Below, piece after piece: positions 1 through 64,000 of a DNA stretch of 64,000 bases (its first letter is position 1; each line of letters begins with the position of its first letter). The translations under genes were made by a program, and so were the position numbers. The stretch comes from an uncultured Eubacteriales bacterium (GTDB lineage: Bacteria > Bacillota > Clostridia > Christensenellales > UBA1242), in contig CASDSK010000043.1 of the NCBI GenBank assembly GCA_949283525.1, positions 1,113-65,112 of the forward strand, read 5' to 3'. Under the pieces are notes generated by a model. The model searched no databases. It had not been told where the DNA came from and saw nothing but the letters and a program-made list of their open reading frames with translations.

Positions 1-676
1 AATGTAGACACATTGCACTACATTCTATGTGCCAACCTGGATAACCAACTCCCCAAGGACTATCCCATTTCATTATATGGTCAGGTTTATTTAATATCCA
101 AAGTGCAAAATCCCAAGGATTACGCCTTTCGTCATCTACTTCTACTCTCGCACCTGCTTTTTGATTTTCTAAGTCTAAGTGTGCAAAGTCGGCATAATTT
201 TTGAATTTTGATGTATCAAACTGTAATCCTACTTTGGTTCTATATACATAACCGTTTTGTTCAAGTTTTTTTATTAATTCTATCATATGGTCAACATTTT
301 CTGTCGCACGTGCGATAATGCTAGGTCTAATTATATTTATCTCTTGTATAGCATCAAAGAATTGTTTCTCATATTTTCTAGCGACTTGCCAAGGCGTTAA
401 ATTCTCTTGTTTTGCTCTTACTTCCATCTTGTCATCTTTGTCATCTTCGTCATCAAGGTTATGACCTACATCCGTTACATTCATAACGTGTTTAACTCGA
501 TAGCCTAAATCTCTTAAATATCTAGCAAGTGTATCACTCATTAAATATGCTTTCAAATGTCCAATATGTGGATATGAATACACTGTCATTCCACACGAAT
601 ACATCGTAACTTCGTTAGGATGTATCGATTTAAATATTTCTTTTTTCTTAGTAGCGGTATTATATAATTTCAACAT
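1..676 (-). CDS. cysS: cysteine--tRNA ligase, N-terminal ~225 aa (3' end lies beyond the left window edge)
   Basis: My translation of the minus strand from the ATG at 676 gives MLKLYNTATKKKEIFKSIHPNEVTMYSCGMTVYSYPHIGHLKAY... and reaches ...GYPGWHIECSAMC at the window edge. It carries the class I HIGH motif and the CysS-typical GWHIECSAM motif. It is absent from the ORF track because no stop lies in the window. Confidence 0.85.
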   Translation of the reverse strand, partial: MLKLYNTATKKKEIFKSIHPNEVTMYSCGMTVYSYPHIGHLKAYLMSDTLARYLRDLGYRVKHVMNVTDVGHNLDDEDDKDDKMEVRAKQENLTPWQVARKYEKQFFDAIQEINIIRPSIIARATENVDHMIELIKKLEQNGYVYRTKVGLQFDTSKFKNYADFAHLDLENQKAGARVEVDDERRNPWDFALWILNKPDHIMKWDSPWGVGYPGWHIECSAMCLH

Positions 677-828
677 TTTTAACTCCTTAATTATATTATG
701 TGTGACCAAATAAAATTTTACACTACTTCAATTTATTTCTTATTATATCGTAAAGTATTAATTATTTATACTTTTTTTTAAACTTTATTTTAATTTAAAA
801 AACTTAGTAATTCATATTTAATTCTTTA

Positions 829-1154
829 GGCAAGACGTAAGCCGAGTTCTGTCGAGAGTGATTATCTATCTAGACTTATTGTCACCAATAAGTTCAAGCG
901 GCGTAATTCGGGAATCAGACGGACAGCCTTTTGTGATTCCCTGCCTTGCATCAGGTGGGGTTTACAGAATGTCTAAGTCGCCATAAACATTGGTGAGCTC
1001 TTACCTCGCCTTTCCACCCTTACCGTCAATATGACGGCGGTATATCTCTGTTGCACTTTCCTTGGAGTTGCCTCCACAAGCCGTTAGCTTGCACCTTGTC
1101 CTGTGATGCTCGGACTTTCCTAATTGTTTGCACAATTCAATCACTTATCTTACC
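829..1154 (-). ncRNA. rnpB: RNase P RNA
   Basis: G+C-rich non-coding island in AT-rich DNA. The minus strand reads TTAGGAAAGTCCGAGCATCAC (conserved P4 GGAAAGTCCG motif) near the 5' end and ACAGAACTCGGCTTACG near the 3' end. 5' GGTAAG and 3' CTTGCC can close P1. Ends are approximate (+/-10 nt). Confidence 0.85.
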
Positions 1155-1194
1155 TAAAGAATTAAATATGCCTTGCTAACTTCTATTAAGTTTA

Positions 1195-1285
1195 TCATAA
1201 TTTTCATAAAAAATCAACAATTTATTCTTTAAAATATCTTGTTTATTGCTATAATTTATTTTTAAAATCTTCATAATTTTCATAA
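1195..1285 (+). promoter_or_regulatory. putative promoter/operator of the MazF module
   Basis: A perfect 15-bp direct repeat TCATAATTTTCATAA (1195-1209 and 1271-1285) brackets an extended -10 TGCTATAAT (1247-1255). Each repeat contains TCATAA twice. Confidence 0.35.
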
Positions 1286-1343
1286 TAAATTATTTTATAA
1301 TACAAATAATATTTTTGATTAAAATTTAATTTGGAGGCAATAA

Positions 1344-1520
1344 TTGACTATAGAAAATAATAAAAATACAAAAAATACGAACAAAGTTATTAAAGACTTG
1401 CATAAAATGGAAATGAAGATGAAAACTTTGGATTTTTCATTTCTTGATGTAGATAATATTAATGTAGAAGTAGAAAATCAAAGTTTAGAGTCATTTTTAT
1501 TATTTATAAAAGGAGAATAA
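1344..1520 (+). CDS. small acidic protein upstream of mazF; candidate non-canonical antitoxin
   Basis: TTG start 6 nt after GGAGG (1333-1337), 58 codons, TAA stop 1 nt before the mazF ATG. My translation: [58 protein letters not shown]. Too short for the ORF track. Confidence 0.35.
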
Positions 1521-1521
1521 A

Positions 1522-1869
1522 ATGTCAATTAAACGTGGGGAAATATATTATGCAGATTTAAGCCCCGTTATTGGTAGTGAACAAGGTGGTGTAAGACCTG
1601 TTTTGATACTTCAAAATGATGTAGGGAATAAATATGCACCAACCGTTATTGTTGCAGCAATCACTAGCCAATTATCTAAGGCAAAATTGCCCACGCATAT
1701 TGAATTACCTTGCGATAGTTATGGGTTAACAAAAGATTCTATTATTTTGTGTGAACAAATTAGAACTCTCGACAAAAAACGTTTAGGCGAATGTTTGGGG
1801 ATGTTACCTGATAATATGATGAAAAATATAGATTATGCTTTGTCTTTGAGTTTAGGTATTATAAATTAA
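1522..1869 (+). CDS. mazF: MazF/EndoA-type mRNA interferase toxin (PemK family)
   Basis: 115 aa. [30 protein letters not shown]...[21 protein letters not shown]...[15 protein letters not shown] is collinear with Bacillus EndoA/NdoA as I recall it. Confidence 0.9.
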
Positions 1870-1917
1870 AAAAATCTATGTTAGTTAAAGTAAATGAAAC
1901 AAACATAGATTTTTTAT
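1869..1917. terminator. bidirectional hairpin between convergent mazF and the ATPase gene
   Basis: AAAAATCTATGTT (1869-1882) pairs with AACATAGATTTTT (1902-1915). A/T runs lie on both sides. Confidence 0.6.
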
Positions 1918-4617
1918 TTATTTTCTTACATTGCTAAATATTTCTTTCACTGCTTTGAGTGGCGAAATTTTTAAAGTTGTACGAGATAGTGGTCCTGATA
2001 TGAAGAAACATTCTCCAATGTTGGCTGTAACAATACTATCTTGTTCCCCTTCATTGATTTCACCTGCGTTTCGATACAAACTTACAAGGTCAGATATGTC
2101 ATTCGGCGCAAGACTAAATATCATTGAATATTGTGAAGCGTTAATAACTGCTGTAGATTGTCGGGCTATCTCTGGAGAACCTACAAAGTCTTTAATGTTC
2201 TGCGTGATAATGATTTGCATACCACCATATTTTCTAATACGTTTAGCCATTTGTGCCATAAAGTCAAGTGCCATAGGATATTTAGGGTTAATGAATGTAT
2301 GTGCTTCATCAACTGCTATTACTATCTTTCTATTACTGTCATTTAAAGTATTAAAGTCTTTATTTCTAATAATTTCATTCTCTAAGTACTTAAATACTAA
2401 TAACATTTGTGCGTTCGTTGTAATAGTATTTCTATTCGAAATTAACGATAAGAATGAGAATGTTACAAAGTTTTCTGCCGTTTCAATCGAAGTTGGACCA
2501 TTCCATAATTTACTATTTCTACCACCTTTCGCAAACTTTTTGACATAATTTTCTATAATTTGCAAATTTCTTTTGTGATAAGGGTCCTGCTCTTTTTCAA
2601 TTCTATCCAAAACAAGTTTGTATAAATCGTCAAATATTGGAAATTCTTCGGGCTTCAATTTTGTTACATCTGTATTCATATCAATACCCTTTTGATTATA
2701 AGTATCTGCTACAAGTGAATTTAACAATTCAAATGCGTCACTCGGCATACCTTCCATTATTATTCTAAAAAATTCTTCCAAAAATTGTAGATGCAAAGCG
2801 TATGCATCGCCTTCTTTTCTCTTTTTGTCAGCAAGTTTGTCTAGTTCTTCTTCCGTTAAATCTTCATCTTTTTCTCCATATCCCTCTTCATCGTCCTGTA
2901 ATGAAGCATTTATATGGAATGGATTTAATATACCAGAACGACTAGAACCTACGTCGATTAATTTACCTTTCAAATTTTTAACTAACGGTGCATATTCATC
3001 CTCGGGGTCGAGAATAAATATTCTAGCGTTATCGGCAGCAAGGTTTGTTAATAATGTTTTGGTAGCAAAGGATTTACCAGAACCAGACTTACCAACTACC
3101 ATTATGTTACTATTAACACGCACATTATCTCTTTTGTAGAAATCTACAAATACAGGTAATGAATTATACCCTAAATAAAATCCACCTTCATCCTGTAGAG
3201 CATTGCTTATAAATGGGAACATACCTGCAATTGATGCTGTTTGAATTCCTCTGCTGGCATCTTTGATTTTATCAATTCTAGAAATATTATTACTTACAAA
3301 TTCGTCAACTTGTCTACCAAACATTTCATTGTATCTAAAACCATTTTGTTTTAGTAATGCCCTAACTTCCTTCTTCGCATTTTCTTCACAAACTATATGA
3401 ATATTGACTTTATATAATTCTTCATTAGCATTTTTTATATCAGTTAATAATTCGTGTAAAGTATTTATATGCGTTTGATATTCTATTTGTTTTGAACTTT
3501 TTAGTGAATACTGAGATTGCGATTGCATTTCTATTAATGCTCTATCTATTTGTTTTTCTGCCTGCGTTCTAGGTATTGGTTTAATATTAACAACTACTTT
3601 TGTATCTTCTAGACTAAAGATTGGATACCCCCACGCATTGCCAACGGCTATTGGGTAATCTGTTATGGAGAAACTTCTATATTCTTTATTATCTATAACG
3701 GTTTTTGACATTTTAAAATTAACTACGTCAGGTGTAGCCCACTTAATTTGCTCATTTAATGGAACCACTTCTACATCGCGTTGGTCAAAATCTTTCCCAT
3801 AATTTGCTTTAAGAAATACTGCTATTTGTTCGTCTTTTAATTGTTCTGCACTCATTGGAGTGGCGCTTTGTCTTAAACTAGATAACATACCTTCTATTGT
3901 TATATCTAATTGCTCTTTGTCCTTGTCATATACAACTATATAAAATGAATCTTTGAATATTCTATCCGTATCGTTTATATTTTTTAAAAAATCTAAACGT
4001 GCTTCAAAAATTTCAGAACGAACATCAATTTCTTCTTGTGTCATTTCTCCTTCACTTTGTAACTCCATAAGTGAATCGTATTTTCTTTCTTCCGTCTGCA
4101 TATATTTGTCAAAAATCATAGCCTTATCAATTTTGACAATACTCGCTTGTTGACTTAGTTGTAAACGCTTAAGAGCATTAGCAACAGTATTTATAAGCAT
4201 ATCTTGTTTGTATTCGTTAAGCATAAAGAATTCGACAGGTTTCAATTCAATTACTTCTGCATAATATTCATTTCCGTAACTTATGAAACGGCCTTCAAGT
4301 ATTGCATCATATGGGATAATTTCTTCAATTGGTGAATGTTTATGCATTAGGTGTTTACTGTATTTTTTCTTAAGTGCTAGAAACTTAAACGCTAACCATA
4401 TACTTACATATAACCTAATTCCATCTGCTACAGGTATCCAAAAACTTACACATATGGCTAACCACGCTATCGCTATGTACCAATTGTATGGTAAATTGCT
4501 TTGTGCAAATAATATAAAACCTGCTATGGCTATTATAGCTAATATCATGTCGCCAAGAGTAACATTTTTGAAAAACTGCATTTTAACTTTTGTTCTTCTA
4601 GGTATAAATCTTTGCAT
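1918..4617 (-). CDS. VirB4/TrsE-like (HerA-FtsK superfamily) ATPase with an N-terminal VirB3/PrgI-like double transmembrane segment
   Basis: Walker A VVGKSGSGKSF, ILDPEDEY, Walker B IAVDEAHTF, GGMQIIITQN. Two hydrophobic helices lie near the N-terminus (MILAIIAIAGFILF, YIAIAWLAICVSFWIPV). Preferred start is the ATG at 4617, after AGGAG (4622-4626). Confidence 0.7.
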   Translation of the reverse strand: MQRFIPRRTKVKMQFFKNVTLGDMILAIIAIAGFILFAQSNLPYNWYIAIAWLAICVSFWIPVADGIRLYVSIWLAFKFLALKKKYSKHLMHKHSPIEEIIPYDAILEGRFISYGNEYYAEVIELKPVEFFMLNEYKQDMLINTVANALKRLQLSQQASIVKIDKAMIFDKYMQTEERKYDSLMELQSEGEMTQEEIDVRSEIFEARLDFLKNINDTDRIFKDSFYIVVYDKDKEQLDITIEGMLSSLRQSATPMSAEQLKDEQIAVFLKANYGKDFDQRDVEVVPLNEQIKWATPDVVNFKMSKTVIDNKEYRSFSITDYPIAVGNAWGYPIFSLEDTKVVVNIKPIPRTQAEKQIDRALIEMQSQSQYSLKSSKQIEYQTHINTLHELLTDIKNANEELYKVNIHIVCEENAKKEVRALLKQNGFRYNEMFGRQVDEFVSNNISRIDKIKDASRGIQTASIAGMFPFISNALQDEGGFYLGYNSLPVFVDFYKRDNVRVNSNIMVVGKSGSGKSFATKTLLTNLAADNARIFILDPEDEYAPLVKNLKGKLIDVGSSRSGILNPFHINASLQDDEEGYGEKDEDLTEEELDKLADKKRKEGDAYALHLQFLEEFFRIIMEGMPSDAFELLNSLVADTYNQKGIDMNTDVTKLKPEEFPIFDDLYKLVLDRIEKEQDPYHKRNLQIIENYVKKFAKGGRNSKLWNGPTSIETAENFVTFSFLSLISNRNTITTNAQMLLVFKYLENEIIRNKDFNTLNDSNRKIVIAVDEAHTFINPKYPMALDFMAQMAKRIRKYGGMQIIITQNIKDFVGSPEIARQSTAVINASQYSMIFSLAPNDISDLVSLYRNAGEINEGEQDSIVTANIGECFFISGPLSRTTLKISPLKAVKEIFSNVRK

Positions 4618-4641
4618 AATTCTCCTTTGTGCTATAAGCAA

Positions 4642-7600
4642 CTATTCTACAAAATTAATTGTGTATTTTTGTTTAATTTTTAATCCGTCTTCAGTTTCAA
4701 GAATGACATTTATGTTAGCACTGATGTTCGATTGCTCACTGCCTTCATACGTTAACACATTATTGTCAATTTTAAAACCACTTATGTTATCATCTAATAA
4801 TTCAAATTTGATAAATTGTGAATTACTAGAAATACAAACGTTTTGACCTGTAGTTCCTTCATTAGTAATTTTTAAACCAAATAAACTGTTAGTGCTTAAA
4901 TTATAACCTTCTGTAAGTAAATCTTTTGATATGTCTGTAACATAATCTCCATTATCCATATTCCATTTAAGGCTATTCATTTCACTTTCAATTATGCTAC
5001 CACTAACACATATTTTATCTGTTTTGCCATTTGTAGTAATTTGTACATAAAATTGAGTATTTATTTCTTTGATAACTAATTTATAGTATACTTGTTCATT
5101 ATATCTTTCGGTTTTAATTTCTGCAATATTGCTATCTAAATTATCCATATCTAGAATTTTATAACTAATACTGCCAACTGTGATTTCTAATTCTTTTGGA
5201 ATAATGTATGGGATATTTTTTTCGTCAAGTGCTTTCAAACACTGTATTTCACCTTTTGTATATTTAGGCGTTCCAAAATACAATTCGCATAAACGATTAT
5301 TAGTATCTAATAACCCCCATTGCATCTTTATACTATTTACTTCATCAATGTTGGTATTAGGTATTCTAGTCGTTGTGTAATTGAATAACCCTTTTAGCCA
5401 ATAACAATCAATGCCAGTTATTGTATCACTAGGTTCGGCGTTGACTAATTGCGTACCGTCATTAAATAATACATTCATTTCTACACTTTCAACAGGAACT
5501 TCGATGATGTATAACATAACAGCATACAATGATTCATAACCTTGAGTTGCAGAAGTTGAACCTGTGTAGTATTCAAATGTTATAGATAACTCTTCATATT
5601 CTTTAGTTGGATTGTTATTATGAATGTCTAGATTGAGATAATATACTTGAACATTAGGTGTACTACTATCTTGAGTTATAGTCGCATCTACAATAGATAA
5701 TTCTTGTTCATTATTTGAATTTTTTATTTTTAACCATTGTCCAAATTCAGTATTATTGTTGTATGCATCATATAATGCACCTATAGAATTGCCTTCTATT
5801 CTTATTCTATGTTTTGAAATACTACTTACTGCTAAAATATTGTTTGTAGGTAAAGAAGTGCTTCCTATTAATTCTTCTTCTCCATTTTCTAGTTGTGCGT
5901 ACGCCGTTAATGAATTTAACCTTTCAATAACTTGGAATGTAACCGGCTTACTACTAGCAATAGCGACCAAATTAGGCAAATTCTCTGTTAAAACGTTACC
6001 ATTTTCGTCAATAACATTTCCTTGGTCATTAAACTTGATAATATTCCCGTTAGCATCTAGTATATTACCATTCATATCTGTTTTAATGACATAAGCACGT
6101 AACACTATACTTCCACGAGCAATTGCTTGTATTATATTAGGATTTAATAAATCTTCGCCTCTAATTTCACGCCCAAATCCTGCAAACAATGTAGAACTTA
6201 ATTGTACTATTTCTTGTCCCTGTTCATTTACATAAGTATCCCCTACGTAAGAACCATTATTGTAAACACCTTCAGCAAATATCTTAACTACTGAATACGT
6301 TGAATTTCCACCATTTTCACTAATAATATTAACATTATCCATCCAAGCCCATATTGCTTCTGCAGGGTTATTTATTATATTGTTTTCTTTCGTAATTTTA
6401 ATTTGTATTAAGTCATTATAATTAACATTATCACTTGATTTTGTAGTACCTTCAAATGATAATTCTTTGATGTCGTTTTGTGTAACTTCTATATTTAAAA
6501 TTTGTGCAGAAATCTCAGGATATCCTTGAACTCTAACGTTAACTACAATTTGATTAGGTTCTTGCGTTAAAGTAAATTGCCACTTCTTAGTATCTAAATT
6601 TTTTGATATCACAAGACCTTTTGATTCTGTTTCTAAAATTAAATTGTCATATAAATTATTTATAAAATCAGGATTATCATTAGATACAACAAAATTTATC
6701 CCTAATTCTTGTGGAGTAAATTCTGCAGTATTAAATAAAGGTATTTGAATTTCTTTATTGTCGATTTTGATTTCTTCTAAAATGGCTTGTCGAACTTCAA
6801 TCATAAATGTAATGGTAACTTCTCTTCCTTCCATTAATTCTGGAGGTATGTAATCACCCTGTTCTGGAAATTCTGGTTCGTAATTATTGACAAAATATAA
6901 ATCGTCATATGTTTTTAAAATTGTTGCGTGTACTAAAACTTTACCAATATTAAGTGCAGTAATTTGCCCATTTTGACTTAATTGTATTACATTATTTGAT
7001 GAGTTTTCATCTATAGAATATCTTATTGTTTTCGCAGATTTTCTAAAACTGTTAAAAAATGAGTTTGTATCTAAATGTGATGGGTCTTGAGAATTAAAAG
7101 GTAAACATTTGGTTGAAATATTACCTATTTCATCTTCATACAAAACAAACTTGATATAGTTTTCTTCATTTTCAACAAGCATATCTTGGCTTGTTACTTC
7201 TAATTCAGTTACAGGAATATCAACAAAAACAATGAGTGGCTTTTGGATAAATTGATTTTGTTCGTTTTGGACATTTATATAACAAAATCCCCCTTTATTT
7301 ACCCCATTAGCATCTTTTGTAACAGTTATTTGAATAGGTTCGTTAAGATTGCCTTCCATAGGTACAGTAGCAACATCAGGGTTACTACTACTCAATTTTA
7401 TTTTTGTTTCAGTTATTGGCTCTTCTCCTATAATATTTCCTTCTTCATCTTTAATAGGGGCTGATTTTCCCTTAACAACAAAACTAGGATCAATGAGAAT
7501 ATTAGGATTGTCGCTATCATATATTCCATTAATTCTTAAAACTGGATAACCATTTATTATAACTTTGTTAGCATCTTTTTTGTTAGGGTCAGTTTCAAAT

Positions 7601-7758
7601 TCAGTTGTATCAATACTTATATTTTCAGCGTAAACCACTTTAGGTGAATAATATCCCAAAGCGAATGCAACTATAACAGAAACCCAAACAATAAAAACAG
7701 CGAAGCAACAGCAATATGCTATAGTTGTAAATATATTTAACCAAGTTTCTTTTTTCAT
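4642..7758 (-). CDS. large N-terminally anchored surface protein with Ig-like (Big_2-type) domains
   Basis: 1038 aa from the ATG at 7758 (AAGGGG RBS). N-terminal TM/signal-anchor IFTTIAYCCCFAVFIVWVSVIVAFALG. Big_2-like motif KLSSSNPDVATV. Short tandem NGN(I/V) repeats (DMNGNILDANGNIIKFNDQGNVIDENGNV). No LPXTG motif. Confidence 0.6.
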   Translation of the reverse strand: MKKETWLNIFTTIAYCCCFAVFIVWVSVIVAFALGYYSPKVVYAENISIDTTEFETDPNKKDANKVIINGYPVLRINGIYDSDNPNILIDPSFVVKGKSAPIKDEEGNIIGEEPITETKIKLSSSNPDVATVPMEGNLNEPIQITVTKDANGVNKGGFCYINVQNEQNQFIQKPLIVFVDIPVTELEVTSQDMLVENEENYIKFVLYEDEIGNISTKCLPFNSQDPSHLDTNSFFNSFRKSAKTIRYSIDENSSNNVIQLSQNGQITALNIGKVLVHATILKTYDDLYFVNNYEPEFPEQGDYIPPELMEGREVTITFMIEVRQAILEEIKIDNKEIQIPLFNTAEFTPQELGINFVVSNDNPDFINNLYDNLILETESKGLVISKNLDTKKWQFTLTQEPNQIVVNVRVQGYPEISAQILNIEVTQNDIKELSFEGTTKSSDNVNYNDLIQIKITKENNIINNPAEAIWAWMDNVNIISENGGNSTYSVVKIFAEGVYNNGSYVGDTYVNEQGQEIVQLSSTLFAGFGREIRGEDLLNPNIIQAIARGSIVLRAYVIKTDMNGNILDANGNIIKFNDQGNVIDENGNVLTENLPNLVAIASSKPVTFQVIERLNSLTAYAQLENGEEELIGSTSLPTNNILAVSSISKHRIRIEGNSIGALYDAYNNNTEFGQWLKIKNSNNEQELSIVDATITQDSSTPNVQVYYLNLDIHNNNPTKEYEELSITFEYYTGSTSATQGYESLYAVMLYIIEVPVESVEMNVLFNDGTQLVNAEPSDTITGIDCYWLKGLFNYTTTRIPNTNIDEVNSIKMQWGLLDTNNRLCELYFGTPKYTKGEIQCLKALDEKNIPYIIPKELEITVGSISYKILDMDNLDSNIAEIKTERYNEQVYYKLVIKEINTQFYVQITTNGKTDKICVSGSIIESEMNSLKWNMDNGDYVTDISKDLLTEGYNLSTNSLFGLKITNEGTTGQNVCISSNSQFIKFELLDDNISGFKIDNNVLTYEGSEQSNISANINVILETEDGLKIKQKYTINFVE

Positions 7759-7914
7759 TTTATCCCCTTTTGTATGTAGTATTTGCAAAAAACTTATTTA
7801 ATTACATAATCTACGCTAATTATATCAATTATGACATTTTAAGTCAAACAATTTAATACTTTATGCCATTATTTATATGATTTTTGTATTAATGAATTAA
7901 TTTTATTAGACAAA

Positions 7915-7949
7915 ATAAAAAAAAGACTATAGTTTTTTTACTATAATCT
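7915..7949 (-). terminator. rho-independent terminator after ppa
   Basis: Minus strand: AGATTATAG-loop-CTATAGTCT followed by a T-run. Confidence 0.6.
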
Positions 7950-7967
7950 AATTATAAATTTTGAGTT

Positions 7968-8498
7968 TTATTTATTATATTTATCTTTATATCTTTCTAT
8001 TGCTTCTTTGATTATTTTTTTAGCAGATTCTTCATCTTCAACACCTTTTATTTCACAATGTTTATTTTCAAGTGCCTTATAACTTTCAAAAAAATGCACC
8101 ATTTCGTTATACACGTGTTGTGGTATGTCGCTTAATTTATCAAATTTGTTATAAAATTTATCAGACTTACATACAGCAATAATTTTCTCATCATTATCGC
8201 CACCGTCTACCATTTTGATAACAGCAATAGGTTTACAATCAACTAAACACATACTTTGTATTGGTTCTGAACACAATACCAAAACATCTAATGGGTCTCC
8301 GTCTTCACTTAAAGTTTTAGGTATAAATCCATAATTTGCTGGGTATACCATTGAAGTAGATAGTACTCTATCTAATTGTATCATTCCTGTTTCTTTGTCT
8401 AATTCATATTTTGCTTTACTTCCTTTTGTTATCTCAATAACTGAAGTAAATTCATCTATTTTAACTCTTTTTTCGTCTAAATCATGCCAAATATTCAT
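7968..8498 (-). CDS. ppa: inorganic pyrophosphatase, family I
   Basis: 176 aa. YPANYGFIP...DGDPLDVLVL...DEKIIAV are typical family I motifs. Confidence 0.9.
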   Translation of the reverse strand: MNIWHDLDEKRVKIDEFTSVIEITKGSKAKYELDKETGMIQLDRVLSTSMVYPANYGFIPKTLSEDGDPLDVLVLCSEPIQSMCLVDCKPIAVIKMVDGGDNDEKIIAVCKSDKFYNKFDKLSDIPQHVYNEMVHFFESYKALENKHCEIKGVEDEESAKKIIKEAIERYKDKYNK

Positions 8499-8515
8499 TT
8501 TATTCCCTCTTTAAA

Positions 8516-9196
8516 TTAAAATGTAGATTTTAAAATTTCCAAAATGTTTTGAAGATTTTCAAATATATTTCTTTCTTCTTCATCTTCGCTCATAACGCCC
8601 TGCCCATCGACACTTAATTCATTTATGGCTTGTTCAACTTCTTCAATTAATTTATCACGTTCTTTTTTGTCGACGTTATCTTCCATAGCCATAGCAGCAG
8701 TTCTTTCTGAAAATTGACGCAATTTATTCCCTATTTCTTTCTTTTTTAATTGTTTAGCGTCAACTTCTGTATCCAAAAAGATTTTTTCGTTATACATATG
8801 TCCGTTAACTTCATCATTAAAGTTAATTATTTCAAATAAATATTTACCATTAACTCTTAATGTAGAAAGCAATGGTACAATATCTCCCTTACCTGCCACA
8901 ATGCAGAAAGTATTAATATTAGGTTGCGTATAGTTAATAGTCAAAGCGTCTACAACTTGTCTTAAATCTAACTGACTTTTGTTTCTTTTTCTAAAACGCA
9001 TTGTTGTACAAGTGTCAATACCATAATAAGCAATTATGTCGTGCCAATTGGTATGTTTTCTCTCATTGTAGCCATACAATTTCACGTAATCTAAACTACC
9101 TATCTTTTTTAAAACGTTAAGAATTTCATTAAAATTATCAAGTGAAACATCAACATTATCGACGTCAATCAAAAGTGCAATGTGTTTATTATCCAT
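8516..9196 (-). CDS. NYN/LabA-like (PIN-fold) domain protein
   Basis: N-terminal IALLIDVDNV and an internal FCIVAGKGDIVPLL pattern typical of NYN domains. The acidic C-terminal tail has no recognisable domain. Confidence 0.6.
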   Translation of the reverse strand: MDNKHIALLIDVDNVDVSLDNFNEILNVLKKIGSLDYVKLYGYNERKHTNWHDIIAYYGIDTCTTMRFRKRNKSQLDLRQVVDALTINYTQPNINTFCIVAGKGDIVPLLSTLRVNGKYLFEIINFNDEVNGHMYNEKIFLDTEVDAKQLKKKEIGNKLRQFSERTAAMAMEDNVDKKERDKLIEEVEQAINELSVDGQGVMSEDEEERNIFENLQNILEILKSTF

Positions 9197-9197
9197 T

Positions 9198-10031
9198 TTA
9201 TTTCTCCTTTAGCTCACGCTTATAATAGAACAAATATTGTTGAGCGTACCCAGCCAAATCCCCAAATTCTTGTACCATTCGCTTAGACATTTCTTTACGC
9301 AAAGTATTAAAGTGAAAATATTCCTGACAAACTCTACTCATCCATACATCGACCGGAAATACATTTGTTTTGGATAAACCAAATAATAATATACATTCAG
9401 CAACCTTATTGCCTATTCCTTTTAATTTTATTAAAGTGTTATAGGCATCAATAGTGTTCATTTTTGATAATTTTTCCAAAAACTCATCATCAATTATAGA
9501 AATTGTATCAACTAAATACGATGCTCTATACCCTGCTCCCAATTTAACAAAATCTTGCTCTTGTATATTTTTAAGAGCCAATAATGTAGGAAATGAGTAA
9601 AATTCACCCAATTTATCACCAAAATTAACACACAAACTATTAATAATTTTTTTTATTCTAGTGATGTTGTTATTAGCACTTATTATGAAAGAAATAATCG
9701 TCTCAAGTAAATCTTGCTTAGCAATTCTAATTCCATAACCAAAATTTATCGCTTGTTTTAAAATGGGAATTTTATTAAGTTCCATTTTTATTATACCATA
9801 ATCGTTTTTTAAATCAAAGTATTTTTCATAATAATTTATATTTTCACTTTCAATTATTGCACTTTTCATATCATTTTCATACACTATAGCGTTAAATTTT
9901 GTAGACATAACATCAAAATAACTCTTTTTTTCTTCCCATCTAAACATCTGTCCACATTCGCATATGTGCTTAATATTAAAATCTGTTGGATTAGGTATAA
10001 TTATCTTGTTTTTTTCTTTGTAGTAGTCCAT
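9198..10031 (-). CDS. ogg: 8-oxoguanine DNA glycosylase / HhH-GPD family N-glycosylase-lyase
   Basis: HhH-GPD segment LKGIGNKVAECILLFGL...FPVDVW. 277 aa. Confidence 0.7.
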   Translation of the reverse strand: MDYYKEKNKIIIPNPTDFNIKHICECGQMFRWEEKKSYFDVMSTKFNAIVYENDMKSAIIESENINYYEKYFDLKNDYGIIKMELNKIPILKQAINFGYGIRIAKQDLLETIISFIISANNNITRIKKIINSLCVNFGDKLGEFYSFPTLLALKNIQEQDFVKLGAGYRASYLVDTISIIDDEFLEKLSKMNTIDAYNTLIKLKGIGNKVAECILLFGLSKTNVFPVDVWMSRVCQEYFHFNTLRKEMSKRMVQEFGDLAGYAQQYLFYYKRELKEK

Positions 10032-10032
10032 T

Positions 10033-11715
10033 TTATTTCTCTTTTTTTATATTTTTTGCCCAATTTTTCATTTGTTTAGCAAATTCTATAGCGTGATTAC
10101 CTATGTTTTCACCACCAGATAATCTAGCGATTTCTAATAATGATTCGTCTTCATTTAATTGTGACAATATAGAATAAGTCTTATTATTTTTTTCTATTTT
10201 TTGTATTTTGAATAAATAATCAGCCATAGATACAATTTGTGATAGATGTGATATTGTAATAACCTGACAAGTTTTAGAAATATTGTTAAGTTTAATCGCA
10301 ATAACTTGTCCTATATGCCCACTAATACCTGCGTCAATTTCATCATATATTTGCGTCCCTATATTGTTTATTTTAGCAAAAATGGTTTTAATTCCCAACA
10401 TAAATCTAGATAATTCACCACCACTTATAATTTTATTTAGACTCTTTACAGGTTCTCCTAGATTGGCTGAAAACATAAATTCTACTTTGTCTATTCCCAA
10501 TGCATAGAAATCTACTTTATCAAACTTAACAACAAAAGATGCACTATTCATTCCCAATTCTTTAAACTGTAACGACATTTCATTTTCTAGTTTTTTCGCA
10601 ATCTCTTGCCGTTTTTGTGATAATTTTTGTGCAACTATCATTAATTGATTTTTAGTTTCATTAATTTCGTTTGTAATTTTATCTATAATTTCATTACAAT
10701 TATTCAAATTAGTTAATTGATTTTCTGCTATTTCTAATGCATTCAAAATATCTTGTATTTGATTACCATATTTTCGTTTTAACAATTTTATGCTATCTAA
10801 TCTTTGGTCTATCTCATTAAATTCTTGTTCATTAAATTCACAATTATTAGATAAATTTGATATTTCATTTATTATGTCATCTAGTTCTATTTCTAATGAT
10901 TTTAGTCTATTAACTAAATTTTCTGCATTATTATCAATGCTTATTATATTATTGAGTTTGTTTTTGGCTAAATTAATTGCAAGCCTTGCATTATATTCAC
11001 TTTCGTCTAACGTCATTTTAGCAAAATTATATGCGTCTGCCAATTTTTCTGCATTAAGCATAACATTTTTTTTGTTAGTTAATTCTATATCTTCGTCAAT
11101 TTGTGGATTAATCATTTTAATTTCATTAATTTGATAAGTTAAATAATCTATTTTATTTAACCTTTCTTTCTCATCTCCACCATACTCTTGTAATTGCTTA
11201 TATAAATTATACAATTTATCATATATCAATTTATATTCGTTCAAGATATTTTGAATATCTTTTCCACCAAAATCATCTAAAATAGAAAGGTGTTTGCGCT
11301 CATCTAATAAATTTGAATGTTCAAATTGACCATATATGTCAATAATAGACGCTGTTAATCTTTTGAGCATAGACAATGAGAATGGCATACCATTGACTTT
11401 AATATCACTTTTACCGTCAACAAACATTTTTCTAACAATAACAATATTTTCTTCGACAGGGACTTCTAATTCATTTAAAACTTCTGTTATTTGATTATTA
11501 ATATTTATTATAAAATTTGCAGTAACTTTCGCATAGTCTGCTCCCGTTCTAATTAAAGTTTTATCTGCACGCGAACCTAAAGCAAAACTTAACGCATTTA
11601 TTATAATACTTTTACCTGCTCCCGTTTCCCCACTAATTACATTTAATCCTTCATAAAATTCAATGTATTGCTCTTCAATTAATGCAACATTTTCAATCTT
11701 TAACGATTTTAACAT
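10033..11715 (-). CDS. recN: DNA repair protein RecN
   Basis: MLKSLKIENVALIEE start, Walker A GETGAGKS, long coiled-coil middle, SGGELSR signature, YDEIDAG Walker B. The ATG at 11715 is preferred (GAGGA 5 nt upstream) over 11727. Confidence 0.9.
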   Translation of the reverse strand: MLKSLKIENVALIEEQYIEFYEGLNVISGETGAGKSIIINALSFALGSRADKTLIRTGADYAKVTANFIININNQITEVLNELEVPVEENIVIVRKMFVDGKSDIKVNGMPFSLSMLKRLTASIIDIYGQFEHSNLLDERKHLSILDDFGGKDIQNILNEYKLIYDKLYNLYKQLQEYGGDEKERLNKIDYLTYQINEIKMINPQIDEDIELTNKKNVMLNAEKLADAYNFAKMTLDESEYNARLAINLAKNKLNNIISIDNNAENLVNRLKSLEIELDDIINEISNLSNNCEFNEQEFNEIDQRLDSIKLLKRKYGNQIQDILNALEIAENQLTNLNNCNEIIDKITNEINETKNQLMIVAQKLSQKRQEIAKKLENEMSLQFKELGMNSASFVVKFDKVDFYALGIDKVEFMFSANLGEPVKSLNKIISGGELSRFMLGIKTIFAKINNIGTQIYDEIDAGISGHIGQVIAIKLNNISKTCQVITISHLSQIVSMADYLFKIQKIEKNNKTYSILSQLNEDESLLEIARLSGGENIGNHAIEFAKQMKNWAKNIKKEK

Positions 11716-11761
11716 TTGTATCCTCATTTAGAAATTTTGTTTTAATTATTATAACATAATC

Positions 11762-11789
11762 AAAAAAAATAGGCAAGTTTATTGCCTAC
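11762..11789 (-). terminator. rho-independent terminator after the PrsA-like gene
   Basis: Minus strand: TAGGCAA-loop-TTGCCTA followed by T8. Confidence 0.6.
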
Positions 11790-11805
11790 TTTAAACATTT
11801 AATTA

Positions 11806-13494
11806 TTAATTATTTTTATAAAAGTCTTTAAGCCTAGATTTATTAATAACTATATTCATATCTTCTCTTAATTGTTCAATTATTTTTGTTTGTTGATTGC
11901 TATAATCATTTTTTGTTACTTTAGATATAAATAAATCTAACATATTTTTGTCACTAGAACTTTTGAGTGGTGTATCCCACAAATTTTGTAATGTTGTGTT
12001 GTCCCCTGAAATAGTTACATTAGTTGGAACTCCTGTGTACATAATTATATGAGCACCGTATTCTGTATAAACTAATTTTGATACACTAGACACACCTTGC
12101 TTTTGTAATTCTCTTGAAGCATTAGCAAATTCTTCAACCATTGAGTCATATTCGTCATCAAGTGGTATAGCATAATCAAAGTCACGTGTCAAAAATGAAC
12201 TTTCTGTTGTATATTTATAAATTAAATCAGTAAATGCGTCTATTCTTCTTGTTGCATCATTTCCATAAACAGCAAGCGTATTATTAACTTCTTCTAATAT
12301 ACTTTCAGCAGATTTAACTACAGCAGTTTCTTTTCCTTCACTATCTCTTGCTGTTGCTTTAAGTTGCGTTCTAAGGTTTTCGACATTGGCATCACGTTCA
12401 ACTTGAGTAATTATACCCTTTTTGACTTGTGAATCCCATTCTTCTATTAATGCTTTTTGTTCATCATTATAGCCTATCAATATATGAGAAACATAGAACC
12501 AACCTTCTGTTGGATGATAATATACGCTTGTATTATCACTCTTCATTGCTTCATTGTATGCGTCAATATCGTTTGAATACAATTCAATTTGTGATTTTAT
12601 TGTTGTATTAAATAAATCTAATACTTCATTAGCATTGATGATATAGTTAGAGTTAAAAATTTCTTCGTATTTTTCAATATATTTATTATCTAGTTGTATT
12701 TCATATACTCTATTAAGTTCTCTTTCAAAAATCGCCCAAGAAGTGTTATCGTCAAAATCTTTGTAACTTTCTGCAGATTTCAAATCTTTAACAAATCTTT
12801 TCATTTCTTCTTCACGTATACCATCACTATATTGAGTTATTTTGGTCTTAACAGCACCAACAGTAGTAAAACCTACTTCATTGCTTTCGCTTTCTTGCCA
12901 AAAATATTGCTTAAATGGATTAGGATTTATTGGCACGTTTTCATCAACTTGGTCTTCGTTATCAACCTTTTGAAGTTCCCCATTTACGGTTATATACTCG
13001 TGTTTGTAATCTTGTCTTCCAATAAATTCTTCTTTAGTATCTTCTTCTTCACTAGTGCTTGCATCTTGTTCTAAATCCCAATCAGTATATATCTCTGCTT
13101 CGTAAGAATCAAGTTTCTCATAAACATAATTGTATGTTTCCGTCCAACATTCATTAATGTCAACGTTTGTTAATTTGTATGTGCTTTCTTCGCCATTTTT
13201 GTAGTTTTTAAGATAATTAACAAATAATTTTCTATTAATTATCATATTTACAATTTCTTCGGTTGCTTCAGCGTTAGACATACCATTTTGAATATATGAA
13301 GATGCATAATTAGCATAATAATTCAAAAATTCTTCCATAGTAACTTCTATTTTGTAACTTTTGTCACTACTTGTAGCAGTAGCCACTATTTGCGACATAT
13401 ATTTCTGTTGATTTGTTGTCACTAATGTACAACCACTAAATATTGATATCGTTATAATTAGTAATGCTAAAACAATATAATTAAATTTATTCAC
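11806..13494 (-). CDS. PrsA/SurA-like foldase lipoprotein (parvulin-type PPIase, divergent)
   Basis: Lipobox ISIFSGC. SurA_N-like N-terminal region. C-terminal parvulin-like GWFYVSHILIGY...YGAHIIMY. Confidence 0.5.
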   Translation of the reverse strand: MNKFNYIVLALLIITISIFSGCTLVTTNQQKYMSQIVATATSSDKSYKIEVTMEEFLNYYANYASSYIQNGMSNAEATEEIVNMIINRKLFVNYLKNYKNGEESTYKLTNVDINECWTETYNYVYEKLDSYEAEIYTDWDLEQDASTSEEEDTKEEFIGRQDYKHEYITVNGELQKVDNEDQVDENVPINPNPFKQYFWQESESNEVGFTTVGAVKTKITQYSDGIREEEMKRFVKDLKSAESYKDFDDNTSWAIFERELNRVYEIQLDNKYIEKYEEIFNSNYIINANEVLDLFNTTIKSQIELYSNDIDAYNEAMKSDNTSVYYHPTEGWFYVSHILIGYNDEQKALIEEWDSQVKKGIITQVERDANVENLRTQLKATARDSEGKETAVVKSAESILEEVNNTLAVYGNDATRRIDAFTDLIYKYTTESSFLTRDFDYAIPLDDEYDSMVEEFANASRELQKQGVSSVSKLVYTEYGAHIIMYTGVPTNVTISGDNTTLQNLWDTPLKSSSDKNMLDLFISKVTKNDYSNQQTKIIEQLREDMNIVINKSRLKDFYKNN

Positions 13495-13584
13495 AATATT
13501 TCTCCAATTTAAAATTCTCTATGCAAAAGTTGTTTTTATTATATCAAACTTTTTGTGTAAATGCAAACATTTAATCAAAAATAA

Positions 13585-16500
13585 TTAAGAATTATTAATT
13601 AATTCATCTATTTGCTTGATGATATCATTATTCTTAGGTAATTCAAAAATATAAATTTCGCCAATTTGACTTATTTTCCCCATTGTTTCAATACTTTTTG
13701 TCAACTCTGGTTTTCTATTAAATTCTATTTGATTTTTGCCATTACACTTAAAAATTATACTTTTTGCACCCATATTTTTGTAAATGTTTTTTAGCGTTGC
13801 TATTTTCATTAAATTTTTTGTACACAATGGTAATGACCCAAACTCATTTATTAATTTATCGGTTTCAATCTTTAACTGGTCTTTGTTACTGATTTTGCTT
13901 ATTCTATCAATAACTTCCATTTTAATTTTGTCATCACTAATATAATAATTAGGTATTTCTGCTTGTATGTCAATGTCTACTCTAATCTCTACTTCTTGCT
14001 TATCTTCTTGCCCTTTCAAAGTAGATATAACTTCTTCTAGAAGTTTACAATACATATCATAACCAACTTTCTCTAGATGCCCACTTTGTTTTTCGCCCAA
14101 TACCGTTCCAGCACCTCTTAATTCTAAATCTCGCATAGATATTTTGAACCCACTTCCTAAATCTGTGTATTCTTGTATCGCTTGCAATCTCTTCGCACTT
14201 TCTTGCGTAAGTGACCTAAAATCACTAAACGTAAAATACGCGTATGCTTGTTGATTTGAGCGTCCCACTCTACCACGCAGTTGATACAAAGAACTTAAAC
14301 CAAATTTATCTGCATCTATAATTATCATAGTGTTAGCGTTAGGCAAATCTACCCCATTTTCAATTAAAGTTGTAGCAACTAACACATCGATTTTACAATC
14401 AAACATACCTTTCATCGTGTTCTCTAATTGCGTTTTGTCCATTTGCCCATGTGCGAACTGAATATTTAGATTAGGGAAAAATTCTTGAATTTTGTAAGTA
14501 AATTTTTCTATGCCTTCAATCCTATTTCTAATAATTAATACTTGTCCGTTTCTGTCTATCTCTCTTTGAATAACTGTTTTGATTAGGTTATCATTATATT
14601 CACATATAGTAGTTTGTACACTTTTTCTTAATTTTGGAGCAGTATTTATAGTCGAAATGTCCCTAATTCCTACCAACGACATATGCAAAGTTCTAGGAAT
14701 TGGAGTTGCAGACATTGACAATACATCAATATTATGCTTTAATTTTTTTATTTTCTCTTTGTCATTAACTCCTAATTTTTGTTCTTCATCACAAATTAAT
14801 AGTCCTAAATCTTTAAATTTTATTTTTGGCGATAATACTTTTTGAGTACCTATTAATAAATCTATTTCACCACTTTCTACTTTTTGTAAAATTTCTTTCT
14901 GTTCTCTAGCCGTTTTAAACCTATTTAAAACTGCAATTTTGACACCAAAATCTTTAAATCTAGACAAAGCAGACTTGTAATGCTGTTCACTCAAAACTGT
15001 AGTTGGAGCCAAAAATACGACTTGCTTACCATTGTCAATCGCTATCATACAAGCACGAAACGCTACTTCCGTTTTACCATATCCTACGTCGCCACATATA
15101 AGTCTATCCATTATTTTATTGCTACTCATATCGTGCTTTATATCTTCGATTGCTTTAAGTTGGTCATTAGTTTCTTCATACATAAAACTTTCATCAAATT
15201 GCTGTTGCACAAAAGTATTTACTTCATACTTAAACCCTTTTAATTTCTCTCGCTCGGCGTAAATTTTTAGCATATCTACAGCCATAACGGCAAGTTGTTC
15301 TTTAACTCGTTTCTTGGCTCTTTCAAATTCTGCGCCACCTATCTTATTTAATTTAGGATTTTCTTGTCCTATATATTTGGTTATTGAATCAGCGTTCTCT
15401 ACAGGTAAATATAATTTATCACTACCATCATACTTAATGACTATATAATCACGCACAAAACTGCTAATCTTAAGTTTTTGTATTCCTAGACATAAACCTA
15501 TACCGTGAAAATTATGAACAACATAATCTCCTTCTTGTGGCAATTCAAAAAAAGGTGCATCTACTCGATTTTGTGTATTTTTATTTAATTTAAAATTTCC
15601 ATAAGGGATTAATGCTATTCTCTCCCCATTCAATATACAACCTAAAGGCAAAGTTTTATTAATAATTTTTAAACCTTTTTCAAATGATTTGTCTATTTCA
15701 TTTTGAATTTCAAAATTAATTAATTTATTTTGTAAAATATCGCCCAAAAAACTTTTGTCTATTTCTGAAGTTGTAAATATGTTTACTGCATATTCTTTTT
15801 TTAATAATTCTTTAATATCATTTATAAGTAATTCAGGCTTATTTTTATAATTTTGTGTTGCAGTTGTATCAAACTCTAAATCCATTTTAGAACCAAAATT
15901 ATCAAAAACTATACTTTGTGACTTATCTAAAAATTCACTAACATCCTTATAACTATGAAAATTTTCACTATAATTTGTATATAATTGACCGCCGTCAATT
16001 AATTCGTTTATTTGTTTATTAAGACTATCATAATAATTTTCTAATGATTGTTTAACTACATTAGTATCATCTATAACTACTGTATAATTATCTATATAGT
16101 CAAATATGTAAGCATTGTTTAATGCAAAATTAACAAATGATAAACTATTAATATGCGATAATGATTTTATATTATCTTGTAATTGCATTTTTAAGTTTTC
16201 AAAACTCGCTTGGGCTTCCACATTGCCACTCGTACTTAGCGAATTAACAACATCTTGTAATTTCCCTATATCTTCTTCAAAAACAAAAGTATTAGGTGCT
16301 ATTTCAACTTCTTCAAGTTGCTCTAACACTACATTGTCTTCAAAATTCATTTTTTTTATGCTTTCTATTTCAGTATCAAAAAAACTAATACGCACTGATT
16401 GGTTAGTTCCATATACATCAATTATATCTCCACGAATGGCATATTGACCTTTTTTCTCAACTTTACTAACTCTTTGATAGCCTAGACAATTAAAATGTAA

Positions 16501-16896
16501 ATTTTCTCTATCGATATTTTCGCCTACTTTAAATTTAATATAATTTCGCGACCATTTTTCTTTATTAGGATATTTTTTACTTAAGCATCTTACATCTATT
16601 ATTAAACAGTCATAATTTTCTGTTTTAAGTGCACTCAATATTTCATAATCTTGTGAATTATCAAAAAGTGTATATGTTAAAGGATTGTCGACATATTTGA
16701 CTATCAGTGGATTTCTGGATAATGTTTTCAATTGTTCATAAATTTCATCTATTTTATCACTATTGCTTACCACATAAACAAAAAACTCCTTAAGACACGC
16801 ACTTAAGAATATTTTTTGACCTAATTGACATCCACCAACTAATAATTTTTCTTTCTTATGCTCTATAAATTGCTGTAATTGAGAAGTTAATTCCAT
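13585..16896 (-). CDS. mfd: transcription-repair coupling factor
   Basis: 1103 aa. CarD-like DYVVHNFHGIG, helicase motifs GDVGYGKTEVA and DEEQKLG, QLRGRVGRS. Confidence 0.92.
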   Translation of the reverse strand: MELTSQLQQFIEHKKEKLLVGGCQLGQKIFLSACLKEFFVYVVSNSDKIDEIYEQLKTLSRNPLIVKYVDNPLTYTLFDNSQDYEILSALKTENYDCLIIDVRCLSKKYPNKEKWSRNYIKFKVGENIDRENLHFNCLGYQRVSKVEKKGQYAIRGDIIDVYGTNQSVRISFFDTEIESIKKMNFEDNVVLEQLEEVEIAPNTFVFEEDIGKLQDVVNSLSTSGNVEAQASFENLKMQLQDNIKSLSHINSLSFVNFALNNAYIFDYIDNYTVVIDDTNVVKQSLENYYDSLNKQINELIDGGQLYTNYSENFHSYKDVSEFLDKSQSIVFDNFGSKMDLEFDTTATQNYKNKPELLINDIKELLKKEYAVNIFTTSEIDKSFLGDILQNKLINFEIQNEIDKSFEKGLKIINKTLPLGCILNGERIALIPYGNFKLNKNTQNRVDAPFFELPQEGDYVVHNFHGIGLCLGIQKLKISSFVRDYIVIKYDGSDKLYLPVENADSITKYIGQENPKLNKIGGAEFERAKKRVKEQLAVMAVDMLKIYAEREKLKGFKYEVNTFVQQQFDESFMYEETNDQLKAIEDIKHDMSSNKIMDRLICGDVGYGKTEVAFRACMIAIDNGKQVVFLAPTTVLSEQHYKSALSRFKDFGVKIAVLNRFKTAREQKEILQKVESGEIDLLIGTQKVLSPKIKFKDLGLLICDEEQKLGVNDKEKIKKLKHNIDVLSMSATPIPRTLHMSLVGIRDISTINTAPKLRKSVQTTICEYNDNLIKTVIQREIDRNGQVLIIRNRIEGIEKFTYKIQEFFPNLNIQFAHGQMDKTQLENTMKGMFDCKIDVLVATTLIENGVDLPNANTMIIIDADKFGLSSLYQLRGRVGRSNQQAYAYFTFSDFRSLTQESAKRLQAIQEYTDLGSGFKISMRDLELRGAGTVLGEKQSGHLEKVGYDMYCKLLEEVISTLKGQEDKQEVEIRVDIDIQAEIPNYYISDDKIKMEVIDRISKISNKDQLKIETDKLINEFGSLPLCTKNLMKIATLKNIYKNMGAKSIIFKCNGKNQIEFNRKPELTKSIETMGKISQIGEIYIFELPKNNDIIKQIDELINNS

Positions 16897-16907
16897 ATTC
16901 GTACCAC

Positions 16908-17450
16908 TTATATTTGAAATGTATGATTATTTTTTATCATATCTATAATTTTATTTTTTGCATTTTTAACTGATTCACGCAAAATTTCCATTTTTTCTTT
17001 AGGCATAGGGGCTAAAACATAGTCTTCAAGAGGAATGTTTTCATTCTTGCCAACTCCTATTTTTACTCTTGCAAAATTTTCTGTGCCTAGCATTTCTACA
17101 CAATTTTTTAGCCCATTATGCGTCCCACCACTTCCGTGTGCTCTATATCTTATAGTGCCAACGGGCAAGTCGATATCATCTGCCACAACTATAATGTTAG
17201 TAAGTGGTATTTTGAATTTGGACACAAACTCTTGTATGCTCACACCACTTTTGTTCATATAAGTTTGTGGTTTCGCTATTATAACTTTTTCGCCACAAAA
17301 AAAACCTTCAGCAATTAATGCTTTACATTTATTCTTAGTAAATTCTAATTGCATATCTTGTGCTATCGCATCTGCAGTCATAAACCCCATATTGTGTGGA
17401 GTATTATCAAAATTTTTGCCATAATTACCTAATCCCACTATTAAATACAT
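16908..17450 (-). CDS. pth: peptidyl-tRNA hydrolase
   Basis: MYLIVGLGNYG...TPHNMGF...GGTHNGLKN. Confidence 0.9.
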   Translation of the reverse strand: MYLIVGLGNYGKNFDNTPHNMGFMTADAIAQDMQLEFTKNKCKALIAEGFFCGEKVIIAKPQTYMNKSGVSIQEFVSKFKIPLTNIIVVADDIDLPVGTIRYRAHGSGGTHNGLKNCVEMLGTENFARVKIGVGKNENIPLEDYVLAPMPKEKMEILRESVKNAKNKIIDMIKNNHTFQI

Positions 17451-17458
17451 TTATACAC

Positions 17459-18007
17459 CTATTTATCCTTTTTTTCTCTTATTTCTTTAAAAAAGTTTGT
17501 AACTATTTGTCCACATTGATTTTGCAAGATTCCACCTATAATTTCTTTTGGTCTATGATTAAATCTTTCATCTTTAGGCAAATTATACAAACTACCACAA
17601 CAACCAGCTTTTTTGTCAAATGCACCAAATATAACCCTATTAATTCTAGCATTAATGATAGCGCCACTGCACATTGGACAAGGTTCTACTGTTACATATA
17701 AATCACATTCCGTTAAATGCCAAGTTTTTAATTTTTTACACGCCTTCTTAATTGCTAATATTTCTGCGTGTGCTGTAGCATCTAAAGTTTTTTGTCTTAA
17801 ATTATGTGCTTTGGATATTATTTTATTTTTGTATACAATTATTGCACCAATTGGCACATCTCCTTTTTTTTCTGCTTTTTTTGCTTCTTTTATCGCTTTA
17901 AGCATATAGTACTCTTCATTGTTGGCGCACTTGTATTTTGTATCAAATAAACAAGATATTTCTACTTCATTTTTTAAAAGATTTTTTCTTCCATTATCTT
18001 CACTCAT
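17459..18007 (-). CDS. tadA: tRNA-specific adenosine-34 deaminase
   Basis: Zinc motifs HAEILAI and VEPCPMCSGAI. About 30 extra N-terminal residues if the ATG at 18007 is used. That ATG overlaps the extended rsmD frame. Confidence 0.85.
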   Translation of the reverse strand: MSEDNGRKNLLKNEVEISCLFDTKYKCANNEEYYMLKAIKEAKKAEKKGDVPIGAIIVYKNKIISKAHNLRQKTLDATAHAEILAIKKACKKLKTWHLTECDLYVTVEPCPMCSGAIINARINRVIFGAFDKKAGCCGSLYNLPKDERFNHRPKEIIGGILQNQCGQIVTNFFKEIREKKDK

Positions 18008-18569
18008 TTTCTTCCTCTGTTACTTGCTTAGGTTTAAGAACTAATATTCTTTTGATACCAAATGTACGGTTTTTAAGTTCTTCATACAATTCATAAATCT
18101 GTGGTGGCAAAGAGTCGCTTTTCGCCATTTCCACTACACATATTCCTTTTTAACTTAACAAACCTAATTTATTTATTTGTAGCAATGCTTTTGTTTCCAT
18201 TTCTTTATGATAAGGTGGGTCCAATAAAATTATGTCAAATATTTTATTCTTCCTTTTTAATAAATTTAACGCTTGCAAATAGTCTAATTTAATTATCTCA
18301 GGTTTGTAATTCATTGATAGTGCGTTTTTCTTTATTAGTTCGCAACTTTTTGGATTGTTATCAACAAATATAACTTCTTTGGCGTATCTACTTAAACATT
18401 CTAACCCCAATGCACCTGAGCCACCAAATAAATCTAAAACTGTTGAATCTTCAATATAGTCATTTATGAGCCCAAACATACTTGTCTTCACTAAATCTGC
18501 TGTAGGTCTTGTCCCTTCAAAATTAGGCAATAATAATTTCTTACCTCTATTTCTCCCACTTATAATTCT
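18000..18569 (-). pseudogene. rsmD: 16S rRNA (guanine966-N2)-methyltransferase RsmD interrupted by one in-frame TAA
   Basis: MRIISGRNRGKKL...DLFGGSGALGLE...LDPPY is followed by TAA at 18150-18152. The same frame then stays open for 49 more codons (KGICVVEMAKSDSLPPQIYELYEELKNRTFGIKRILVLKPK...), which look like the normal RsmD C-terminus. It ends at TGA 18000-18002, overlapping the tadA start. Confidence 0.6.
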
Positions 18570-18682
18570 CATAGCATTAATATAACATATTTTACTAATT
18601 CTTTCAACAAAATACACAATAAAATAAAAAAACCTTTATATTAAGTCATTTACATACAAAACATAAAGATTATAATTTCATA

Positions 18683-20050
18683 CTAATATCTAATCATATT
18701 AAAATTTGTTAGCACTTCATACTCTATTGTGTTAGATAATTTTGCTAATTCGCGTGCTGTTATAATTTCTTCGCCATCCTGACCTAAAATTGTTACCCAT
18801 TTACCTATAATTTCGTTATTGTTATGTAATTTGGTTTCATTTTCTTTATCATTTTCTAAATTATCAATATTACTTTTAATATATGACACGACACTATTTA
18901 TTATTTTCTCTATTGGCAACATTTCTATAAAACTTTCATCTAAGAAATTTTGAGACTTAAATAATTTATAAATGGTGTCGTTACTCATAAAAATACTTTG
19001 TGTATTATTATCAAATAAACCACTTATATCATCCATAAAATTGTGTTTATTTTCATTTTGTTTATTCTTTTCATCAATATTAGATTGACTATGATTAAAT
19101 AGATGTGTTACATCAATCATAAACATATCCATACAAATTCTGCCAACAATTTTACATCTTTGACCTTCGAATATTACGTAGCCATCTTTGTATGCTCTAA
19201 TAAATCCATCAGCATAGCCCATAGCAACTACTGCTATTTTCATATCGCTTTTTGCTACAAATTCTCCACCATAACCTACTGTTTCGCCTTCTTGTATGTC
19301 TATGACATTAACTATTTTAGCCTGAATATTCAATGCTGGTTTTAATTCTAATTTATTAGTTTGGTCATAACCATACATCGCAATTCCTACCCTAACCATA
19401 TCATAAGCATATTTACTAGATTTCAAAAATCCAGAAGAATTACTAGCGTGAATAATAATTTTATTAAGTACTTTTTTAGGTAAAGTATTTATTATAGATA
19501 AAAATTTAGCATTTTGTCTTTTTAATTTATAACTGTTTTTGTTTTCAGCCGTTGCAAAATGTGTGTATATACCTTCAATTTTTATTAAATTGCAACTTTT
19601 TAGTGTGTTATAAATCTCTAAAAATTCTTTTTTAGTTTTAACACCCAGTCTATTCATACCTGTATTAATTTTGATATGCACATAGACTTTTTTATGTAAA
19701 GACATTGCTGTGCTTATAATATGGGCTACGTCATCTAAATTATCAACTGTTAATCTAATATGATTTTTGATTAAACTTTCCAAATCGCCATAATTAAATT
19801 TACTAAGTAATAAAATATTATTTTTTATTTTCAATTTTTTAATATTTAATGCTTCTTGAACCGTTGCGACTGCAAAAAAGTCTACCAAATCTTGAATGTC
19901 TTGGCAAATTTCAATTCCGTGTCCATAGGCATTCGCTTTAACTACAGCACAAAATTTAGCATTATTTACGCTTTTTAATTTTATAATATTGTGTCTAATA
20001 TTATTTATGTTTACATTCTTTCTAATCATAAACAATATATATGAAAACAT
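18683..20050 (-). CDS. alr: alanine racemase with a ~99-aa insertion in the C-terminal domain
   Basis: AVVKANAYGHG (PLP lysine motif), GRICMDMFMIDVT, C-terminal ITARELAKLSNTIEYEVLT. The start may be the internal MIRKN (20029). Confidence 0.85.
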   Translation of the reverse strand: MFSYILFMIRKNVNINNIRHNIIKLKSVNNAKFCAVVKANAYGHGIEICQDIQDLVDFFAVATVQEALNIKKLKIKNNILLLSKFNYGDLESLIKNHIRLTVDNLDDVAHIISTAMSLHKKVYVHIKINTGMNRLGVKTKKEFLEIYNTLKSCNLIKIEGIYTHFATAENKNSYKLKRQNAKFLSIINTLPKKVLNKIIIHASNSSGFLKSSKYAYDMVRVGIAMYGYDQTNKLELKPALNIQAKIVNVIDIQEGETVGYGGEFVAKSDMKIAVVAMGYADGFIRAYKDGYVIFEGQRCKIVGRICMDMFMIDVTHLFNHSQSNIDEKNKQNENKHNFMDDISGLFDNNTQSIFMSNDTIYKLFKSQNFLDESFIEMLPIEKIINSVVSYIKSNIDNLENDKENETKLHNNNEIIGKWVTILGQDGEEIITARELAKLSNTIEYEVLTNFNMIRY

Positions 20051-20166
20051 TAAGAAAAAAGTTACAAAATTAAATTTACTTTAATAAAATATTATAGATA
20101 AAATTATTTTGAAATTTCTTAAAACACTTGATTTTTTTGTTAATATATGCTATATTAATTAAATAA

Positions 20167-20251
20167 GCGGTCGTGGCGGAACTGGCAGACGCGCAAGACT
20201 AAGGATCTTGTGTCTCACGACATGGAGGTTCAAGTCCTCTCGATCGCACCA
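20167..20251 (+). tRNA. tRNA-Leu, class II long variable arm, anticodon reads AAG
   Basis: Acceptor GCGGTCG/CGATCGC plus ACCA. Anticodon stem CAAGA/TCTTG with loop CTAAGGA (anticodon at 20201-20203). T-arm GGAGG-TTCAAGT-CCTCT. 85 nt. Confidence 0.85.
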
Positions 20252-20274
20252 AAAGGCTTATGCCTTTTTTTTTT
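20252..20274 (+). terminator. terminator after tRNA-Leu
   Basis: AAGGC-TTAT-GCCTT followed by T10. Confidence 0.6.
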
Positions 20275-20311
20275 ATTTAACAAAATGAAATATTTATAGT
20301 ATAATAATATT

Positions 20312-20776
20312 ATGTATTTCAAAGTTTTAAAAAATGTAAAAATAGACGAGTGCTTACAAATTTTTATAGACAATAACTACAATTTTGTATTTGACAAAAA
20401 TTGCTTATCAAATAATACTTTTATTAAATATGTTTGCACATTAAATAATCAAGTTGTTGGTTATGCTGTTGTTTACCCTTATAATGATTTTATAAAAAAA
20501 GAAAATTTTAATTGTAACTATATTGCTGAAAAAAATTCAATATATATTTGGCACATAATTACACATAAAAAATTTCGTAACAAAGGTATTGCTAAACTTC
20601 TGTATGATAGCATTTTCAAAGATTACGATAAATTTAATATTTATTGCGTAGTTGATAAAGATAATATACCTTCATTAAACTTACATACTAAATTACATTT
20701 TCAAACTGTAGATACTTTTAGTCAATTTTTTCATAATAAATTAACTAAATTTTATCTATTAAAACATAAAAAATAA
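20312..20776 (+). CDS. GNAT family N-acetyltransferase
   Basis: 154 aa. Acetyl-CoA motif KKFRNKGIAKLLY. Confidence 0.65.
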   Translation: MYFKVLKNVKIDECLQIFIDNNYNFVFDKNCLSNNTFIKYVCTLNNQVVGYAVVYPYNDFIKKENFNCNYIAEKNSIYIWHIITHKKFRNKGIAKLLYDSIFKDYDKFNIYCVVDKDNIPSLNLHTKLHFQTVDTFSQFFHNKLTKFYLLKHKK

Positions 20777-20797
20777 CTTAAACAATTTAAGTTATTT

Positions 20798-21475
20798 TTA
20801 TTTGTTTTTATCTTCGAATACACTGTATTGATTTTCATTTACTAATTGAGTTGGATTAAATATTGTATATGTATTTCCGTCTGGAGATTTAAAAAATTGT
20901 CTTTTGACTTGAAAAGGTCTAGATTTATAATCGCATTCTATCACACAAGTTGGGCTCACATTTAACATTCTAGTATTCACTACCTTATCAAATTCACTGT
21001 GCAAAACATTTTTTATTGCATTGTCTACGCTTAATTTATAGATAACATTAACAGAGTTTATTATTTTATTATTTTTAGCCAAAAATATTTCGTTTTTGAA
21101 AATAGCATTTTCTTTTGGGGATATAAGTCTTATTTTGTTATCAAATAAATATACTACATCTAATCCTACAATAGATATGTTATTACAATTACAAATTATT
21201 ATTTTAGCCTTATCTAGATTAGCAAGAACATCATAATTGCCTTTTTTCATTAATTGTTGCTTTATAAAATCATTATCAACTTTTTGAGAGTTTTCTCCAT
21301 TTATGACTACAATTGGACTTAATATAAAACTATTCAATTCATTTATAGAATATTTCTCTACTAACTTCATTGCTAAAAACTTAGCATCATCTATTGGAAG
21401 AATTTCTTTAAAATTATCTATAAGTGTCTGTCGATAAAATTCTTTATTTTTTGTCCTATTTAATAAATTTATCAC
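20798..21475 (-). CDS. hypothetical protein
   Basis: 225-aa ORF with no motif I recognise. Confidence 0.4.
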   Translation of the reverse strand: MINLLNRTKNKEFYRQTLIDNFKEILPIDDAKFLAMKLVEKYSINELNSFILSPIVVINGENSQKVDNDFIKQQLMKKGNYDVLANLDKAKIIICNCNNISIVGLDVVYLFDNKIRLISPKENAIFKNEIFLAKNNKIINSVNVIYKLSVDNAIKNVLHSEFDKVVNTRMLNVSPTCVIECDYKSRPFQVKRQFFKSPDGNTYTIFNPTQLVNENQYSVFEDKNK

Positions 21476-21649
21476 TTAATCACCTTTTTCTTGGATTATT
21501 TTAGCATATTTTATATGTGTTGTCAATACTAAATTTTTTTATTATTAATAATATATTAGAAAAACTAATAATTAATTATACTTTTTTACATAAAAATTGT
21601 TAAATTAAAATATTTCCAAAATTAAGTATAAATTTAAGGATATAACATA

Positions 21650-22289
21650 TTAAATACCATTAACCATTTCTAATTTGTCATTTGTTAATTTATAAAATCT
21701 ATCACAAACTTCTTTAAGAAAAGTTCTATCGTGAGAAACTGCAATGATAGTCCCATTATATTTAATTAATGCTTCTCTTAACGCAGGATTAGTCATAGGA
21801 CTTAGATTTCGTGTAGGTTCATCTAAGATTAAAATATCATAATCTTTTATAATTAGTTTTATTAATTGAATTTTAATTCTTTCTCCACCAGATAATTCAT
21901 TAATGTTTCTTAATAATAACTCTTCAAAGTTAAGTTTGAATTTAGAAAAATTCTCACTAATAACGCTATAAAGCAAATAATTATCATAATTAGGTTCATC
22001 CAAAGGTGTTTCTCTTAGAAAGTAATCTTCTACCATCAACTTTTCCCATTTTTCATCCATAAACTGAGGTAGATACCCTACTGATTGATTATTTAAGTTA
22101 ATATCACCAATTACTTTAATTTTTCTTTGTAAATCTTTTTCATTTGCTAAAACTTTCAAAAATATTGACTTACCATTCCCTTCTTCACCAATAACGGCAA
22201 TTTTATCACCTTTGTCAATACTAAAATTTAAATTTTCTATAATTTTTCTACCAGATATTAATTCTATAGTAACATTTAAATTGCAACAT
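21650..22289 (-). pseudogene. single-NBD ABC-F-like ATPase remnant with a +1 frameshift at codon 5
   Basis: The ATG at 22289 (GGAGG RBS) reads MLQFK and then hits TAG. Skipping one A in the TTTAAAT run gives MLQF-NVTIELISGRKIIENLNFSIDKGDKIAVIGEEGNGKS (Walker A), which joins the track ORF (LSGGERIKIQL, ILILDEPT, SHDRTFL). Only one nucleotide-binding domain is present and nothing follows it. Confidence 0.55.
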
Positions 22290-22332
22290 AATTTACCTCC
22301 TTAAAAAACGGCAATTATGTAGCCTTTTGCTT

Positions 22333-22557
22333 AAAAAAACATCACTTTATATAGTGATGCCGACTTAATATTAAATAATATTCTTCTTTTAATATAAAAA
22401 ATACCTAATAATAACGCAAAAGCATTTCACTACACAAAAGCCTAATTTGTCAAAAAGGCCAATGTGTAACCTTTTTGAATAAGTTAGAAATTTGTTAAAA
22501 TGCTCATTTGCGTCACCTTCATTAATTTATGGTATCATATATTATTAATTTTGTCAA
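22333..22557 (-). promoter_or_regulatory. attenuator-type leader of the ABC gene: promoter, 7-codon uORF, terminator hairpin
   Basis: Minus strand: TTGACA (22552-22557). GAAGGTG-N6-ATG uORF MSILTNF* (22484-22507). Hairpin AAAAAGG/CCTTTTT. Then CATCACT-ATATAA-AGTGATG plus T7 (22333-22359), about 40 nt before the ABC RBS. Confidence 0.45.
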
Positions 22558-22759
22558 TATCTTTCTAAATAAAATATAAATGCTTATAAAAAATATTTTA
22601 ATATTTTAAATATATATAACTATTTTAAATATTAACATATTAAATTTAATTTATTTATGTTTTTTAACTAAATTTAAGCATCAATAAATTTCATTTAATC
22701 CAATTTCATCTAAATAACTTCAATTAAAGTTTAAAACAAAAATATATAGATTGTAAGTA

Positions 22760-22783
22760 AAAAAGATTATGCGTAAGCATAAC
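22760..22783 (-). terminator. terminator after rubrerythrin
   Basis: Minus strand: GGTTATGC-TTAC-GCATAATC followed by T6. Confidence 0.55.
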
Positions 22784-22790
22784 CTTAAAA

Positions 22791-23324
22791 TTAAAAATTA
22801 TCTTTAGCCACTTCAAAAAACGATTGTGGATGGCTACATACAGGGCAAACTTCAGGTGCAACCTTTGAATAAGTTCTATACCCACAATTTCTACAAATCC
22901 AAAGAGTTTCTTCTTTTTTCTCAAATACTTCTTCGTTTTCTAAGTTTTGAAGCAATTTAGCATATCTTTTTTCGTGATCTTCTTCTATTTTAGCAACGCC
23001 TTCAAATAATTTAGCGATGTCTTCAAAGCCTTCTTCTCTAGCCGTAATAGCAAAATTTTTGTACATATCTGTCAATTCATAATTTTCGCCATTAGCAGCA
23101 TCTTTCAAATTCTCTTTAGTTGAACCAATGCCTTGAACTAATTTAAACCAAATTTTAGCGTGTTCTTTCTCATTGTTAGCAGTTTCTTCAAATATTGCTG
23201 CAATTTGCTCGTAACCTTCTTTCTTCGCTTTACTAGCATAATAATTATATTTATTTCTTGCTTGACTTTCGCCAGCAAATGCTGTCCATAAATTTTGTTC
23301 TGTTTTACTTCCTTTTAGTTCCAT
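22791..23324 (-). CDS. rbr: rubrerythrin
   Basis: Ferritin-like di-iron domain (EKEHAKIW, EEDHEKRY) plus a C-terminal rubredoxin-like CRNCGY...CPVCSHP. Confidence 0.9.
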   Translation of the reverse strand: MELKGSKTEQNLWTAFAGESQARNKYNYYASKAKKEGYEQIAAIFEETANNEKEHAKIWFKLVQGIGSTKENLKDAANGENYELTDMYKNFAITAREEGFEDIAKLFEGVAKIEEDHEKRYAKLLQNLENEEVFEKKEETLWICRNCGYRTYSKVAPEVCPVCSHPQSFFEVAKDNF

Positions 23325-23534
23325 AATTTCACTCCTTAATTAATCGATTGATTATAACATATTTAATTTTTTTATGCAAATATTTTTATAAACAATATAA
23401 ATTTTTTATACAATATTTAACAATAAATACCCAAGATGTCTATACCACATTTTAAATTTTTTCTACAATTGTATAACTTATAAATTCTGAAACAATAATT
23501 TATTTTTTACTACAAGGGAAAGACTTAAAAAATT

Positions 23535-24854
23535 TTAGTTATCATTTTTACCGCCGTCGTGCCTTTCTCTTTTGGGGTCTTTGGTGATTATATAGTCTTT
23601 TTCTTTGCCGTTATTTGACAAAACTAAATATTTTCTATCTTTGAGTGAGTTTGGTAAGTATTGTTGTTTAACATAGCCACCAAAATCGTGTGGATATTTG
23701 TATTGACTACTTTCTTCTTTTGGGGCATAAGTATGGTCTTTAAGATAAACAGGTATTTCGTCGTCTTTATTATTCATAATATCGTTTTGTGCTAATTCCA
23801 TTGCACGGTACACTGCATTTGATTTAGGTGCTAAACAGATGTACGCTGTGGCGTGGCATAGCGACAATTTGGCTTCTGGCATACCTATATTTTGTAATGC
23901 GTGCATAGCACTGACTGCGATTACGAGAGCATTACTATCTGCTAGTCCTACATCTTCGCTAGCGTGTGCGATAAGTCGTCTGGCGATTATCATAGGGTCA
24001 CAACCACTTTCTAACAATCTTATACAATAATAAATACCTGCGTCAGGGTCGCTTCCCCTAAGACTTTTACAAAAGGCACTTAATAGATTATAATACAAGT
24101 TTTCATCTAATGCCAAACTCTTTTTTTGTAGACAATTAATTATTGTATTTTTGTCTATGTTGGTGTTATTGTTGTCATCGTAAGGAGTTGTAAGAACTGC
24201 TAATTCTAGTGTATTAAGCATTGCTCTAACATCCCCGTCACAAGCGTTGAGTAAATATTCTCTAGCATCATTTGTTAATTTAACATTTTGTTCCTTTAAG
24301 CCTTTCTCACTATTAATTGCTCTATCCAATGCTTTATTAAGGTCTTGTTTCGTTAATTTCTTAAATTCATATACTATACAACGAGATAGAATAGCACGAG
24401 TTAGTGCTACATTTGGATTTTCTGTTGTAGAGCCTATAAAAACTATGCTACCGTCTTCTATACTTGCGAGTAAACTATCTAATTGTGCTTTATTAAATCT
24501 ATGACACTCATCAAGTAATAGATATGTCCTTCTGCCATACAAATTCATTGCGTCTTTGGCTTTTTTGATAACGTCTTTAACATCGCTAACGCCACAAGAA
24601 ATTGCATTTAATTTAGCAAATTCTCCACCACAAGTTTTGGATATTATATTTGCTAGAGTAGTTTTTCCACACCCTGTTGGTCCCCAAAATATCATACTTG
24701 TTAGTCTGTCGGCTTTAATTGCTCTCTCTAACGGCATCCCTTTTGATAAAATGTGCGATTGCCCAAAAAAATCTTCTAGTTTGTCTGGGCGCATTCTATC
24801 GGCAAGTGGAGAATAGTTTTTGCCACTTGAATTGATTGTAAATAAGTTATCCAT
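23535..24854 (-). CDS. rarA: replication-associated recombination protein A (MgsA/RarA AAA+ ATPase)
   Basis: MRPDKLEDFFGQ, Walker A GPTGCGKTT, LLDECHRFNK, and the MgsA C-terminal region DHTYAPKE...YKYPHD. Confidence 0.9.
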   Translation of the reverse strand: MDNLFTINSSGKNYSPLADRMRPDKLEDFFGQSHILSKGMPLERAIKADRLTSMIFWGPTGCGKTTLANIISKTCGGEFAKLNAISCGVSDVKDVIKKAKDAMNLYGRRTYLLLDECHRFNKAQLDSLLASIEDGSIVFIGSTTENPNVALTRAILSRCIVYEFKKLTKQDLNKALDRAINSEKGLKEQNVKLTNDAREYLLNACDGDVRAMLNTLELAVLTTPYDDNNNTNIDKNTIINCLQKKSLALDENLYYNLLSAFCKSLRGSDPDAGIYYCIRLLESGCDPMIIARRLIAHASEDVGLADSNALVIAVSAMHALQNIGMPEAKLSLCHATAYICLAPKSNAVYRAMELAQNDIMNNKDDEIPVYLKDHTYAPKEESSQYKYPHDFGGYVKQQYLPNSLKDRKYLVLSNNGKEKDYIITKDPKRERHDGGKNDN

Positions 24855-24919
24855 ACATTGTCCTTTATAGTATTATAACATATTTAAGACCTGTTTACAA
24901 CTTTTTTAGGTTTTCTTAA

Positions 24920-26953
24920 TTAATCAATTATTTTTAAATTCTTATCGATATTATTTAAATTATATGGTAAAAATAAATTTTCGTTAAGTTTTATGCCGTC
25001 TGTCTTAATCGTCTTTATTCTGTCGCCTACAACCCAAATATTAACAATTTTTGTGTTGTTTCTTAACTGAAAAACATTATTATACTTACATTTATTACTT
25101 TTGAACTTAAAAAGTCCATTTTGAAATTGTATTAGATACTCAAATATTAATTCATAATTAAATAATGTTGGTTCAAAATTATTAATGATTTCATCAAAAG
25201 TTTTGCAATGACTTAATCTAGTATAGATATGATTTAATTTATTGAATAGTGAATTTCTTATACCTACTAATTTTTCGTAAAATTGAGAAAATTGTAAGTG
25301 ATTTAATAGGTTTTTTGAGTGTAGATACAATAAAATTAAACTTTCTGGATTATTTGATTTTTGAGATTTATTATAACAATTTATTAAATTCAAAAAAATT
25401 TCATTTTTATATTTACTTATTAATCCTTTTGTATCAACTCCCAGCATATCGGCTTTGACTAAATAATAAAATGAAATAAATTGTGATATAAGTTTTTGAG
25501 CATCGTATAAATTAGTGAAAACATTATAAAAATTTTCATTAAGATAATATATTAATGCAAAACTTCTATACTGCATTATGCTATTCTCTACATCTTTTTG
25601 TAATAATTTATAATTAAAATTTTCTTGCCAAAAATTTATAAATAATATTTTTTCTTGATTTAATTGAGTTATTGCAAATAATGTTTGTAGATAATCTACT
25701 TTAATATGTTTATTCGCGACTATCAAAGCAATATCTTCTTTAATATTTAATATAGATTTATCAGTAAATCTAGTTTTTTTGCTAAAATTTAGAATAGTGT
25801 TATCTACTTGGTTTTGTAAAACGATACTATTGTTTTTGTAATAATAATTAAAGTATTTTGATGTATCAATTTGATAACTATTATCTTTAAGTAAATAAAT
25901 TTTTGTATAATTTTTGTAATCAAATAAACATTGAGGTAAATTATCAACATAACTTTTTTGTAATAAATTATCAAATACATTTATTGAATAATAAGTTTGC
26001 AAATAATTGTAAATATGCAGTTTATTACTATAATAATTTATATATGTTATATTTGAATTTTTGAAACAAATAATACGTTTATAAAAGCAAACAATTTTAA
26101 TGTCAAATTTATTTAAAATTTCGATATTCTCTAATATTTTTTTGTAATTTTTATATTCTTCATAATTAAATAGATTAACACAATAAATATTTTGTAAGCG
26201 TAAATTATAATTATTTAAAAATTTCTTAACATCTTCAAATAATTTATAATTTGTTAAAAAATCTCTACTTAACACTTTGTAAATAATTTGTGTGTAATAT
26301 TTTCTTTGCGTATAAAATCTTAATTTGTTAACACAATTTAAGGTAAAGAATTTCAATTTAAAACTACAACTTATTTGACGATTTAATTGCGTGTCTATGC
26401 CTATAGTTTTTTGCTTTCCACAATTTTTTATTATAAAATTGCCTTTTATTTGAGTAAAAACCTTATTGTTCATTATATTTTGCACATTGCAATAGCACTT
26501 AACATTAATTTTAGATTTAATTAAATTAATTATTTTATAATTAATTCTAAATTCATTATCTATTGTTATTATAAATAATACATTTTGCATTTTGTATTCA
26601 CAGCATAGATGACTTTTTTTGTAATAAAATTCACTAAAGTTTACAGTTTGTTTATCATCTTCAACTTGTAAAATAAAGTTAAAATTAATCTTATTTGTTT
26701 GAATAAATATACTATCTTCGAACATTATTAAATTATTTTGTTTGTTATATAAATAGTTTAACTTGTAACGAAAGTTTTTGTTTTTTTGTACAAATTTATG
26801 TGTTTTAATGAAACACCCTTTTCTTTTTAAATTTTTTCTAACAAAATATTTATGTACAAAAAATTTTTGGCTAATATTGTTATTAAATTTATTTATGATT
26901 AATTCTACGATTATAAGGAAAATAATTGAAACTAATATATCATATAATATCAT
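24920..26953 (-). CDS. hypothetical membrane-anchored protein, extreme N/Y/K/F/I composition
   Basis: 677-aa ORF with an N-terminal hydrophobic helix ILVSIIFLIIVELII. No recognisable domain. Confidence 0.4.
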   Translation of the reverse strand: MILYDILVSIIFLIIVELIINKFNNNISQKFFVHKYFVRKNLKRKGCFIKTHKFVQKNKNFRYKLNYLYNKQNNLIMFEDSIFIQTNKINFNFILQVEDDKQTVNFSEFYYKKSHLCCEYKMQNVLFIITIDNEFRINYKIINLIKSKINVKCYCNVQNIMNNKVFTQIKGNFIIKNCGKQKTIGIDTQLNRQISCSFKLKFFTLNCVNKLRFYTQRKYYTQIIYKVLSRDFLTNYKLFEDVKKFLNNYNLRLQNIYCVNLFNYEEYKNYKKILENIEILNKFDIKIVCFYKRIICFKNSNITYINYYSNKLHIYNYLQTYYSINVFDNLLQKSYVDNLPQCLFDYKNYTKIYLLKDNSYQIDTSKYFNYYYKNNSIVLQNQVDNTILNFSKKTRFTDKSILNIKEDIALIVANKHIKVDYLQTLFAITQLNQEKILFINFWQENFNYKLLQKDVENSIMQYRSFALIYYLNENFYNVFTNLYDAQKLISQFISFYYLVKADMLGVDTKGLISKYKNEIFLNLINCYNKSQKSNNPESLILLYLHSKNLLNHLQFSQFYEKLVGIRNSLFNKLNHIYTRLSHCKTFDEIINNFEPTLFNYELIFEYLIQFQNGLFKFKSNKCKYNNVFQLRNNTKIVNIWVVGDRIKTIKTDGIKLNENLFLPYNLNNIDKNLKIID

Positions 26954-27021
26954 ATTTTAAGTATTGACACTTTCACAAAAATTAAAAAAGTAATCACACA
27001 AATTGTGCAATTACTTCAAAT

Positions 27022-27906
27022 TTAATTTATAACTTCAACTTGATAAGTTAATGTTACATCATTCCCTTTATATTTTATAATAATATTATAAGTTCCAATT
27101 ATATCTTTATTATAATCACTAAAATCTATCTCGTATTCATTATTATCTATTAAATTCTTGGTGTTATCACCATAAATCTTATAAATTTGCGCATCACCTA
27201 AACTAAATTCTTCACCGACTAAAAATACAGTTCTTTGATTTGTAATTTGCAGTGCTTTAACTTCATCATAAGGATACACTACTTTAACTATAAATTCAAA
27301 AATTAGATTTTCTGGCTCGTATATTATTTTAACAGCATATTCGCCTTCTTCATTTTTGATGGCACTTGTATCTAATTTGTATTGACCTTTTGATAATTGT
27401 TTTGTTACATTATTTTTGCTCACAACTTGTACATTCATTTCATTAAACGAATAATCTATATTGTTAATTTCAAATACTGTATTATTATTTGTTACTACTA
27501 ATCTACTAGCAATAATTTGTATTTTTAGTACGTCATAAATTTGCGAGTTTTCTAAATAGACAATTTTCACATAATATTCACCTATATGTGAATTATTTAC
27601 TTCACTTAAGTCTATTAAATATTGGCTAGATTGCAACTCAGTTTTAACACTATTTTCTATACAAAAAACTTTCAAGTCATTAAAAACTATTTGTTCATTG
27701 ACTCCAAAAATATAGCAATCACTTTCTGCTTGTAATTTAATCACATTTTTAGGTTCTTGGCTATTATAAAAAAAAACTAAACTTAAGGCAGTTCCAATTA
27801 TAATAAAACAAAATATGCAACAATACAAAAATATTAATTTCTTATTTGTTGCTTTTATCTTTTTTGATAATTTTAACAAATTACTATCCTCGTTTGTATA
27901 ATTCAT
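27022..27906 (-). CDS. membrane-anchored protein with three Ig-like repeats
   Basis: N-terminal TM FLYCCIFCFIIIGTALSLVFF. Three ~75-aa repeats each end in a G-x-Y-x-[VI]-K-I-x-Y motif (GEYYVKIVY, GEYAVKIIY, GTYNIIIKY). Confidence 0.5.
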   Translation of the reverse strand: MNYTNEDSNLLKLSKKIKATNKKLIFLYCCIFCFIIIGTALSLVFFYNSQEPKNVIKLQAESDCYIFGVNEQIVFNDLKVFCIENSVKTELQSSQYLIDLSEVNNSHIGEYYVKIVYLENSQIYDVLKIQIIASRLVVTNNNTVFEINNIDYSFNEMNVQVVSKNNVTKQLSKGQYKLDTSAIKNEEGEYAVKIIYEPENLIFEFIVKVVYPYDEVKALQITNQRTVFLVGEEFSLGDAQIYKIYGDNTKNLIDNNEYEIDFSDYNKDIIGTYNIIIKYKGNDVTLTYQVEVIN

Positions 27907-27921
27907 TATTATTAGAAAAAT

Positions 27922-27997
27922 TGGGGCTAGTGGCGGGACTCGAACCCGCGATCTATTGATTACGAATCAATTGCTCTACCAACTGAGCCACACTAGC
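27922..27997 (-). tRNA. tRNA-Thr (anticodon CGT)
   Basis: Minus strand: GCTAGTG-TG-GCTC-AGTTGGTA-GAGC-A-ATTGA-TTCGTAA-TCAAT-AGATC-GCGGG-TTCGAGT-CCCGC-CACTAGC-CCCA. 76-nt cloverleaf. Confidence 0.85.
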
Positions 27998-28096
27998 GTC
28001 GTATATTGTGTATTTTAACATATTTTTTTTGATTATGCAATTATTTTATGTTAAAACACAAAAAAAAGCACATTAATTAAATTAATGTGTTAATGT

Positions 28097-29140
28097 CTAT
28101 TTGTTAATAATGTTGTATGCTTGTACCAAATTTGCAACATTTTGTGAAACATAGTCGTATGCAATGTACATAATTAGATTGTATTTTTCTCTTTGTTCAA
28201 CACTTAAATTAGACACGTAAACGCTTTCAGTTTCACTGCTTCTTCTCATTTTTTCAAAATCAAATTCTTGCATCGCTTTATAAAAAATTTCTTCTTGTTT
28301 TAAATAAAAATTATTACTATTATTAATTTTTTTGTAAACTTGCTTTGTAGTTGCATCATTAATTGTATCATTTGATAATGATAATAATTGACTAACCTCA
28401 TTTATTTCATCAATTAATTTTGTACTTTCCTCCCCTTTGACAGTAGAAGAAAATTCTAATTTGTCTATGTCAAAGTATTCTTTGGCTTCTAAATTGTATG
28501 AAATTTTTGATATTGAAAACAATTTATGATACAAAAACACTTTTAATTCATTAGTCGAAACAATATTTAGCCCGTCATAATTATAAAATTCTTTACCTAC
28601 ATTCCCAAAATAACTATCTACATATTGTGTTCCAAATGACAACATATTCTCAATAAAATATGAAAATTCTTTCACAAAATTTGTAAGATTACTAAATTGT
28701 ATATTATTTAATTCGCCATCTACATATCCAACAAATGAATTTTCAAACCTTTCTTTACTATTATTAAATTCATACAAACTATCTTTAAAATCTTGTAATT
28801 TATTATATATTTGTGTTCTATCTTTAACAGACCAATTTGCATCATTTATTTCATCAGTCGTGTTCACAAAAAATGTCAAACTATATTTTGATATTGGTAA
28901 AAAATAATTTGATATTAGTTTGGCTTTTTCGTTAGTAGTAATTAAATTATTTGCATCGTTACTAAATTTTATTTGAAAATCACCACTATCATCAAAATAC
29001 GTTGAGTATTCTGCTAGCATTGTTGAATATAATGCTTTAATTTCCGCCGTCGTGCGCTCTTTCTCACTACATCCAGAGAAAATTATTATTTGACAGACAA
29101 GTACTGAAACTATCAAAACTATACTAAAAATTTTACTCAT
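28097..29140 (-). CDS. hypothetical lipoprotein
   Basis: Signal peptide with lipobox IIFSGC. 347 aa. Its start overlaps the upstream gene by 4 nt. Confidence 0.5.
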   Translation of the reverse strand: MSKIFSIVLIVSVLVCQIIIFSGCSEKERTTAEIKALYSTMLAEYSTYFDDSGDFQIKFSNDANNLITTNEKAKLISNYFLPISKYSLTFFVNTTDEINDANWSVKDRTQIYNKLQDFKDSLYEFNNSKERFENSFVGYVDGELNNIQFSNLTNFVKEFSYFIENMLSFGTQYVDSYFGNVGKEFYNYDGLNIVSTNELKVFLYHKLFSISKISYNLEAKEYFDIDKLEFSSTVKGEESTKLIDEINEVSQLLSLSNDTINDATTKQVYKKINNSNNFYLKQEEIFYKAMQEFDFEKMRRSSETESVYVSNLSVEQREKYNLIMYIAYDYVSQNVANLVQAYNIINK

Positions 29141-30048
29141 ACTTCACCCTCCAAAAAGTTTAAAACTTTTGTTAGGCTATATGTTATTGCTTGGTCTGTT
29201 TGATTAGTTATATATTCTGTCTTATTATCAGCGTTTAATAACCCTATTATCAATTCTCTAGATAATAAATTATAATTTAAAATAAATTCTTGCATATCTT
29301 CGCTTGCTAATGTATTGTAACCATTTTTCTCACCTTGTTCAATAAGGCTTTCTACTCTCGTTAGATAATTTTCATATTTGCCAATGTTTTCATTTAAACT
29401 GTCATCATTTCCTACATTTTCATACATAGAACAAGCACTGGCAATTACTGAATGCATATCGCTTAAAACATATGCAATATCTTCAATTTTTGTACCATTA
29501 TACACATAAGTAACAACAAAATTATTTAAATCACCTATTAATTCACGCCCTACAATTTCCATTTCGTGCATAACGTTAATAAGTTTGATAATCAACCCAT
29601 TTTTGACTGTATTATCTACTTTATTTCGTGTAATATATTCATATAAATATCTTGCTTGATATGATACCCCGTCATCACCAAACGCTACGTTATTATAATT
29701 TTTTAATCTATTAAGTAAATTGTCTTGTACCTTACTATCCACTGTCGAAACATAATCAAGAAGTATTAAATCCTTCTCTATTTGATTTTTTATAGCCTCA
29801 ATTAATCTAAAATGCTGTTTTAATCTAAAACTTTCATCCAAAATTGTGTAAACATTACCATTATTTTCATCAATTATTTCTTTTGTAAAATAATCATAAT
29901 TTTTGTAACCATCATCTTTTGTTAAACTAATGTAATTGTCATAAAGCTTTTTGTTATCATCTGGTTTATTAATAACAAACCATACAATAGTGGTTACTAT
30001 CGCTATCAACACAATAACTACTATTATTCTAATAATATCTTTTGACAT
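29137..30048 (-). CDS. hypothetical N-terminally anchored protein
   Basis: TM IIRIIVVIVLIAIVTTIVWFVI. 303 aa. Paired with the lipoprotein gene through an ATGA overlap. Confidence 0.5.
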   Translation of the reverse strand: MSKDIIRIIVVIVLIAIVTTIVWFVINKPDDNKKLYDNYISLTKDDGYKNYDYFTKEIIDENNGNVYTILDESFRLKQHFRLIEAIKNQIEKDLILLDYVSTVDSKVQDNLLNRLKNYNNVAFGDDGVSYQARYLYEYITRNKVDNTVKNGLIIKLINVMHEMEIVGRELIGDLNNFVVTYVYNGTKIEDIAYVLSDMHSVIASACSMYENVGNDDSLNENIGKYENYLTRVESLIEQGEKNGYNTLASEDMQEFILNYNLLSRELIIGLLNADNKTEYITNQTDQAITYSLTKVLNFLEGEV

Positions 30049-30108
30049 TAATACTCCTTTTTTATAATTTTATCACAAAATGAACTTTTTTGTCAAGACT
30101 AATAATGA

Positions 30109-30744
30109 TTATTTATTCCCTTTTTTATAATTACAAATTTTCGATAATTCACAATTTTCACAATTAGGTTTAATTGCTTTGCAGAAATATCTACCGAATA
30201 ATACAAATCTTAAATGATTTTCGACTAAATTTTCATTTTTTAGTTGTAATACTAAATCTTTCTCTACTTGATATGGCGTTTTGGCATCACTTAAACCTAA
30301 CCTATGGCTGATTCTAAATACGTGGGTATCTACACCTAAATTATTTGCATTAAACAATTCGGCAGTAACTACATTAGCAGTTTTTCGTCCCACTCCTTTG
30401 ATGCTTTGTAATTTATCCACATCATTGGGGACTTCTCCACCAAATTTATCTAAAATTTCTTTGGCACAATTTATTATAACTTTCGACTTTGTTACATAAA
30501 AACCTAAAGGTCTAATTATTTCTTCTACTTCTTCTAACTTCGCAGTTGCTAGACTTTCTATAGTTTTATATTTTGTGAATAATAATGGCGTAACTAAATT
30601 CACCCTTTTGTCAGTACATTGTGCAGATAACATAACTGCAATCAATAATTGAAATGGCGTTTCATAATTTAATTCACACTGTGGATTAGGATAGAGTTTT
30701 TTGAGATAATCTAATATTAATTTTACATTCTTAGTTGATTGCAT
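30109..30744 (-). CDS. nth: endonuclease III
   Basis: HhH-GPD LQSIKGVGRKTANVV...VDTHVFR and a C-terminal 4Fe-4S cluster C-x6-C-x2-C-x5-C (CKAIKPNCENCELSKIC). The ATG at 30744 with a GGAG RBS is preferred over the longer track ORF. Confidence 0.9.
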   Translation of the reverse strand: MQSTKNVKLILDYLKKLYPNPQCELNYETPFQLLIAVMLSAQCTDKRVNLVTPLLFTKYKTIESLATAKLEEVEEIIRPLGFYVTKSKVIINCAKEILDKFGGEVPNDVDKLQSIKGVGRKTANVVTAELFNANNLGVDTHVFRISHRLGLSDAKTPYQVEKDLVLQLKNENLVENHLRFVLFGRYFCKAIKPNCENCELSKICNYKKGNK

Positions 30745-30790
30745 AATTACTCCAATAAGACTAAAATAGACCTTAATGTAAGGTCTATAG

Positions 30791-31654
30791 TTACGATTTT
30801 TTATGAAAAGCAAGCCCAATAGTTCCAACTCCACAATGCGTGCCAATTGTTGGCCCGACAGGCTGAATCTCTACTATTCCTTCTTTGTTTAGATAATCTT
30901 CAATTAATTCTTTTAATTCTTTAGCACACTCATCTTGGAAAGCATGCACTATGTAGATTGGATAATTTTTGGCATCTAATTCATTTTGTTTAAATATGTC
31001 AAATAGGCCTCTAACTACCCCTTTCATTCCTTTTGCAGTTTGCAATTTAACAATTGCACCTTGTTCATCAATTTTTAGTATTGGTTTAATATTTAATAAA
31101 GTGCCCAATACTGCTGTAGTTCCACTAACTCTACCACCTCTTTTTAGGTGCATTAGATTTTCTACACCAAAAAATATGCCTATTTCTTTTCTAAAGTTTT
31201 CTACAAAATTTACTATTTCTTCAGCACTACAACCTTCTTTGTATTTTTTGTACGCTTCTTCTACGACTATTGCTTCGCCTACTGAAATGTTGTTTGTATC
31301 TACTGTCAATATCTTTCTATCTGGATACTTTTTTATTAATTCTTCTATCGCTTGATTCATATATTCAAAAGTATTTGACAATTTATTTGAAAAAGTAACA
31401 TATACAATGTCATCGCCTTGAGATAAAATTGGCTCAAAATATTCAATATAATTGTCTTTATTTAAACCACACGTAGTTGGTTGAACACCCTTTTTGACTT
31501 GCTCAAAAAAATTGATATAATCACTGTTTCGTCCTAAATCAGCACTTAAAAGTTCATCATTAAGACAATATGGCATATTTATTACATTAATATCCATCTC
31601 ATCAACTTTTGAGTACCATAGTTCACTATTGGTATCAATAAAAAATTTTAACAT
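30791..31654 (-). CDS. DegV family fatty-acid-binding protein
   Basis: MLKFFIDTNSEL..., the TTCGLN.. region, and GVGTIGLAF at the C-terminus. The track start at 31666 is TTG; I prefer an ATG at 31654/31657. Confidence 0.8.
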   Translation of the reverse strand: MLKFFIDTNSELWYSKVDEMDINVINMPYCLNDELLSADLGRNSDYINFFEQVKKGVQPTTCGLNKDNYIEYFEPILSQGDDIVYVTFSNKLSNTFEYMNQAIEELIKKYPDRKILTVDTNNISVGEAIVVEEAYKKYKEGCSAEEIVNFVENFRKEIGIFFGVENLMHLKRGGRVSGTTAVLGTLLNIKPILKIDEQGAIVKLQTAKGMKGVVRGLFDIFKQNELDAKNYPIYIVHAFQDECAKELKELIEDYLNKEGIVEIQPVGPTIGTHCGVGTIGLAFHKKS

Positions 31655-31742
31655 CATAAACTCCAAATAATTATTTAATAAATTAATTTTACATATTTAA
31701 TTAAAATTTGTCAAACAAATTAAACTAAAATTAATTTTGATA

Positions 31743-31771
31743 TTGACAATACTACAGTCTTGTGCTAAACT
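31743..31771 (+). promoter_or_regulatory. sigma-70-type promoter for the small basic protein gene
   Basis: TTGACA (31743-31748), 17-nt spacer, TGcTAAACT extended -10 (31766-31771). Confidence 0.45.
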
Positions 31772-31795
31772 TTTGATGTAGGAGATGTTATTATT

Positions 31796-32041
31796 ATGGA
31801 AAAATTAGAAAAATTTGATAAAATCGTAGATAATATTGAACGCAAACAATGCTATGATGAAGATTATTATAATCGCCGCAGCCAACAAATAATTGAGGCT
31901 AAAATTAAAGCAAAAAAAAGAAAAAGAGCCAATCAAAAGTTAACAAAGAAATTAAAAGAAAAAGAACAAAAAGAAAAAGATGCTATTTCCATTTCTTTGA
32001 TACAAGAATCTGTCAAAGAAGATTTAGAAATGCTTATGTAA
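31796..32041 (+). CDS. small Lys-rich hypothetical protein
   Basis: 81-aa ORF with a promoter upstream and a terminator downstream. Confidence 0.4.
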   Translation: MEKLEKFDKIVDNIERKQCYDEDYYNRRSQQIIEAKIKAKKRKRANQKLTKKLKEKEQKEKDAISISLIQESVKEDLEMLM

Positions 32042-32056
32042 TACAAATTAATAATA

Positions 32057-32097
32057 CAAAAAACACGGCAAATTATAAACTTTCCGTGTTTTTTTTG
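32057..32097. terminator. bidirectional terminator between the small ORF and dnaJ
   Basis: AAAAAACACGG-loop-CCGTGTTTTTTTT. Confidence 0.65.
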
Positions 32098-32101
32098 ATT
32101 A

Positions 32102-33244
32102 TTATAAATTTTTAACTTTATCTACGTATTTTTTGTATTTATCATATTGTGCTTGGTCAACATTATCATCTAGACTTTTTACTGCTTCTTTTGTCTTTCT
32201 ATCAAGATTTTTTGGAAATTCCACTTTCACAGTTACAAGCAAATCTCCTCGAGATGATTTTCTTAATACAGGTACTCCCTTACCTTTGAGTTTAAAAGTT
32301 GTTCCTGTTTGTGTTAGTTCAGGTATTGTTAATTCAAGTTTACCTTCTAATGATGGTATTGTAATTTTCCCACCTAGTATGCTAGTTGTAAATGGGATAG
32401 GCACTTCTAACTTAACATCAAAACCATCACGTTCTAAAAGTGGGTGTTTGTCAACTTTAACTTTAAGCATTAAGTCGCCATCATATCCACCATTGACTCC
32501 ACTATTACCTTCACCACGCAAAGTGAGTATTTGACCTTCATCAATTCCGGCTGGGACTGTAACTTTAATTGTCCTAGCACTCTTTATTATTCCTTTACCA
32601 TTACATTCATTGCAACGTTCTTTAATGATTTTACCTTTACCATTACAAGATTTACAAACGCCGACAGAAGTCATTTGACCAAAAAGTGTATTTTGTGTGT
32701 ATTTAACTCTGCCACTTCCACCACATTCAGTACAAGTTTTGTATTCTGTACCATTTTTTGCACCCGTACCTTTACACTTTGTACAAGTTTCTTCTCGATT
32801 AATTTTTATTTCTTTAACACACCCAAAGCACGCTTCGTGAAAAGTTAGATTAATTGTTGCATTTATATCACTTCCATCTCGTGCTTGATTGTTAACATTG
32901 GTTCTCGCCCCTGCTCCAAAGCCACCAAATAAATCGCTAAAAATATCTCCAAAACCACCAAAGCCACCAAAATTAGATTGCGAACCTTGTCTAAATCCTC
33001 CAAATCCTCCACCAAAGCCGGCAGGCCCTTCAGCATTGCCATAAGTATCATAATTTCTTCGCTTTGTTTCATCTGATAGCACACTATATGCTTCGTTTAC
33101 TTGTTTAAATTTTTCTGCTGCACCTTGTGGGTCGTCTTTATTTAGGTCAGGATGATATTGTTTAGCCTTTTTGCGATATGCTGATTTTATTTCATCCTGA
33201 GTGGCATTTTTTGATACGCCTAGCACTTCATAAAAATCTGCCAT
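32102..33244 (-). CDS. dnaJ: chaperone DnaJ
   Basis: J-domain [11 protein letters not shown]-rich linker, four CxxCxGxG zinc motifs. Confidence 0.95.
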
Positions 33245-33255
33245 TATAAATTCCT

Positions 33256-35145
<1,890 letters not shown>

Positions 35146-35940
35146 TTATTTAGATATTTTGACAATGCTATGTTTTATAACTTTGTCGTTCATAATGTAG
35201 CCTTTCTCTATTTCTTCAATGATTGTTCCACTTTCTTTATCACTTTCTTCTGCAAAAACTACATTATGAAAATTTGGGTCATAATGTTCCCCCAAACAGT
35301 GTATTTGCTGGATATTATAATCTCCAAAAGTTTTTTCGAACACTTTTTTTATCATTAATAATCCTTCTACACTTTGTTTGTCTGTTGTATATTTAATTGC
35401 ACGTTCAACAGCATCTAATGCCGGCAAAAATGCCAAAACTGTTTCCTTTATTCCTTCATTTTTTGCTTGTTTAATAGCGTCATTATTTCTTCTGCGATAA
35501 TTATCAAAATCTGCTTGAATTTGTTTCGCTAAGTTTAAGTATTGATTAGCTAAATCTATATTTTTGTCACAATCTACATTGATTTCATTGTCTTTATCTT
35601 CATCGCATTCTTTGCATAAATTTTCATTATGACAATTTTCGTCTTCCAAATCATTGTCATCGTTATTGTCATCACCACCACTACTAAATGCAGTATTGCT
35701 ATCACTATCTTGACAATTATTTACACAAGTATCATTTTTATCACTTTCTATACCCTTGCAACCACAATCACAATCACTGCATAGTTCTATTCTCGTACTA
35801 TTGCTTGCACAGCCACAATCACAATCACTGCATAATTTAAAATTGCCATTTTCGTTTGTGCCATACAACAAAATATTATTTAATAATGATTTAGCAATCA
35901 ATAAATTAATTACAAAGTTGTGTGCAACTAATTTAATCAT
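35146..35940 (-). CDS. grpE: nucleotide exchange factor GrpE with a ~125-aa Cys/Asp-rich N-terminal extension
   Basis: The C-terminal two thirds are canonical (ADFDNYRRR, LPALDAVERA, HYDPNFHNVV). The ATG at 35940 follows AAGGAG and overlaps the hrcA stop. Confidence 0.85.
   Translation of the reverse strand: MIKLVAHNFVINLLIAKSLLNNILLYGTNENGNFKLCSDCDCGCASNSTRIELCSDCDCGCKGIESDKNDTCVNNCQDSDSNTAFSSGGDDNNDDNDLEDENCHNENLCKECDEDKDNEINVDCDKNIDLANQYLNLAKQIQADFDNYRRRNNDAIKQAKNEGIKETVLAFLPALDAVERAIKYTTDKQSVEGLLMIKKVFEKTFGDYNIQQIHCLGEHYDPNFHNVVFAEESDKESGTIIEEIEKGYIMNDKVIKHSIVKISK
35762..35834 (-). repeat. 22-bp perfect direct repeat inside the grpE extension
   Basis: CCACAATCACAATCACTGCATA occurs at 35762-35783 and 35813-35834. 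It encodes the duplicated LCSDCDCGC peptide, 17 codons apart. Confidence 0.8.
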
Positions 35941-37009
35941 CTTTTTCTCCTTTTTTATTATTAGCGTTTGACTGTAACAAATCTGTTTTATTAAATTCAT
36001 CAACTATAAATTTTAAAGCGCCTGAAATTTTGGCATAATCCATTCTTTTTGGCCCAATAATTCCAACAGATGCTATGTTTTCGCCATTAATTTTACAATG
36101 TGCCTTAGCAATCGTACAATCGCTTAGTCGGTCGTCACAAAGTTCATCACCAATACTAAATTCTATTTCCTCATCACTTTCAGCATCTATAAGACTTTTT
36201 AGTTCTTCTTTGTCTTCTAATAACTTTAGAACATCTTTGGCTTGTTCTACGTTTTGATACTCTGGATTTTTTAATAATTTTGTAGCACCTTTACTATAAA
36301 CACCTTCTTTCGCATACTGCTTTGTCATTGTAACTAATGAATCTAACACATACTCAAAAAAATTAGCATATTCATTTAGTTCTTGCAAAATTTCTTGATG
36401 TTTTTGTTGAATATTATCAATCATTTGACCTATTGTCATTGACTTAAATTTATTAGTTAGCACTCGTCCTGCGTCAAAACACGATTGTTCGTCTACATTT
36501 TGCTCTAATTCCAAAGTGTTATTTAACAATCCCCTAGGCGTTTGTATCAGCATTAATGCTTGATTAGTCATTAATGGAATTATCTTAATGCTCAGTATTT
36601 CAAGTTTTTCTATTCCACCAAAAGAAACTATTGTCGGGTAATCAGTAACTTCGCTAATTTTATCAGCAACAACTTTAATAAGTTCGCTTAAATTAATCGT
36701 TCTTTTTTCAAACACATTCTTGATATTCATTAAGCCTTCTAAATCAGCCCTACAACTATCTTTGATGGTATTTACAAAAAAACGATAACCCTTTGTTGTC
36801 GGTACTCTACCACCAGACGTATGCAATTGTTTTAAATATCCCATTTGTTCTAGTGCATTTAATTCATTTCTCAAAGTAGCACTAGATAATGTTGTTTCGC
36901 TTTTTTGTACCATAGCACCACTAGTTATGGGATTGGCATTCTCTATGTAGTCTTCTACTGCCTGAAAAAGTATTTGTTTCTTTCTTTGTGTTAATTCATT
37001 ATCATCCAC
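35933..37009 (-). CDS. hrcA: heat-inducible transcription repressor HrcA
   Basis: GTG start after GGTGG. N-terminal winged helix, conserved HTSGGRVPT motif. First gene of the hrcA-grpE-dnaK-dnaJ operon. Confidence 0.9.
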   Translation of the reverse strand: MDDNELTQRKKQILFQAVEDYIENANPITSGAMVQKSETTLSSATLRNELNALEQMGYLKQLHTSGGRVPTTKGYRFFVNTIKDSCRADLEGLMNIKNVFEKRTINLSELIKVVADKISEVTDYPTIVSFGGIEKLEILSIKIIPLMTNQALMLIQTPRGLLNNTLELEQNVDEQSCFDAGRVLTNKFKSMTIGQMIDNIQQKHQEILQELNEYANFFEYVLDSLVTMTKQYAKEGVYSKGATKLLKNPEYQNVEQAKDVLKLLEDKEELKSLIDAESDEEIEFSIGDELCDDRLSDCTIAKAHCKINGENIASVGIIGPKRMDYAKISGALKFIVDEFNKTDLLQSNANNKKGEKDD

Positions 37010-37056
37010 GCATAACCACCTACAAATTTGTTTTTAGCAAACGTTATTTTTGTCTG

Positions 37057-37083
37057 TTAGCACTCTCTATCTTTAAGTGCTAA
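37057..37083. promoter_or_regulatory. CIRCE operator
   Basis: TTAGCACTC-N9-AAGTGCTAA, one mismatch from the consensus TTAGCACTC-N9-GAGTGCTAA. Lies 48 nt upstream of hrcA. Confidence 0.9.
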
Positions 37084-37087
37084 CAGT

Positions 37088-37116
37088 ATTATACTCTTAT
37101 TATATACCATTGTCAA
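37088..37116 (-). promoter_or_regulatory. sigma-70-type promoter of the hrcA operon
   Basis: Minus strand: TTGACA (37111-37116), 17 nt, TATAAT (37088-37093), immediately upstream of CIRCE. Confidence 0.7.
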
Positions 37117-37277
37117 CAAAAAATAACATAAATTTTAAATTTTTTTTATTTTTTTTAAATTTATTTACAAATTTAATATAAATAAAATTTAATTATTTTA
37201 TAATTATAAACTCAAAAAAATAAGATAATTTTCTTAAATAAACTTTATTAATTAATGATTAAGGGCTCAAAAAAAAA

Positions 37278-37313
37278 GGAATCAGTTTAACCCTTAGGGT
37301 TAAATTGATTCCC
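37278..37313 (-). terminator. terminator hairpin after the 83-aa ORF
   Basis: GGAATCAGTTTAACCC-TTA-GGGTTAAATTGATTCC, 16-bp arms with 1 mismatch, A/T runs on the flanks. Confidence 0.65.
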
Positions 37314-37317
37314 TTAA

Positions 37318-37569
37318 TTATCTATCCAATCCTTTTTCATCTACATATTTTAAACAAACGTTTTTAAGCCCTTTTAATTGTCTTTCTCCTCTAGTACTGT
37401 CAGCACTATTTGTTGTAATGAGCATTGAATATTTATATGCTCCTTCTACAACTTTATCTTTGTATTTACTCTCATCTTTATCATCAATTGCTTTTTTGAT
37501 GACATTTTTTTGCCCTTCAGATATTGGCATTGCACTTAAATTCTCAAGGATTATTATTTTTTTGTCCAT
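37318..37569 (-). CDS. small hypothetical protein
   Basis: ATG at 37569, 8 nt after GAGGA. 83 aa with no known motif. Confidence 0.4.
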   Translation of the reverse strand: MDKKIIILENLSAMPISEGQKNVIKKAIDDKDESKYKDKVVEGAYKYSMLITTNSADSTRGERQLKGLKNVCLKYVDEKGLDR

Positions 37570-37691
37570 ATTACTATTCCTCACTTATTATTTTAATAAT
37601 ATTATATTATTAATACGATTTATTATAACATTATTTTTCAAATTTGTCAAATTTTAGGTTTTTGACAGTTTTATTTGTTTTTTTATTTTAT

Positions 37692-38642
37692 TTAGCACAA
37701 TGTATTTTCGTGTCTATGAGATTTTAACGTTTCTTTCTTTTTATCAAACTCTTTCAACAATTCTTGCAACTTAGTAATATATTTTTCGTTCTTACTACTT
37801 TGGATTTTTGCTGAGTGTAGTTCAATATCTGCATCTTTAATATCTCTTAAATAACAGTAGTTTACATCTGCGTCCACATACTTTGCAACAATTTCTCCAT
37901 ACTTCTCAAGATTATTTTTTGCCATAAATTTAGCATAATAATAACATTGTACAGGGTCTTTATTTTCTATAATAATCTGACCGTGTGCGTCTATATCTGC
38001 ACCTTTGACTACTTTAGCATAAGCAAAATTCAAATCAGGTTCTCTGCTCGCGATTACAATTTGTCCGTGTCCTATTACATCTGCACCTTTAACATATTTA
38101 GCGAACAAATAGTTATCTTTTGGTATGGCATATTTTATAACTGCTTCACAGTGTCCAAGTATATCAGCATCGGGTATTTCTCTTGCGTATTTAAGATTAA
38201 GTTTACTTGAACCATATTTCATAACAACTTACCCATGCATTCTTATATCAGCATTAGGGACTTCTTTAGCAAACTTAAAGTTAAGTTCAGGGTTTTTGCT
38301 TGTAACAACAACCATTCCGTGTGATAGCGTATCAGCACCTTCAACATCCCTTGCAAACAAAAAGTTTACTTCAGGGTCTTTACTTAATATGACAATTTTA
38401 CCTAATTTAACACGATCTGCATTTTTGTGTGCTTTAGCAAATTCATAACACGCTTTAGCGTCTTTACTTTCAATTAATAATTCTTCTTCAATTTTTAAGT
38501 TCAAAAAGTCAAACATTTCTTCTGTAGTAGCAGAAGAATTTTGTGTTTTTGATAATTTCTCATATAATTTTTTAATAGGTGTAATGTCTTTTAATTTTTT
38601 TATGTTCTTTAATTTGCTTATAATTTATAAAAAATCTTTCAT
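37692..38642 (-). pseudogene. 28-residue tandem-repeat protein gene interrupted by two in-frame TAA codons
   Basis: TTGACA-17-TAGACT promoter, AAGGAG RBS and ATG at 38642. MKDFL, then TAA (38625-38627), then 37 open codons joining track ORF 38229-38516. A second TAA (38229-38231) follows, and the same frame continues into ORF 37692-38222. About eight 28-aa repeats. Confidence 0.6.
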
Positions 38643-38758
38643 AATCACACTCCTTATTTGTTAATTTAAGTCTATCATCATAAAAAGATTTTGTCAATAC
38701 AAGTTTTAAAAAAATAAATTTTTAAGTGCAATTTTTTATATTTTTAGCAAAATTGTAA

Positions 38759-41005
38759 TTAACTATTATATGAACAACTGCGTTTTGATAAAAAATAATT
38801 TATTACTTTAAGTATTGTTATACACAATAAAATTATTACAATTATAATAAATATTGAAGCGAAAATACTATAACTTGCAAACAATTGTGCAATTTTGTAT
38901 ACAAAATAGGAAGTTATATAAGCAACGCAAAATTGCATACACACTGAGAATATTGTCCATTTATTTCCAATAATTGAACGCATTGAACTTATTGTTGCTA
39001 CACAAGGTGTGTACAATAAACAAAATGTCAAGAAACTTAAGACACTTATTGAATCAAAATGAATTACACTAGTCGCCGAAAGAACGCTTAAACCAACTAA
39101 ATCATTAATATCCCCCACTCCTACATTGTTTATTATGCCTATACTACTGACTATTAGTTCTTTGGCAATCAAACCTGCTAGCAAGGCACTAACTGCACCC
39201 CATTCGCCGAAACCCAATGGCGTAAAAATAGGAGCTAAAACTTGTGATATTCTTTGTAAAATGCTTATTTCATTTTCATCATTTATGTAATGAAAACTTA
39301 TTGTAAAACTTTGCAAAAACCATATTAAAATTGAAAAAATAAGTATATAACTTGCTACTCTAACAATAAATTGCCACATATTCTTAAAAACAGATTTAAT
39401 AACTATCTTAATTTTTGGCACTCTATATGGTGGAAATTCTAACAAAAAAGAATTTTGTTTGTTTGGCAAAAGTGTTTTGTCTAAAATATTAACAATTATT
39501 AAACCAATTACTGCTGAAAGAATATATAAACCAAATATTATCAATACATTATTAGCCCCGAAGAATGCACCACCTAAGACTGCAAACACAGGCAATTTAG
39601 CACTGCAAGCCATATATGGTGTAGTTAAAATTGTTTTTAATCTCGCATTTGCATTATCTAAATTTTCCGCCGTCAATAATGCGGTTGCAGTGCAACCATA
39701 ACCCATTAAAAATGTAAATACACTTTTACCTGACAAACCAATTTTGTTACATACGCCTTCAAGCAAATATGCTAATCTTGACATATATCCACTTTCTTCT
39801 AAAATAGTTAAAAACATAAAAAGCAATAACACTTGTGGCAAGAATGATACAATTGAACCTACTCCCCCCATTATGCCATCTACAAAAAGCGAATATATAA
39901 ATTGGACACCAATGTTGTCAATCATTCTTATTATGGGGATACTAACAGTTTCAAGTAACCACTCTAGTTTATCACTACAAAAACTGCCAAATGCCCCAAA
40001 AGTTATATAGAAAACAAATAGTATTATTAACAAAAATATAGGTAAGGCTAGGTATTTATTAAGTAAAATTTTATCAATGTTAAATTTATCTTTAACAATT
40101 TTAGTTTGCTTTTGATTTTCTCCATTATTTACTACAACTTGCTTTTCTTTATAAATACATTGCGTTAATAATTCATCAATCTTTTTGTAGCGTAAAGCAT
40201 AAATTTTTTCAACACAATCTTCATTTACTAACTGCTGTATAGATTCTTTATCTTTACTACTAAGGTTATATAAACTAATATAATATTCATTGCCTTCTAG
40301 TATTCTTAATGCAACAAATTTATCCAAGTATGTCTTATCGCTTTTATTTAATTTTTGAAAACTTAAATACTTTTGATTGCATATTTCTTTATTTATACAA
40401 TCTTTTGTGCAAAACAACTTTTCTTTAGGGTGTTGTTTTATGCTCTCTGATTGAATTTTGCTTAAATCTATTTCATACTTATTTAAAATAGTAACAATTT
40501 GTTTGATGGGTAATTTTTGTAAATAATCTAAATTTAAGGTATTTAAGTTTTTTGCCGTTTCATTAAAACTATTAAGAACTTCTTTTTTCTTAAAAAAATT
40601 TATAACTTTTATTTGACAACCAATTATGGATGACAATTTGTTATAATCATATTTATCACTTTTACCAAAATTATTTATAACTATAGTTACATCATTATTT
40701 AGTTCCAAAAGTTGTAAAGTTAATATTAAATTTCTACGTAAATTATCTTGTTCGCAAATATTATAGATTGGTAAAAAATTTTGCAATATAAAATTTGAAG
40801 TAATTTTTTCTTCTAAACTAAAAGCATTAAGGGAGTAAGTTCCTGCTAAGTCAATTAATTCAATATCTTGATTTACAACTTTGTGACAAATTGGGTCAAT
40901 AGTTACCCCGTGCCAATTTCCTATGTGATAGTTTTGTTTCGTAGCATTATTAAAAAAAGTTGTTTTACCTGTGTTTGGATTACCCACTAAAGCAATTGTT
41001 CGCAT
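38759..41005 (-). CDS. feoB: ferrous iron transporter FeoB
   Basis: G-domain GNPNTGKTT, DLAGTYSL. Large polytopic C-terminal permease domain. Confidence 0.9.
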   Translation of the reverse strand: MRTIALVGNPNTGKTTFFNNATKQNYHIGNWHGVTIDPICHKVVNQDIELIDLAGTYSLNAFSLEEKITSNFILQNFLPIYNICEQDNLRRNLILTLQLLELNNDVTIVINNFGKSDKYDYNKLSSIIGCQIKVINFFKKKEVLNSFNETAKNLNTLNLDYLQKLPIKQIVTILNKYEIDLSKIQSESIKQHPKEKLFCTKDCINKEICNQKYLSFQKLNKSDKTYLDKFVALRILEGNEYYISLYNLSSKDKESIQQLVNEDCVEKIYALRYKKIDELLTQCIYKEKQVVVNNGENQKQTKIVKDKFNIDKILLNKYLALPIFLLIILFVFYITFGAFGSFCSDKLEWLLETVSIPIIRMIDNIGVQFIYSLFVDGIMGGVGSIVSFLPQVLLLFMFLTILEESGYMSRLAYLLEGVCNKIGLSGKSVFTFLMGYGCTATALLTAENLDNANARLKTILTTPYMACSAKLPVFAVLGGAFFGANNVLIIFGLYILSAVIGLIIVNILDKTLLPNKQNSFLLEFPPYRVPKIKIVIKSVFKNMWQFIVRVASYILIFSILIWFLQSFTISFHYINDENEISILQRISQVLAPIFTPLGFGEWGAVSALLAGLIAKELIVSSIGIINNVGVGDINDLVGLSVLSATSVIHFDSISVLSFLTFCLLYTPCVATISSMRSIIGNKWTIFSVCMQFCVAYITSYFVYKIAQLFASYSIFASIFIIIVIILLCITILKVINYFLSKRSCSYNS

Positions 41006-41092
41006 TATACACCACCAAATTCTACTATTATATCATTATTCAAAATGAGTTTTTTTTAGCACAAAAAAATTATAAAACTCATATATATTGAT

Positions 41093-41350
41093 ATGAAATT
41101 ATGCGAACTATCAAGTGGAAATTCTTGTTTAATCGTTAATATTTATGCTGAGCCAAAACTCAAAAGACGTCTATATGAATTAGGTTTTTTGCCAAACTCC
41201 ACAATTGAACTTTTGAATGTATCGCCAATGTCTCGTGCTTACTTAATTAGAATTAATAATTCGATTTTTGCTATAAGAAAAGATATTGCTAACAAAATAC
41301 AGGTCAAAGAAATATCTTATAATAATATAACAAATATTTTAAATTGTTAA
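41093..41350 (+). CDS. feoA: FeoA domain protein
   Basis: 85 aa. SH3-like FeoA pattern: LKRRLYELGFLPNSTIELLNVSPM...IRINNSIFAIRKDIA. Confidence 0.75.
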   Translation: MKLCELSSGNSCLIVNIYAEPKLKRRLYELGFLPNSTIELLNVSPMSRAYLIRINNSIFAIRKDIANKIQVKEISYNNITNILNC

Positions 41351-41430
41351 TATTTATAATTTAACAAATAAAAAAAGGCTTTATAATGAAGTGCTAATAC
41401 AGTGTTCACTTCATAAATAATGCCTTCTTT

Positions 41431-42564
41431 TTATAATTCTACTTCACTTTTCTTTACTTTTTTTCTTCTAGTTGGTTTGTCCATTGTCCCATAATCAGTT
41501 AAATTTTTTAGTGCTTTTTTTATTCTTTTTGTTTTCTCTTTTGTAGAAAATTTTTCTACACTATTTTGTTTTCTTAACCATTCTTCTCTTTCTTCTTTAG
41601 GCAATACGGCTAATTCAAATTCATCTGGTATTTTGACATTGTCATTACCAATAATATATTTAATTTCCTCATCTGTTATGATTTTGTCTTCTAAATATGC
41701 TTTTTGTAGGTCTAATAGTGCTTTTTTATATTTAAAATCAGATTTCTTTTCCCAAACTTTTGCTAATGCATATCCACTTATTCCAATCCAACATAATGCA
41801 AAACTTGCAGAATTTGTTTGTGTTAAAACGTCTACAATATTAGGTGGCAACATTTGGGTTAAATATAAACCATATATAAAACTTATTGACGATAGTACTT
41901 TGATATTTTTATTAATACTTTTTTCTAACAAAAAATCTTTTTCAACATTTATCCCCAATTTTCTTAACTTTGACTGTTCATAAGTAACTTTTTCAAATTC
42001 ATCAAGGAAATAATCATAAGAATCTTTTTTCTTATCGTAAACTTTATTACCTTGATATCCTTTTGTATTGGTTTTTTTATCATTTTCATTGACATTTAAA
42101 ACATTATTTTTAAGTGCAATAGTAACTTTCTTTTGAGCGTTAAATAAATCGGCTAATTTTTCTTGCATCATATCATTCAATTTTGCATTTTCTTTTTTGT
42201 CAGCCATTTCTTCATTACGTTCATTATTTATATTAGATAAGTCATTTAATTTTAATATTTTATCCAAATCTTGTTTATCTACTTCTATTTCATCAACTAA
42301 CTCATCTTGACGCAATTTTAACCTTCTTAAGCCTTCTTCGCTAAGATTATCAGGGTTCTTACCATTAAGTGCTTTAAATTCTACTCTTCTTCTAATCTTA
42401 TTATTATCTACAACTTCATATAGAATTCTGCAATCAAAACCACCAATTATTGAAGGATACAAATTTGGTTCTTGCTCTTTTTGGGGAATTTCACGTTGCA
42501 TAAACTCTTCATAATTGGTATTTTCTAACATAGATTTTAAAAGTCTACGAACATCTTTTTCCAT
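41431..42564 (-). CDS. hypothetical membrane protein
   Basis: 377 aa, charged and coiled-coil-rich, with two central hydrophobic helices (ISFIYGLYLTQML, FALCWIGISGYALA). Confidence 0.4.
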   Translation of the reverse strand: MEKDVRRLLKSMLENTNYEEFMQREIPQKEQEPNLYPSIIGGFDCRILYEVVDNNKIRRRVEFKALNGKNPDNLSEEGLRRLKLRQDELVDEIEVDKQDLDKILKLNDLSNINNERNEEMADKKENAKLNDMMQEKLADLFNAQKKVTIALKNNVLNVNENDKKTNTKGYQGNKVYDKKKDSYDYFLDEFEKVTYEQSKLRKLGINVEKDFLLEKSINKNIKVLSSISFIYGLYLTQMLPPNIVDVLTQTNSASFALCWIGISGYALAKVWEKKSDFKYKKALLDLQKAYLEDKIITDEEIKYIIGNDNVKIPDEFELAVLPKEEREEWLRKQNSVEKFSTKEKTKRIKKALKNLTDYGTMDKPTRRKKVKKSEVEL

Positions 42565-42615
42565 AACTTTCTCCTAATGATATTAGTTTATCATATAAAA
42601 CTTTATACGTCAATA

Positions 42616-43839
42616 TCATTTTTTAATGTTTTTTGAGTCAATTTTTCTTCTTAATAAATCTCCTGCTTTTAGGTTATATGGGCAAGCGATTTTAAGTTTT
42701 TGTTGTACTTTTAATGCGTCCACAACTAAATTATCGTATTCGTCATACATTTTATCCACTACAAAAGTTTTATTAAATGTTTCATTTGGGGATAAGATTT
42801 CTAATTCATCTCCAACTTTGAACCTATTTCTTTGTTCTATGACTGCGTAACCTTCTACGCTGTCTTCTATTACATTGGCCATAAATTCATAACTAGAAAT
42901 TGGTAAACTTGTTTCTATATATTCTCTATCATTTTCGCCTAAATAAAATCCTGTTGTGTATCTTCTATGACTAGACTTCTCTAATTCTTCACTTAAATTT
43001 TTATCAAATGGCAAATTATTTTGTAAATTATCTAATGCACGTCTATATGCGTTTGTTACGTTAGCAACATAATACGACGTTTTCATTCTTCCTTCAATTT
43101 TAAGACTTGTTATTCCGGCATCAATCATATCTTGAAGGTGTTCAATCATTTTCATATCTTTAGAGTTCAGTATATACGTTCCACGTTCGTCTTGTTGAAT
43201 AGTCATCTCATCTTGTCTTGTTTTCTCTCGTAAAAAATATTCAAATCGGCACGCTTGAGCACACTGACCACGATTGCTATCTCTATTGCATAGATAATTA
43301 GATAACAAACATCTTCCACTATATGATATGCACATTGCACCATGCACAAACGCTTCTAACTCTATTTCAGGTACTGCTTGCTTAATTTCTTTGATTTCCT
43401 TAAGGCTTAGTTCTCTAGCCAAAACTATTCTTTTGATGCCCAAGTCATACCAAAAGCGTGCAGATTCACTGTTTGTACAATTGGCTTGCGTAGATAAATG
43501 TATTTCTAAGTTTGGCACAACTTTTTTTGCTAAATTTATAATACCTACATCAGATACAATAATAGCATCAGCGCCTATTTTGTATAAATATTGTAAATAT
43601 TCACTAAGGCCTACAAAATCTTCATTGTGTGCCAAAATATTAACAGTTATGTACGCCTTTTTGTTTAATTTGTGCGCATATTTAATATATTTTTCTAATT
43701 CGTCTTCATCAAAATTATCGCTAAATGCTCTTAAACCATATTTTTTACCAGCAAAATAACAAGCATCAGCACCAAAATAATATGCTGTTTGCAACTTTTC
43801 ACTACTTCCTGCTGGTGATAATAATTCTATTTTGTTCAT
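42616..43839 (-). CDS. peptidase U32 family protein (TrhP/YrrN-YrrO-like, tRNA U34 hydroxylation-associated)
   Basis: U32 signature EAFVHGAMCISYSGRCLLS. Sits immediately downstream of the O-methyltransferase, as in the Bacillus yrrMNO arrangement. Confidence 0.8.
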   Translation of the reverse strand: MNKIELLSPAGSSEKLQTAYYFGADACYFAGKKYGLRAFSDNFDEDELEKYIKYAHKLNKKAYITVNILAHNEDFVGLSEYLQYLYKIGADAIIVSDVGIINLAKKVVPNLEIHLSTQANCTNSESARFWYDLGIKRIVLARELSLKEIKEIKQAVPEIELEAFVHGAMCISYSGRCLLSNYLCNRDSNRGQCAQACRFEYFLREKTRQDEMTIQQDERGTYILNSKDMKMIEHLQDMIDAGITSLKIEGRMKTSYYVANVTNAYRRALDNLQNNLPFDKNLSEELEKSSHRRYTTGFYLGENDREYIETSLPISSYEFMANVIEDSVEGYAVIEQRNRFKVGDELEILSPNETFNKTFVVDKMYDEYDNLVVDALKVQQKLKIACPYNLKAGDLLRRKIDSKNIKK

Positions 43840-44475
43840 TTATTCTCCTTCCTTTCTTATGTTTATTGATATACTAACACCATCTCCTATAGGTAAGATT
43901 GTTGTTACTAAATTTTTGTCTTTAAATAAACTTTCAAGAAATTTATTCATTTTGTGTATTGTGCTTTCCAATTTATGTTTTGTAGGGACTTCACCTGACG
44001 TCATTCCTTCTTGTAAGACATTGTCGGCTACAAAAACTCCACCATTATTTAATAATCTTAATATGCTAGGCAGATAACTCAAATATTGACCTTTAGCACC
44101 ATCCAAAAAGATTAAATCAAATTTTTCTTCACAATTTAATAAATAATCTCCTGCATCACAAAGTTTTAACTCCACTCTACTTGCATATTTTTTTAAGTTC
44201 TTTTGGGCCAATTTATAACGCTCATAATCTATTTCAAGTGAAATAACTTTAGACTGCTCACAAACATCTAACAAAATCTTAGTACTATACCCAATGGCTG
44301 TACCTATCTCTAAAATTTTTTTTGGCTGAACCATTGTAGCAACAATTCTCAAAAAATTTGCAGTGTCTTTCTTGACTATAGGCACATAATTATCTTTGGC
44401 AAAAATCTCCATAGGAATATTACCAAATTTTTGTTTATTTATTAAATTCATTATATATTCATCTGTTCTATTCAT
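43840..44475 (-). CDS. class I SAM-dependent O-methyltransferase, family 3 (YrrM/TrmR-like)
   Basis: SAM motif ILEIGTAIGYS, DLIFLDGAK. Confidence 0.75.
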   Translation of the reverse strand: MNRTDEYIMNLINKQKFGNIPMEIFAKDNYVPIVKKDTANFLRIVATMVQPKKILEIGTAIGYSTKILLDVCEQSKVISLEIDYERYKLAQKNLKKYASRVELKLCDAGDYLLNCEEKFDLIFLDGAKGQYLSYLPSILRLLNNGGVFVADNVLQEGMTSGEVPTKHKLESTIHKMNKFLESLFKDKNLVTTILPIGDGVSISINIRKEGE

Positions 44476-44553
44476 AATTATGAGTCATTATAACATAAAA
44501 AGTTACAAACGTAAAGTTATTTACAAAATTATCAATAAAAATGCTTAGTTTTA

Positions 44554-44757
44554 TTAATTTTCTAAACCTAATAAATAATCAGATTTTTCGTTAAGCACAA
44601 CACAAATCGCTATTAAAACGTCTAAAGTTGGTTCCCTTTTTCCTGTACAATAATTATTAACTACACCTTGTGACATACCTATTTTTTTGGCAAGTGCAGT
44701 CTGCGACATACCATTCTCTAATAGAGATTGCCTTAATCTTTCACTAAATTTGTTCAT
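44554..44757 (-). CDS. XRE-family HTH regulator (module 1)
   Basis: 67 aa. FSERLRQSLLENGMSQTALAKKIGMSQGVVNNY...SDYLLGLE. Confidence 0.8.
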   Translation of the reverse strand: MNKFSERLRQSLLENGMSQTALAKKIGMSQGVVNNYCTGKREPTLDVLIAICVVLNEKSDYLLGLEN

Positions 44758-44790
44758 AATTTTATTATACTGCTTTTAGCCATTAAAGTA

Positions 44791-44819
44791 TTGACAAACG
44801 GCTATTAGCCGTATATAAT
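44791..44819 (+). promoter_or_regulatory. consensus sigma-70 promoter with a palindromic operator in the spacer (module 1)
   Basis: TTGACA (44791-44796), 17 nt, TATAAT (44814-44819). The spacer contains the palindrome ACGGCTA-T-TAGCCGT (44798-44812). Confidence 0.65.
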
Positions 44820-44842
44820 TATTAACAAAAAAAGGAAAAAAT

Positions 44843-45046
44843 ATGAACAAAAAAACAAATGTTAATATTATTTTAGAATACATACAAAAAAATAAATTAT
44901 CTTATAATAAATTCGCTAAAATGTGTTGTATTAGCCCTAAAACTCTTAAAAAAATCTTGTGCGATGATAATTATTTTAATATGGTTGCCCTTTTTAAAAT
45001 TTCAAGAGTTATGAATGTTTCTACAATTAGTTTAATAGAAAAATAA
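44843..45046 (+). CDS. small Cro-like HTH protein (module 1)
   Basis: 67 aa. LSYNKFAKMCCISPKTLKKIL helix-turn-helix. Transcribed divergently from the XRE gene. Confidence 0.6.
   Translation: MNKKTNVNIILEYIQKNKLSYNKFAKMCCISPKTLKKILCDDNYFNMVALFKISRVMNVSTISLIEK
44884..45018 (+). repeat. 135-bp repeat, copy 1 (pairs with 45406-45540)
   Basis: 134/135 nt identical to copy 2. The only difference is G versus A in CAAGAGTTATG / CAAGAATTATG. Confidence 0.9.
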
Positions 45047-45068
45047 TAAAAATCTTTTTTATCATTAT

Positions 45069-45269
45069 TTACTCTAATCCTAATAAATAATCAGTTGTAA
45101 CATTAAAATATTTAGCAATAATAATTAGTTGCTCGCTTTTGATATCTGCTTGCCCGTTCTCCCAGCGACAAATTGAAGAAGAACCGATTTGAATTTCTTT
45201 CGCTAGTGCTTGTATTGATAAATTTTTCTCTATTCTTAATTCTCTAAGTCTTTCTCCAAAAATATTCAT
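45069..45269 (-). CDS. XRE-family HTH regulator (module 2)
   Basis: MNIFGERLRELRIEKNLSIQALAKEIQIGSSSICRWENG...TDYLLGLE. I prefer the ATG at 45269 to the longer track ORF. Confidence 0.8.
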   Translation of the reverse strand: MNIFGERLRELRIEKNLSIQALAKEIQIGSSSICRWENGQADIKSEQLIIIAKYFNVTTDYLLGLE

Positions 45270-45313
45270 AATTATACCTTTTTTACATTTTATCCCATAA
45301 TAGGAATAAAATC

Positions 45314-45343
45314 TTGACAATCCCTAATTCGGGATGATATAAT
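45314..45343 (+). promoter_or_regulatory. consensus sigma-70 promoter with a different spacer palindrome (module 2)
   Basis: TTGACA (45314-45319), 18 nt, TATAAT (45338-45343). The spacer holds ATCCC-TAATTC-GGGAT (45320-45335). Confidence 0.6.
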
Positions 45344-45364
45344 TTATGTATTAAGTGTGATATT

Positions 45365-45574
45365 ATGAATAAATCTATAAATACTACTAAAATATATAAT
45401 TTTTTACAAAAAAATAAATTATCTTATAATAAATTCGCTAAAATGTGTTGTATTAGCCCTAAAACTCTTAAAAAAATCTTGTGCGATGATAATTATTTTA
45501 ATATGGTTGCCCTTTTTAAAATTTCAAGAATTATGAATGTAACGATAATAGATTTAATTAAAAAAAACTTATAG
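45365..45574 (+). CDS. small Cro-like HTH protein (module 2)
   Basis: 69 aa. The core is identical to the module-1 protein; the N- and C-terminal ends differ. Confidence 0.6.
   Translation: MNKSINTTKIYNFLQKNKLSYNKFAKMCCISPKTLKKILCDDNYFNMVALFKISRIMNVTIIDLIKKNL
45406..45540 (+). repeat. 135-bp repeat, copy 2
   Basis: See copy 1. Offset is 522 bp. Confidence 0.9.
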
Positions 45575-45608
45575 AGAACTTATGCTAAACTCTCTTATAA
45601 GTTTTTTT
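45561..45608. terminator. bidirectional terminator between the HTH gene and rnj
   Basis: AAAAAAACTTATAGAG-loop-CTCTTATAAGTTTTTTT. Confidence 0.6.
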
Positions 45609-47664
45609 ATTTAACATCAAAAACTACTGTTAATACTGTTGGATTTCTTTTTGTTTTCTTATTAAAAAAAGTAGTTAATGCTTTTCTTAAATTTTGTTTT
45701 AGAACTTGTACATCAACATTTTTGATATCACTTTTTGTAATTGTTTCTTTGACGTACTGCCTTGCTTCTTCGACTAATTGTGATGCTTCAGAAGAATAAA
45801 TTAAACCACGAGTTATGATTTCTGGGCCATTTTTTATGACACCCTTTTTCCTATCTATTGCTACACAAGTAACACATAAGCCTTCTTCACTTAAGTTAAG
45901 TCTATCCTTAAGTACAGAACTATCAATTTCTCCTACTCCTAATCCATCAATAAGCCTTGCACCAGATTTGACTTTACCTGATTCCTTAAATAAATCTTTA
46001 TTAATTTCAAAACAGTCGCCAATTTCTGCAATTTTCACATTGCTTTCATACATACCTAATAGCAATGCCAAATCTTTATGATGTTTTAAATGCTTATACT
46101 CTCCGTGAATAGGTATAAAGTATTTAGGGTTTAATAATTGATGAATTTGTTTAATCTCTTCATATTGTGCGTGTCCTGAAACGTGCACAGGCATAAGATA
46201 TTCGTATATTACATCTGCACCCTTTTTAAATAATGCATTAATTGTATTGTTAACTGCCCTTTCGTTCCCCGGTATTGGCGAACTTGATAGAATAAAACAA
46301 TCGTTTTGTGTAACTTCTACTTTATTAAAATCTCCGTTAGCAATTCTAGTTAAAGCACTCATAGGTTCGCCTTGACTTCCCGTTGTTATTATACACAACT
46401 CTCCATCTGGATAATTAGCAATTCTATCTATATCTATAACGTTGTCAGTATTATAATGAAGTTCATTTAATCTAGCAGCAACTTCCATATTCTTTATCAT
46501 ACTTCTTCCAGAGAACGCCACACGCCTTCCGTATTTTTCTGCTACATTAGTTATCTGTTGTATCCTATGAACATTACTAGCAAAAGTAGCAATAAAAATT
46601 CTCTTTCCAATATTTTCTGCGAAAATTGCATTCAAACTTTCCCCTACTTTGCTTTCTGACATTGAATGACCTGCTTTCTCTACATTAGTGCTTTCACACA
46701 TCAAAAGTAATACACCATTTTTTCCTATTTCTTCAATACGTTTTAAATCTGTAGTTAAGCCGTCAACAGGTTGTAAATCTATCTTAAAGTCACCTGTATG
46801 AAAAACTACACCAACAGGAGTTGTAATTGAAAGTGCAAAAGCACCTACTATACTATGATTGACGTGCAAAAATTCCACTTTGAAGCAACCTAATTCAATA
46901 ACGTCGTGTGGTTTAACAACTTCATATTTCGCTTTCACCTTAGAGTGTTCTCTAAGTTTATTTTGTACTAATGCTAAAGTTAATTTACTTCCATATATAG
47001 GACAATGTATTTCATTTAATGTGTATGGCAATCCTCCAATATGGTCTTCGTGCCCGTGCGTTAAAATTATACCTCTAACTCTATCTTTGTTTTCTACCAA
47101 ATAACTAATATCTGGCACAACTACATCTATCCCCGGCATTTCTTCGGTCGGAAAACTTAATCCGGCATCTATTACAATTATGTCCTGACCATATTCTAGG
47201 ACTGTCATATTTTTACCAATCTCACCAACTCCACCCAAAAACATTACCTTAAGATTGTTCTCATCTCGCTCTACAAAGTATTCTGGATTATCTAAATCTT
47301 TATCGTTTGTTTTTTGAAAAACTGGAGGTTTAACCCTTTCTGCTTTTGGTCTGCTAACATCCTCATTATTAAAATATCTAATGTTTTTTGTAGGCTTTTT
47401 TTCTTTATTCAAAGAGTTACTCTTTTTTGATTCTATAATGATTTTACATTTTGGTTGTTCATTTATAACTTGGCTATTTTTTTTGACACTCTTAGTATTA
47501 ACCTTTTTTGAACTATCTTCAATCATTTTTTTTGTTATTTTAATTTCTTTTTTCTGTTGTATAGGTTTTTCAGTTTTTGTACGATTTCTCGCACTTATTT
47601 CTTTGACTATAGTGTCATAATTTGTATTCTTATCTATTTTCTCATTTCCCTTATTCATTTTCAC
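45607..47664 (-). CDS. rnj: ribonuclease J with a Lys-rich ~135-aa N-terminal extension
   Basis: Metallo-beta-lactamase THGHEDHIGG, beta-CASP region, HVSGHA. Confidence 0.9.
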   Translation of the reverse strand: MKMNKGNEKIDKNTNYDTIVKEISARNRTKTEKPIQQKKEIKITKKMIEDSSKKVNTKSVKKNSQVINEQPKCKIIIESKKSNSLNKEKKPTKNIRYFNNEDVSRPKAERVKPPVFQKTNDKDLDNPEYFVERDENNLKVMFLGGVGEIGKNMTVLEYGQDIIVIDAGLSFPTEEMPGIDVVVPDISYLVENKDRVRGIILTHGHEDHIGGLPYTLNEIHCPIYGSKLTLALVQNKLREHSKVKAKYEVVKPHDVIELGCFKVEFLHVNHSIVGAFALSITTPVGVVFHTGDFKIDLQPVDGLTTDLKRIEEIGKNGVLLLMCESTNVEKAGHSMSESKVGESLNAIFAENIGKRIFIATFASNVHRIQQITNVAEKYGRRVAFSGRSMIKNMEVAARLNELHYNTDNVIDIDRIANYPDGELCIITTGSQGEPMSALTRIANGDFNKVEVTQNDCFILSSSPIPGNERAVNNTINALFKKGADVIYEYLMPVHVSGHAQYEEIKQIHQLLNPKYFIPIHGEYKHLKHHKDLALLLGMYESNVKIAEIGDCFEINKDLFKESGKVKSGARLIDGLGVGEIDSSVLKDRLNLSEEGLCVTCVAIDRKKGVIKNGPEIITRGLIYSSEASQLVEEARQYVKETITKSDIKNVDVQVLKQNLRKALTTFFNKKTKRNPTVLTVVFDVK

Positions 47665-47750
47665 TCCTAATATTTTTTTATATTTATTTTTTGCACAAAA
47701 AATCTAGATAATCATTGATTACCCAATTTTTTGTATTAAATTAAAATTAA

Positions 47751-48695
47751 TTAAATTACAAATTTAGCATCTTCTACAGAATCTTGTTCTGCAAATTCTT
47801 TTGAATTAATAATCGTATTTGAATCAATATAATAACGCATACCTTGTGATTCGTAATATACTACCATATTAAATATGTTATTCATTATAATAGTAGCAGG
47901 TAAGGTTATCAAAAGTGCTACACCAAAAGTATATCTAGCACAAACAAAGTTTATAACTAAAGCAATTAAAACAAACATTATACTGTTTGACCAAGTTCTA
48001 TAGAATCTCTTGCTCACAATTTTGAATCCGTTATTAAGTGCATTGAAAGTACGACAATCATGTAAACACAAATAAGGCGTGAAACATACGAATATCGTAT
48101 TTTGTATACTAAGCACAATTAAAACAATAAAAATAAATAACATAGGTGATAATATTGCCCATATTGAATTTAAAGTCATTAGATTTAACACATAATAACC
48201 ACAAACTAAAATAATTGCCCAAAATGGAAGTTTAACAAAAAATAAAACTATACCTTGTTTTAATGAACGCCAAAAATTTCTTAAATATGCGCCACAGAAA
48301 CCAAATTTTGATAAATTTGACATATGACCTTTGATTACATCACAACAAGGTAGTTGTGCCATATTTATAAATACGCTTAACAAAAATATTGCTATTCCAA
48401 CGCCAATAAAGTTCAGTGCTAAATTGTCTATATTTAATATAATTATATCCAAACAATTATTTATTAATGCAACAATTTCTCTGCTAAATTCTACAGTATT
48501 TAAAGCGACCATAGATGCCCAAAAATCGCTTAATTCTTCAAAAAAATTCGCATCTTTTAAGGTAGTAAATATGTCTATACCAAATGCAAATATTATACCA
48601 CCAAAAATTGTTAATATGATAAGTTTGTATGCTAAATTTTTCCACACTAACGAAAAGTTCGTTCCTAATAAACGGAACGCATTTCTTAATACCAT
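47751..48695 (-). CDS. polytopic membrane protein, unknown function
   Basis: 314 aa with about 6-7 hydrophobic helices. Confidence 0.5.
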   Translation of the reverse strand: MVLRNAFRLLGTNFSLVWKNLAYKLIILTIFGGIIFAFGIDIFTTLKDANFFEELSDFWASMVALNTVEFSREIVALINNCLDIIILNIDNLALNFIGVGIAIFLLSVFINMAQLPCCDVIKGHMSNLSKFGFCGAYLRNFWRSLKQGIVLFFVKLPFWAIILVCGYYVLNLMTLNSIWAILSPMLFIFIVLIVLSIQNTIFVCFTPYLCLHDCRTFNALNNGFKIVSKRFYRTWSNSIMFVLIALVINFVCARYTFGVALLITLPATIIMNNIFNMVVYYESQGMRYYIDSNTIINSKEFAEQDSVEDAKFVI

Positions 48696-48897
48696 AGTCT
48701 TCTCCCTTATATAGCTAATATATTAAAACAAAAGTTATCCAAAATTGAATTTTATGTTAAACTTATTACCTATGCAAATATTTTATTGCGTCAAGATATT
48801 ATATAATAGTTTTAATAAAAAATCAAGAGATTTTAAATACAAATTTTGTCGAAAAAATTTTTTTTATGCATAAAACAAAAATAATTGAACAAAATAT

Positions 48898-48920
48898 TAT
48901 TGGTCAGATTTTGACCAATA
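48898..48920. promoter_or_regulatory. perfect 9-bp inverted repeat, possible operator upstream of the membrane protein gene
   Basis: TATTGGTCA-GATTT-TGACCAATA, with no T-run. Confidence 0.25.
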
Positions 48921-48943
48921 TATATATTCACTAAACGTGAAAT

Positions 48944-48975
48944 AAAACAAGCCACGAATGCTCGTGGCTTGTTTT
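48944..48975 (-). terminator. strong terminator closing the phage-like operon
   Basis: AAAACAAGCCACGA-ATGC-TCGTGGCTTGTTTT, 14-bp perfect arms, overlapping the holin stop codon. Confidence 0.8.
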
Positions 48976-49315
48976 ATTGTTTTTTTCTATCGTTTTTAAG
49001 TTCTTCAATAATTGTGTCTAAATCAATTTCGTTTTCATCTAATTCTTCTTTATTTGTATAAATTTGATTTTCTTCATTTTCAACATTGGTTTCGTCATTA
49101 TCAGCATTTTTGGAAGTATCAACAAAATCATAATTGTCCTTTTGTACAAACCCTAGTACAACCAAAATTCCTAATATCGCCATAATTATATCATTAATTA
49201 TAGCATCGTTAATATTAAAATTAAATGCCTTAGAAAGTGTATTTAATAATATAATAACTGCCATTGATAATGCTACCCAAAAATTGTAATGTTTCATTCT
49301 GTCTAGTAATTTCAT
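48974..49315 (-). CDS. holin-like protein (SPP1/XhlB-type, two TM) with an acidic tail
   Basis: MKLLDRMKHYNFWVALSMAVIILLNTL...IIMAILGILVVLGFV. The ATG at 49315 follows GGGGGAG. The track start at 49339 is TTG. Confidence 0.5.
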   Translation of the reverse strand: MKLLDRMKHYNFWVALSMAVIILLNTLSKAFNFNINDAIINDIIMAILGILVVLGFVQKDNYDFVDTSKNADNDETNVENEENQIYTNKEELDENEIDLDTIIEELKNDRKKQ

Positions 49316-49331
49316 TAACTCCCCCTTTTTT

Positions 49332-49631
49332 TTATGCAACTTCAGCTTTAAATTTCTTAGATTTAATTAATTTTGTTGGTGCTAAAGGTAAAACTTTATT
49401 TTTTATAATTTTAATATCCGTTTTTATGTCTTCAATATCATTTCGAACACACTTTAAGTCATCTTCCACATTACATAGATGATTAAGCCCGTTAGACAAT
49501 TTATCTAATGTTTCCTGATATTTTTTTTCTCTTTTTGAACTATCTTTAAGTTCATACATTAGTAATCCCAAAAACATAACTGCAAATATGCCATTACTGA
49601 TTGCTAGATTAATAATTTCATCCCACATCAT
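49332..49631 (-). CDS. BhlA/UviB-family holin-like protein
   Basis: 99 aa. N-terminal TM NGIFAVMFLGLLMY followed by ELKDSSKREKKYQETL, as in BhlA/UviB. Confidence 0.55.
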   Translation of the reverse strand: MMWDEIINLAISNGIFAVMFLGLLMYELKDSSKREKKYQETLDKLSNGLNHLCNVEDDLKCVRNDIEDIKTDIKIIKNKVLPLAPTKLIKSKKFKAEVA

Positions 49632-50822
49632 TTATTGTCTTTGTTGAGTTTTGTATAAATAATAAGAATAATTATTACCTAGCAAATCTCGAATGTAACT
49701 ATTGTTTTGAAGTTCATTTAGTGCATCAGCCTTAGATAATGAATTAAGATATTCGTCAATAACTTGTGCATATGCATTATTGCGCATACTGTCAATTATG
49801 CTTTGATTTTCGCCGTATTTAATTAAGTTGTCAAGATAATCTTCTTGCGTTTTATTATTGCTTTCTATCACTGATTTTCTATACTCGGCTTCAATCTCTG
49901 CAATTTTATTATTATACTCAGTTATTTCATCATTTCTATCTTGAATTTCTTGTTGTAACTGAGAAATTTTATCATTTAACTTTAGAGCATATTCAATATC
50001 AAAGTCTTTGATTGCTTGTTCTCTTTCATTATTTAAGTTTGCTATTTCTTGATTTAATTCATTAATTTCTGTGCTTAATTGAGTATCTATTTCCATAAGT
50101 TTTGATATTTTATCATTGTCAAAAGCATTTAAATTATTTATCACTATACTAGAACGTTGTAAACCTCTTTTTAGTGCATCATTTTCAGCCTTTCTTTTAG
50201 CATCTTCGTAATAACTTTCCAATTGTGCCTTTTGTGTGTTAGCAGAATTAACTAAACTTTCTTCTTTACCATCCAAAGCATTTAAACTATTTTCTAACTT
50301 TGAATTAATAGAACTCATTTGAGCATCTTTATAATCTTTTAGCGAATTTTCTGCTTCAGTTTTTAATTCTTCTTCACTTTTTGTAATGTAATCTTTTTTT
50401 GTAAGGTTCAAATCTGGACTTAATTCTTCGCCCTTTTCTGGTTTAACGTCATATTGATTTTTAATTTCTTCAATTTTGTCTTGTAAATTCTCATAAGCAC
50501 TTTTTTCTTCATTATCTTGTACTTTTTGTGATTGCACTTTAACGATTTCATTTTTTTGTGAATCTTGCGTTTTAGGTTTAACATTATTTACAGTTGTTTC
50601 AGTGGTGTCGTTATTTTTAATAGGCTTTTCACTTGACATAACTTTTTGTTCGTTTTGAATATTGGTTTCCTTAACTTTATTATTTTCTTCATCATTAGAC
50701 GAGAAAATTTTATTCCAATTGTTATTGGCTTTCTCTATAACCTTTGGCGAAACTTCGTTATTTTTCTTTTTCTTTTTTTCCTCTTTTAACAAGTCTTCTT
50801 CGCTAAAATTAAATGTTGCCAT
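49632..50822 (-). CDS. coiled-coil structural-position protein (needle/fibre or ejection protein candidate)
   Basis: The ATG at 50822 lies 7 nt after AAGGAG. About 396 aa. Long heptad-rich E/K/N/Q stretches. Confidence 0.45.
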   Translation of the reverse strand: MATFNFSEEDLLKEEKKKKKNNEVSPKVIEKANNNWNKIFSSNDEENNKVKETNIQNEQKVMSSEKPIKNNDTTETTVNNVKPKTQDSQKNEIVKVQSQKVQDNEEKSAYENLQDKIEEIKNQYDVKPEKGEELSPDLNLTKKDYITKSEEELKTEAENSLKDYKDAQMSSINSKLENSLNALDGKEESLVNSANTQKAQLESYYEDAKRKAENDALKRGLQRSSIVINNLNAFDNDKISKLMEIDTQLSTEINELNQEIANLNNEREQAIKDFDIEYALKLNDKISQLQQEIQDRNDEITEYNNKIAEIEAEYRKSVIESNNKTQEDYLDNLIKYGENQSIIDSMRNNAYAQVIDEYLNSLSKADALNELQNNSYIRDLLGNNYSYYLYKTQQRQ

Positions 50823-50904
50823 ACTTATTCTCCTTATTTTATTTTTTTTATATAAATTTTTTTTCAATTCCCACTTAATAATTTCATTCATTAAAATATA
50901 ATAA

Positions 50905-52392
50905 TTAATCTAAGACTTCTATTTGTATAGTGGGATTTGAAATATGTAGCATCTCATTTGAAGAAAATTCTACACTAATTTTTGTGCCTACAACATTACA
51001 CAAAATAGTTTGTGTTTTATTGCTAGGCAAAATTGTTAAAGTTTGTGATTCGTTTTCACTTCTTATTAGAACTGTAAGTTTATTTTGTGTTTGTAATGTG
51101 ACAGACTTAACAACCTTAGTTTTGGGCGTGCCCAAATCGCTTAATGGTGATTGCCATAACTTAGTTAATTTGTCCCCAAAAAGATTACCGTCTTCACTTA
51201 ATTGCCCAATTTTATTACTATTTTGACCATTAAATAAAAATGCAATTTTGCTTACTTTATCGTGATATAGAACACACATATTACAAACATCTATGCCTCT
51301 AATTAAATTAATTTTTTGCGTTTCTAAATCAAACTCTACTAAAACATTATTCCTGTAACCCTCTTCTAACTCACAACCAATTTTTTTATCGTCGTCGAAA
51401 TCTATTCTAGTAGCCAAATAATATTTATTATTAAAGTAACAAGCACAAGCATATTGCATCATTTCTTTGTTTATTAGTCTATTAATATCAAAATCGTATT
51501 TATACAGACTTCCACCTGTACAATAATGCAAGCCATTACTTGTTAATAAAATTATTCTATCTCCACATAATACTGCAGTATTAGCGTATATTTTATTGCT
51601 TGATAAATTTAGGTGAGTTATGCTAAATTCACTTTGGTCACCATAAGCAGATAACCTTGAAATGCCATACTCTCTTATGATATAAACATAATCGTTAAAA
51701 CTTATAACCTTATTTATATAACCCCGCTCATCTACTAATTGAATAAAACCACCTGCTTGGCTTGTTTCTTCCCAATTTGATATATCAAAATCTTGGCTAA
51801 AGCGTATTTCATTTTTTTTGTCGCTAGAACTAGCAAACAATCTTTCATAATGACTACACATCGAAGATAAATGAATTGCTTTATCCGAACTAACAGGCGT
51901 TGCAGTTCCATTCCAAAAATACATACTATCTAGAGGACTACAGATGACTGCTGTTTCTAATCCGTTATATACATAAGTTAAAATAGTAGGTTTCGCTTCT
52001 AATGTAATATCAGACTTCATAAATGTATTTATTGGTCCACATAAAAATGTGTAATATAATTGTTTATCATCACAATACAACAATAAAATATCTTGCACTC
52101 GTGCCTTATCATCTGCTATCTTAAAACACCACAAACCTAAAGGTTTTGTGTCTGCAGGTAATTGATATATAATTGTTTCATCTTCAAAAACGCCGTGTGG
52201 TACTTCTAATTCTGCTATACCATATCCACTTCTCAAAGATTTGTCGTCTAATTTAACATTATAGGCTGTTTTCGCGTAGTTCATTTGTAATAAATTTTCG
52301 TCTATTTCTGTATTTATACCACGACTAAAATCAGATAAATTATAGGTGTATGTTTTAGGGGAATATGTTTGTAAATTCTTTTTGTAATACAT
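50905..52392 (-). CDS. phage structural-position protein (tail hub/nozzle candidate, by position only)
   Basis: 495 aa with beta-rich composition. No motif I recognise. Confidence 0.4.
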   Translation of the reverse strand: MYYKKNLQTYSPKTYTYNLSDFSRGINTEIDENLLQMNYAKTAYNVKLDDKSLRSGYGIAELEVPHGVFEDETIIYQLPADTKPLGLWCFKIADDKARVQDILLLYCDDKQLYYTFLCGPINTFMKSDITLEAKPTILTYVYNGLETAVICSPLDSMYFWNGTATPVSSDKAIHLSSMCSHYERLFASSSDKKNEIRFSQDFDISNWEETSQAGGFIQLVDERGYINKVISFNDYVYIIREYGISRLSAYGDQSEFSITHLNLSSNKIYANTAVLCGDRIILLTSNGLHYCTGGSLYKYDFDINRLINKEMMQYACACYFNNKYYLATRIDFDDDKKIGCELEEGYRNNVLVEFDLETQKINLIRGIDVCNMCVLYHDKVSKIAFLFNGQNSNKIGQLSEDGNLFGDKLTKLWQSPLSDLGTPKTKVVKSVTLQTQNKLTVLIRSENESQTLTILPSNKTQTILCNVVGTKISVEFSSNEMLHISNPTIQIEVLD

Positions 52393-52398
52393 TTAGTT

Positions 52399-52968
52399 TT
52401 ACATCCATAACCTAGATTTAAGATACATACGTTTAGTAGGTATTTTCGCACTCTCAATGCAATCTTTATATCTTCTATCATATATAGAAGCCTCGTTTAA
52501 TTTTCCCCTAATTAAACAAAATTCTGAAACTACACCCAAAGCCACCATTCTTTCAGTAACACCCAAATCACTACACTCGACTTCGTCATTTACACTTTGT
52601 GCTAAGTTAGGAAGATAACTATACCTAACAATTATTTCTTTTGTGCTTTCATTCAAGCGAACATATTTTGAATAAACTTCATATTTTAATATATTTCTAT
52701 TAGTGTCAGTAATAGTGTATAATCTGCTAATGTCTTTGTCTAAATCATCAAAATAAAAACAATTTTCATTAAGATTTACTTTTTCTTCTATTACAAGTGG
52801 AAAATAATCACAACACAATTCTTGATAAACTTCATTAAAACAATACAATAAAATGTCAAGTAATTTCTTGGAATTTTCATCTAAGTTATCTACATTAGAC
52901 ATATCCAAAAGTTCATCAATGCCTAACATAGTGGATGCCGACTTAATAATGTTTTTTACATTTAACAT
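52399..52968 (-). CDS. phage structural-position protein (head-tail adaptor candidate, by position only)
   Basis: 189 aa, third ORF downstream of the capsid gene (after the 101-aa ORF). Confidence 0.4.
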   Translation of the reverse strand: MLNVKNIIKSASTMLGIDELLDMSNVDNLDENSKKLLDILLYCFNEVYQELCCDYFPLVIEEKVNLNENCFYFDDLDKDISRLYTITDTNRNILKYEVYSKYVRLNESTKEIIVRYSYLPNLAQSVNDEVECSDLGVTERMVALGVVSEFCLIRGKLNEASIYDRRYKDCIESAKIPTKRMYLKSRLWM

Positions 52969-52977
52969 TTTGTCCTC

Positions 52978-53283
52978 CTAAATTTCAACATTTTGCATAA
53001 TTTTATCAAATAATTTTGAATTTTCATTTTTTTCTAAATTTTGATTATCTAATTCCATTTGTTTAATTAATTTCTCAAAATTTTCTTTACGAGTCATATA
53101 AACTTTTCTTAATAATCTTTCATCTAGTGGTTTATCCCAAGTAACCTCAACTTTTTCATTAAGGCCATATGTTTTAACCACTTCAAATCTGTGTTTTTTG
53201 TGATTTCTATAAACTTTATATAAATAATCTATACTTTTAATTCTGTTTACAATATCTAAAACATCGTCTTTAATTTCAGTCAT
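52978..53283 (-). CDS. small phage protein
   Basis: The ATG at 53283 lies 4 nt after AGGAG. 101 aa. The track start at 53316 is TTG. Confidence 0.4.
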   Translation of the reverse strand: MTEIKDDVLDIVNRIKSIDYLYKVYRNHKKHRFEVVKTYGLNEKVEVTWDKPLDERLLRKVYMTRKENFEKLIKQMELDNQNLEKNENSKLFDKIMQNVEI

Positions 53284-53343
53284 AAAACTCCTTTTTTGAA
53301 AATTACCATATACCAATTTCTTGATATATGGTAATTCTTAATA

Positions 53344-54531
53344 TTATTCTACAGGTATATTGATTAAAGCACCTTGTCCAGCAGGATGATCACAAATAAG
53401 TTCTGCGTATTTAACTAATGTTGCAGTATATACTGGTTTACCAGCAACTTGTTTTAAAACCTTACCGTTTTCACCTTCAAGCCAACGCCAATCACAGAGT
53501 TGATGCAATGTAAAGTCTTTTGTATTTAACATATACATTTCTCCGTCCCTGACAAATCTATCAGAAATTAAAGGTATTCCGTTAAAACTAATTGCTTTAT
53601 AACCACCTTCTAATTGCATAACATCAATATTTGTTCTAAAAGAATTTAAATATTCTTGATATTTTCTTTTAACTGATGAAGAACATACTATGAAATCTAT
53701 TTCACTGCCATAATATTCATTTAGTTCGTCAACCATTTTTTGCATAACAATATCAGTTAATTCACTAATAGAGTCATTTCTCAAAGGATTCATAAAACTG
53801 TAATTGTTTCTGTCAAGTCCATATAATTCAGAATTATCTCCAGCAAATATTTTGCCAAGTCCTGTAATTTCCTTATTATAAGAATTTTGAACAGTTAATA
53901 CTATATTAGAATCTTCGCCATCTGTTTGACAAAATTCTTCAACATTTTTGTCAAAATAAACTATTTTACCATTTCTATCTATAGAAGTAATTCTAGCAGT
54001 TGCTACAGTTGTTCCAATAGTAGCAAATTTTGAAATGTCTACTACCATACCTTCCATTAAATTTTTAACAGAGTCTACAATACAACTATTGTTAACGCCT
54101 GTATTTCTTGAACCAAGTGCAAGAAGTCCAGAACCATCACCATATAACATTCTACCAAAATTAAATTGACTTGCCTTAACTAGCCCTTCCATTTCAGCAT
54201 TCAAAAGGTTTACAAATGCACCTGCTGAATTGCTTGAAGCACGAATTGCTTTATCACTTAATTCAATAGTCCCAAATAAGTTTTTGAGAGTTGATGTAAA
54301 TGTAATGTAATTGTTTTGTGCAGAAGTAGGCAAACTTCCATCTTCATCACCTGCTCCTATACCACCATTAATTCCAACTGGTGCTAATTTTTTTACTTCT
54401 TTTCCCCATACATCTGCAGTTGATTGCTTTATTTTATTAAATAAGGGATTTGTTTTAGTATTTAATTGATTTGATACTACACCTAAATACAAAGTTTTTA
54501 GTGCGTTTTCAGCCGTTTCTAAAGTAACCAT
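53344..54531 (-). CDS. major capsid protein (HK97-fold type)
   Basis: 395 aa, immediately after the scaffold gene. The sequence resembles phage major capsid families (..LSDKAIRASS..., GGYKAISFNGIPLISDRF...). Confidence 0.75.
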   Translation of the reverse strand: MVTLETAENALKTLYLGVVSNQLNTKTNPLFNKIKQSTADVWGKEVKKLAPVGINGGIGAGDEDGSLPTSAQNNYITFTSTLKNLFGTIELSDKAIRASSNSAGAFVNLLNAEMEGLVKASQFNFGRMLYGDGSGLLALGSRNTGVNNSCIVDSVKNLMEGMVVDISKFATIGTTVATARITSIDRNGKIVYFDKNVEEFCQTDGEDSNIVLTVQNSYNKEITGLGKIFAGDNSELYGLDRNNYSFMNPLRNDSISELTDIVMQKMVDELNEYYGSEIDFIVCSSSVKRKYQEYLNSFRTNIDVMQLEGGYKAISFNGIPLISDRFVRDGEMYMLNTKDFTLHQLCDWRWLEGENGKVLKQVAGKPVYTATLVKYAELICDHPAGQGALINIPVE

Positions 54532-54590
54532 TTTTGTCTCCTTTAATTATTCTTTGCACTACCTTAAACGTTCGACTATGGATACTAGAT

Positions 54591-55403
54591 TTATTTATTT
54601 AGCCATTTATTCATTATATTTGCTACTTCGTCTAACGTTGTTGGCATATTTGGAGTGGATGCCACCATATTTGCTCCATAGGTGTTGACCATAAGTGGTG
54701 GCACTACTCCTTTTGTGCAATTATTGATATATTCATTTATAATTTTTTCTTTTATTATTTCATTAGAATTGACAAGTTCAAATAAATATTCATTAGAACT
54801 TAATTTTTTTTCATTATCTTCCACTCTATCTTTCATAACATCATAAACAGCCAATGTTAGCCCAAATTTATCATTAATGAATTTTTTATCGTCTACAAAT
54901 TTTTGTGCTATTTTTTGTATTAAATCTTGGTCTTGATTATGTATTTTAGAATATTCTTCAAACTTATCAATAACTTTATAGTCATTTATTTCATTACTAA
55001 CATTATCATTACTATTACTTTCATCTGTAATGTCTAAATGTGTAGTTTTTGAATTGTTAAAGTTCATAACGCGTTTCAAATTAGCAAGTTCTTGACTTTT
55101 ACGCGTAAATTCAGCCTGCAAAGATTTGTATGCGTTTTCTAGCATTTCTACGCTATCGAACTTCCCTAATATGTGGTTGTTTTGTAAATTATCTTCCCAA
55201 AGAGTATCTTGCTCCACATCTGTCGCTATAGAATTATCATTGGATGCTTGTATACTTTTGTCATCTACCTTATTTATTTCTACATTATCTTCGACTTTTA
55301 TTGTTTTAACCTTCTCAAGTCTCGCTTTAGGTTCTTCATTCTCAAAATTCACGTTAGGTTCTATGCGGTCGCTTTTGACGATTGTCGCATCAATATTATC
55401 CAT
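54591..55403 (-). CDS. capsid scaffolding protein
   Basis: 270 aa, acidic. GKFDSVEMLENAYKSLQAEF motif is typical of scaffold proteins. Lies between portal and capsid. Confidence 0.6.
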   Translation of the reverse strand: MDNIDATIVKSDRIEPNVNFENEEPKARLEKVKTIKVEDNVEINKVDDKSIQASNDNSIATDVEQDTLWEDNLQNNHILGKFDSVEMLENAYKSLQAEFTRKSQELANLKRVMNFNNSKTTHLDITDESNSNDNVSNEINDYKVIDKFEEYSKIHNQDQDLIQKIAQKFVDDKKFINDKFGLTLAVYDVMKDRVEDNEKKLSSNEYLFELVNSNEIIKEKIINEYINNCTKGVVPPLMVNTYGANMVASTPNMPTTLDEVANIMNKWLNK

Positions 55404-55412
55404 AATATCCTC

Positions 55413-57296
55413 CTATACTATTGTTAAGTTGTTTTGGGTCAATTTGTCTTTATGGCTTTGTATATGCTTTAACAACATTTCTTTAACATTTTGATGTTCT
55501 TTATTGCTATCATCAATTGTATCAGTTAACAAAAATGCAGTATGTTCTACAACGTGTATATTATGGTCATCTATGTCTTCAACCATCGGTTCTTTATTAT
55601 TATTTAAACATTCAATATTTTCTTTTTGTGCTTTATTCCTTTGTAGCGTAGAAATATCTTGCCCTTGCTCCCAAATACCATATCCTAATAACTCTAAAAT
55701 TTTTGAACGCATACGATTATTAATATTTCCATTTTCGTCAGCCAATAAGCCAGCATTTAATAATTCAAAAATCATACTTCTTCTCTGTGCTATGGTTTCC
55801 GTCAATTCATTTTCCGTTTCAAAGACTATGTCTTCACTGCTTATATCACTTGAATTAAAATAAAATAATTCTACTTCACGATTGTCGCCACCTATAATTC
55901 TACCTATGCGTTTTGTTTGAACAAATTGTTTATAAAGCCTTAATATATGCTTACCTACATTTTTTATTGCAGAACGTATTTCTTCTGCACTTGTAGTTAA
56001 TTTAGCATCATCTTGTTCTATGAGTAATTGTAAAGCAGTACCACTCATATTAGCATATGTAGATATGGCACTTGTTAAATCTGACAAGCCAGATAAAATA
56101 GTCATTTGATTCATTATTCTATCTTCTTCATTAGAGAAATCACTTGGTAGTCCACCTGAAGCCATAAATATAGGTGGAGTCGCACCTTGCCTATAAACTA
56201 ATATTTTACCAGGGCGTATTCCTTCTTCTTCAAGATTATCAGTGTCTACACTTCCGTCTTCAACTGCCAAAATGCCTTGTGCAATTCTATTCATAAATTC
56301 ATATTTTCTATTTTTTGTAGCATTTAATGCCCTTTGTAAAGGTATTATTCTATTTATAATACAAGTCCCAAAGAAATTATTTGATTGCTCTTGAGAAATT
56401 TGTCTAACAAATGGTATACTTCTTTTTTTGTCTTCACCATTTTCAAAAGGTAAATCTCCATTATACAATAATTTATTGCCAGCAATAATGATAAGTCTTC
56501 CATTTTTGTATAGACTACTAGGTCTTTCATAGTATTCTAAAACAATAGCGTGATTTTTCTTAGTTGTTTTGATAATGCTTGTATTTAATGAAGTATAATT
56601 ATACGCACCAACATTCTCAATAGAATCACAGGATATTACATCAATATCTTCACCTTTGACATCTACTCCCCAATTTTGTTTTATAACATCTACGTGATAT
56701 GCTCTAGCGTGTATTATAGAACGACAATCTTCTATGCTTTCACATGCAATATTGTCTGGATAAATTTCAAATGGTGGACAAACGCTAATATCTACATCGC
56801 CTTCTTTGATACTTTCACCTTTATCGTTAATTCCTATCACACGGCCACTATCACTATTCCATACAATTTTATAAAATGCAGTACCACACAATTCACTCCA
56901 TTTAGTCGCTTTGGCTATAATTCTTGATAAATTGCATTTATGGTCAATAGAATTAAGTATACTTTTACTAACTTTAGCAGATTTAATGTCCTTTTCTTCG
57001 CTAGTGCTAGGTAAAACAGTCATTTGTGGTCTAACACGTGCCAATTTAGCAAGTCTACTTTCATACATAGATGCCAAATAATTATATACTTGATTTTCTT
57101 GCCATTCATATTCTTTTGTAATGCCACAAGTATTGCCAAAATTATCTACAGTGCAGAATTGATTACCCACAACAAAATTCGCATTAATTTGCCACTGACG
57201 TTCGAAAGGTTTCCTTTCTACTTTGCGTTGTTCAAAATCTTCAAGAATATCAGCGACTAATTGTTTTTCATCAATATTAATTTTCTTTTTCATCAT
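55413..57296 (-). CDS. portal protein
   Basis: 627 aa, located between terminase and scaffold. Size and position are typical of a portal. Confidence 0.65.
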   Translation of the reverse strand: MMKKKINIDEKQLVADILEDFEQRKVERKPFERQWQINANFVVGNQFCTVDNFGNTCGITKEYEWQENQVYNYLASMYESRLAKLARVRPQMTVLPSTSEEKDIKSAKVSKSILNSIDHKCNLSRIIAKATKWSELCGTAFYKIVWNSDSGRVIGINDKGESIKEGDVDISVCPPFEIYPDNIACESIEDCRSIIHARAYHVDVIKQNWGVDVKGEDIDVISCDSIENVGAYNYTSLNTSIIKTTKKNHAIVLEYYERPSSLYKNGRLIIIAGNKLLYNGDLPFENGEDKKRSIPFVRQISQEQSNNFFGTCIINRIIPLQRALNATKNRKYEFMNRIAQGILAVEDGSVDTDNLEEEGIRPGKILVYRQGATPPIFMASGGLPSDFSNEEDRIMNQMTILSGLSDLTSAISTYANMSGTALQLLIEQDDAKLTTSAEEIRSAIKNVGKHILRLYKQFVQTKRIGRIIGGDNREVELFYFNSSDISSEDIVFETENELTETIAQRRSMIFELLNAGLLADENGNINNRMRSKILELLGYGIWEQGQDISTLQRNKAQKENIECLNNNKEPMVEDIDDHNIHVVEHTAFLLTDTIDDSNKEHQNVKEMLLKHIQSHKDKLTQNNLTIV

Positions 57297-57480
57297 TTTT
57301 CACCTTATTTGACTTAGATTTAACGCTTTTGTAAGCCTTAGTCATTTCCTCTAAACATTGTGAACATATACACATTTGCGTTTTGATATCATTTTCATTA
57401 TACAAAACTGCATAATTAGCAATTCTTTTGCAACCTTTAATATCACATTGTCTTATAAATAATAACTTTTTAATAACCAT
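57277..57480 (-). CDS. small Cys4 zinc-ribbon-like protein
   Basis: 67 aa. C-x4-C ... C-x-C-x2-C (CDIKGC...CICSQC). Overlaps the portal start by 20 nt. Confidence 0.4.
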   Translation of the reverse strand: MVIKKLLFIRQCDIKGCKRIANYAVLYNENDIKTQMCICSQCLEEMTKAYKSVKSKSNKVKNDEKEN

Positions 57481-57482
57481 AA

Positions 57483-57767
57483 TTATTTCTCCTTTTTCTC
57501 TAAATTCAAAAGTTGTTTTAGTAATCTTTGTTTCTCTTTCTCAAGTTCTTCATCACTTAACTCTTCGTACAAAGTATCTCCAAACAATAATTTATATGCC
57601 TCTACGTCAGGTGGTAAATATTTTGTAGTAATTCTTTTTTTTTGTAATTGCAACTGTCCTAAATTTTCATCTACCACATATTCTTCAGTTATTTCGATAG
57701 ATTTAAACCCTTTGGCTAAACTATAAATAGCGTCTTGGGCTTTGTCTAAATTTGTTTTACTAGGCAT
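57483..57767 (-). CDS. small phage protein (possible displaced small-terminase-like or accessory protein)
   Basis: 94 aa. Overlaps the terL stop by 8 nt. Confidence 0.35.
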   Translation of the reverse strand: MPSKTNLDKAQDAIYSLAKGFKSIEITEEYVVDENLGQLQLQKKRITTKYLPPDVEAYKLLFGDTLYEELSDEELEKEKQRLLKQLLNLEKKEK

Positions 57768-59193
57768 TTTGCCACCTCATCTGTTTTAATTTTCTATATA
57801 ATCTTTCCTTATCTTTTGTTATTTCACTTTTGACTGTTGGCAGTCTAGGTATGTCTGGTTTAGAACACAAATAATATCTTAATTCATCTAAGGCGTGGTC
57901 ATCTTTTTTGATTGGAGTATCACCATTTGACCACCAGTAACGTTTAATTTCGTCAATTAAATGTACGCAAGTCCTAAATATAAATAAATGTGATTTACCG
58001 TTAGCATCTTTAAGATAAGATTTTACTCTATTTATTCCTGTAAATAATTCTTTATTGACTTTGGGGTTAACTAAAATTCCATTGTCATAAAAAAGTTCAA
58101 CCACATTTTTTTCGCTTGCTAAAGTTCTAGCAGTTGCAGCACTGTCAATTAAACTTTCAAGCATACCATTACTATTTCTTTTCCAATTAAGTGATTTGGC
58201 AATTTTATTTATTTCTTTTGAATGAGTCGCAACATCAAGATTACTTGCATAATGCTCTGCTACAACATATACATTACCATCAAAGTCTACTGCGTAAAAA
58301 TGACAAGATAATGGGTTATGTAATCCGGGGTCAATAGAAATATTGTCCTGCCATTGATAAGGAATTTCAAAAGGGTCAATAACGTGTATATTTTCATTAA
58401 ATTCCGTATACACAAGCCCTTCATTACATTGAAATCGGCCATACCTTCTTGACTCTAGTTCTTTTTTGTCAAGCGTTTTTGAAAGTTCATCAATAGATTT
58501 TTTGTCTAAATACGGGTTGTCTGCCCATTCCATAAATTCACACCAAATGCTATCATCATAAGTACTCGCTTTATATATTTTCTCATACACCCAAGTAAGT
58601 CCTTTAAGTGGTGTCATAGTGCCGAACATATCTCCATTTTTATCAAATACTCTCATTTTACATTCGTCATAAATATCCTCAGGTGGTTCTTCGTCAAACC
58701 ATACAAAATCTAATGATGCACCTTGAAACTTTTCTCTTCCTTGGTCGCAAGACTTAAAACCTATTGTGCTTGTCCCACCTAATTCATTTCGCACTATTAT
58801 TTGGTCAATAACTCCACGAGAAGGCGAAGTTTTTTTGCCCTGTTGCATTGTGATATCTATAATATCTCGTGGGCTTAAATAATGTAGAATTTTTTTTTGT
58901 GCTACATCTCTTTGAACCTGCGTAGACAAGGAAACTACCCAACCATTAACATTTGTTTTATTTTTTCTATAAGGGTGTATGCCACGTGCTAGATATACAC
59001 ATTCCACTGCACCACATTCAGTTTTGCCACTTCTATTACCACCAAACACCCAACGATTTTTGCTAGTGTTTTTGTGAAATGCTATTTGTTTTAAATGTAT
59101 TTTATCTACATTATAATATTTCAAAGCACTTTCACGATTTTTTAATTCTTTCTCAATATTTAATATATTTTTGACTATAGATTTTTCATTCAC
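57760..59193 (-). CDS. terL: terminase large subunit
   Basis: GTG start after GAGGA. Walker A GGNRSGKTE, Walker B DFVWFDEEPP, C-terminal nuclease-type region (DDHALDELRY). Confidence 0.85.
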   Translation of the reverse strand: MNEKSIVKNILNIEKELKNRESALKYYNVDKIHLKQIAFHKNTSKNRWVFGGNRSGKTECGAVECVYLARGIHPYRKNKTNVNGWVVSLSTQVQRDVAQKKILHYLSPRDIIDITMQQGKKTSPSRGVIDQIIVRNELGGTSTIGFKSCDQGREKFQGASLDFVWFDEEPPEDIYDECKMRVFDKNGDMFGTMTPLKGLTWVYEKIYKASTYDDSIWCEFMEWADNPYLDKKSIDELSKTLDKKELESRRYGRFQCNEGLVYTEFNENIHVIDPFEIPYQWQDNISIDPGLHNPLSCHFYAVDFDGNVYVVAEHYASNLDVATHSKEINKIAKSLNWKRNSNGMLESLIDSAATARTLASEKNVVELFYDNGILVNPKVNKELFTGINRVKSYLKDANGKSHLFIFRTCVHLIDEIKRYWWSNGDTPIKKDDHALDELRYYLCSKPDIPRLPTVKSEITKDKERLYRKLKQMRWQNA

Positions 59194-59337
59194 AATTTCC
59201 TCGCTTATATTTTCGACTTAAGTATACAAAATATTATTAAACTTATCATAAAATCTACAAACTTACCATAAATTAAAATTGTATTAAACATTTAAATAAT
59301 TTATAATTATCTTGGCAGTCAATGTATAAAGGTGATT

Positions 59338-59661
59338 ATGACAAAATTTATTTATTCATTTTTGTTACTGTTAATATTGCCAATAGCGATTCATTCAATC
59401 AAACTTTGTCCAACAACTTTAACGACTTATGAGGTCGTTGTAGAAAATAATGAACAAAAAGTTGAAGAAAATTATAAAACTTTAGGTCTAAAATTATATC
59501 TAATAGTTTTATTAATAACTATGCCAATATTGACAGTTGTACTTATTCTTATAATTCCTAAGAAAACTGACAATCTCCTTGCAGTCGATTTGAGCAAAAA
59601 AAAGAAAACAAAAATTAATTTAGGTTTAAAAAAATCTAAGTATGATGATGATAATTTATAA
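59338..59661 (+). CDS. small secreted/membrane protein on the opposite strand (moron-like)
   Basis: Signal-like FIYSFLLLLILPIAIHS plus a second TM LYLIVLLITMPILTVVLILII, and a basic tail. Confidence 0.45.
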   Translation: MTKFIYSFLLLLILPIAIHSIKLCPTTLTTYEVVVENNEQKVEENYKTLGLKLYLIVLLITMPILTVVLILIIPKKTDNLLAVDLSKKKKTKINLGLKKSKYDDDNL

Positions 59662-59669
59662 AAAACCTC

Positions 59670-60146
59670 CTAAATTGCAGTCTTATTCAATTTCTCGCTA
59701 TAATGCTCATAAGCTGTTTTTATGTAATTAATTTTATAAAAATCACAATTACAAAACTCTTCAAAATAAGAACTCTTCTCTAAATACGGTAAAATTTTTT
59801 TTGGCATTGACTGCACTAACCTATACGCCTGCATTTTGTTGATTTTAAGCATATCAGCAATGGCAGGTGTTTTTATTTTTTGCACAAAATATAAGTCGAA
59901 AATTTTTCTTTCCTTTTTGTCAAGTTTGTCTACAGCATTTGTTATTATTCTTTTGATGTTGTATAAAATACTCTTTGTTTCCATTAAATCAATAATATTG
60001 CTTGCTAATTTTTGAACACCACAATTAACATCAAGATAATAAGAATTTATCGCCTTATTTTGTATGCTATGATTAATATTAAAAATGAGATTGTCCAAGT
60101 CTTTGTATTTTTTTAGCATAGTATAAACCATAATTGTCTTGTCCAT
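59670..60146 (-). CDS. sigma-70 region-4-like / ArpU-RinA-type late-gene regulator (putative)
   Basis: 158 aa. LDKKERKIFDLYFVQKIKTPAIADMLKINKMQAYRLVQ resembles the sigma region 4 HTH. AGGAG RBS. Confidence 0.5.
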   Translation of the reverse strand: MDKTIMVYTMLKKYKDLDNLIFNINHSIQNKAINSYYLDVNCGVQKLASNIIDLMETKSILYNIKRIITNAVDKLDKKERKIFDLYFVQKIKTPAIADMLKINKMQAYRLVQSMPKKILPYLEKSSYFEEFCNCDFYKINYIKTAYEHYSEKLNKTAI

Positions 60147-60363
60147 ATTTACTCCTTTTTTTTAAATTATTAGAAAATTTGTTCTAATTTTTAAACTTTT
60201 TAAACGACACATAGGAATGTGCCGTAAACTTTTTATCTTTTGTGTAAAACAACGCCTCTAGCAATTTGTTGTTTTCGACTATATTATAGCACGCATATTT
60301 TAGCATATGCAAGCAAAATTTCTTTTTTTTGTAAAATTTTGGTGATTTTTTGTAAAATAATTG

Positions 60364-60395
60364 CCAAAAAGTGAGATAAATACTACACTTTTTGG
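60364..60395 (-). terminator. hairpin downstream of obg (possible terminator)
   Basis: CCAAAAAGTG-N12-CACTTTTTGG, perfect 10-bp arms. Confidence 0.4.
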
Positions 60396-60474
60396 CTAAA
60401 AAAAATTTTAAAAATTTTTTATAAATTTTATAATATTACTGTATTTATATTCAAAAATTTTAGAATTATGACAA

Positions 60475-61734
60475 TTATTCTAGAGTGAATTCTACTCCAC
60501 CTAAATGAATTGTATCCCCTACTTTAGCACCATTTTGATAGAGTGCGTCTTCTATTCCTTCTTCTTTGATACGTTTGTTAAAATAAGAAAAAGATTCATA
60601 ATCAAAAATATTAACGCCACGAATTATATTATCAATTAGGCTACCTTCTACTATAAATGAACCGTCGTCATCTCTTCTTATAGTATAAGTTAGTTCTTCT
60701 TTGGCATCAAAGTCAAATTCTTCTATTTGTTCTGGCTCGATTTTTGGTAAAGTTTTAAGCAATTCAAATACATTTTTGAATAGATTGTCAATACCTTTGT
60801 GAGTAAAAGCAGATATTTCTACACAAGGTGCTTTAACTTGCTTTTTGAAATTTTCAATTGGTTCTCTATTATCACCCAATATATCACACTTATTTAATGC
60901 TATTATTTGTGGTCTTTCTAATAATTTAGGAGAATATGAACCTAATTCATTATTAATTAAATTATAATCATCAATAGGATTTCTTCCCTCGCTTCCAGAA
61001 ATATCAACAACGTGCACAATTAATCTAGTACGTTCAATGTGTCTTAAAAATTCGTGGCCTAAACCTGCACCTTCACTAGCACCTTCTATTAAACCAGGGA
61101 TATCTGCCACTACGCAACTAGAATCATAATATTTAACTACCCCCAAATTTGGAGCCAAAGTGGTAAAGTGATAGTTGGCTATCTTTGGCTTAGCATCTGA
61201 AATAGCAGACAACAAAGTAGATTTACCAACATTAGGAAAGCCTACAAGTCCAACATCTGCAATTGTTTTTAATTCTAATATTACTTCTCTTTCTTTAGTA
61301 ATAATACCCTTTTGTGCAAAGTTTGGGGCTTGTCTTCGTGCTGTAGCAAAATTTTGGTTTCCTTTACCACCATTACCACCTTTTAATAAAGTAAACTTTT
61401 GACCTTCCTCAAACATATCAACAATAACTTTATTAGTTTCAGCATCAAGCACAACGCAACCACAAGGAACTTTAATTATTACATCTTTCCCGTCTGCTCC
61501 CGTACAGTGATTTTTTCCACCGTTTTCGCCATTACCTGCACGAAAATGTTTTTGAAATTTAAAGTCTACTAAGGTATTAACATCTCTATTAGCAATCAAA
61601 ATTATGTCGCCACCATTTCCACCATCGCCACCATCGGGGCCACCATTTTGTGTAAACTTATCTCTATAGAATGATACTATACCATCACCGCCATTACCGG
61701 CTTTAACAACAATTTTAGCCCTATCAATGAACAT
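60475..61734 (-). CDS. obg: GTPase Obg/CgtA
   Basis: Gly-rich Obg fold (GGDGGNGGD), G1 GFPNVGKST, DIPGLIEGAS, NKCD, and a C-terminal TGS-like domain. Confidence 0.95.
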   Translation of the reverse strand: MFIDRAKIVVKAGNGGDGIVSFYRDKFTQNGGPDGGDGGNGGDIILIANRDVNTLVDFKFQKHFRAGNGENGGKNHCTGADGKDVIIKVPCGCVVLDAETNKVIVDMFEEGQKFTLLKGGNGGKGNQNFATARRQAPNFAQKGIITKEREVILELKTIADVGLVGFPNVGKSTLLSAISDAKPKIANYHFTTLAPNLGVVKYYDSSCVVADIPGLIEGASEGAGLGHEFLRHIERTRLIVHVVDISGSEGRNPIDDYNLINNELGSYSPKLLERPQIIALNKCDILGDNREPIENFKKQVKAPCVEISAFTHKGIDNLFKNVFELLKTLPKIEPEQIEEFDFDAKEELTYTIRRDDDGSFIVEGSLIDNIIRGVNIFDYESFSYFNKRIKEEGIEDALYQNGAKVGDTIHLGGVEFTLE

Positions 61735-61760
61735 ATCTTCTCCTTGTCATTTTGTTATTA

Positions 61761-62612
61761 TTAACAATAATATTTTAGTTTGGATATTTTTTCACTTAAC
61801 ATCCAAAACTTTTCACCCATTTCCTTATTCGCTACAACGCTTGGGGCTTCGACAGGCTTTGAATTTTTGTAGCAAATACTTGTGTATGTTTTAAGGTTAA
61901 CCAAAGCAATTATTGTATTTTGTATACTTTCAAATTCGGTAGGTTTATTAAGTAATTTTGCTAACTTACCTTGCTCTTTCTCTGTATTTAACTCATTGTC
62001 ATCAACTACATCTCTAGAATGATACAACAACCCAATCACCTTGTTTTCACCAACATTATATCGCTCATTAAATTGTCCTACCATCAATGCATTAGCAAAT
62101 TTAGCCTGTCTTAATGCACTTTGAGCCGAATATGCCTTCTCTCTATACAAATCATTAAAGTTTATAGGCAATAATTGATTTTGTTGCAAAGTTGGACAAA
62201 TTATTTTACTACCTTGTTCTTTTTGTAGAAAATCTATTAGTGATTCACATATAAATATATTAGTCAAATAATTTTCAAAGAAAGTTTTTTCAATTCCATC
62301 TTCGTTTAATTCAAATTGTGGATAAATGCTTTCTTGATTACAAATTATAGAATAAATTGAATCAAATTTATATTTAGTAGCCAATAATTTTACATTCAAG
62401 ACTATTTGTCTTAAACTGCTTATGCTATCAAAATTCCCTACAAAAGTTTCTATTTGTGCATAGTCATACCTATGCATAACGGTTTTGTAGACCATTTCAG
62501 CATCTTTAGCATTTTTTGTTATGGCTATAACAAAATAACCTAGTCTACACAATTCTATAACCATATCAAGTCCATATCTTTTTATTGGTTCTGTAACAAT
62601 AACTACTTTCAT
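61761..62612 (-). CDS. Rossmann/SDR-like protein with a degenerate cofactor motif
   Basis: MKVVIVTEPIKRYG sits where TGxxxGxG would be. Otherwise weakly SDR-like. Confidence 0.35.
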   Translation of the reverse strand: MKVVIVTEPIKRYGLDMVIELCRLGYFVIAITKNAKDAEMVYKTVMHRYDYAQIETFVGNFDSISSLRQIVLNVKLLATKYKFDSIYSIICNQESIYPQFELNEDGIEKTFFENYLTNIFICESLIDFLQKEQGSKIICPTLQQNQLLPINFNDLYREKAYSAQSALRQAKFANALMVGQFNERYNVGENKVIGLLYHSRDVVDDNELNTEKEQGKLAKLLNKPTEFESIQNTIIALVNLKTYTSICYKNSKPVEAPSVVANKEMGEKFWMLSEKISKLKYYC

Positions 62613-62639
62613 TTTTTGTACCTATCCGTATTAATTATT

Positions 62640-63566
62640 TTAATTATTTCCATTATTTTTTTTAATATTATTTTTTGGTAAAGCAGGTTTTGGAGGTAAT
62701 TTAGGGTTCTTAATTTGTTTACTATTTTCTTCTGGTGTCTTATTCTCAACTGCTTTATTTATAACTGTATTCATTTGTCTTGCTTTGTTTTTTTGTTCGT
62801 TGGTTAATTTTTCTATGTCTTTAGCGTTATTGTTGTATTTAATCCTTCGCCTTTCTATCACATATCCCCTAATTGCCCAAATCAACAAAATTAGCAAAAT
62901 TACGCTTATTACAATGCCTACAATTATAATTATAATTTTATAATTAAATAAAGCACTATCTTTTTGTAACAAAATAATAAATCCATCACTTTCTACATTA
63001 TCGATTTCCAAAATCATTTTGTTATTAGAAATTGAAGAATTTACATTCTTAATATTATAATCAAAATCATTTTCAAAATAAGTATAATCTCCACTTAAAA
63101 CAGCGTTCTCAATAGGTTCACTAAATTTTACAAACATAGCACAATATTCATCATTGTCGATATTACTTATTTCTCCTTCAATATCTAATATAACTGTTAT
63201 AGATTTCACCTTTTGATAATCATTAAATCTTTCTTCATTGACTCTAAGACTATAATATAATAGATTAGAAAGTTTGTAATTTGTGTTAAGCTCTTTATGA
63301 GTTTGCGACAAAATATTATTTCTAGCATTACTTGATAAAATATTGTTAAATATAGTTTCATTGCTTGCTAAAATATTAAAATCTAAAGATACTTTAGAAC
63401 TATCGAAGTCATCTACAAAATTGACACGAAAATTTTGATAAACTGTTTTACTTACTGAAGTATTACAAGTAGTTGTTGTAATTAATACACTTAATGCACA
63501 AAAAACAACACTTAACTTACAAAAAAACAATGTTAAATAATTTTTAACTTGCAATATCTTTCGCAT
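62640..63566 (-). CDS. type I membrane protein, unknown function
   Basis: N-terminal signal, C-proximal TM IIIIVGIVISVILLILLIWAI, basic Pro/Lys tail. Confidence 0.4.
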   Translation of the reverse strand: MRKILQVKNYLTLFFCKLSVVFCALSVLITTTTCNTSVSKTVYQNFRVNFVDDFDSSKVSLDFNILASNETIFNNILSSNARNNILSQTHKELNTNYKLSNLLYYSLRVNEERFNDYQKVKSITVILDIEGEISNIDNDEYCAMFVKFSEPIENAVLSGDYTYFENDFDYNIKNVNSSISNNKMILEIDNVESDGFIILLQKDSALFNYKIIIIIVGIVISVILLILLIWAIRGYVIERRRIKYNNNAKDIEKLTNEQKNKARQMNTVINKAVENKTPEENSKQIKNPKLPPKPALPKNNIKKNNGNN

Positions 63567-63637
63567 CTGCCCTCCAAATACACATTATTTTAACATAAAT
63601 AATAAAAAAAATAAAGCATATAATGACATTTTTTGCT

Positions 63638-64000
63638 TTATTTTTTGTAATCTAATAATAATTGGTCAATTCTTTTTACAACTCCACCAGCGCTATCAAA
63701 AAAAGAAACTTTGCCTAAGTTTTTTGAAATAACATTTTTGAGATAAACATAATGCGTACACCCCAAAACAACATTTTGAATATTTTTATCTTTAAAATAT
63801 TTTAATTTGCTTTCTAACACTTCATTCAGTTTTTTTTGATTGTCATAATATTTATCAATAATGCTTGATAAATTTGTTAAAGGCAAAAAATAAATATCTT
63901 TGTCATCTCTATACTTATGTAACAATTTAGAATAATGATAAGTCGCAGAAGTGGACATAACAAGGGTTTTACCTTCTGCTTCTTTCGCTTTTTTGACTGC
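63638..64000 (-). CDS. murI: glutamate racemase, C-terminal part (5' end lies beyond the right edge)
   Basis: VLGCTHYVYLK motif. The frame stays open upstream to the window edge (..AEGKTLVMSTSATYH..). Confidence 0.8.
   Translation of the reverse strand, partial: AVKKAKEAEGKTLVMSTSATYHYSKLLHKYRDDKDIYFLPLTNLSSIIDKYYDNQKKLNEVLESKLKYFKDKNIQNVVLGCTHYVYLKNVISKNLGKVSFFDSAGGVVKRIDQLLLDYKK

Follow-up and report, generated by a model that had tools for sequence, protein, structure and literature searches.

A P22-like gene block beside rnj in uncultured gut Clostridia, probably a domesticated GTA-like element

The phage-derived block described here is probably the remnant of a P22-like podovirus that was domesticated long ago and is kept by uncultured gut Clostridia as a particle-producing, GTA-like element. 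It is a cluster of about 11 kb at positions 48941-60146 of the window (the whole stretch of DNA analysed, 64,000 nucleotides of a gut Clostridia genome), lies on the minus strand, adjoins the RNase J gene (rnj) and consists of head, DNA-packaging, short-tail and holin genes. This reading is favoured by a complete module for head, packaging and neck, in an order collinear with the P22 late operon through gp10. The block evolves as slowly as core genes and is under purifying selection, which makes a domesticated GTA-like particle the most likely interpretation, rather than a decaying prophage. Counted against it are the in-cluster sigma-like activator, which is a phage-like form of regulation, and the absence of an endolysin and of any recognisable receptor-binding protein from the block and the window. 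Packaging of host DNA, particle release and delivery of DNA to recipients, as well as the operon structure, its activation and non-specific packaging, are what we infer for an element known here from its genes alone. The preliminary description of this DNA had offered a domesticated GTA-like short-tailed particle among its readings; that reading is supported, and none of the refutation tests run went against domestication.

Genes of the block

All 12 minus-strand ORFs of the preliminary description are present, and the features below lie on that strand unless otherwise noted. The large terminase TerL (57760-59193, 477 aa) matches Terminase_6N (4.4e-11) and phrog_2 (7e-26), carries both Walker motifs that had been reported for it (GGNRSGKTE and DFVWFDEEPP) and is 56-89% identical across loci; a further match, to the PBSX terminase family (TIGR01547), is weak and stays below cut-off (1.5e-8). 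Upstream of terL no small terminase had been seen; a TerS-like remnant does lie downstream of the gene. This protein, p94 (57483-57767, 94 aa), overlaps the terL stop with its start by 8 nt (57760-57767). Eleven of the 17 members of its family match phrog_309, 'terminase small subunit' (best 8.5e-7), and the family shares the motif KVTTKxxPPDxxAxKxLLE; the match of the window's own p94 is weak (E 0.098, profile positions 198-240 of 319), 11 of 17 relatives scoring better, and no Pfam or PDB match was found for it. Judged by this short profile match, p94 is a putative truncated TerS-like protein that lacks the N-terminal DNA-binding part. The Cys-rich p67 (CxxC...CxxC; 57277-57480, 67 aa) belongs to an ORF family (cluster 2) found at this position in many loci, gave no database match and overlaps the portal gene by 20 nt (57277-57296), as had been noted. 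The 627-aa portal itself (55413-57296) is of the P22 type, in agreement with the earlier assignment (P22_portal 3.1e-28; SU10_portal 1e-7; phrog_156 8.6e-41).

Between portal and capsid, like gp8 in P22, sits a 270-aa protein (54591-55403) that had been called a scaffold. The motif quoted for it, GKFDSVEMLENAYKSLQAEF, is present, while its identity as a scaffold is positional, as it matches no database entry; the family is conserved yet fast-evolving (56% identity where the capsid has 83%). The major capsid protein (53344-54531, 395 aa) has the HK97 fold that had been claimed for it and belongs to a podovirus family (NCBIfam NF033394 capsid_maj_Podo, 2e-79; phrog_14242, 3.7e-56); its homologues fill more than 6,455 protein clusters, and the nearest capsids of isolated phages are just 24-28% identical. 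A small protein of the head or neck (52978-53316, 101-112 aa) occupies the position of P22 orf69; its family (cluster 3) is kept between the capsid and adaptor genes and gave no significant match.

The next two proteins had been guessed from position to be an adaptor and a tail hub, and structural modelling bears this out. The AlphaFold model of the 189-aa protein (52399-52968; pLDDT 86.7) matches, in Foldseek searches of the PDB, KHP30 (7wmp_m, 9e-7) and the Pa223 adaptor (9nwi_A, TM 0.70), together with the adaptors of N4, SU10, crAss001, VP1 and GP4. That of the 495-aa protein (50905-52392; pLDDT 88.9, pTM 0.88) matches the Pa223 tail (9nwi_Y, 3.6e-22, TM 0.74) as well as VP1, GP4, SU10, P22 gp10, Sf6 gp8 and T7 gp12, and its BFVD matches bear the label 'P22 Gp10, DNA-stabilising'. 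The models thus identify the former as a predicted head-to-tail adaptor and the latter as a predicted tail nozzle or hub of the P22 gp10/T7 gp12 type; these folds rule out ordinary fibre or lysin genes. The final large gene, conserved as such, encodes a DUF7934 coiled-coil protein of 396-419 aa (49632-50891; PF25588, 5.9e-37), with a long low-complexity N-terminal extension in the window clade and, in one case (P0232), a read-through fusion with the nozzle gene. It is probably a tail-tip, plug or other virion protein. The needle or ejection role proposed for it earlier fits its position; similarity to P22 gp26 was not detected (hhalign probability 0.1%), nor was a PDB profile match, and the role is positional only. 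In most relatives one or more variable genes of 300-800 aa come after the nozzle gene; the window clade lacks them, and its particles may be unable to adsorb.

Both holin-like genes noted near the end of the block are matched by holin families: a 99-aa BhlA-family protein with one TM segment (49332-49631; Holin_BhlA 6.7e-13, phrog_2429 2.4e-14) and a Phage_holin_1-family protein of 113-121 aa with two (48974-49339; Phage_holin_1 1.1e-4, phrog_297 holin 5.7e-10). Their 8-nt overlap holds with a TTG start at 49339. Directly 3' of the holin stop codon an intrinsic terminator (48941-48978) ends the operon. It had been described with a 14-bp stem; the terminator is real and the stem measures 17 bp, with 6 G-C pairs, a 4-nt loop and a T-rich tail of 5 T in the 8 bases past the stem.

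At its head the block carries a 158-aa protein (59670-60146) with the features of a sigma region-4/RinA-ArpU-like late-gene activator, much as first described. It matches Sigma70_r4_2 (1.4e-3), phrog_1740 (5e-10), TIGR02937 (1.3e-7) and RinA TIGR01636 (8e-4), and when 18 orthologues are combined into a profile, this matches region 4 of SigF, SigW, SigL and FliA in the PDB (7e-7 to 4e-5). The gene is kept at the same position in most loci. Beside it, on the plus strand, a divergent gene for a small membrane protein of 109 aa (59332-59661) is inside the block and part of it, which corrects the first reading. No match in Pfam or PHROG was found; the protein aligns with a family of 226-355 aa through a signal/TM segment, a C-terminal TM segment and an acidic 'DDxxL' tail. 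In 42 loci the longer proteins are encoded at this divergent position, paired with the regulator; they bear two 'GYV' repeat domains, both lost in the window clade. The alignment points to the 109-aa protein being a reduced member of this conserved regulator-paired family, which, speculatively, may act as a sensor or anti-activator.

Our Pfam scan agrees with the preliminary description on these absences: neither the block nor the rest of the window contains integrase, replication, tape-measure, sheath or endolysin families, nor repressor or tailspike families. Within the window, an integrase family is thus absent beyond the genes flanking the block as well. Integrase, replication and repressor families are equally absent from four Pfam-annotated relatives (L001, L002, L084 and L086), no integrase, replication/primase or excisionase gene adjoins an intact block at the other loci examined, and no att-like repeats were found flanking the block.

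Distribution and selection

Species-representative genomes with the capsid gene number at least 587. Across the genome loci compared synteny is order-wide, and the same gene order recurs, usually beside mem314-rnj-OMT-pepU32, with RNase J only 45-57% identical to that of the window. The downstream neighbour is conserved, while obg lies upstream only in the closest clade and other genes do so elsewhere. Had close relatives carried these genes within full-length prophages, this would have spoken against domestication; no such case was seen among the 80 loci from genomes and the 55 from IMG/VR. Instead, the compact block without integrase, replication or lysogeny modules recurs in the 80 genome loci and in nearly all 55 IMG/VR matches. 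The latter are mostly short contigs, two of which carry rnj or a neighbour from the rnj side, and a circular or free form of the block was not seen among them.

The sequences bear the marks of constraint. Block genes have a pN of 0.07-0.25 against a saturated pS of 0.58-0.87, and dN/dS, where computable, is 0.03-0.27; among them TerL and portal have the lowest pN, which does not exceed the values for Obg and RNase J in the genome pairs compared. An intact frame was seen for TerL at 56 of the 57 genome loci that could be evaluated, and for the capsid at 80 of 80, terL being broken by inserted elements in a few relatives (L106, L132 and L140). Neutral evolution or disruption in sister strains, which the preliminary description had named as possible refutations, is not borne out by these low pN values and intact frames. 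Over 22 genomes the mean p-distance is 0.38 for TerL, 0.34 for the capsid and 0.48 for RNase J, and TerL and capsid, which thus change more slowly than RNase J, co-diverge with it (Mantel r 0.92, a value reached in 0 of 2000 permutations). Codon usage of the block is that of the host (RSCU r 0.984; GC3 0.200 versus 0.192).

A working model and its alternatives

How might such a particle be made? The sigma region-4/RinA-like protein, perhaps gated by the divergent membrane protein, would turn on one operon of about 10.3 kb, from terL to the holins. A procapsid would be assembled from portal, scaffold-position protein and capsid protein, and TerL would fill it by a headful mechanism, aided by the TerS-like remnant. 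As this remnant lacks a DNA-recognition domain, packaging of host DNA should start without sequence specificity. Adaptor and nozzle, probably with DUF7934 as plug or tip, would seal the portal and make a stub tail. The two holins would free the particles by lysis of a subpopulation, with a muralytic enzyme needed from elsewhere.

What else could the block be? It might be a domesticated particle whose job is not gene transfer, either a PBSX-like killer or a device for programmed lysis and DNA release, serving for instance biofilm eDNA or public goods; in both variants packaging would be incidental and DNA would not be delivered. We consider this unlikely, yet a reading to be reckoned with. Selection and vertical inheritance are shown whereas delivery is only inferred, the window clade has no post-nozzle variable genes that could bind receptors, both holins are conserved parts of the block and the BhlA-family one carries the PHROG label 'bacteriocin production or immunity'; the authors of the FpGTA study voice the same caveat on their own element (PMC12946183). 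However, a complete, strongly conserved suite of terminase, portal, adaptor and nozzle would be costly if DNA were neither packaged nor ejected, the very low pN of TerL and portal fits poorly with such idleness, and a contractile tail or other known killing apparatus is lacking.

Three further possibilities can be given little weight. A functionless remnant of a recently decayed prophage, kept by chance, might account for the many missing phage modules and the interrupted terL of a few relatives, but dozens of species with about 50% divergence in their core proteins carry the same reduced set intact, its nonsynonymous divergence does not exceed that of Obg and RNase J, and its codon usage is fully ameliorated; low pN, co-divergence with RNase J and intact frames refute this reading, which we regard as barely tenable. 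A capsid-forming satellite (cf-PICI-like) or helper-dependent defective phage, packaging itself with the replication, tail-fibre and lysis functions of a helper, is very improbable as well. The compact size of about 11 kb, the block's own capsid and packaging genes, an activator of the RinA-like type used by phages and satellites and the missing fibre and lysin genes would all suit it. Nevertheless, integrase, replication/primase and excisionase are absent by Pfam from the window and four annotated relatives, att repeats are absent, the block has its own adaptor and nozzle, its TerS-like protein has no DNA-recognition domain, and the block keeps a fixed chromosomal position and co-diverges with RNase J across deeply separated hosts, quite unlike mobile islands with their patchy distribution. 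Since the element carries tail genes of its own, is free of integrase and replication genes and is inherited vertically at a fixed locus, the satellite option of the preliminary description is unsupported. There is a similarly slight chance of a minimal temperate podophage family that enters site-specifically beside rnj through host recombinases and co-speciates with its hosts, as a constant downstream and a variable upstream neighbour might suggest. Yet no copy examined encodes a replication, immunity or recombination function, and the IMG/VR matches, mostly short contigs, gave no circular or free form. At 11 kb, moreover, it would be far smaller than the autonomous tailed phages known, phi29-like phages with a polymerase of their own excepted.

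Known elements and the flanking genes

Among known systems, the FpGTA of Faecalibacterium prausnitzii, a 10.5-kb podovirus-like operon that packages 8.4-8.9 kb of host DNA (Nat Commun 2026, PMC12946183), is comparable in many respects; the same paper reports GTA-like packaging of fragments of about 4-7 kb in Christensenellaceae MAGs, the locus not being identified. Both elements are podovirus-like operons of about 10-11 kb in gut Clostridia, near-ubiquitous in their host clade, with TerL, portal, a scaffold-position gene and capsid, along with several structural genes that are small or of unknown function, and both end in a coiled-coil or 'TolA'-annotated protein. They share a TerS-like protein without DNA-binding domain, the lack of integrase and replication genes, and tail-fibre and endolysin genes outside the main operon. 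They differ in the capsid, annotated as N4-gp56 family in FpGTA, whereas NF033394 capsid_maj_Podo is the one family matched by the capsid of the window and by ten relatives, two of them capsids encoded at such loci and eight distant representatives of clusters. At the scaffold position FpGTA has a Prp-like protease and our block an unrelated acidic protein; its TerS-like gene lies upstream of terL and ours downstream; and the sigma-like activator, membrane partner and two holins are in the cluster here. FpGTA particles and their packaged host DNA are proven experimentally, while our element is read from its genes. The comparison is one of annotations; independent domestication of the two is likely.

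With the P22 late operon the block shares the order terL, portal, scaffold, coat, small ORF, adaptor (gp4) and hub (gp10), a coiled-coil protein at the gp26 position, a P22_portal-family portal, a nozzle fold matching gp10 and the lack of a head protease. Unlike P22, it has no recognisable ejection proteins (gp7, gp20, gp16) or tailspike gp9 and no integrase, immunity, replication or endolysin genes; its TerS is a 94-aa remnant after terL, and its DUF7934 protein is not similar to gp26. RcGTA of Alphaproteobacteria likewise derives from a phage, as a head and packaging cluster that has a fixed chromosomal place, is inherited vertically and is under purifying selection; its TerS has no DNA-binding specificity, and its genes for lysis and attachment lie outside the main cluster. 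It is, however, siphovirus-like, with tail tube and tape-measure genes, unrelated in its proteins (our adaptor model matches the RcGTA neck, 6tba and 6toa, non-significantly, E above 0.2), and regulated by host CtrA and quorum sensing rather than by an in-cluster sigma-like factor. A domesticated phage-like element is known from a Gram-positive species too: PBSX of Bacillus subtilis, which packages host DNA. The sigma-like factor Xpf drives its late genes, and the window regulator has a weak match to NF005385, the NCBIfam model of this PBSX-type 'positive control sigma-like factor' (E 0.012). In contrast, PBSX is a killer particle with a long contractile tail, and sheath, tube and baseplate genes are absent here. 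The cf-PICIs are small chromosomal elements with their own capsid, portal and terminase and without tail genes; they are mobile, self-packaging and equipped with integrase, replication genes and att sites, none of which holds for our block.

Between block and rnj lies mem314, a six-TM membrane protein of 314 aa (47751-48695, minus strand) that gave no match in family searches. It adjoins the block also at loci that lack an adjacent rnj (L074 and L083), and in the window a promoter-like site of its own follows the terminator; its membership of the block is uncertain. Elsewhere in the window three disrupted genes had been reported, of which one, with an in-frame TAA at 38229-38231, is confirmed and the rest are not; two adjacent ORF pairs checked as possible disruptions are separate genes. 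Just past rnj, at 44554-45574, four small XRE-type HTH genes are present that the first reading had not mentioned.

Gene content and control of the locus

The window has about 28% G+C, and nearly all of its genes lie on the minus strand. Between obg (60475-61734) and a membrane-protein gene of the 6-7 TM class (47751-48695), beyond which lies rnj (45607-47664), the ORF list of the preliminary description was confirmed. The phage-derived block (48941-60146) consists of 13 minus-strand genes and one divergent gene. Family searches assign a large terminase, TerL (Terminase_6N, 4e-11; phrog_2, 7e-26), a P22-type portal (P22_portal, 3e-28), a major capsid protein (phrog_14242, 4e-56; NCBIfam NF033394 'capsid_maj_Podo', 2e-79) and two holins (Holin_BhlA, 7e-13, for one; Phage_holin_1, 1e-4, and phrog_297, 6e-10, for the other). 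Directly beyond the last holin gene stands a terminator with a 17-bp stem (48941-48978), and the next gene past it is preceded by a promoter-like site of its own.

Structure prediction accounts for two of the remaining ORFs. The 495-aa protein gave a confident all-beta AlphaFold model (pLDDT 88.9, pTM 0.88, from a 30-sequence alignment) whose best PDB match is the tail nozzle/hub of Pa223 (E 3.6e-22, TM 0.74); further podovirus nozzle/hub matches are VP1, GP4, SU10, P22 gp10, Sf6 gp8 and T7 gp12, and predicted viral structures labelled 'P22 Gp10, DNA-stabilising' are matched as well. The model of the 189-aa protein (pLDDT 86.7) matches the podovirus head-to-tail adaptors of KHP30, Pa223 (TM 0.70), N4, SU10, crAss001, VP1 and GP4. 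The adaptor and tail-hub roles that had been proposed from gene position are thus borne out by fold. The needle or ejection role suggested for the last large ORF, of about 396 aa, is not: this helical protein belongs to Pfam DUF7934 (6e-37), a profile search against PDB sequences returned no match for the family, and hhalign found no similarity to the P22 needle gp26 (probability 0.1%). A role as plug, needle or tip would follow from position only. One 824-aa protein of an ENA contig (P0232, a single cluster) is a read-through fusion of nozzle and DUF7934; it is either weak 'Rosetta-stone' support for a physical link between the two or an artefact of assembly or gene calling.

The 94-aa gene (57483-57767) overlaps the stop of terL and belongs to a conserved family. 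Out of 17 members, 11 hit PHROG 309, 'terminase small subunit', with a best E of 8.5e-7 and over an internal segment of the profile; the window protein alone matches weakly (E 0.098, profile positions 198-240 of 319). Pfam scans revealed no HTH in the protein or the family, family-level matches being noise only, and a profile search against PDB sequences returned nothing meaningful. We read the gene as a putative small-terminase (TerS) remnant without the N-terminal DNA-recognition domain, the short match being the weak link. The observation that no small terminase lies upstream of terL therefore stands, but a TerS-like remnant is found downstream, an unusual site.

The list of absences drawn up from the sequence was upheld by Pfam and PHROGs scans. 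No family of integrase, recombinase, replication protein, repressor, tape measure, sheath, tube, baseplate, tailspike or endolysin was detected among the block ORFs, nor any candidate for a P22-type gp26 needle, ejection proteins or tailspike. Despite the two holins, Pfam detected no endolysin in the block or the window; no receptor-binding protein was recognised within the window, and the 64 kb hold no second operon with baseplate, fibre or receptor-binding genes and a holin-endolysin pair. Direct repeats of att type flanking the block were sought, and only imperfect A/T-rich chance matches were found.

How might the block be controlled? At its head lies a 158-aa protein (59670-60146); family scans matched its C-terminal half to region 4 of sigma-70 and to late activators of phages of the RinA type. 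In the PDB, a profile built from 18 orthologues matches region 4 of SigF, SigW, SigL and FliA but not a single terminase, so we regard the protein as a regulator and have dropped a TerS identity for it. The divergent plus-strand ORF of 109 aa (59332-59661) aligns with a family of 226-355 aa that occupies the same divergent position in 42 loci and consists of a signal/TM segment, two 'GYV' repeat domains, a C-terminal TM segment and an acidic tail. The ORF is a real gene and not noise; in the window clade the ectodomain is gone. In the region 5' of terL (window 59194-59273 and 51 further loci), 15 of the 52 loci have a TTTTGT(A/C)TA-like element some 10-45 nt before the start codon, where shuffled sequences give 2.6 +/- 1.5. 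We regard it as a candidate recognition element for the sigma-like activator, a lead given the modest enrichment; the search for a shared promoter in the same 52 loci found nothing beyond it.

Distribution, synteny and selection

Homologues of the capsid protein fall into more than 6,455 clusters at 90% identity, many of them on contigs of 100-770 kb from uncultured Clostridia; at 50% identity, 291 clusters have an E below 1e-30. When a single genome was scanned for each GTDB species, at least 587 relatives were confirmed. The carriers presumably belong to the order 'Christensenellales', a placement taken from depositors' labels and from the GTDB scheme. The labels themselves range from Christensenellaceae to plainly wrong names: L014, L019, L023, L071 and L077 are deposited as, for example, Corallococcus sp., Spirochaetales bacterium or Acidiphilium sp. 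For the MAG genera that bear names, NCBI taxonomy was either uninformative or visibly wrong, and its placement of Candidatus Fimimonas in Myxococcaceae is likewise an evident mislabel.

Across 80 genome loci the order is conserved: sigma-like gene, divergent membrane gene, TerL, TerS-like gene, small ORF, portal, scaffold, capsid, a further small ORF, adaptor, nozzle, none to two variable genes (300-800 aa), DUF7934 and holins. On the rnj side follow one or two polytopic membrane proteins, rnj, an O-methyltransferase and peptidase U32. The rnj side is usually kept, while the upstream neighbour varies: obg adjoins the block only in the closest clade. The variable genes after the nozzle are missing from the window clade. 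Ten accessory proteins of relatives were scanned with Pfam and PHROGs: products of the 300-800-aa genes that follow the nozzle and of the divergent membrane gene, a membrane protein of 273 aa, and the product of an upstream gene (839 aa). Their sole match, to Pfam BRAP2, fell below the gathering cut-off and was taken as chance. No lysogeny, integration or replication genes were found in the four relatives with precomputed Pfam annotation, and the absence of integrase in relatives refers to these four loci and to ad hoc scans.

In 22 deeply diverged genomes in which all four genes are complete, mean p-distances are 0.38 for TerL, 0.34 for capsid, 0.50 for portal and 0.48 for RNase J, and the distances of the block correlate with those of RNase J (Mantel r 0.92; none of 2000 permutations as high). 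On these distances TerL and capsid evolve more slowly than RNase J. Against the nearest congeners pS is saturated (0.58-0.87). Portal and TerL have a pN of 0.07 and capsid has 0.11, where Obg and RNase J have 0.11-0.12; the most rapidly evolving genes of the block (nozzle, adaptor, holin_1, DUF7934 and scaffold) reach 0.17-0.25. Where computable, dN/dS is 0.03-0.27. The low pN beside saturated pS, together with these ratios, reveals purifying selection, as had been surmised from the intact ORFs of the window. Reading frames in related genomes are nearly all intact as well (TerL in 56 of 57 evaluable loci, capsid in 80 of 80, and portal in 62 of 66, where at least two of the four flags, L006 and L007, are alignment-end artefacts). 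The codon usage of the block is indistinguishable from that of host genes (RSCU r 0.984).

Among isolated phages no capsid is more than 28% identical to that of the window. This block recurs in almost every one of the 55 IMG/VR matches, most of which are short contigs, and one of them (L132) includes rnj. The module order is also shared by a viral contig of 44 kb (L145), whose capsid is 30% identical and which probably represents a true, if distant, phage relative. The same order, with 37% capsid identity, is found on a 34.8-kb contig (L142, IMGVR_UViG_2887785357_000001) that we judge to be G+C-rich because its two strands are dense with ORFs: TerL, portal, a 405-aa ORF, capsid, an adaptor-size ORF, nozzle, an 807-aa ORF, a DUF7934-like ORF and a 704-aa ORF. 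Because L142 shares this order, the family extends well beyond the low-GC clade.

Comparison with known systems and possible function

Described lineages of gene transfer agents (GTAs) are few: RcGTA, BaGTA, VSH-1, Dd1, VTA, PBSX-like elements and, since 2026, FpGTA. We propose that the block is best understood as a particle system of the gene-transfer-agent kind that derives from a podovirus and was domesticated long ago; how it would work is deduced from homology. Its order is collinear with the late operon of P22 (terL, portal, scaffold, coat, small ORF, gp4, gp10 and a coiled-coil protein at the gp26 position), and a P22-type portal, a gp4-like adaptor and a gp10-like hub are all present, whereas the integrase, immunity, replication and endolysin modules of an autonomous P22-like phage are lacking in the block and the window. 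A chromosomal cluster of structural and packaging genes without replication, integration or lysogeny genes is a mark of GTAs that the block bears. Another is vertical inheritance under purifying selection, for which the block offers synteny beside rnj in at least 22 deeply diverged genomes, the Mantel correlation, intact ORFs and host-like codon usage. GTAs are further characterised by a small terminase that does not recognise a specific DNA sequence, by particles filled with largely random pieces of host DNA that are shorter than the gene cluster itself, by regulated lysis of the producers and by delivery of the DNA to recipients. Evolutionary rates, intactness, codon usage and synteny exclude a recent prophage remnant, the missing phage modules notwithstanding, and the preference for domestication over decay is upheld. 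PBSX-like elements and tailocins have contractile or long tails, whereas Pfam and PHROGs found no sheath, tube, tape measure or baseplate in the block. The earlier option of a capsid-forming satellite fares poorly: the locus is fixed, has no mobility genes and encodes its own tail, all of which argues strongly against a mobile satellite. None of the features of cf-PICIs (integrase, replication/primase genes, att sites, patchy mobility, no tail genes) fit a block that is fixed, co-diverges with its hosts and carries adaptor and nozzle.

A serious rival is a domesticated particle with a function other than transfer, either a killer particle or a device for lysis and DNA release. The weak links of the gene-transfer reading, in which function would be deduced from the genes, lie here: neither endolysin nor receptor-binding protein turned up in the block or window, and the TerS match is short. 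Since the post-nozzle variable genes are absent from the window clade, the missing receptor-binding protein is most acute there. The loss of these genes and of most of the ectodomain of the putative sensor makes repurposing in this clade possible, and its system may serve an end other than DNA delivery, such as signal-triggered altruistic lysis or DNA release.

The closest published parallel in design to the proposed gene-transfer system is FpGTA of Faecalibacterium prausnitzii, a 10.5-kb, ten-gene podovirus-like operon whose particles of roughly 40 nm contain 8.4-8.9 kb of host DNA, and whose fibre/receptor-binding and holin-endolysin genes lie in a second operon about 125 kb away; it was termed the first podovirus-like GTA-like element (PMC12946183, 2026). 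FpGTA I is located at CP030777, 2536737-2546346 (RCH50844-RCH50853). The overall design is shared with the block, which is known here from its genes alone. The FpGTA capsid is named 'N4-gp56 family' (PMC12946183, table), whereas NF033394 is the sole match of the window capsid and of the ten relatives scanned, two of them capsids from such loci and eight of them representatives of distant clusters, and the FpGTA gene at the scaffold position is a 'Prp-like protease', unlike that of the block. Judged by NCBIfam family names, which serve as a proxy for sequence comparison, the two are not the same family. The same study reports Christensenellaceae MAGs with GTA-like packaging and no identified locus (HGM11616 sp900761075, peaks at 4.1 and 7.1 kb; QANA01 sp019420265, 6.3 kb; PMC12946183, Supplementary Data 1). 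Published full texts yielded no paper on the block locus or DUF7934.

What would such a system mean for its hosts? Its occurrence in at least 587 species-level genomes of uncultured gut Clostridia, with capsid and terminase conserved better than RNase J, implies that it has long mattered for fitness, and the carriers are a major, little-studied part of animal and human gut microbiomes. A wider claim, which we put forward tentatively and hold to be rather doubtful in its entirety, is that the block is among the oldest and most widespread phage domestications so far seen in Gram-positive gut bacteria, arose independently of FpGTA, could be the source of the packaging in Christensenellaceae and may have been repurposed in the window clade. 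If true, it would be a podovirus-derived system inherited vertically at the level of an order, with a dedicated pair of sigma-like activator and membrane sensor, and could underlie GTA-like packaging of host DNA in Christensenellaceae viromes. The block offers a concrete candidate locus for the 4-7 kb host fragments of those MAGs, which are not linked to the locus, and a minimal parts list that includes DUF7934, the putative TerS remnant and the membrane partner. Any further GTA lineage adds to what is understood of viral domestication and of gene movement that needs neither plasmid nor phage.

Interrupted copies and neighbouring genes

Some copies of terL are interrupted. In L132 (IMG/VR), two tandem large serine recombinases (3376-7263; Resolvase, Recombinase and Zn_ribbon domains; 510 and 536 aa) lie next to a piece of terL from its C-terminal end and follow genes of the phage tail-fibre type (Mtd_N); L135 (IMG/VR) has a corresponding ORF pair by size (5867-9026; 520 and 536 aa) beside a gp58-like gene, but no piece of terL was detected on it. 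At L140:5141-7187 a truncated terL borders on an Amidase_2-SPOR lysin that belongs to another element, and two ORFs, one with a GLUG motif, lie inside terL at L106:2559-6691. Other prophages may use the terL of the element to attach, possibly as a switch of the skin/comK kind.

One or two polytopic proteins (6-7 TM) without family assignment always lie between block and rnj (for example window 47751-48695, L019:14707-16496 and L081:14709-15530). They have similar N- and C-terminal motifs, may be paralogues, and stay with the block where rnj is not adjacent (L074, L083); they might be part of the element, for instance in lysis or immunity. Four small XRE-family HTH genes in alternating orientation (44554-45574) separate the O-methyltransferase gene from rnj and could be local regulators; L086 has two, and in most relatives rnj directly adjoins the methyltransferase gene.

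The remaining 50 kb of the window are housekeeping by Pfam (dnaK operon, mfd, alanine racemase, cysS, feoB and others). A repeat-rich minus-strand gene with 'ADI..HG..V' repeats (37692-38520) is interrupted in frame by a TAA at 38229-38231. The split recurs in L090, a nearly identical strain that was sampled elsewhere, where the gene calls are 95 and 176 aa; this may be a pseudogene or else a split gene. At 1522-7788 two adjacent genes of very large size encode 1048 aa with no Pfam hit and 907 aa with DUF87/AAA_10/TraG-type P-loop domains; they lie beside a PemK-family toxin gene and a small partner, and may be a defence system or a conjugation-derived module.
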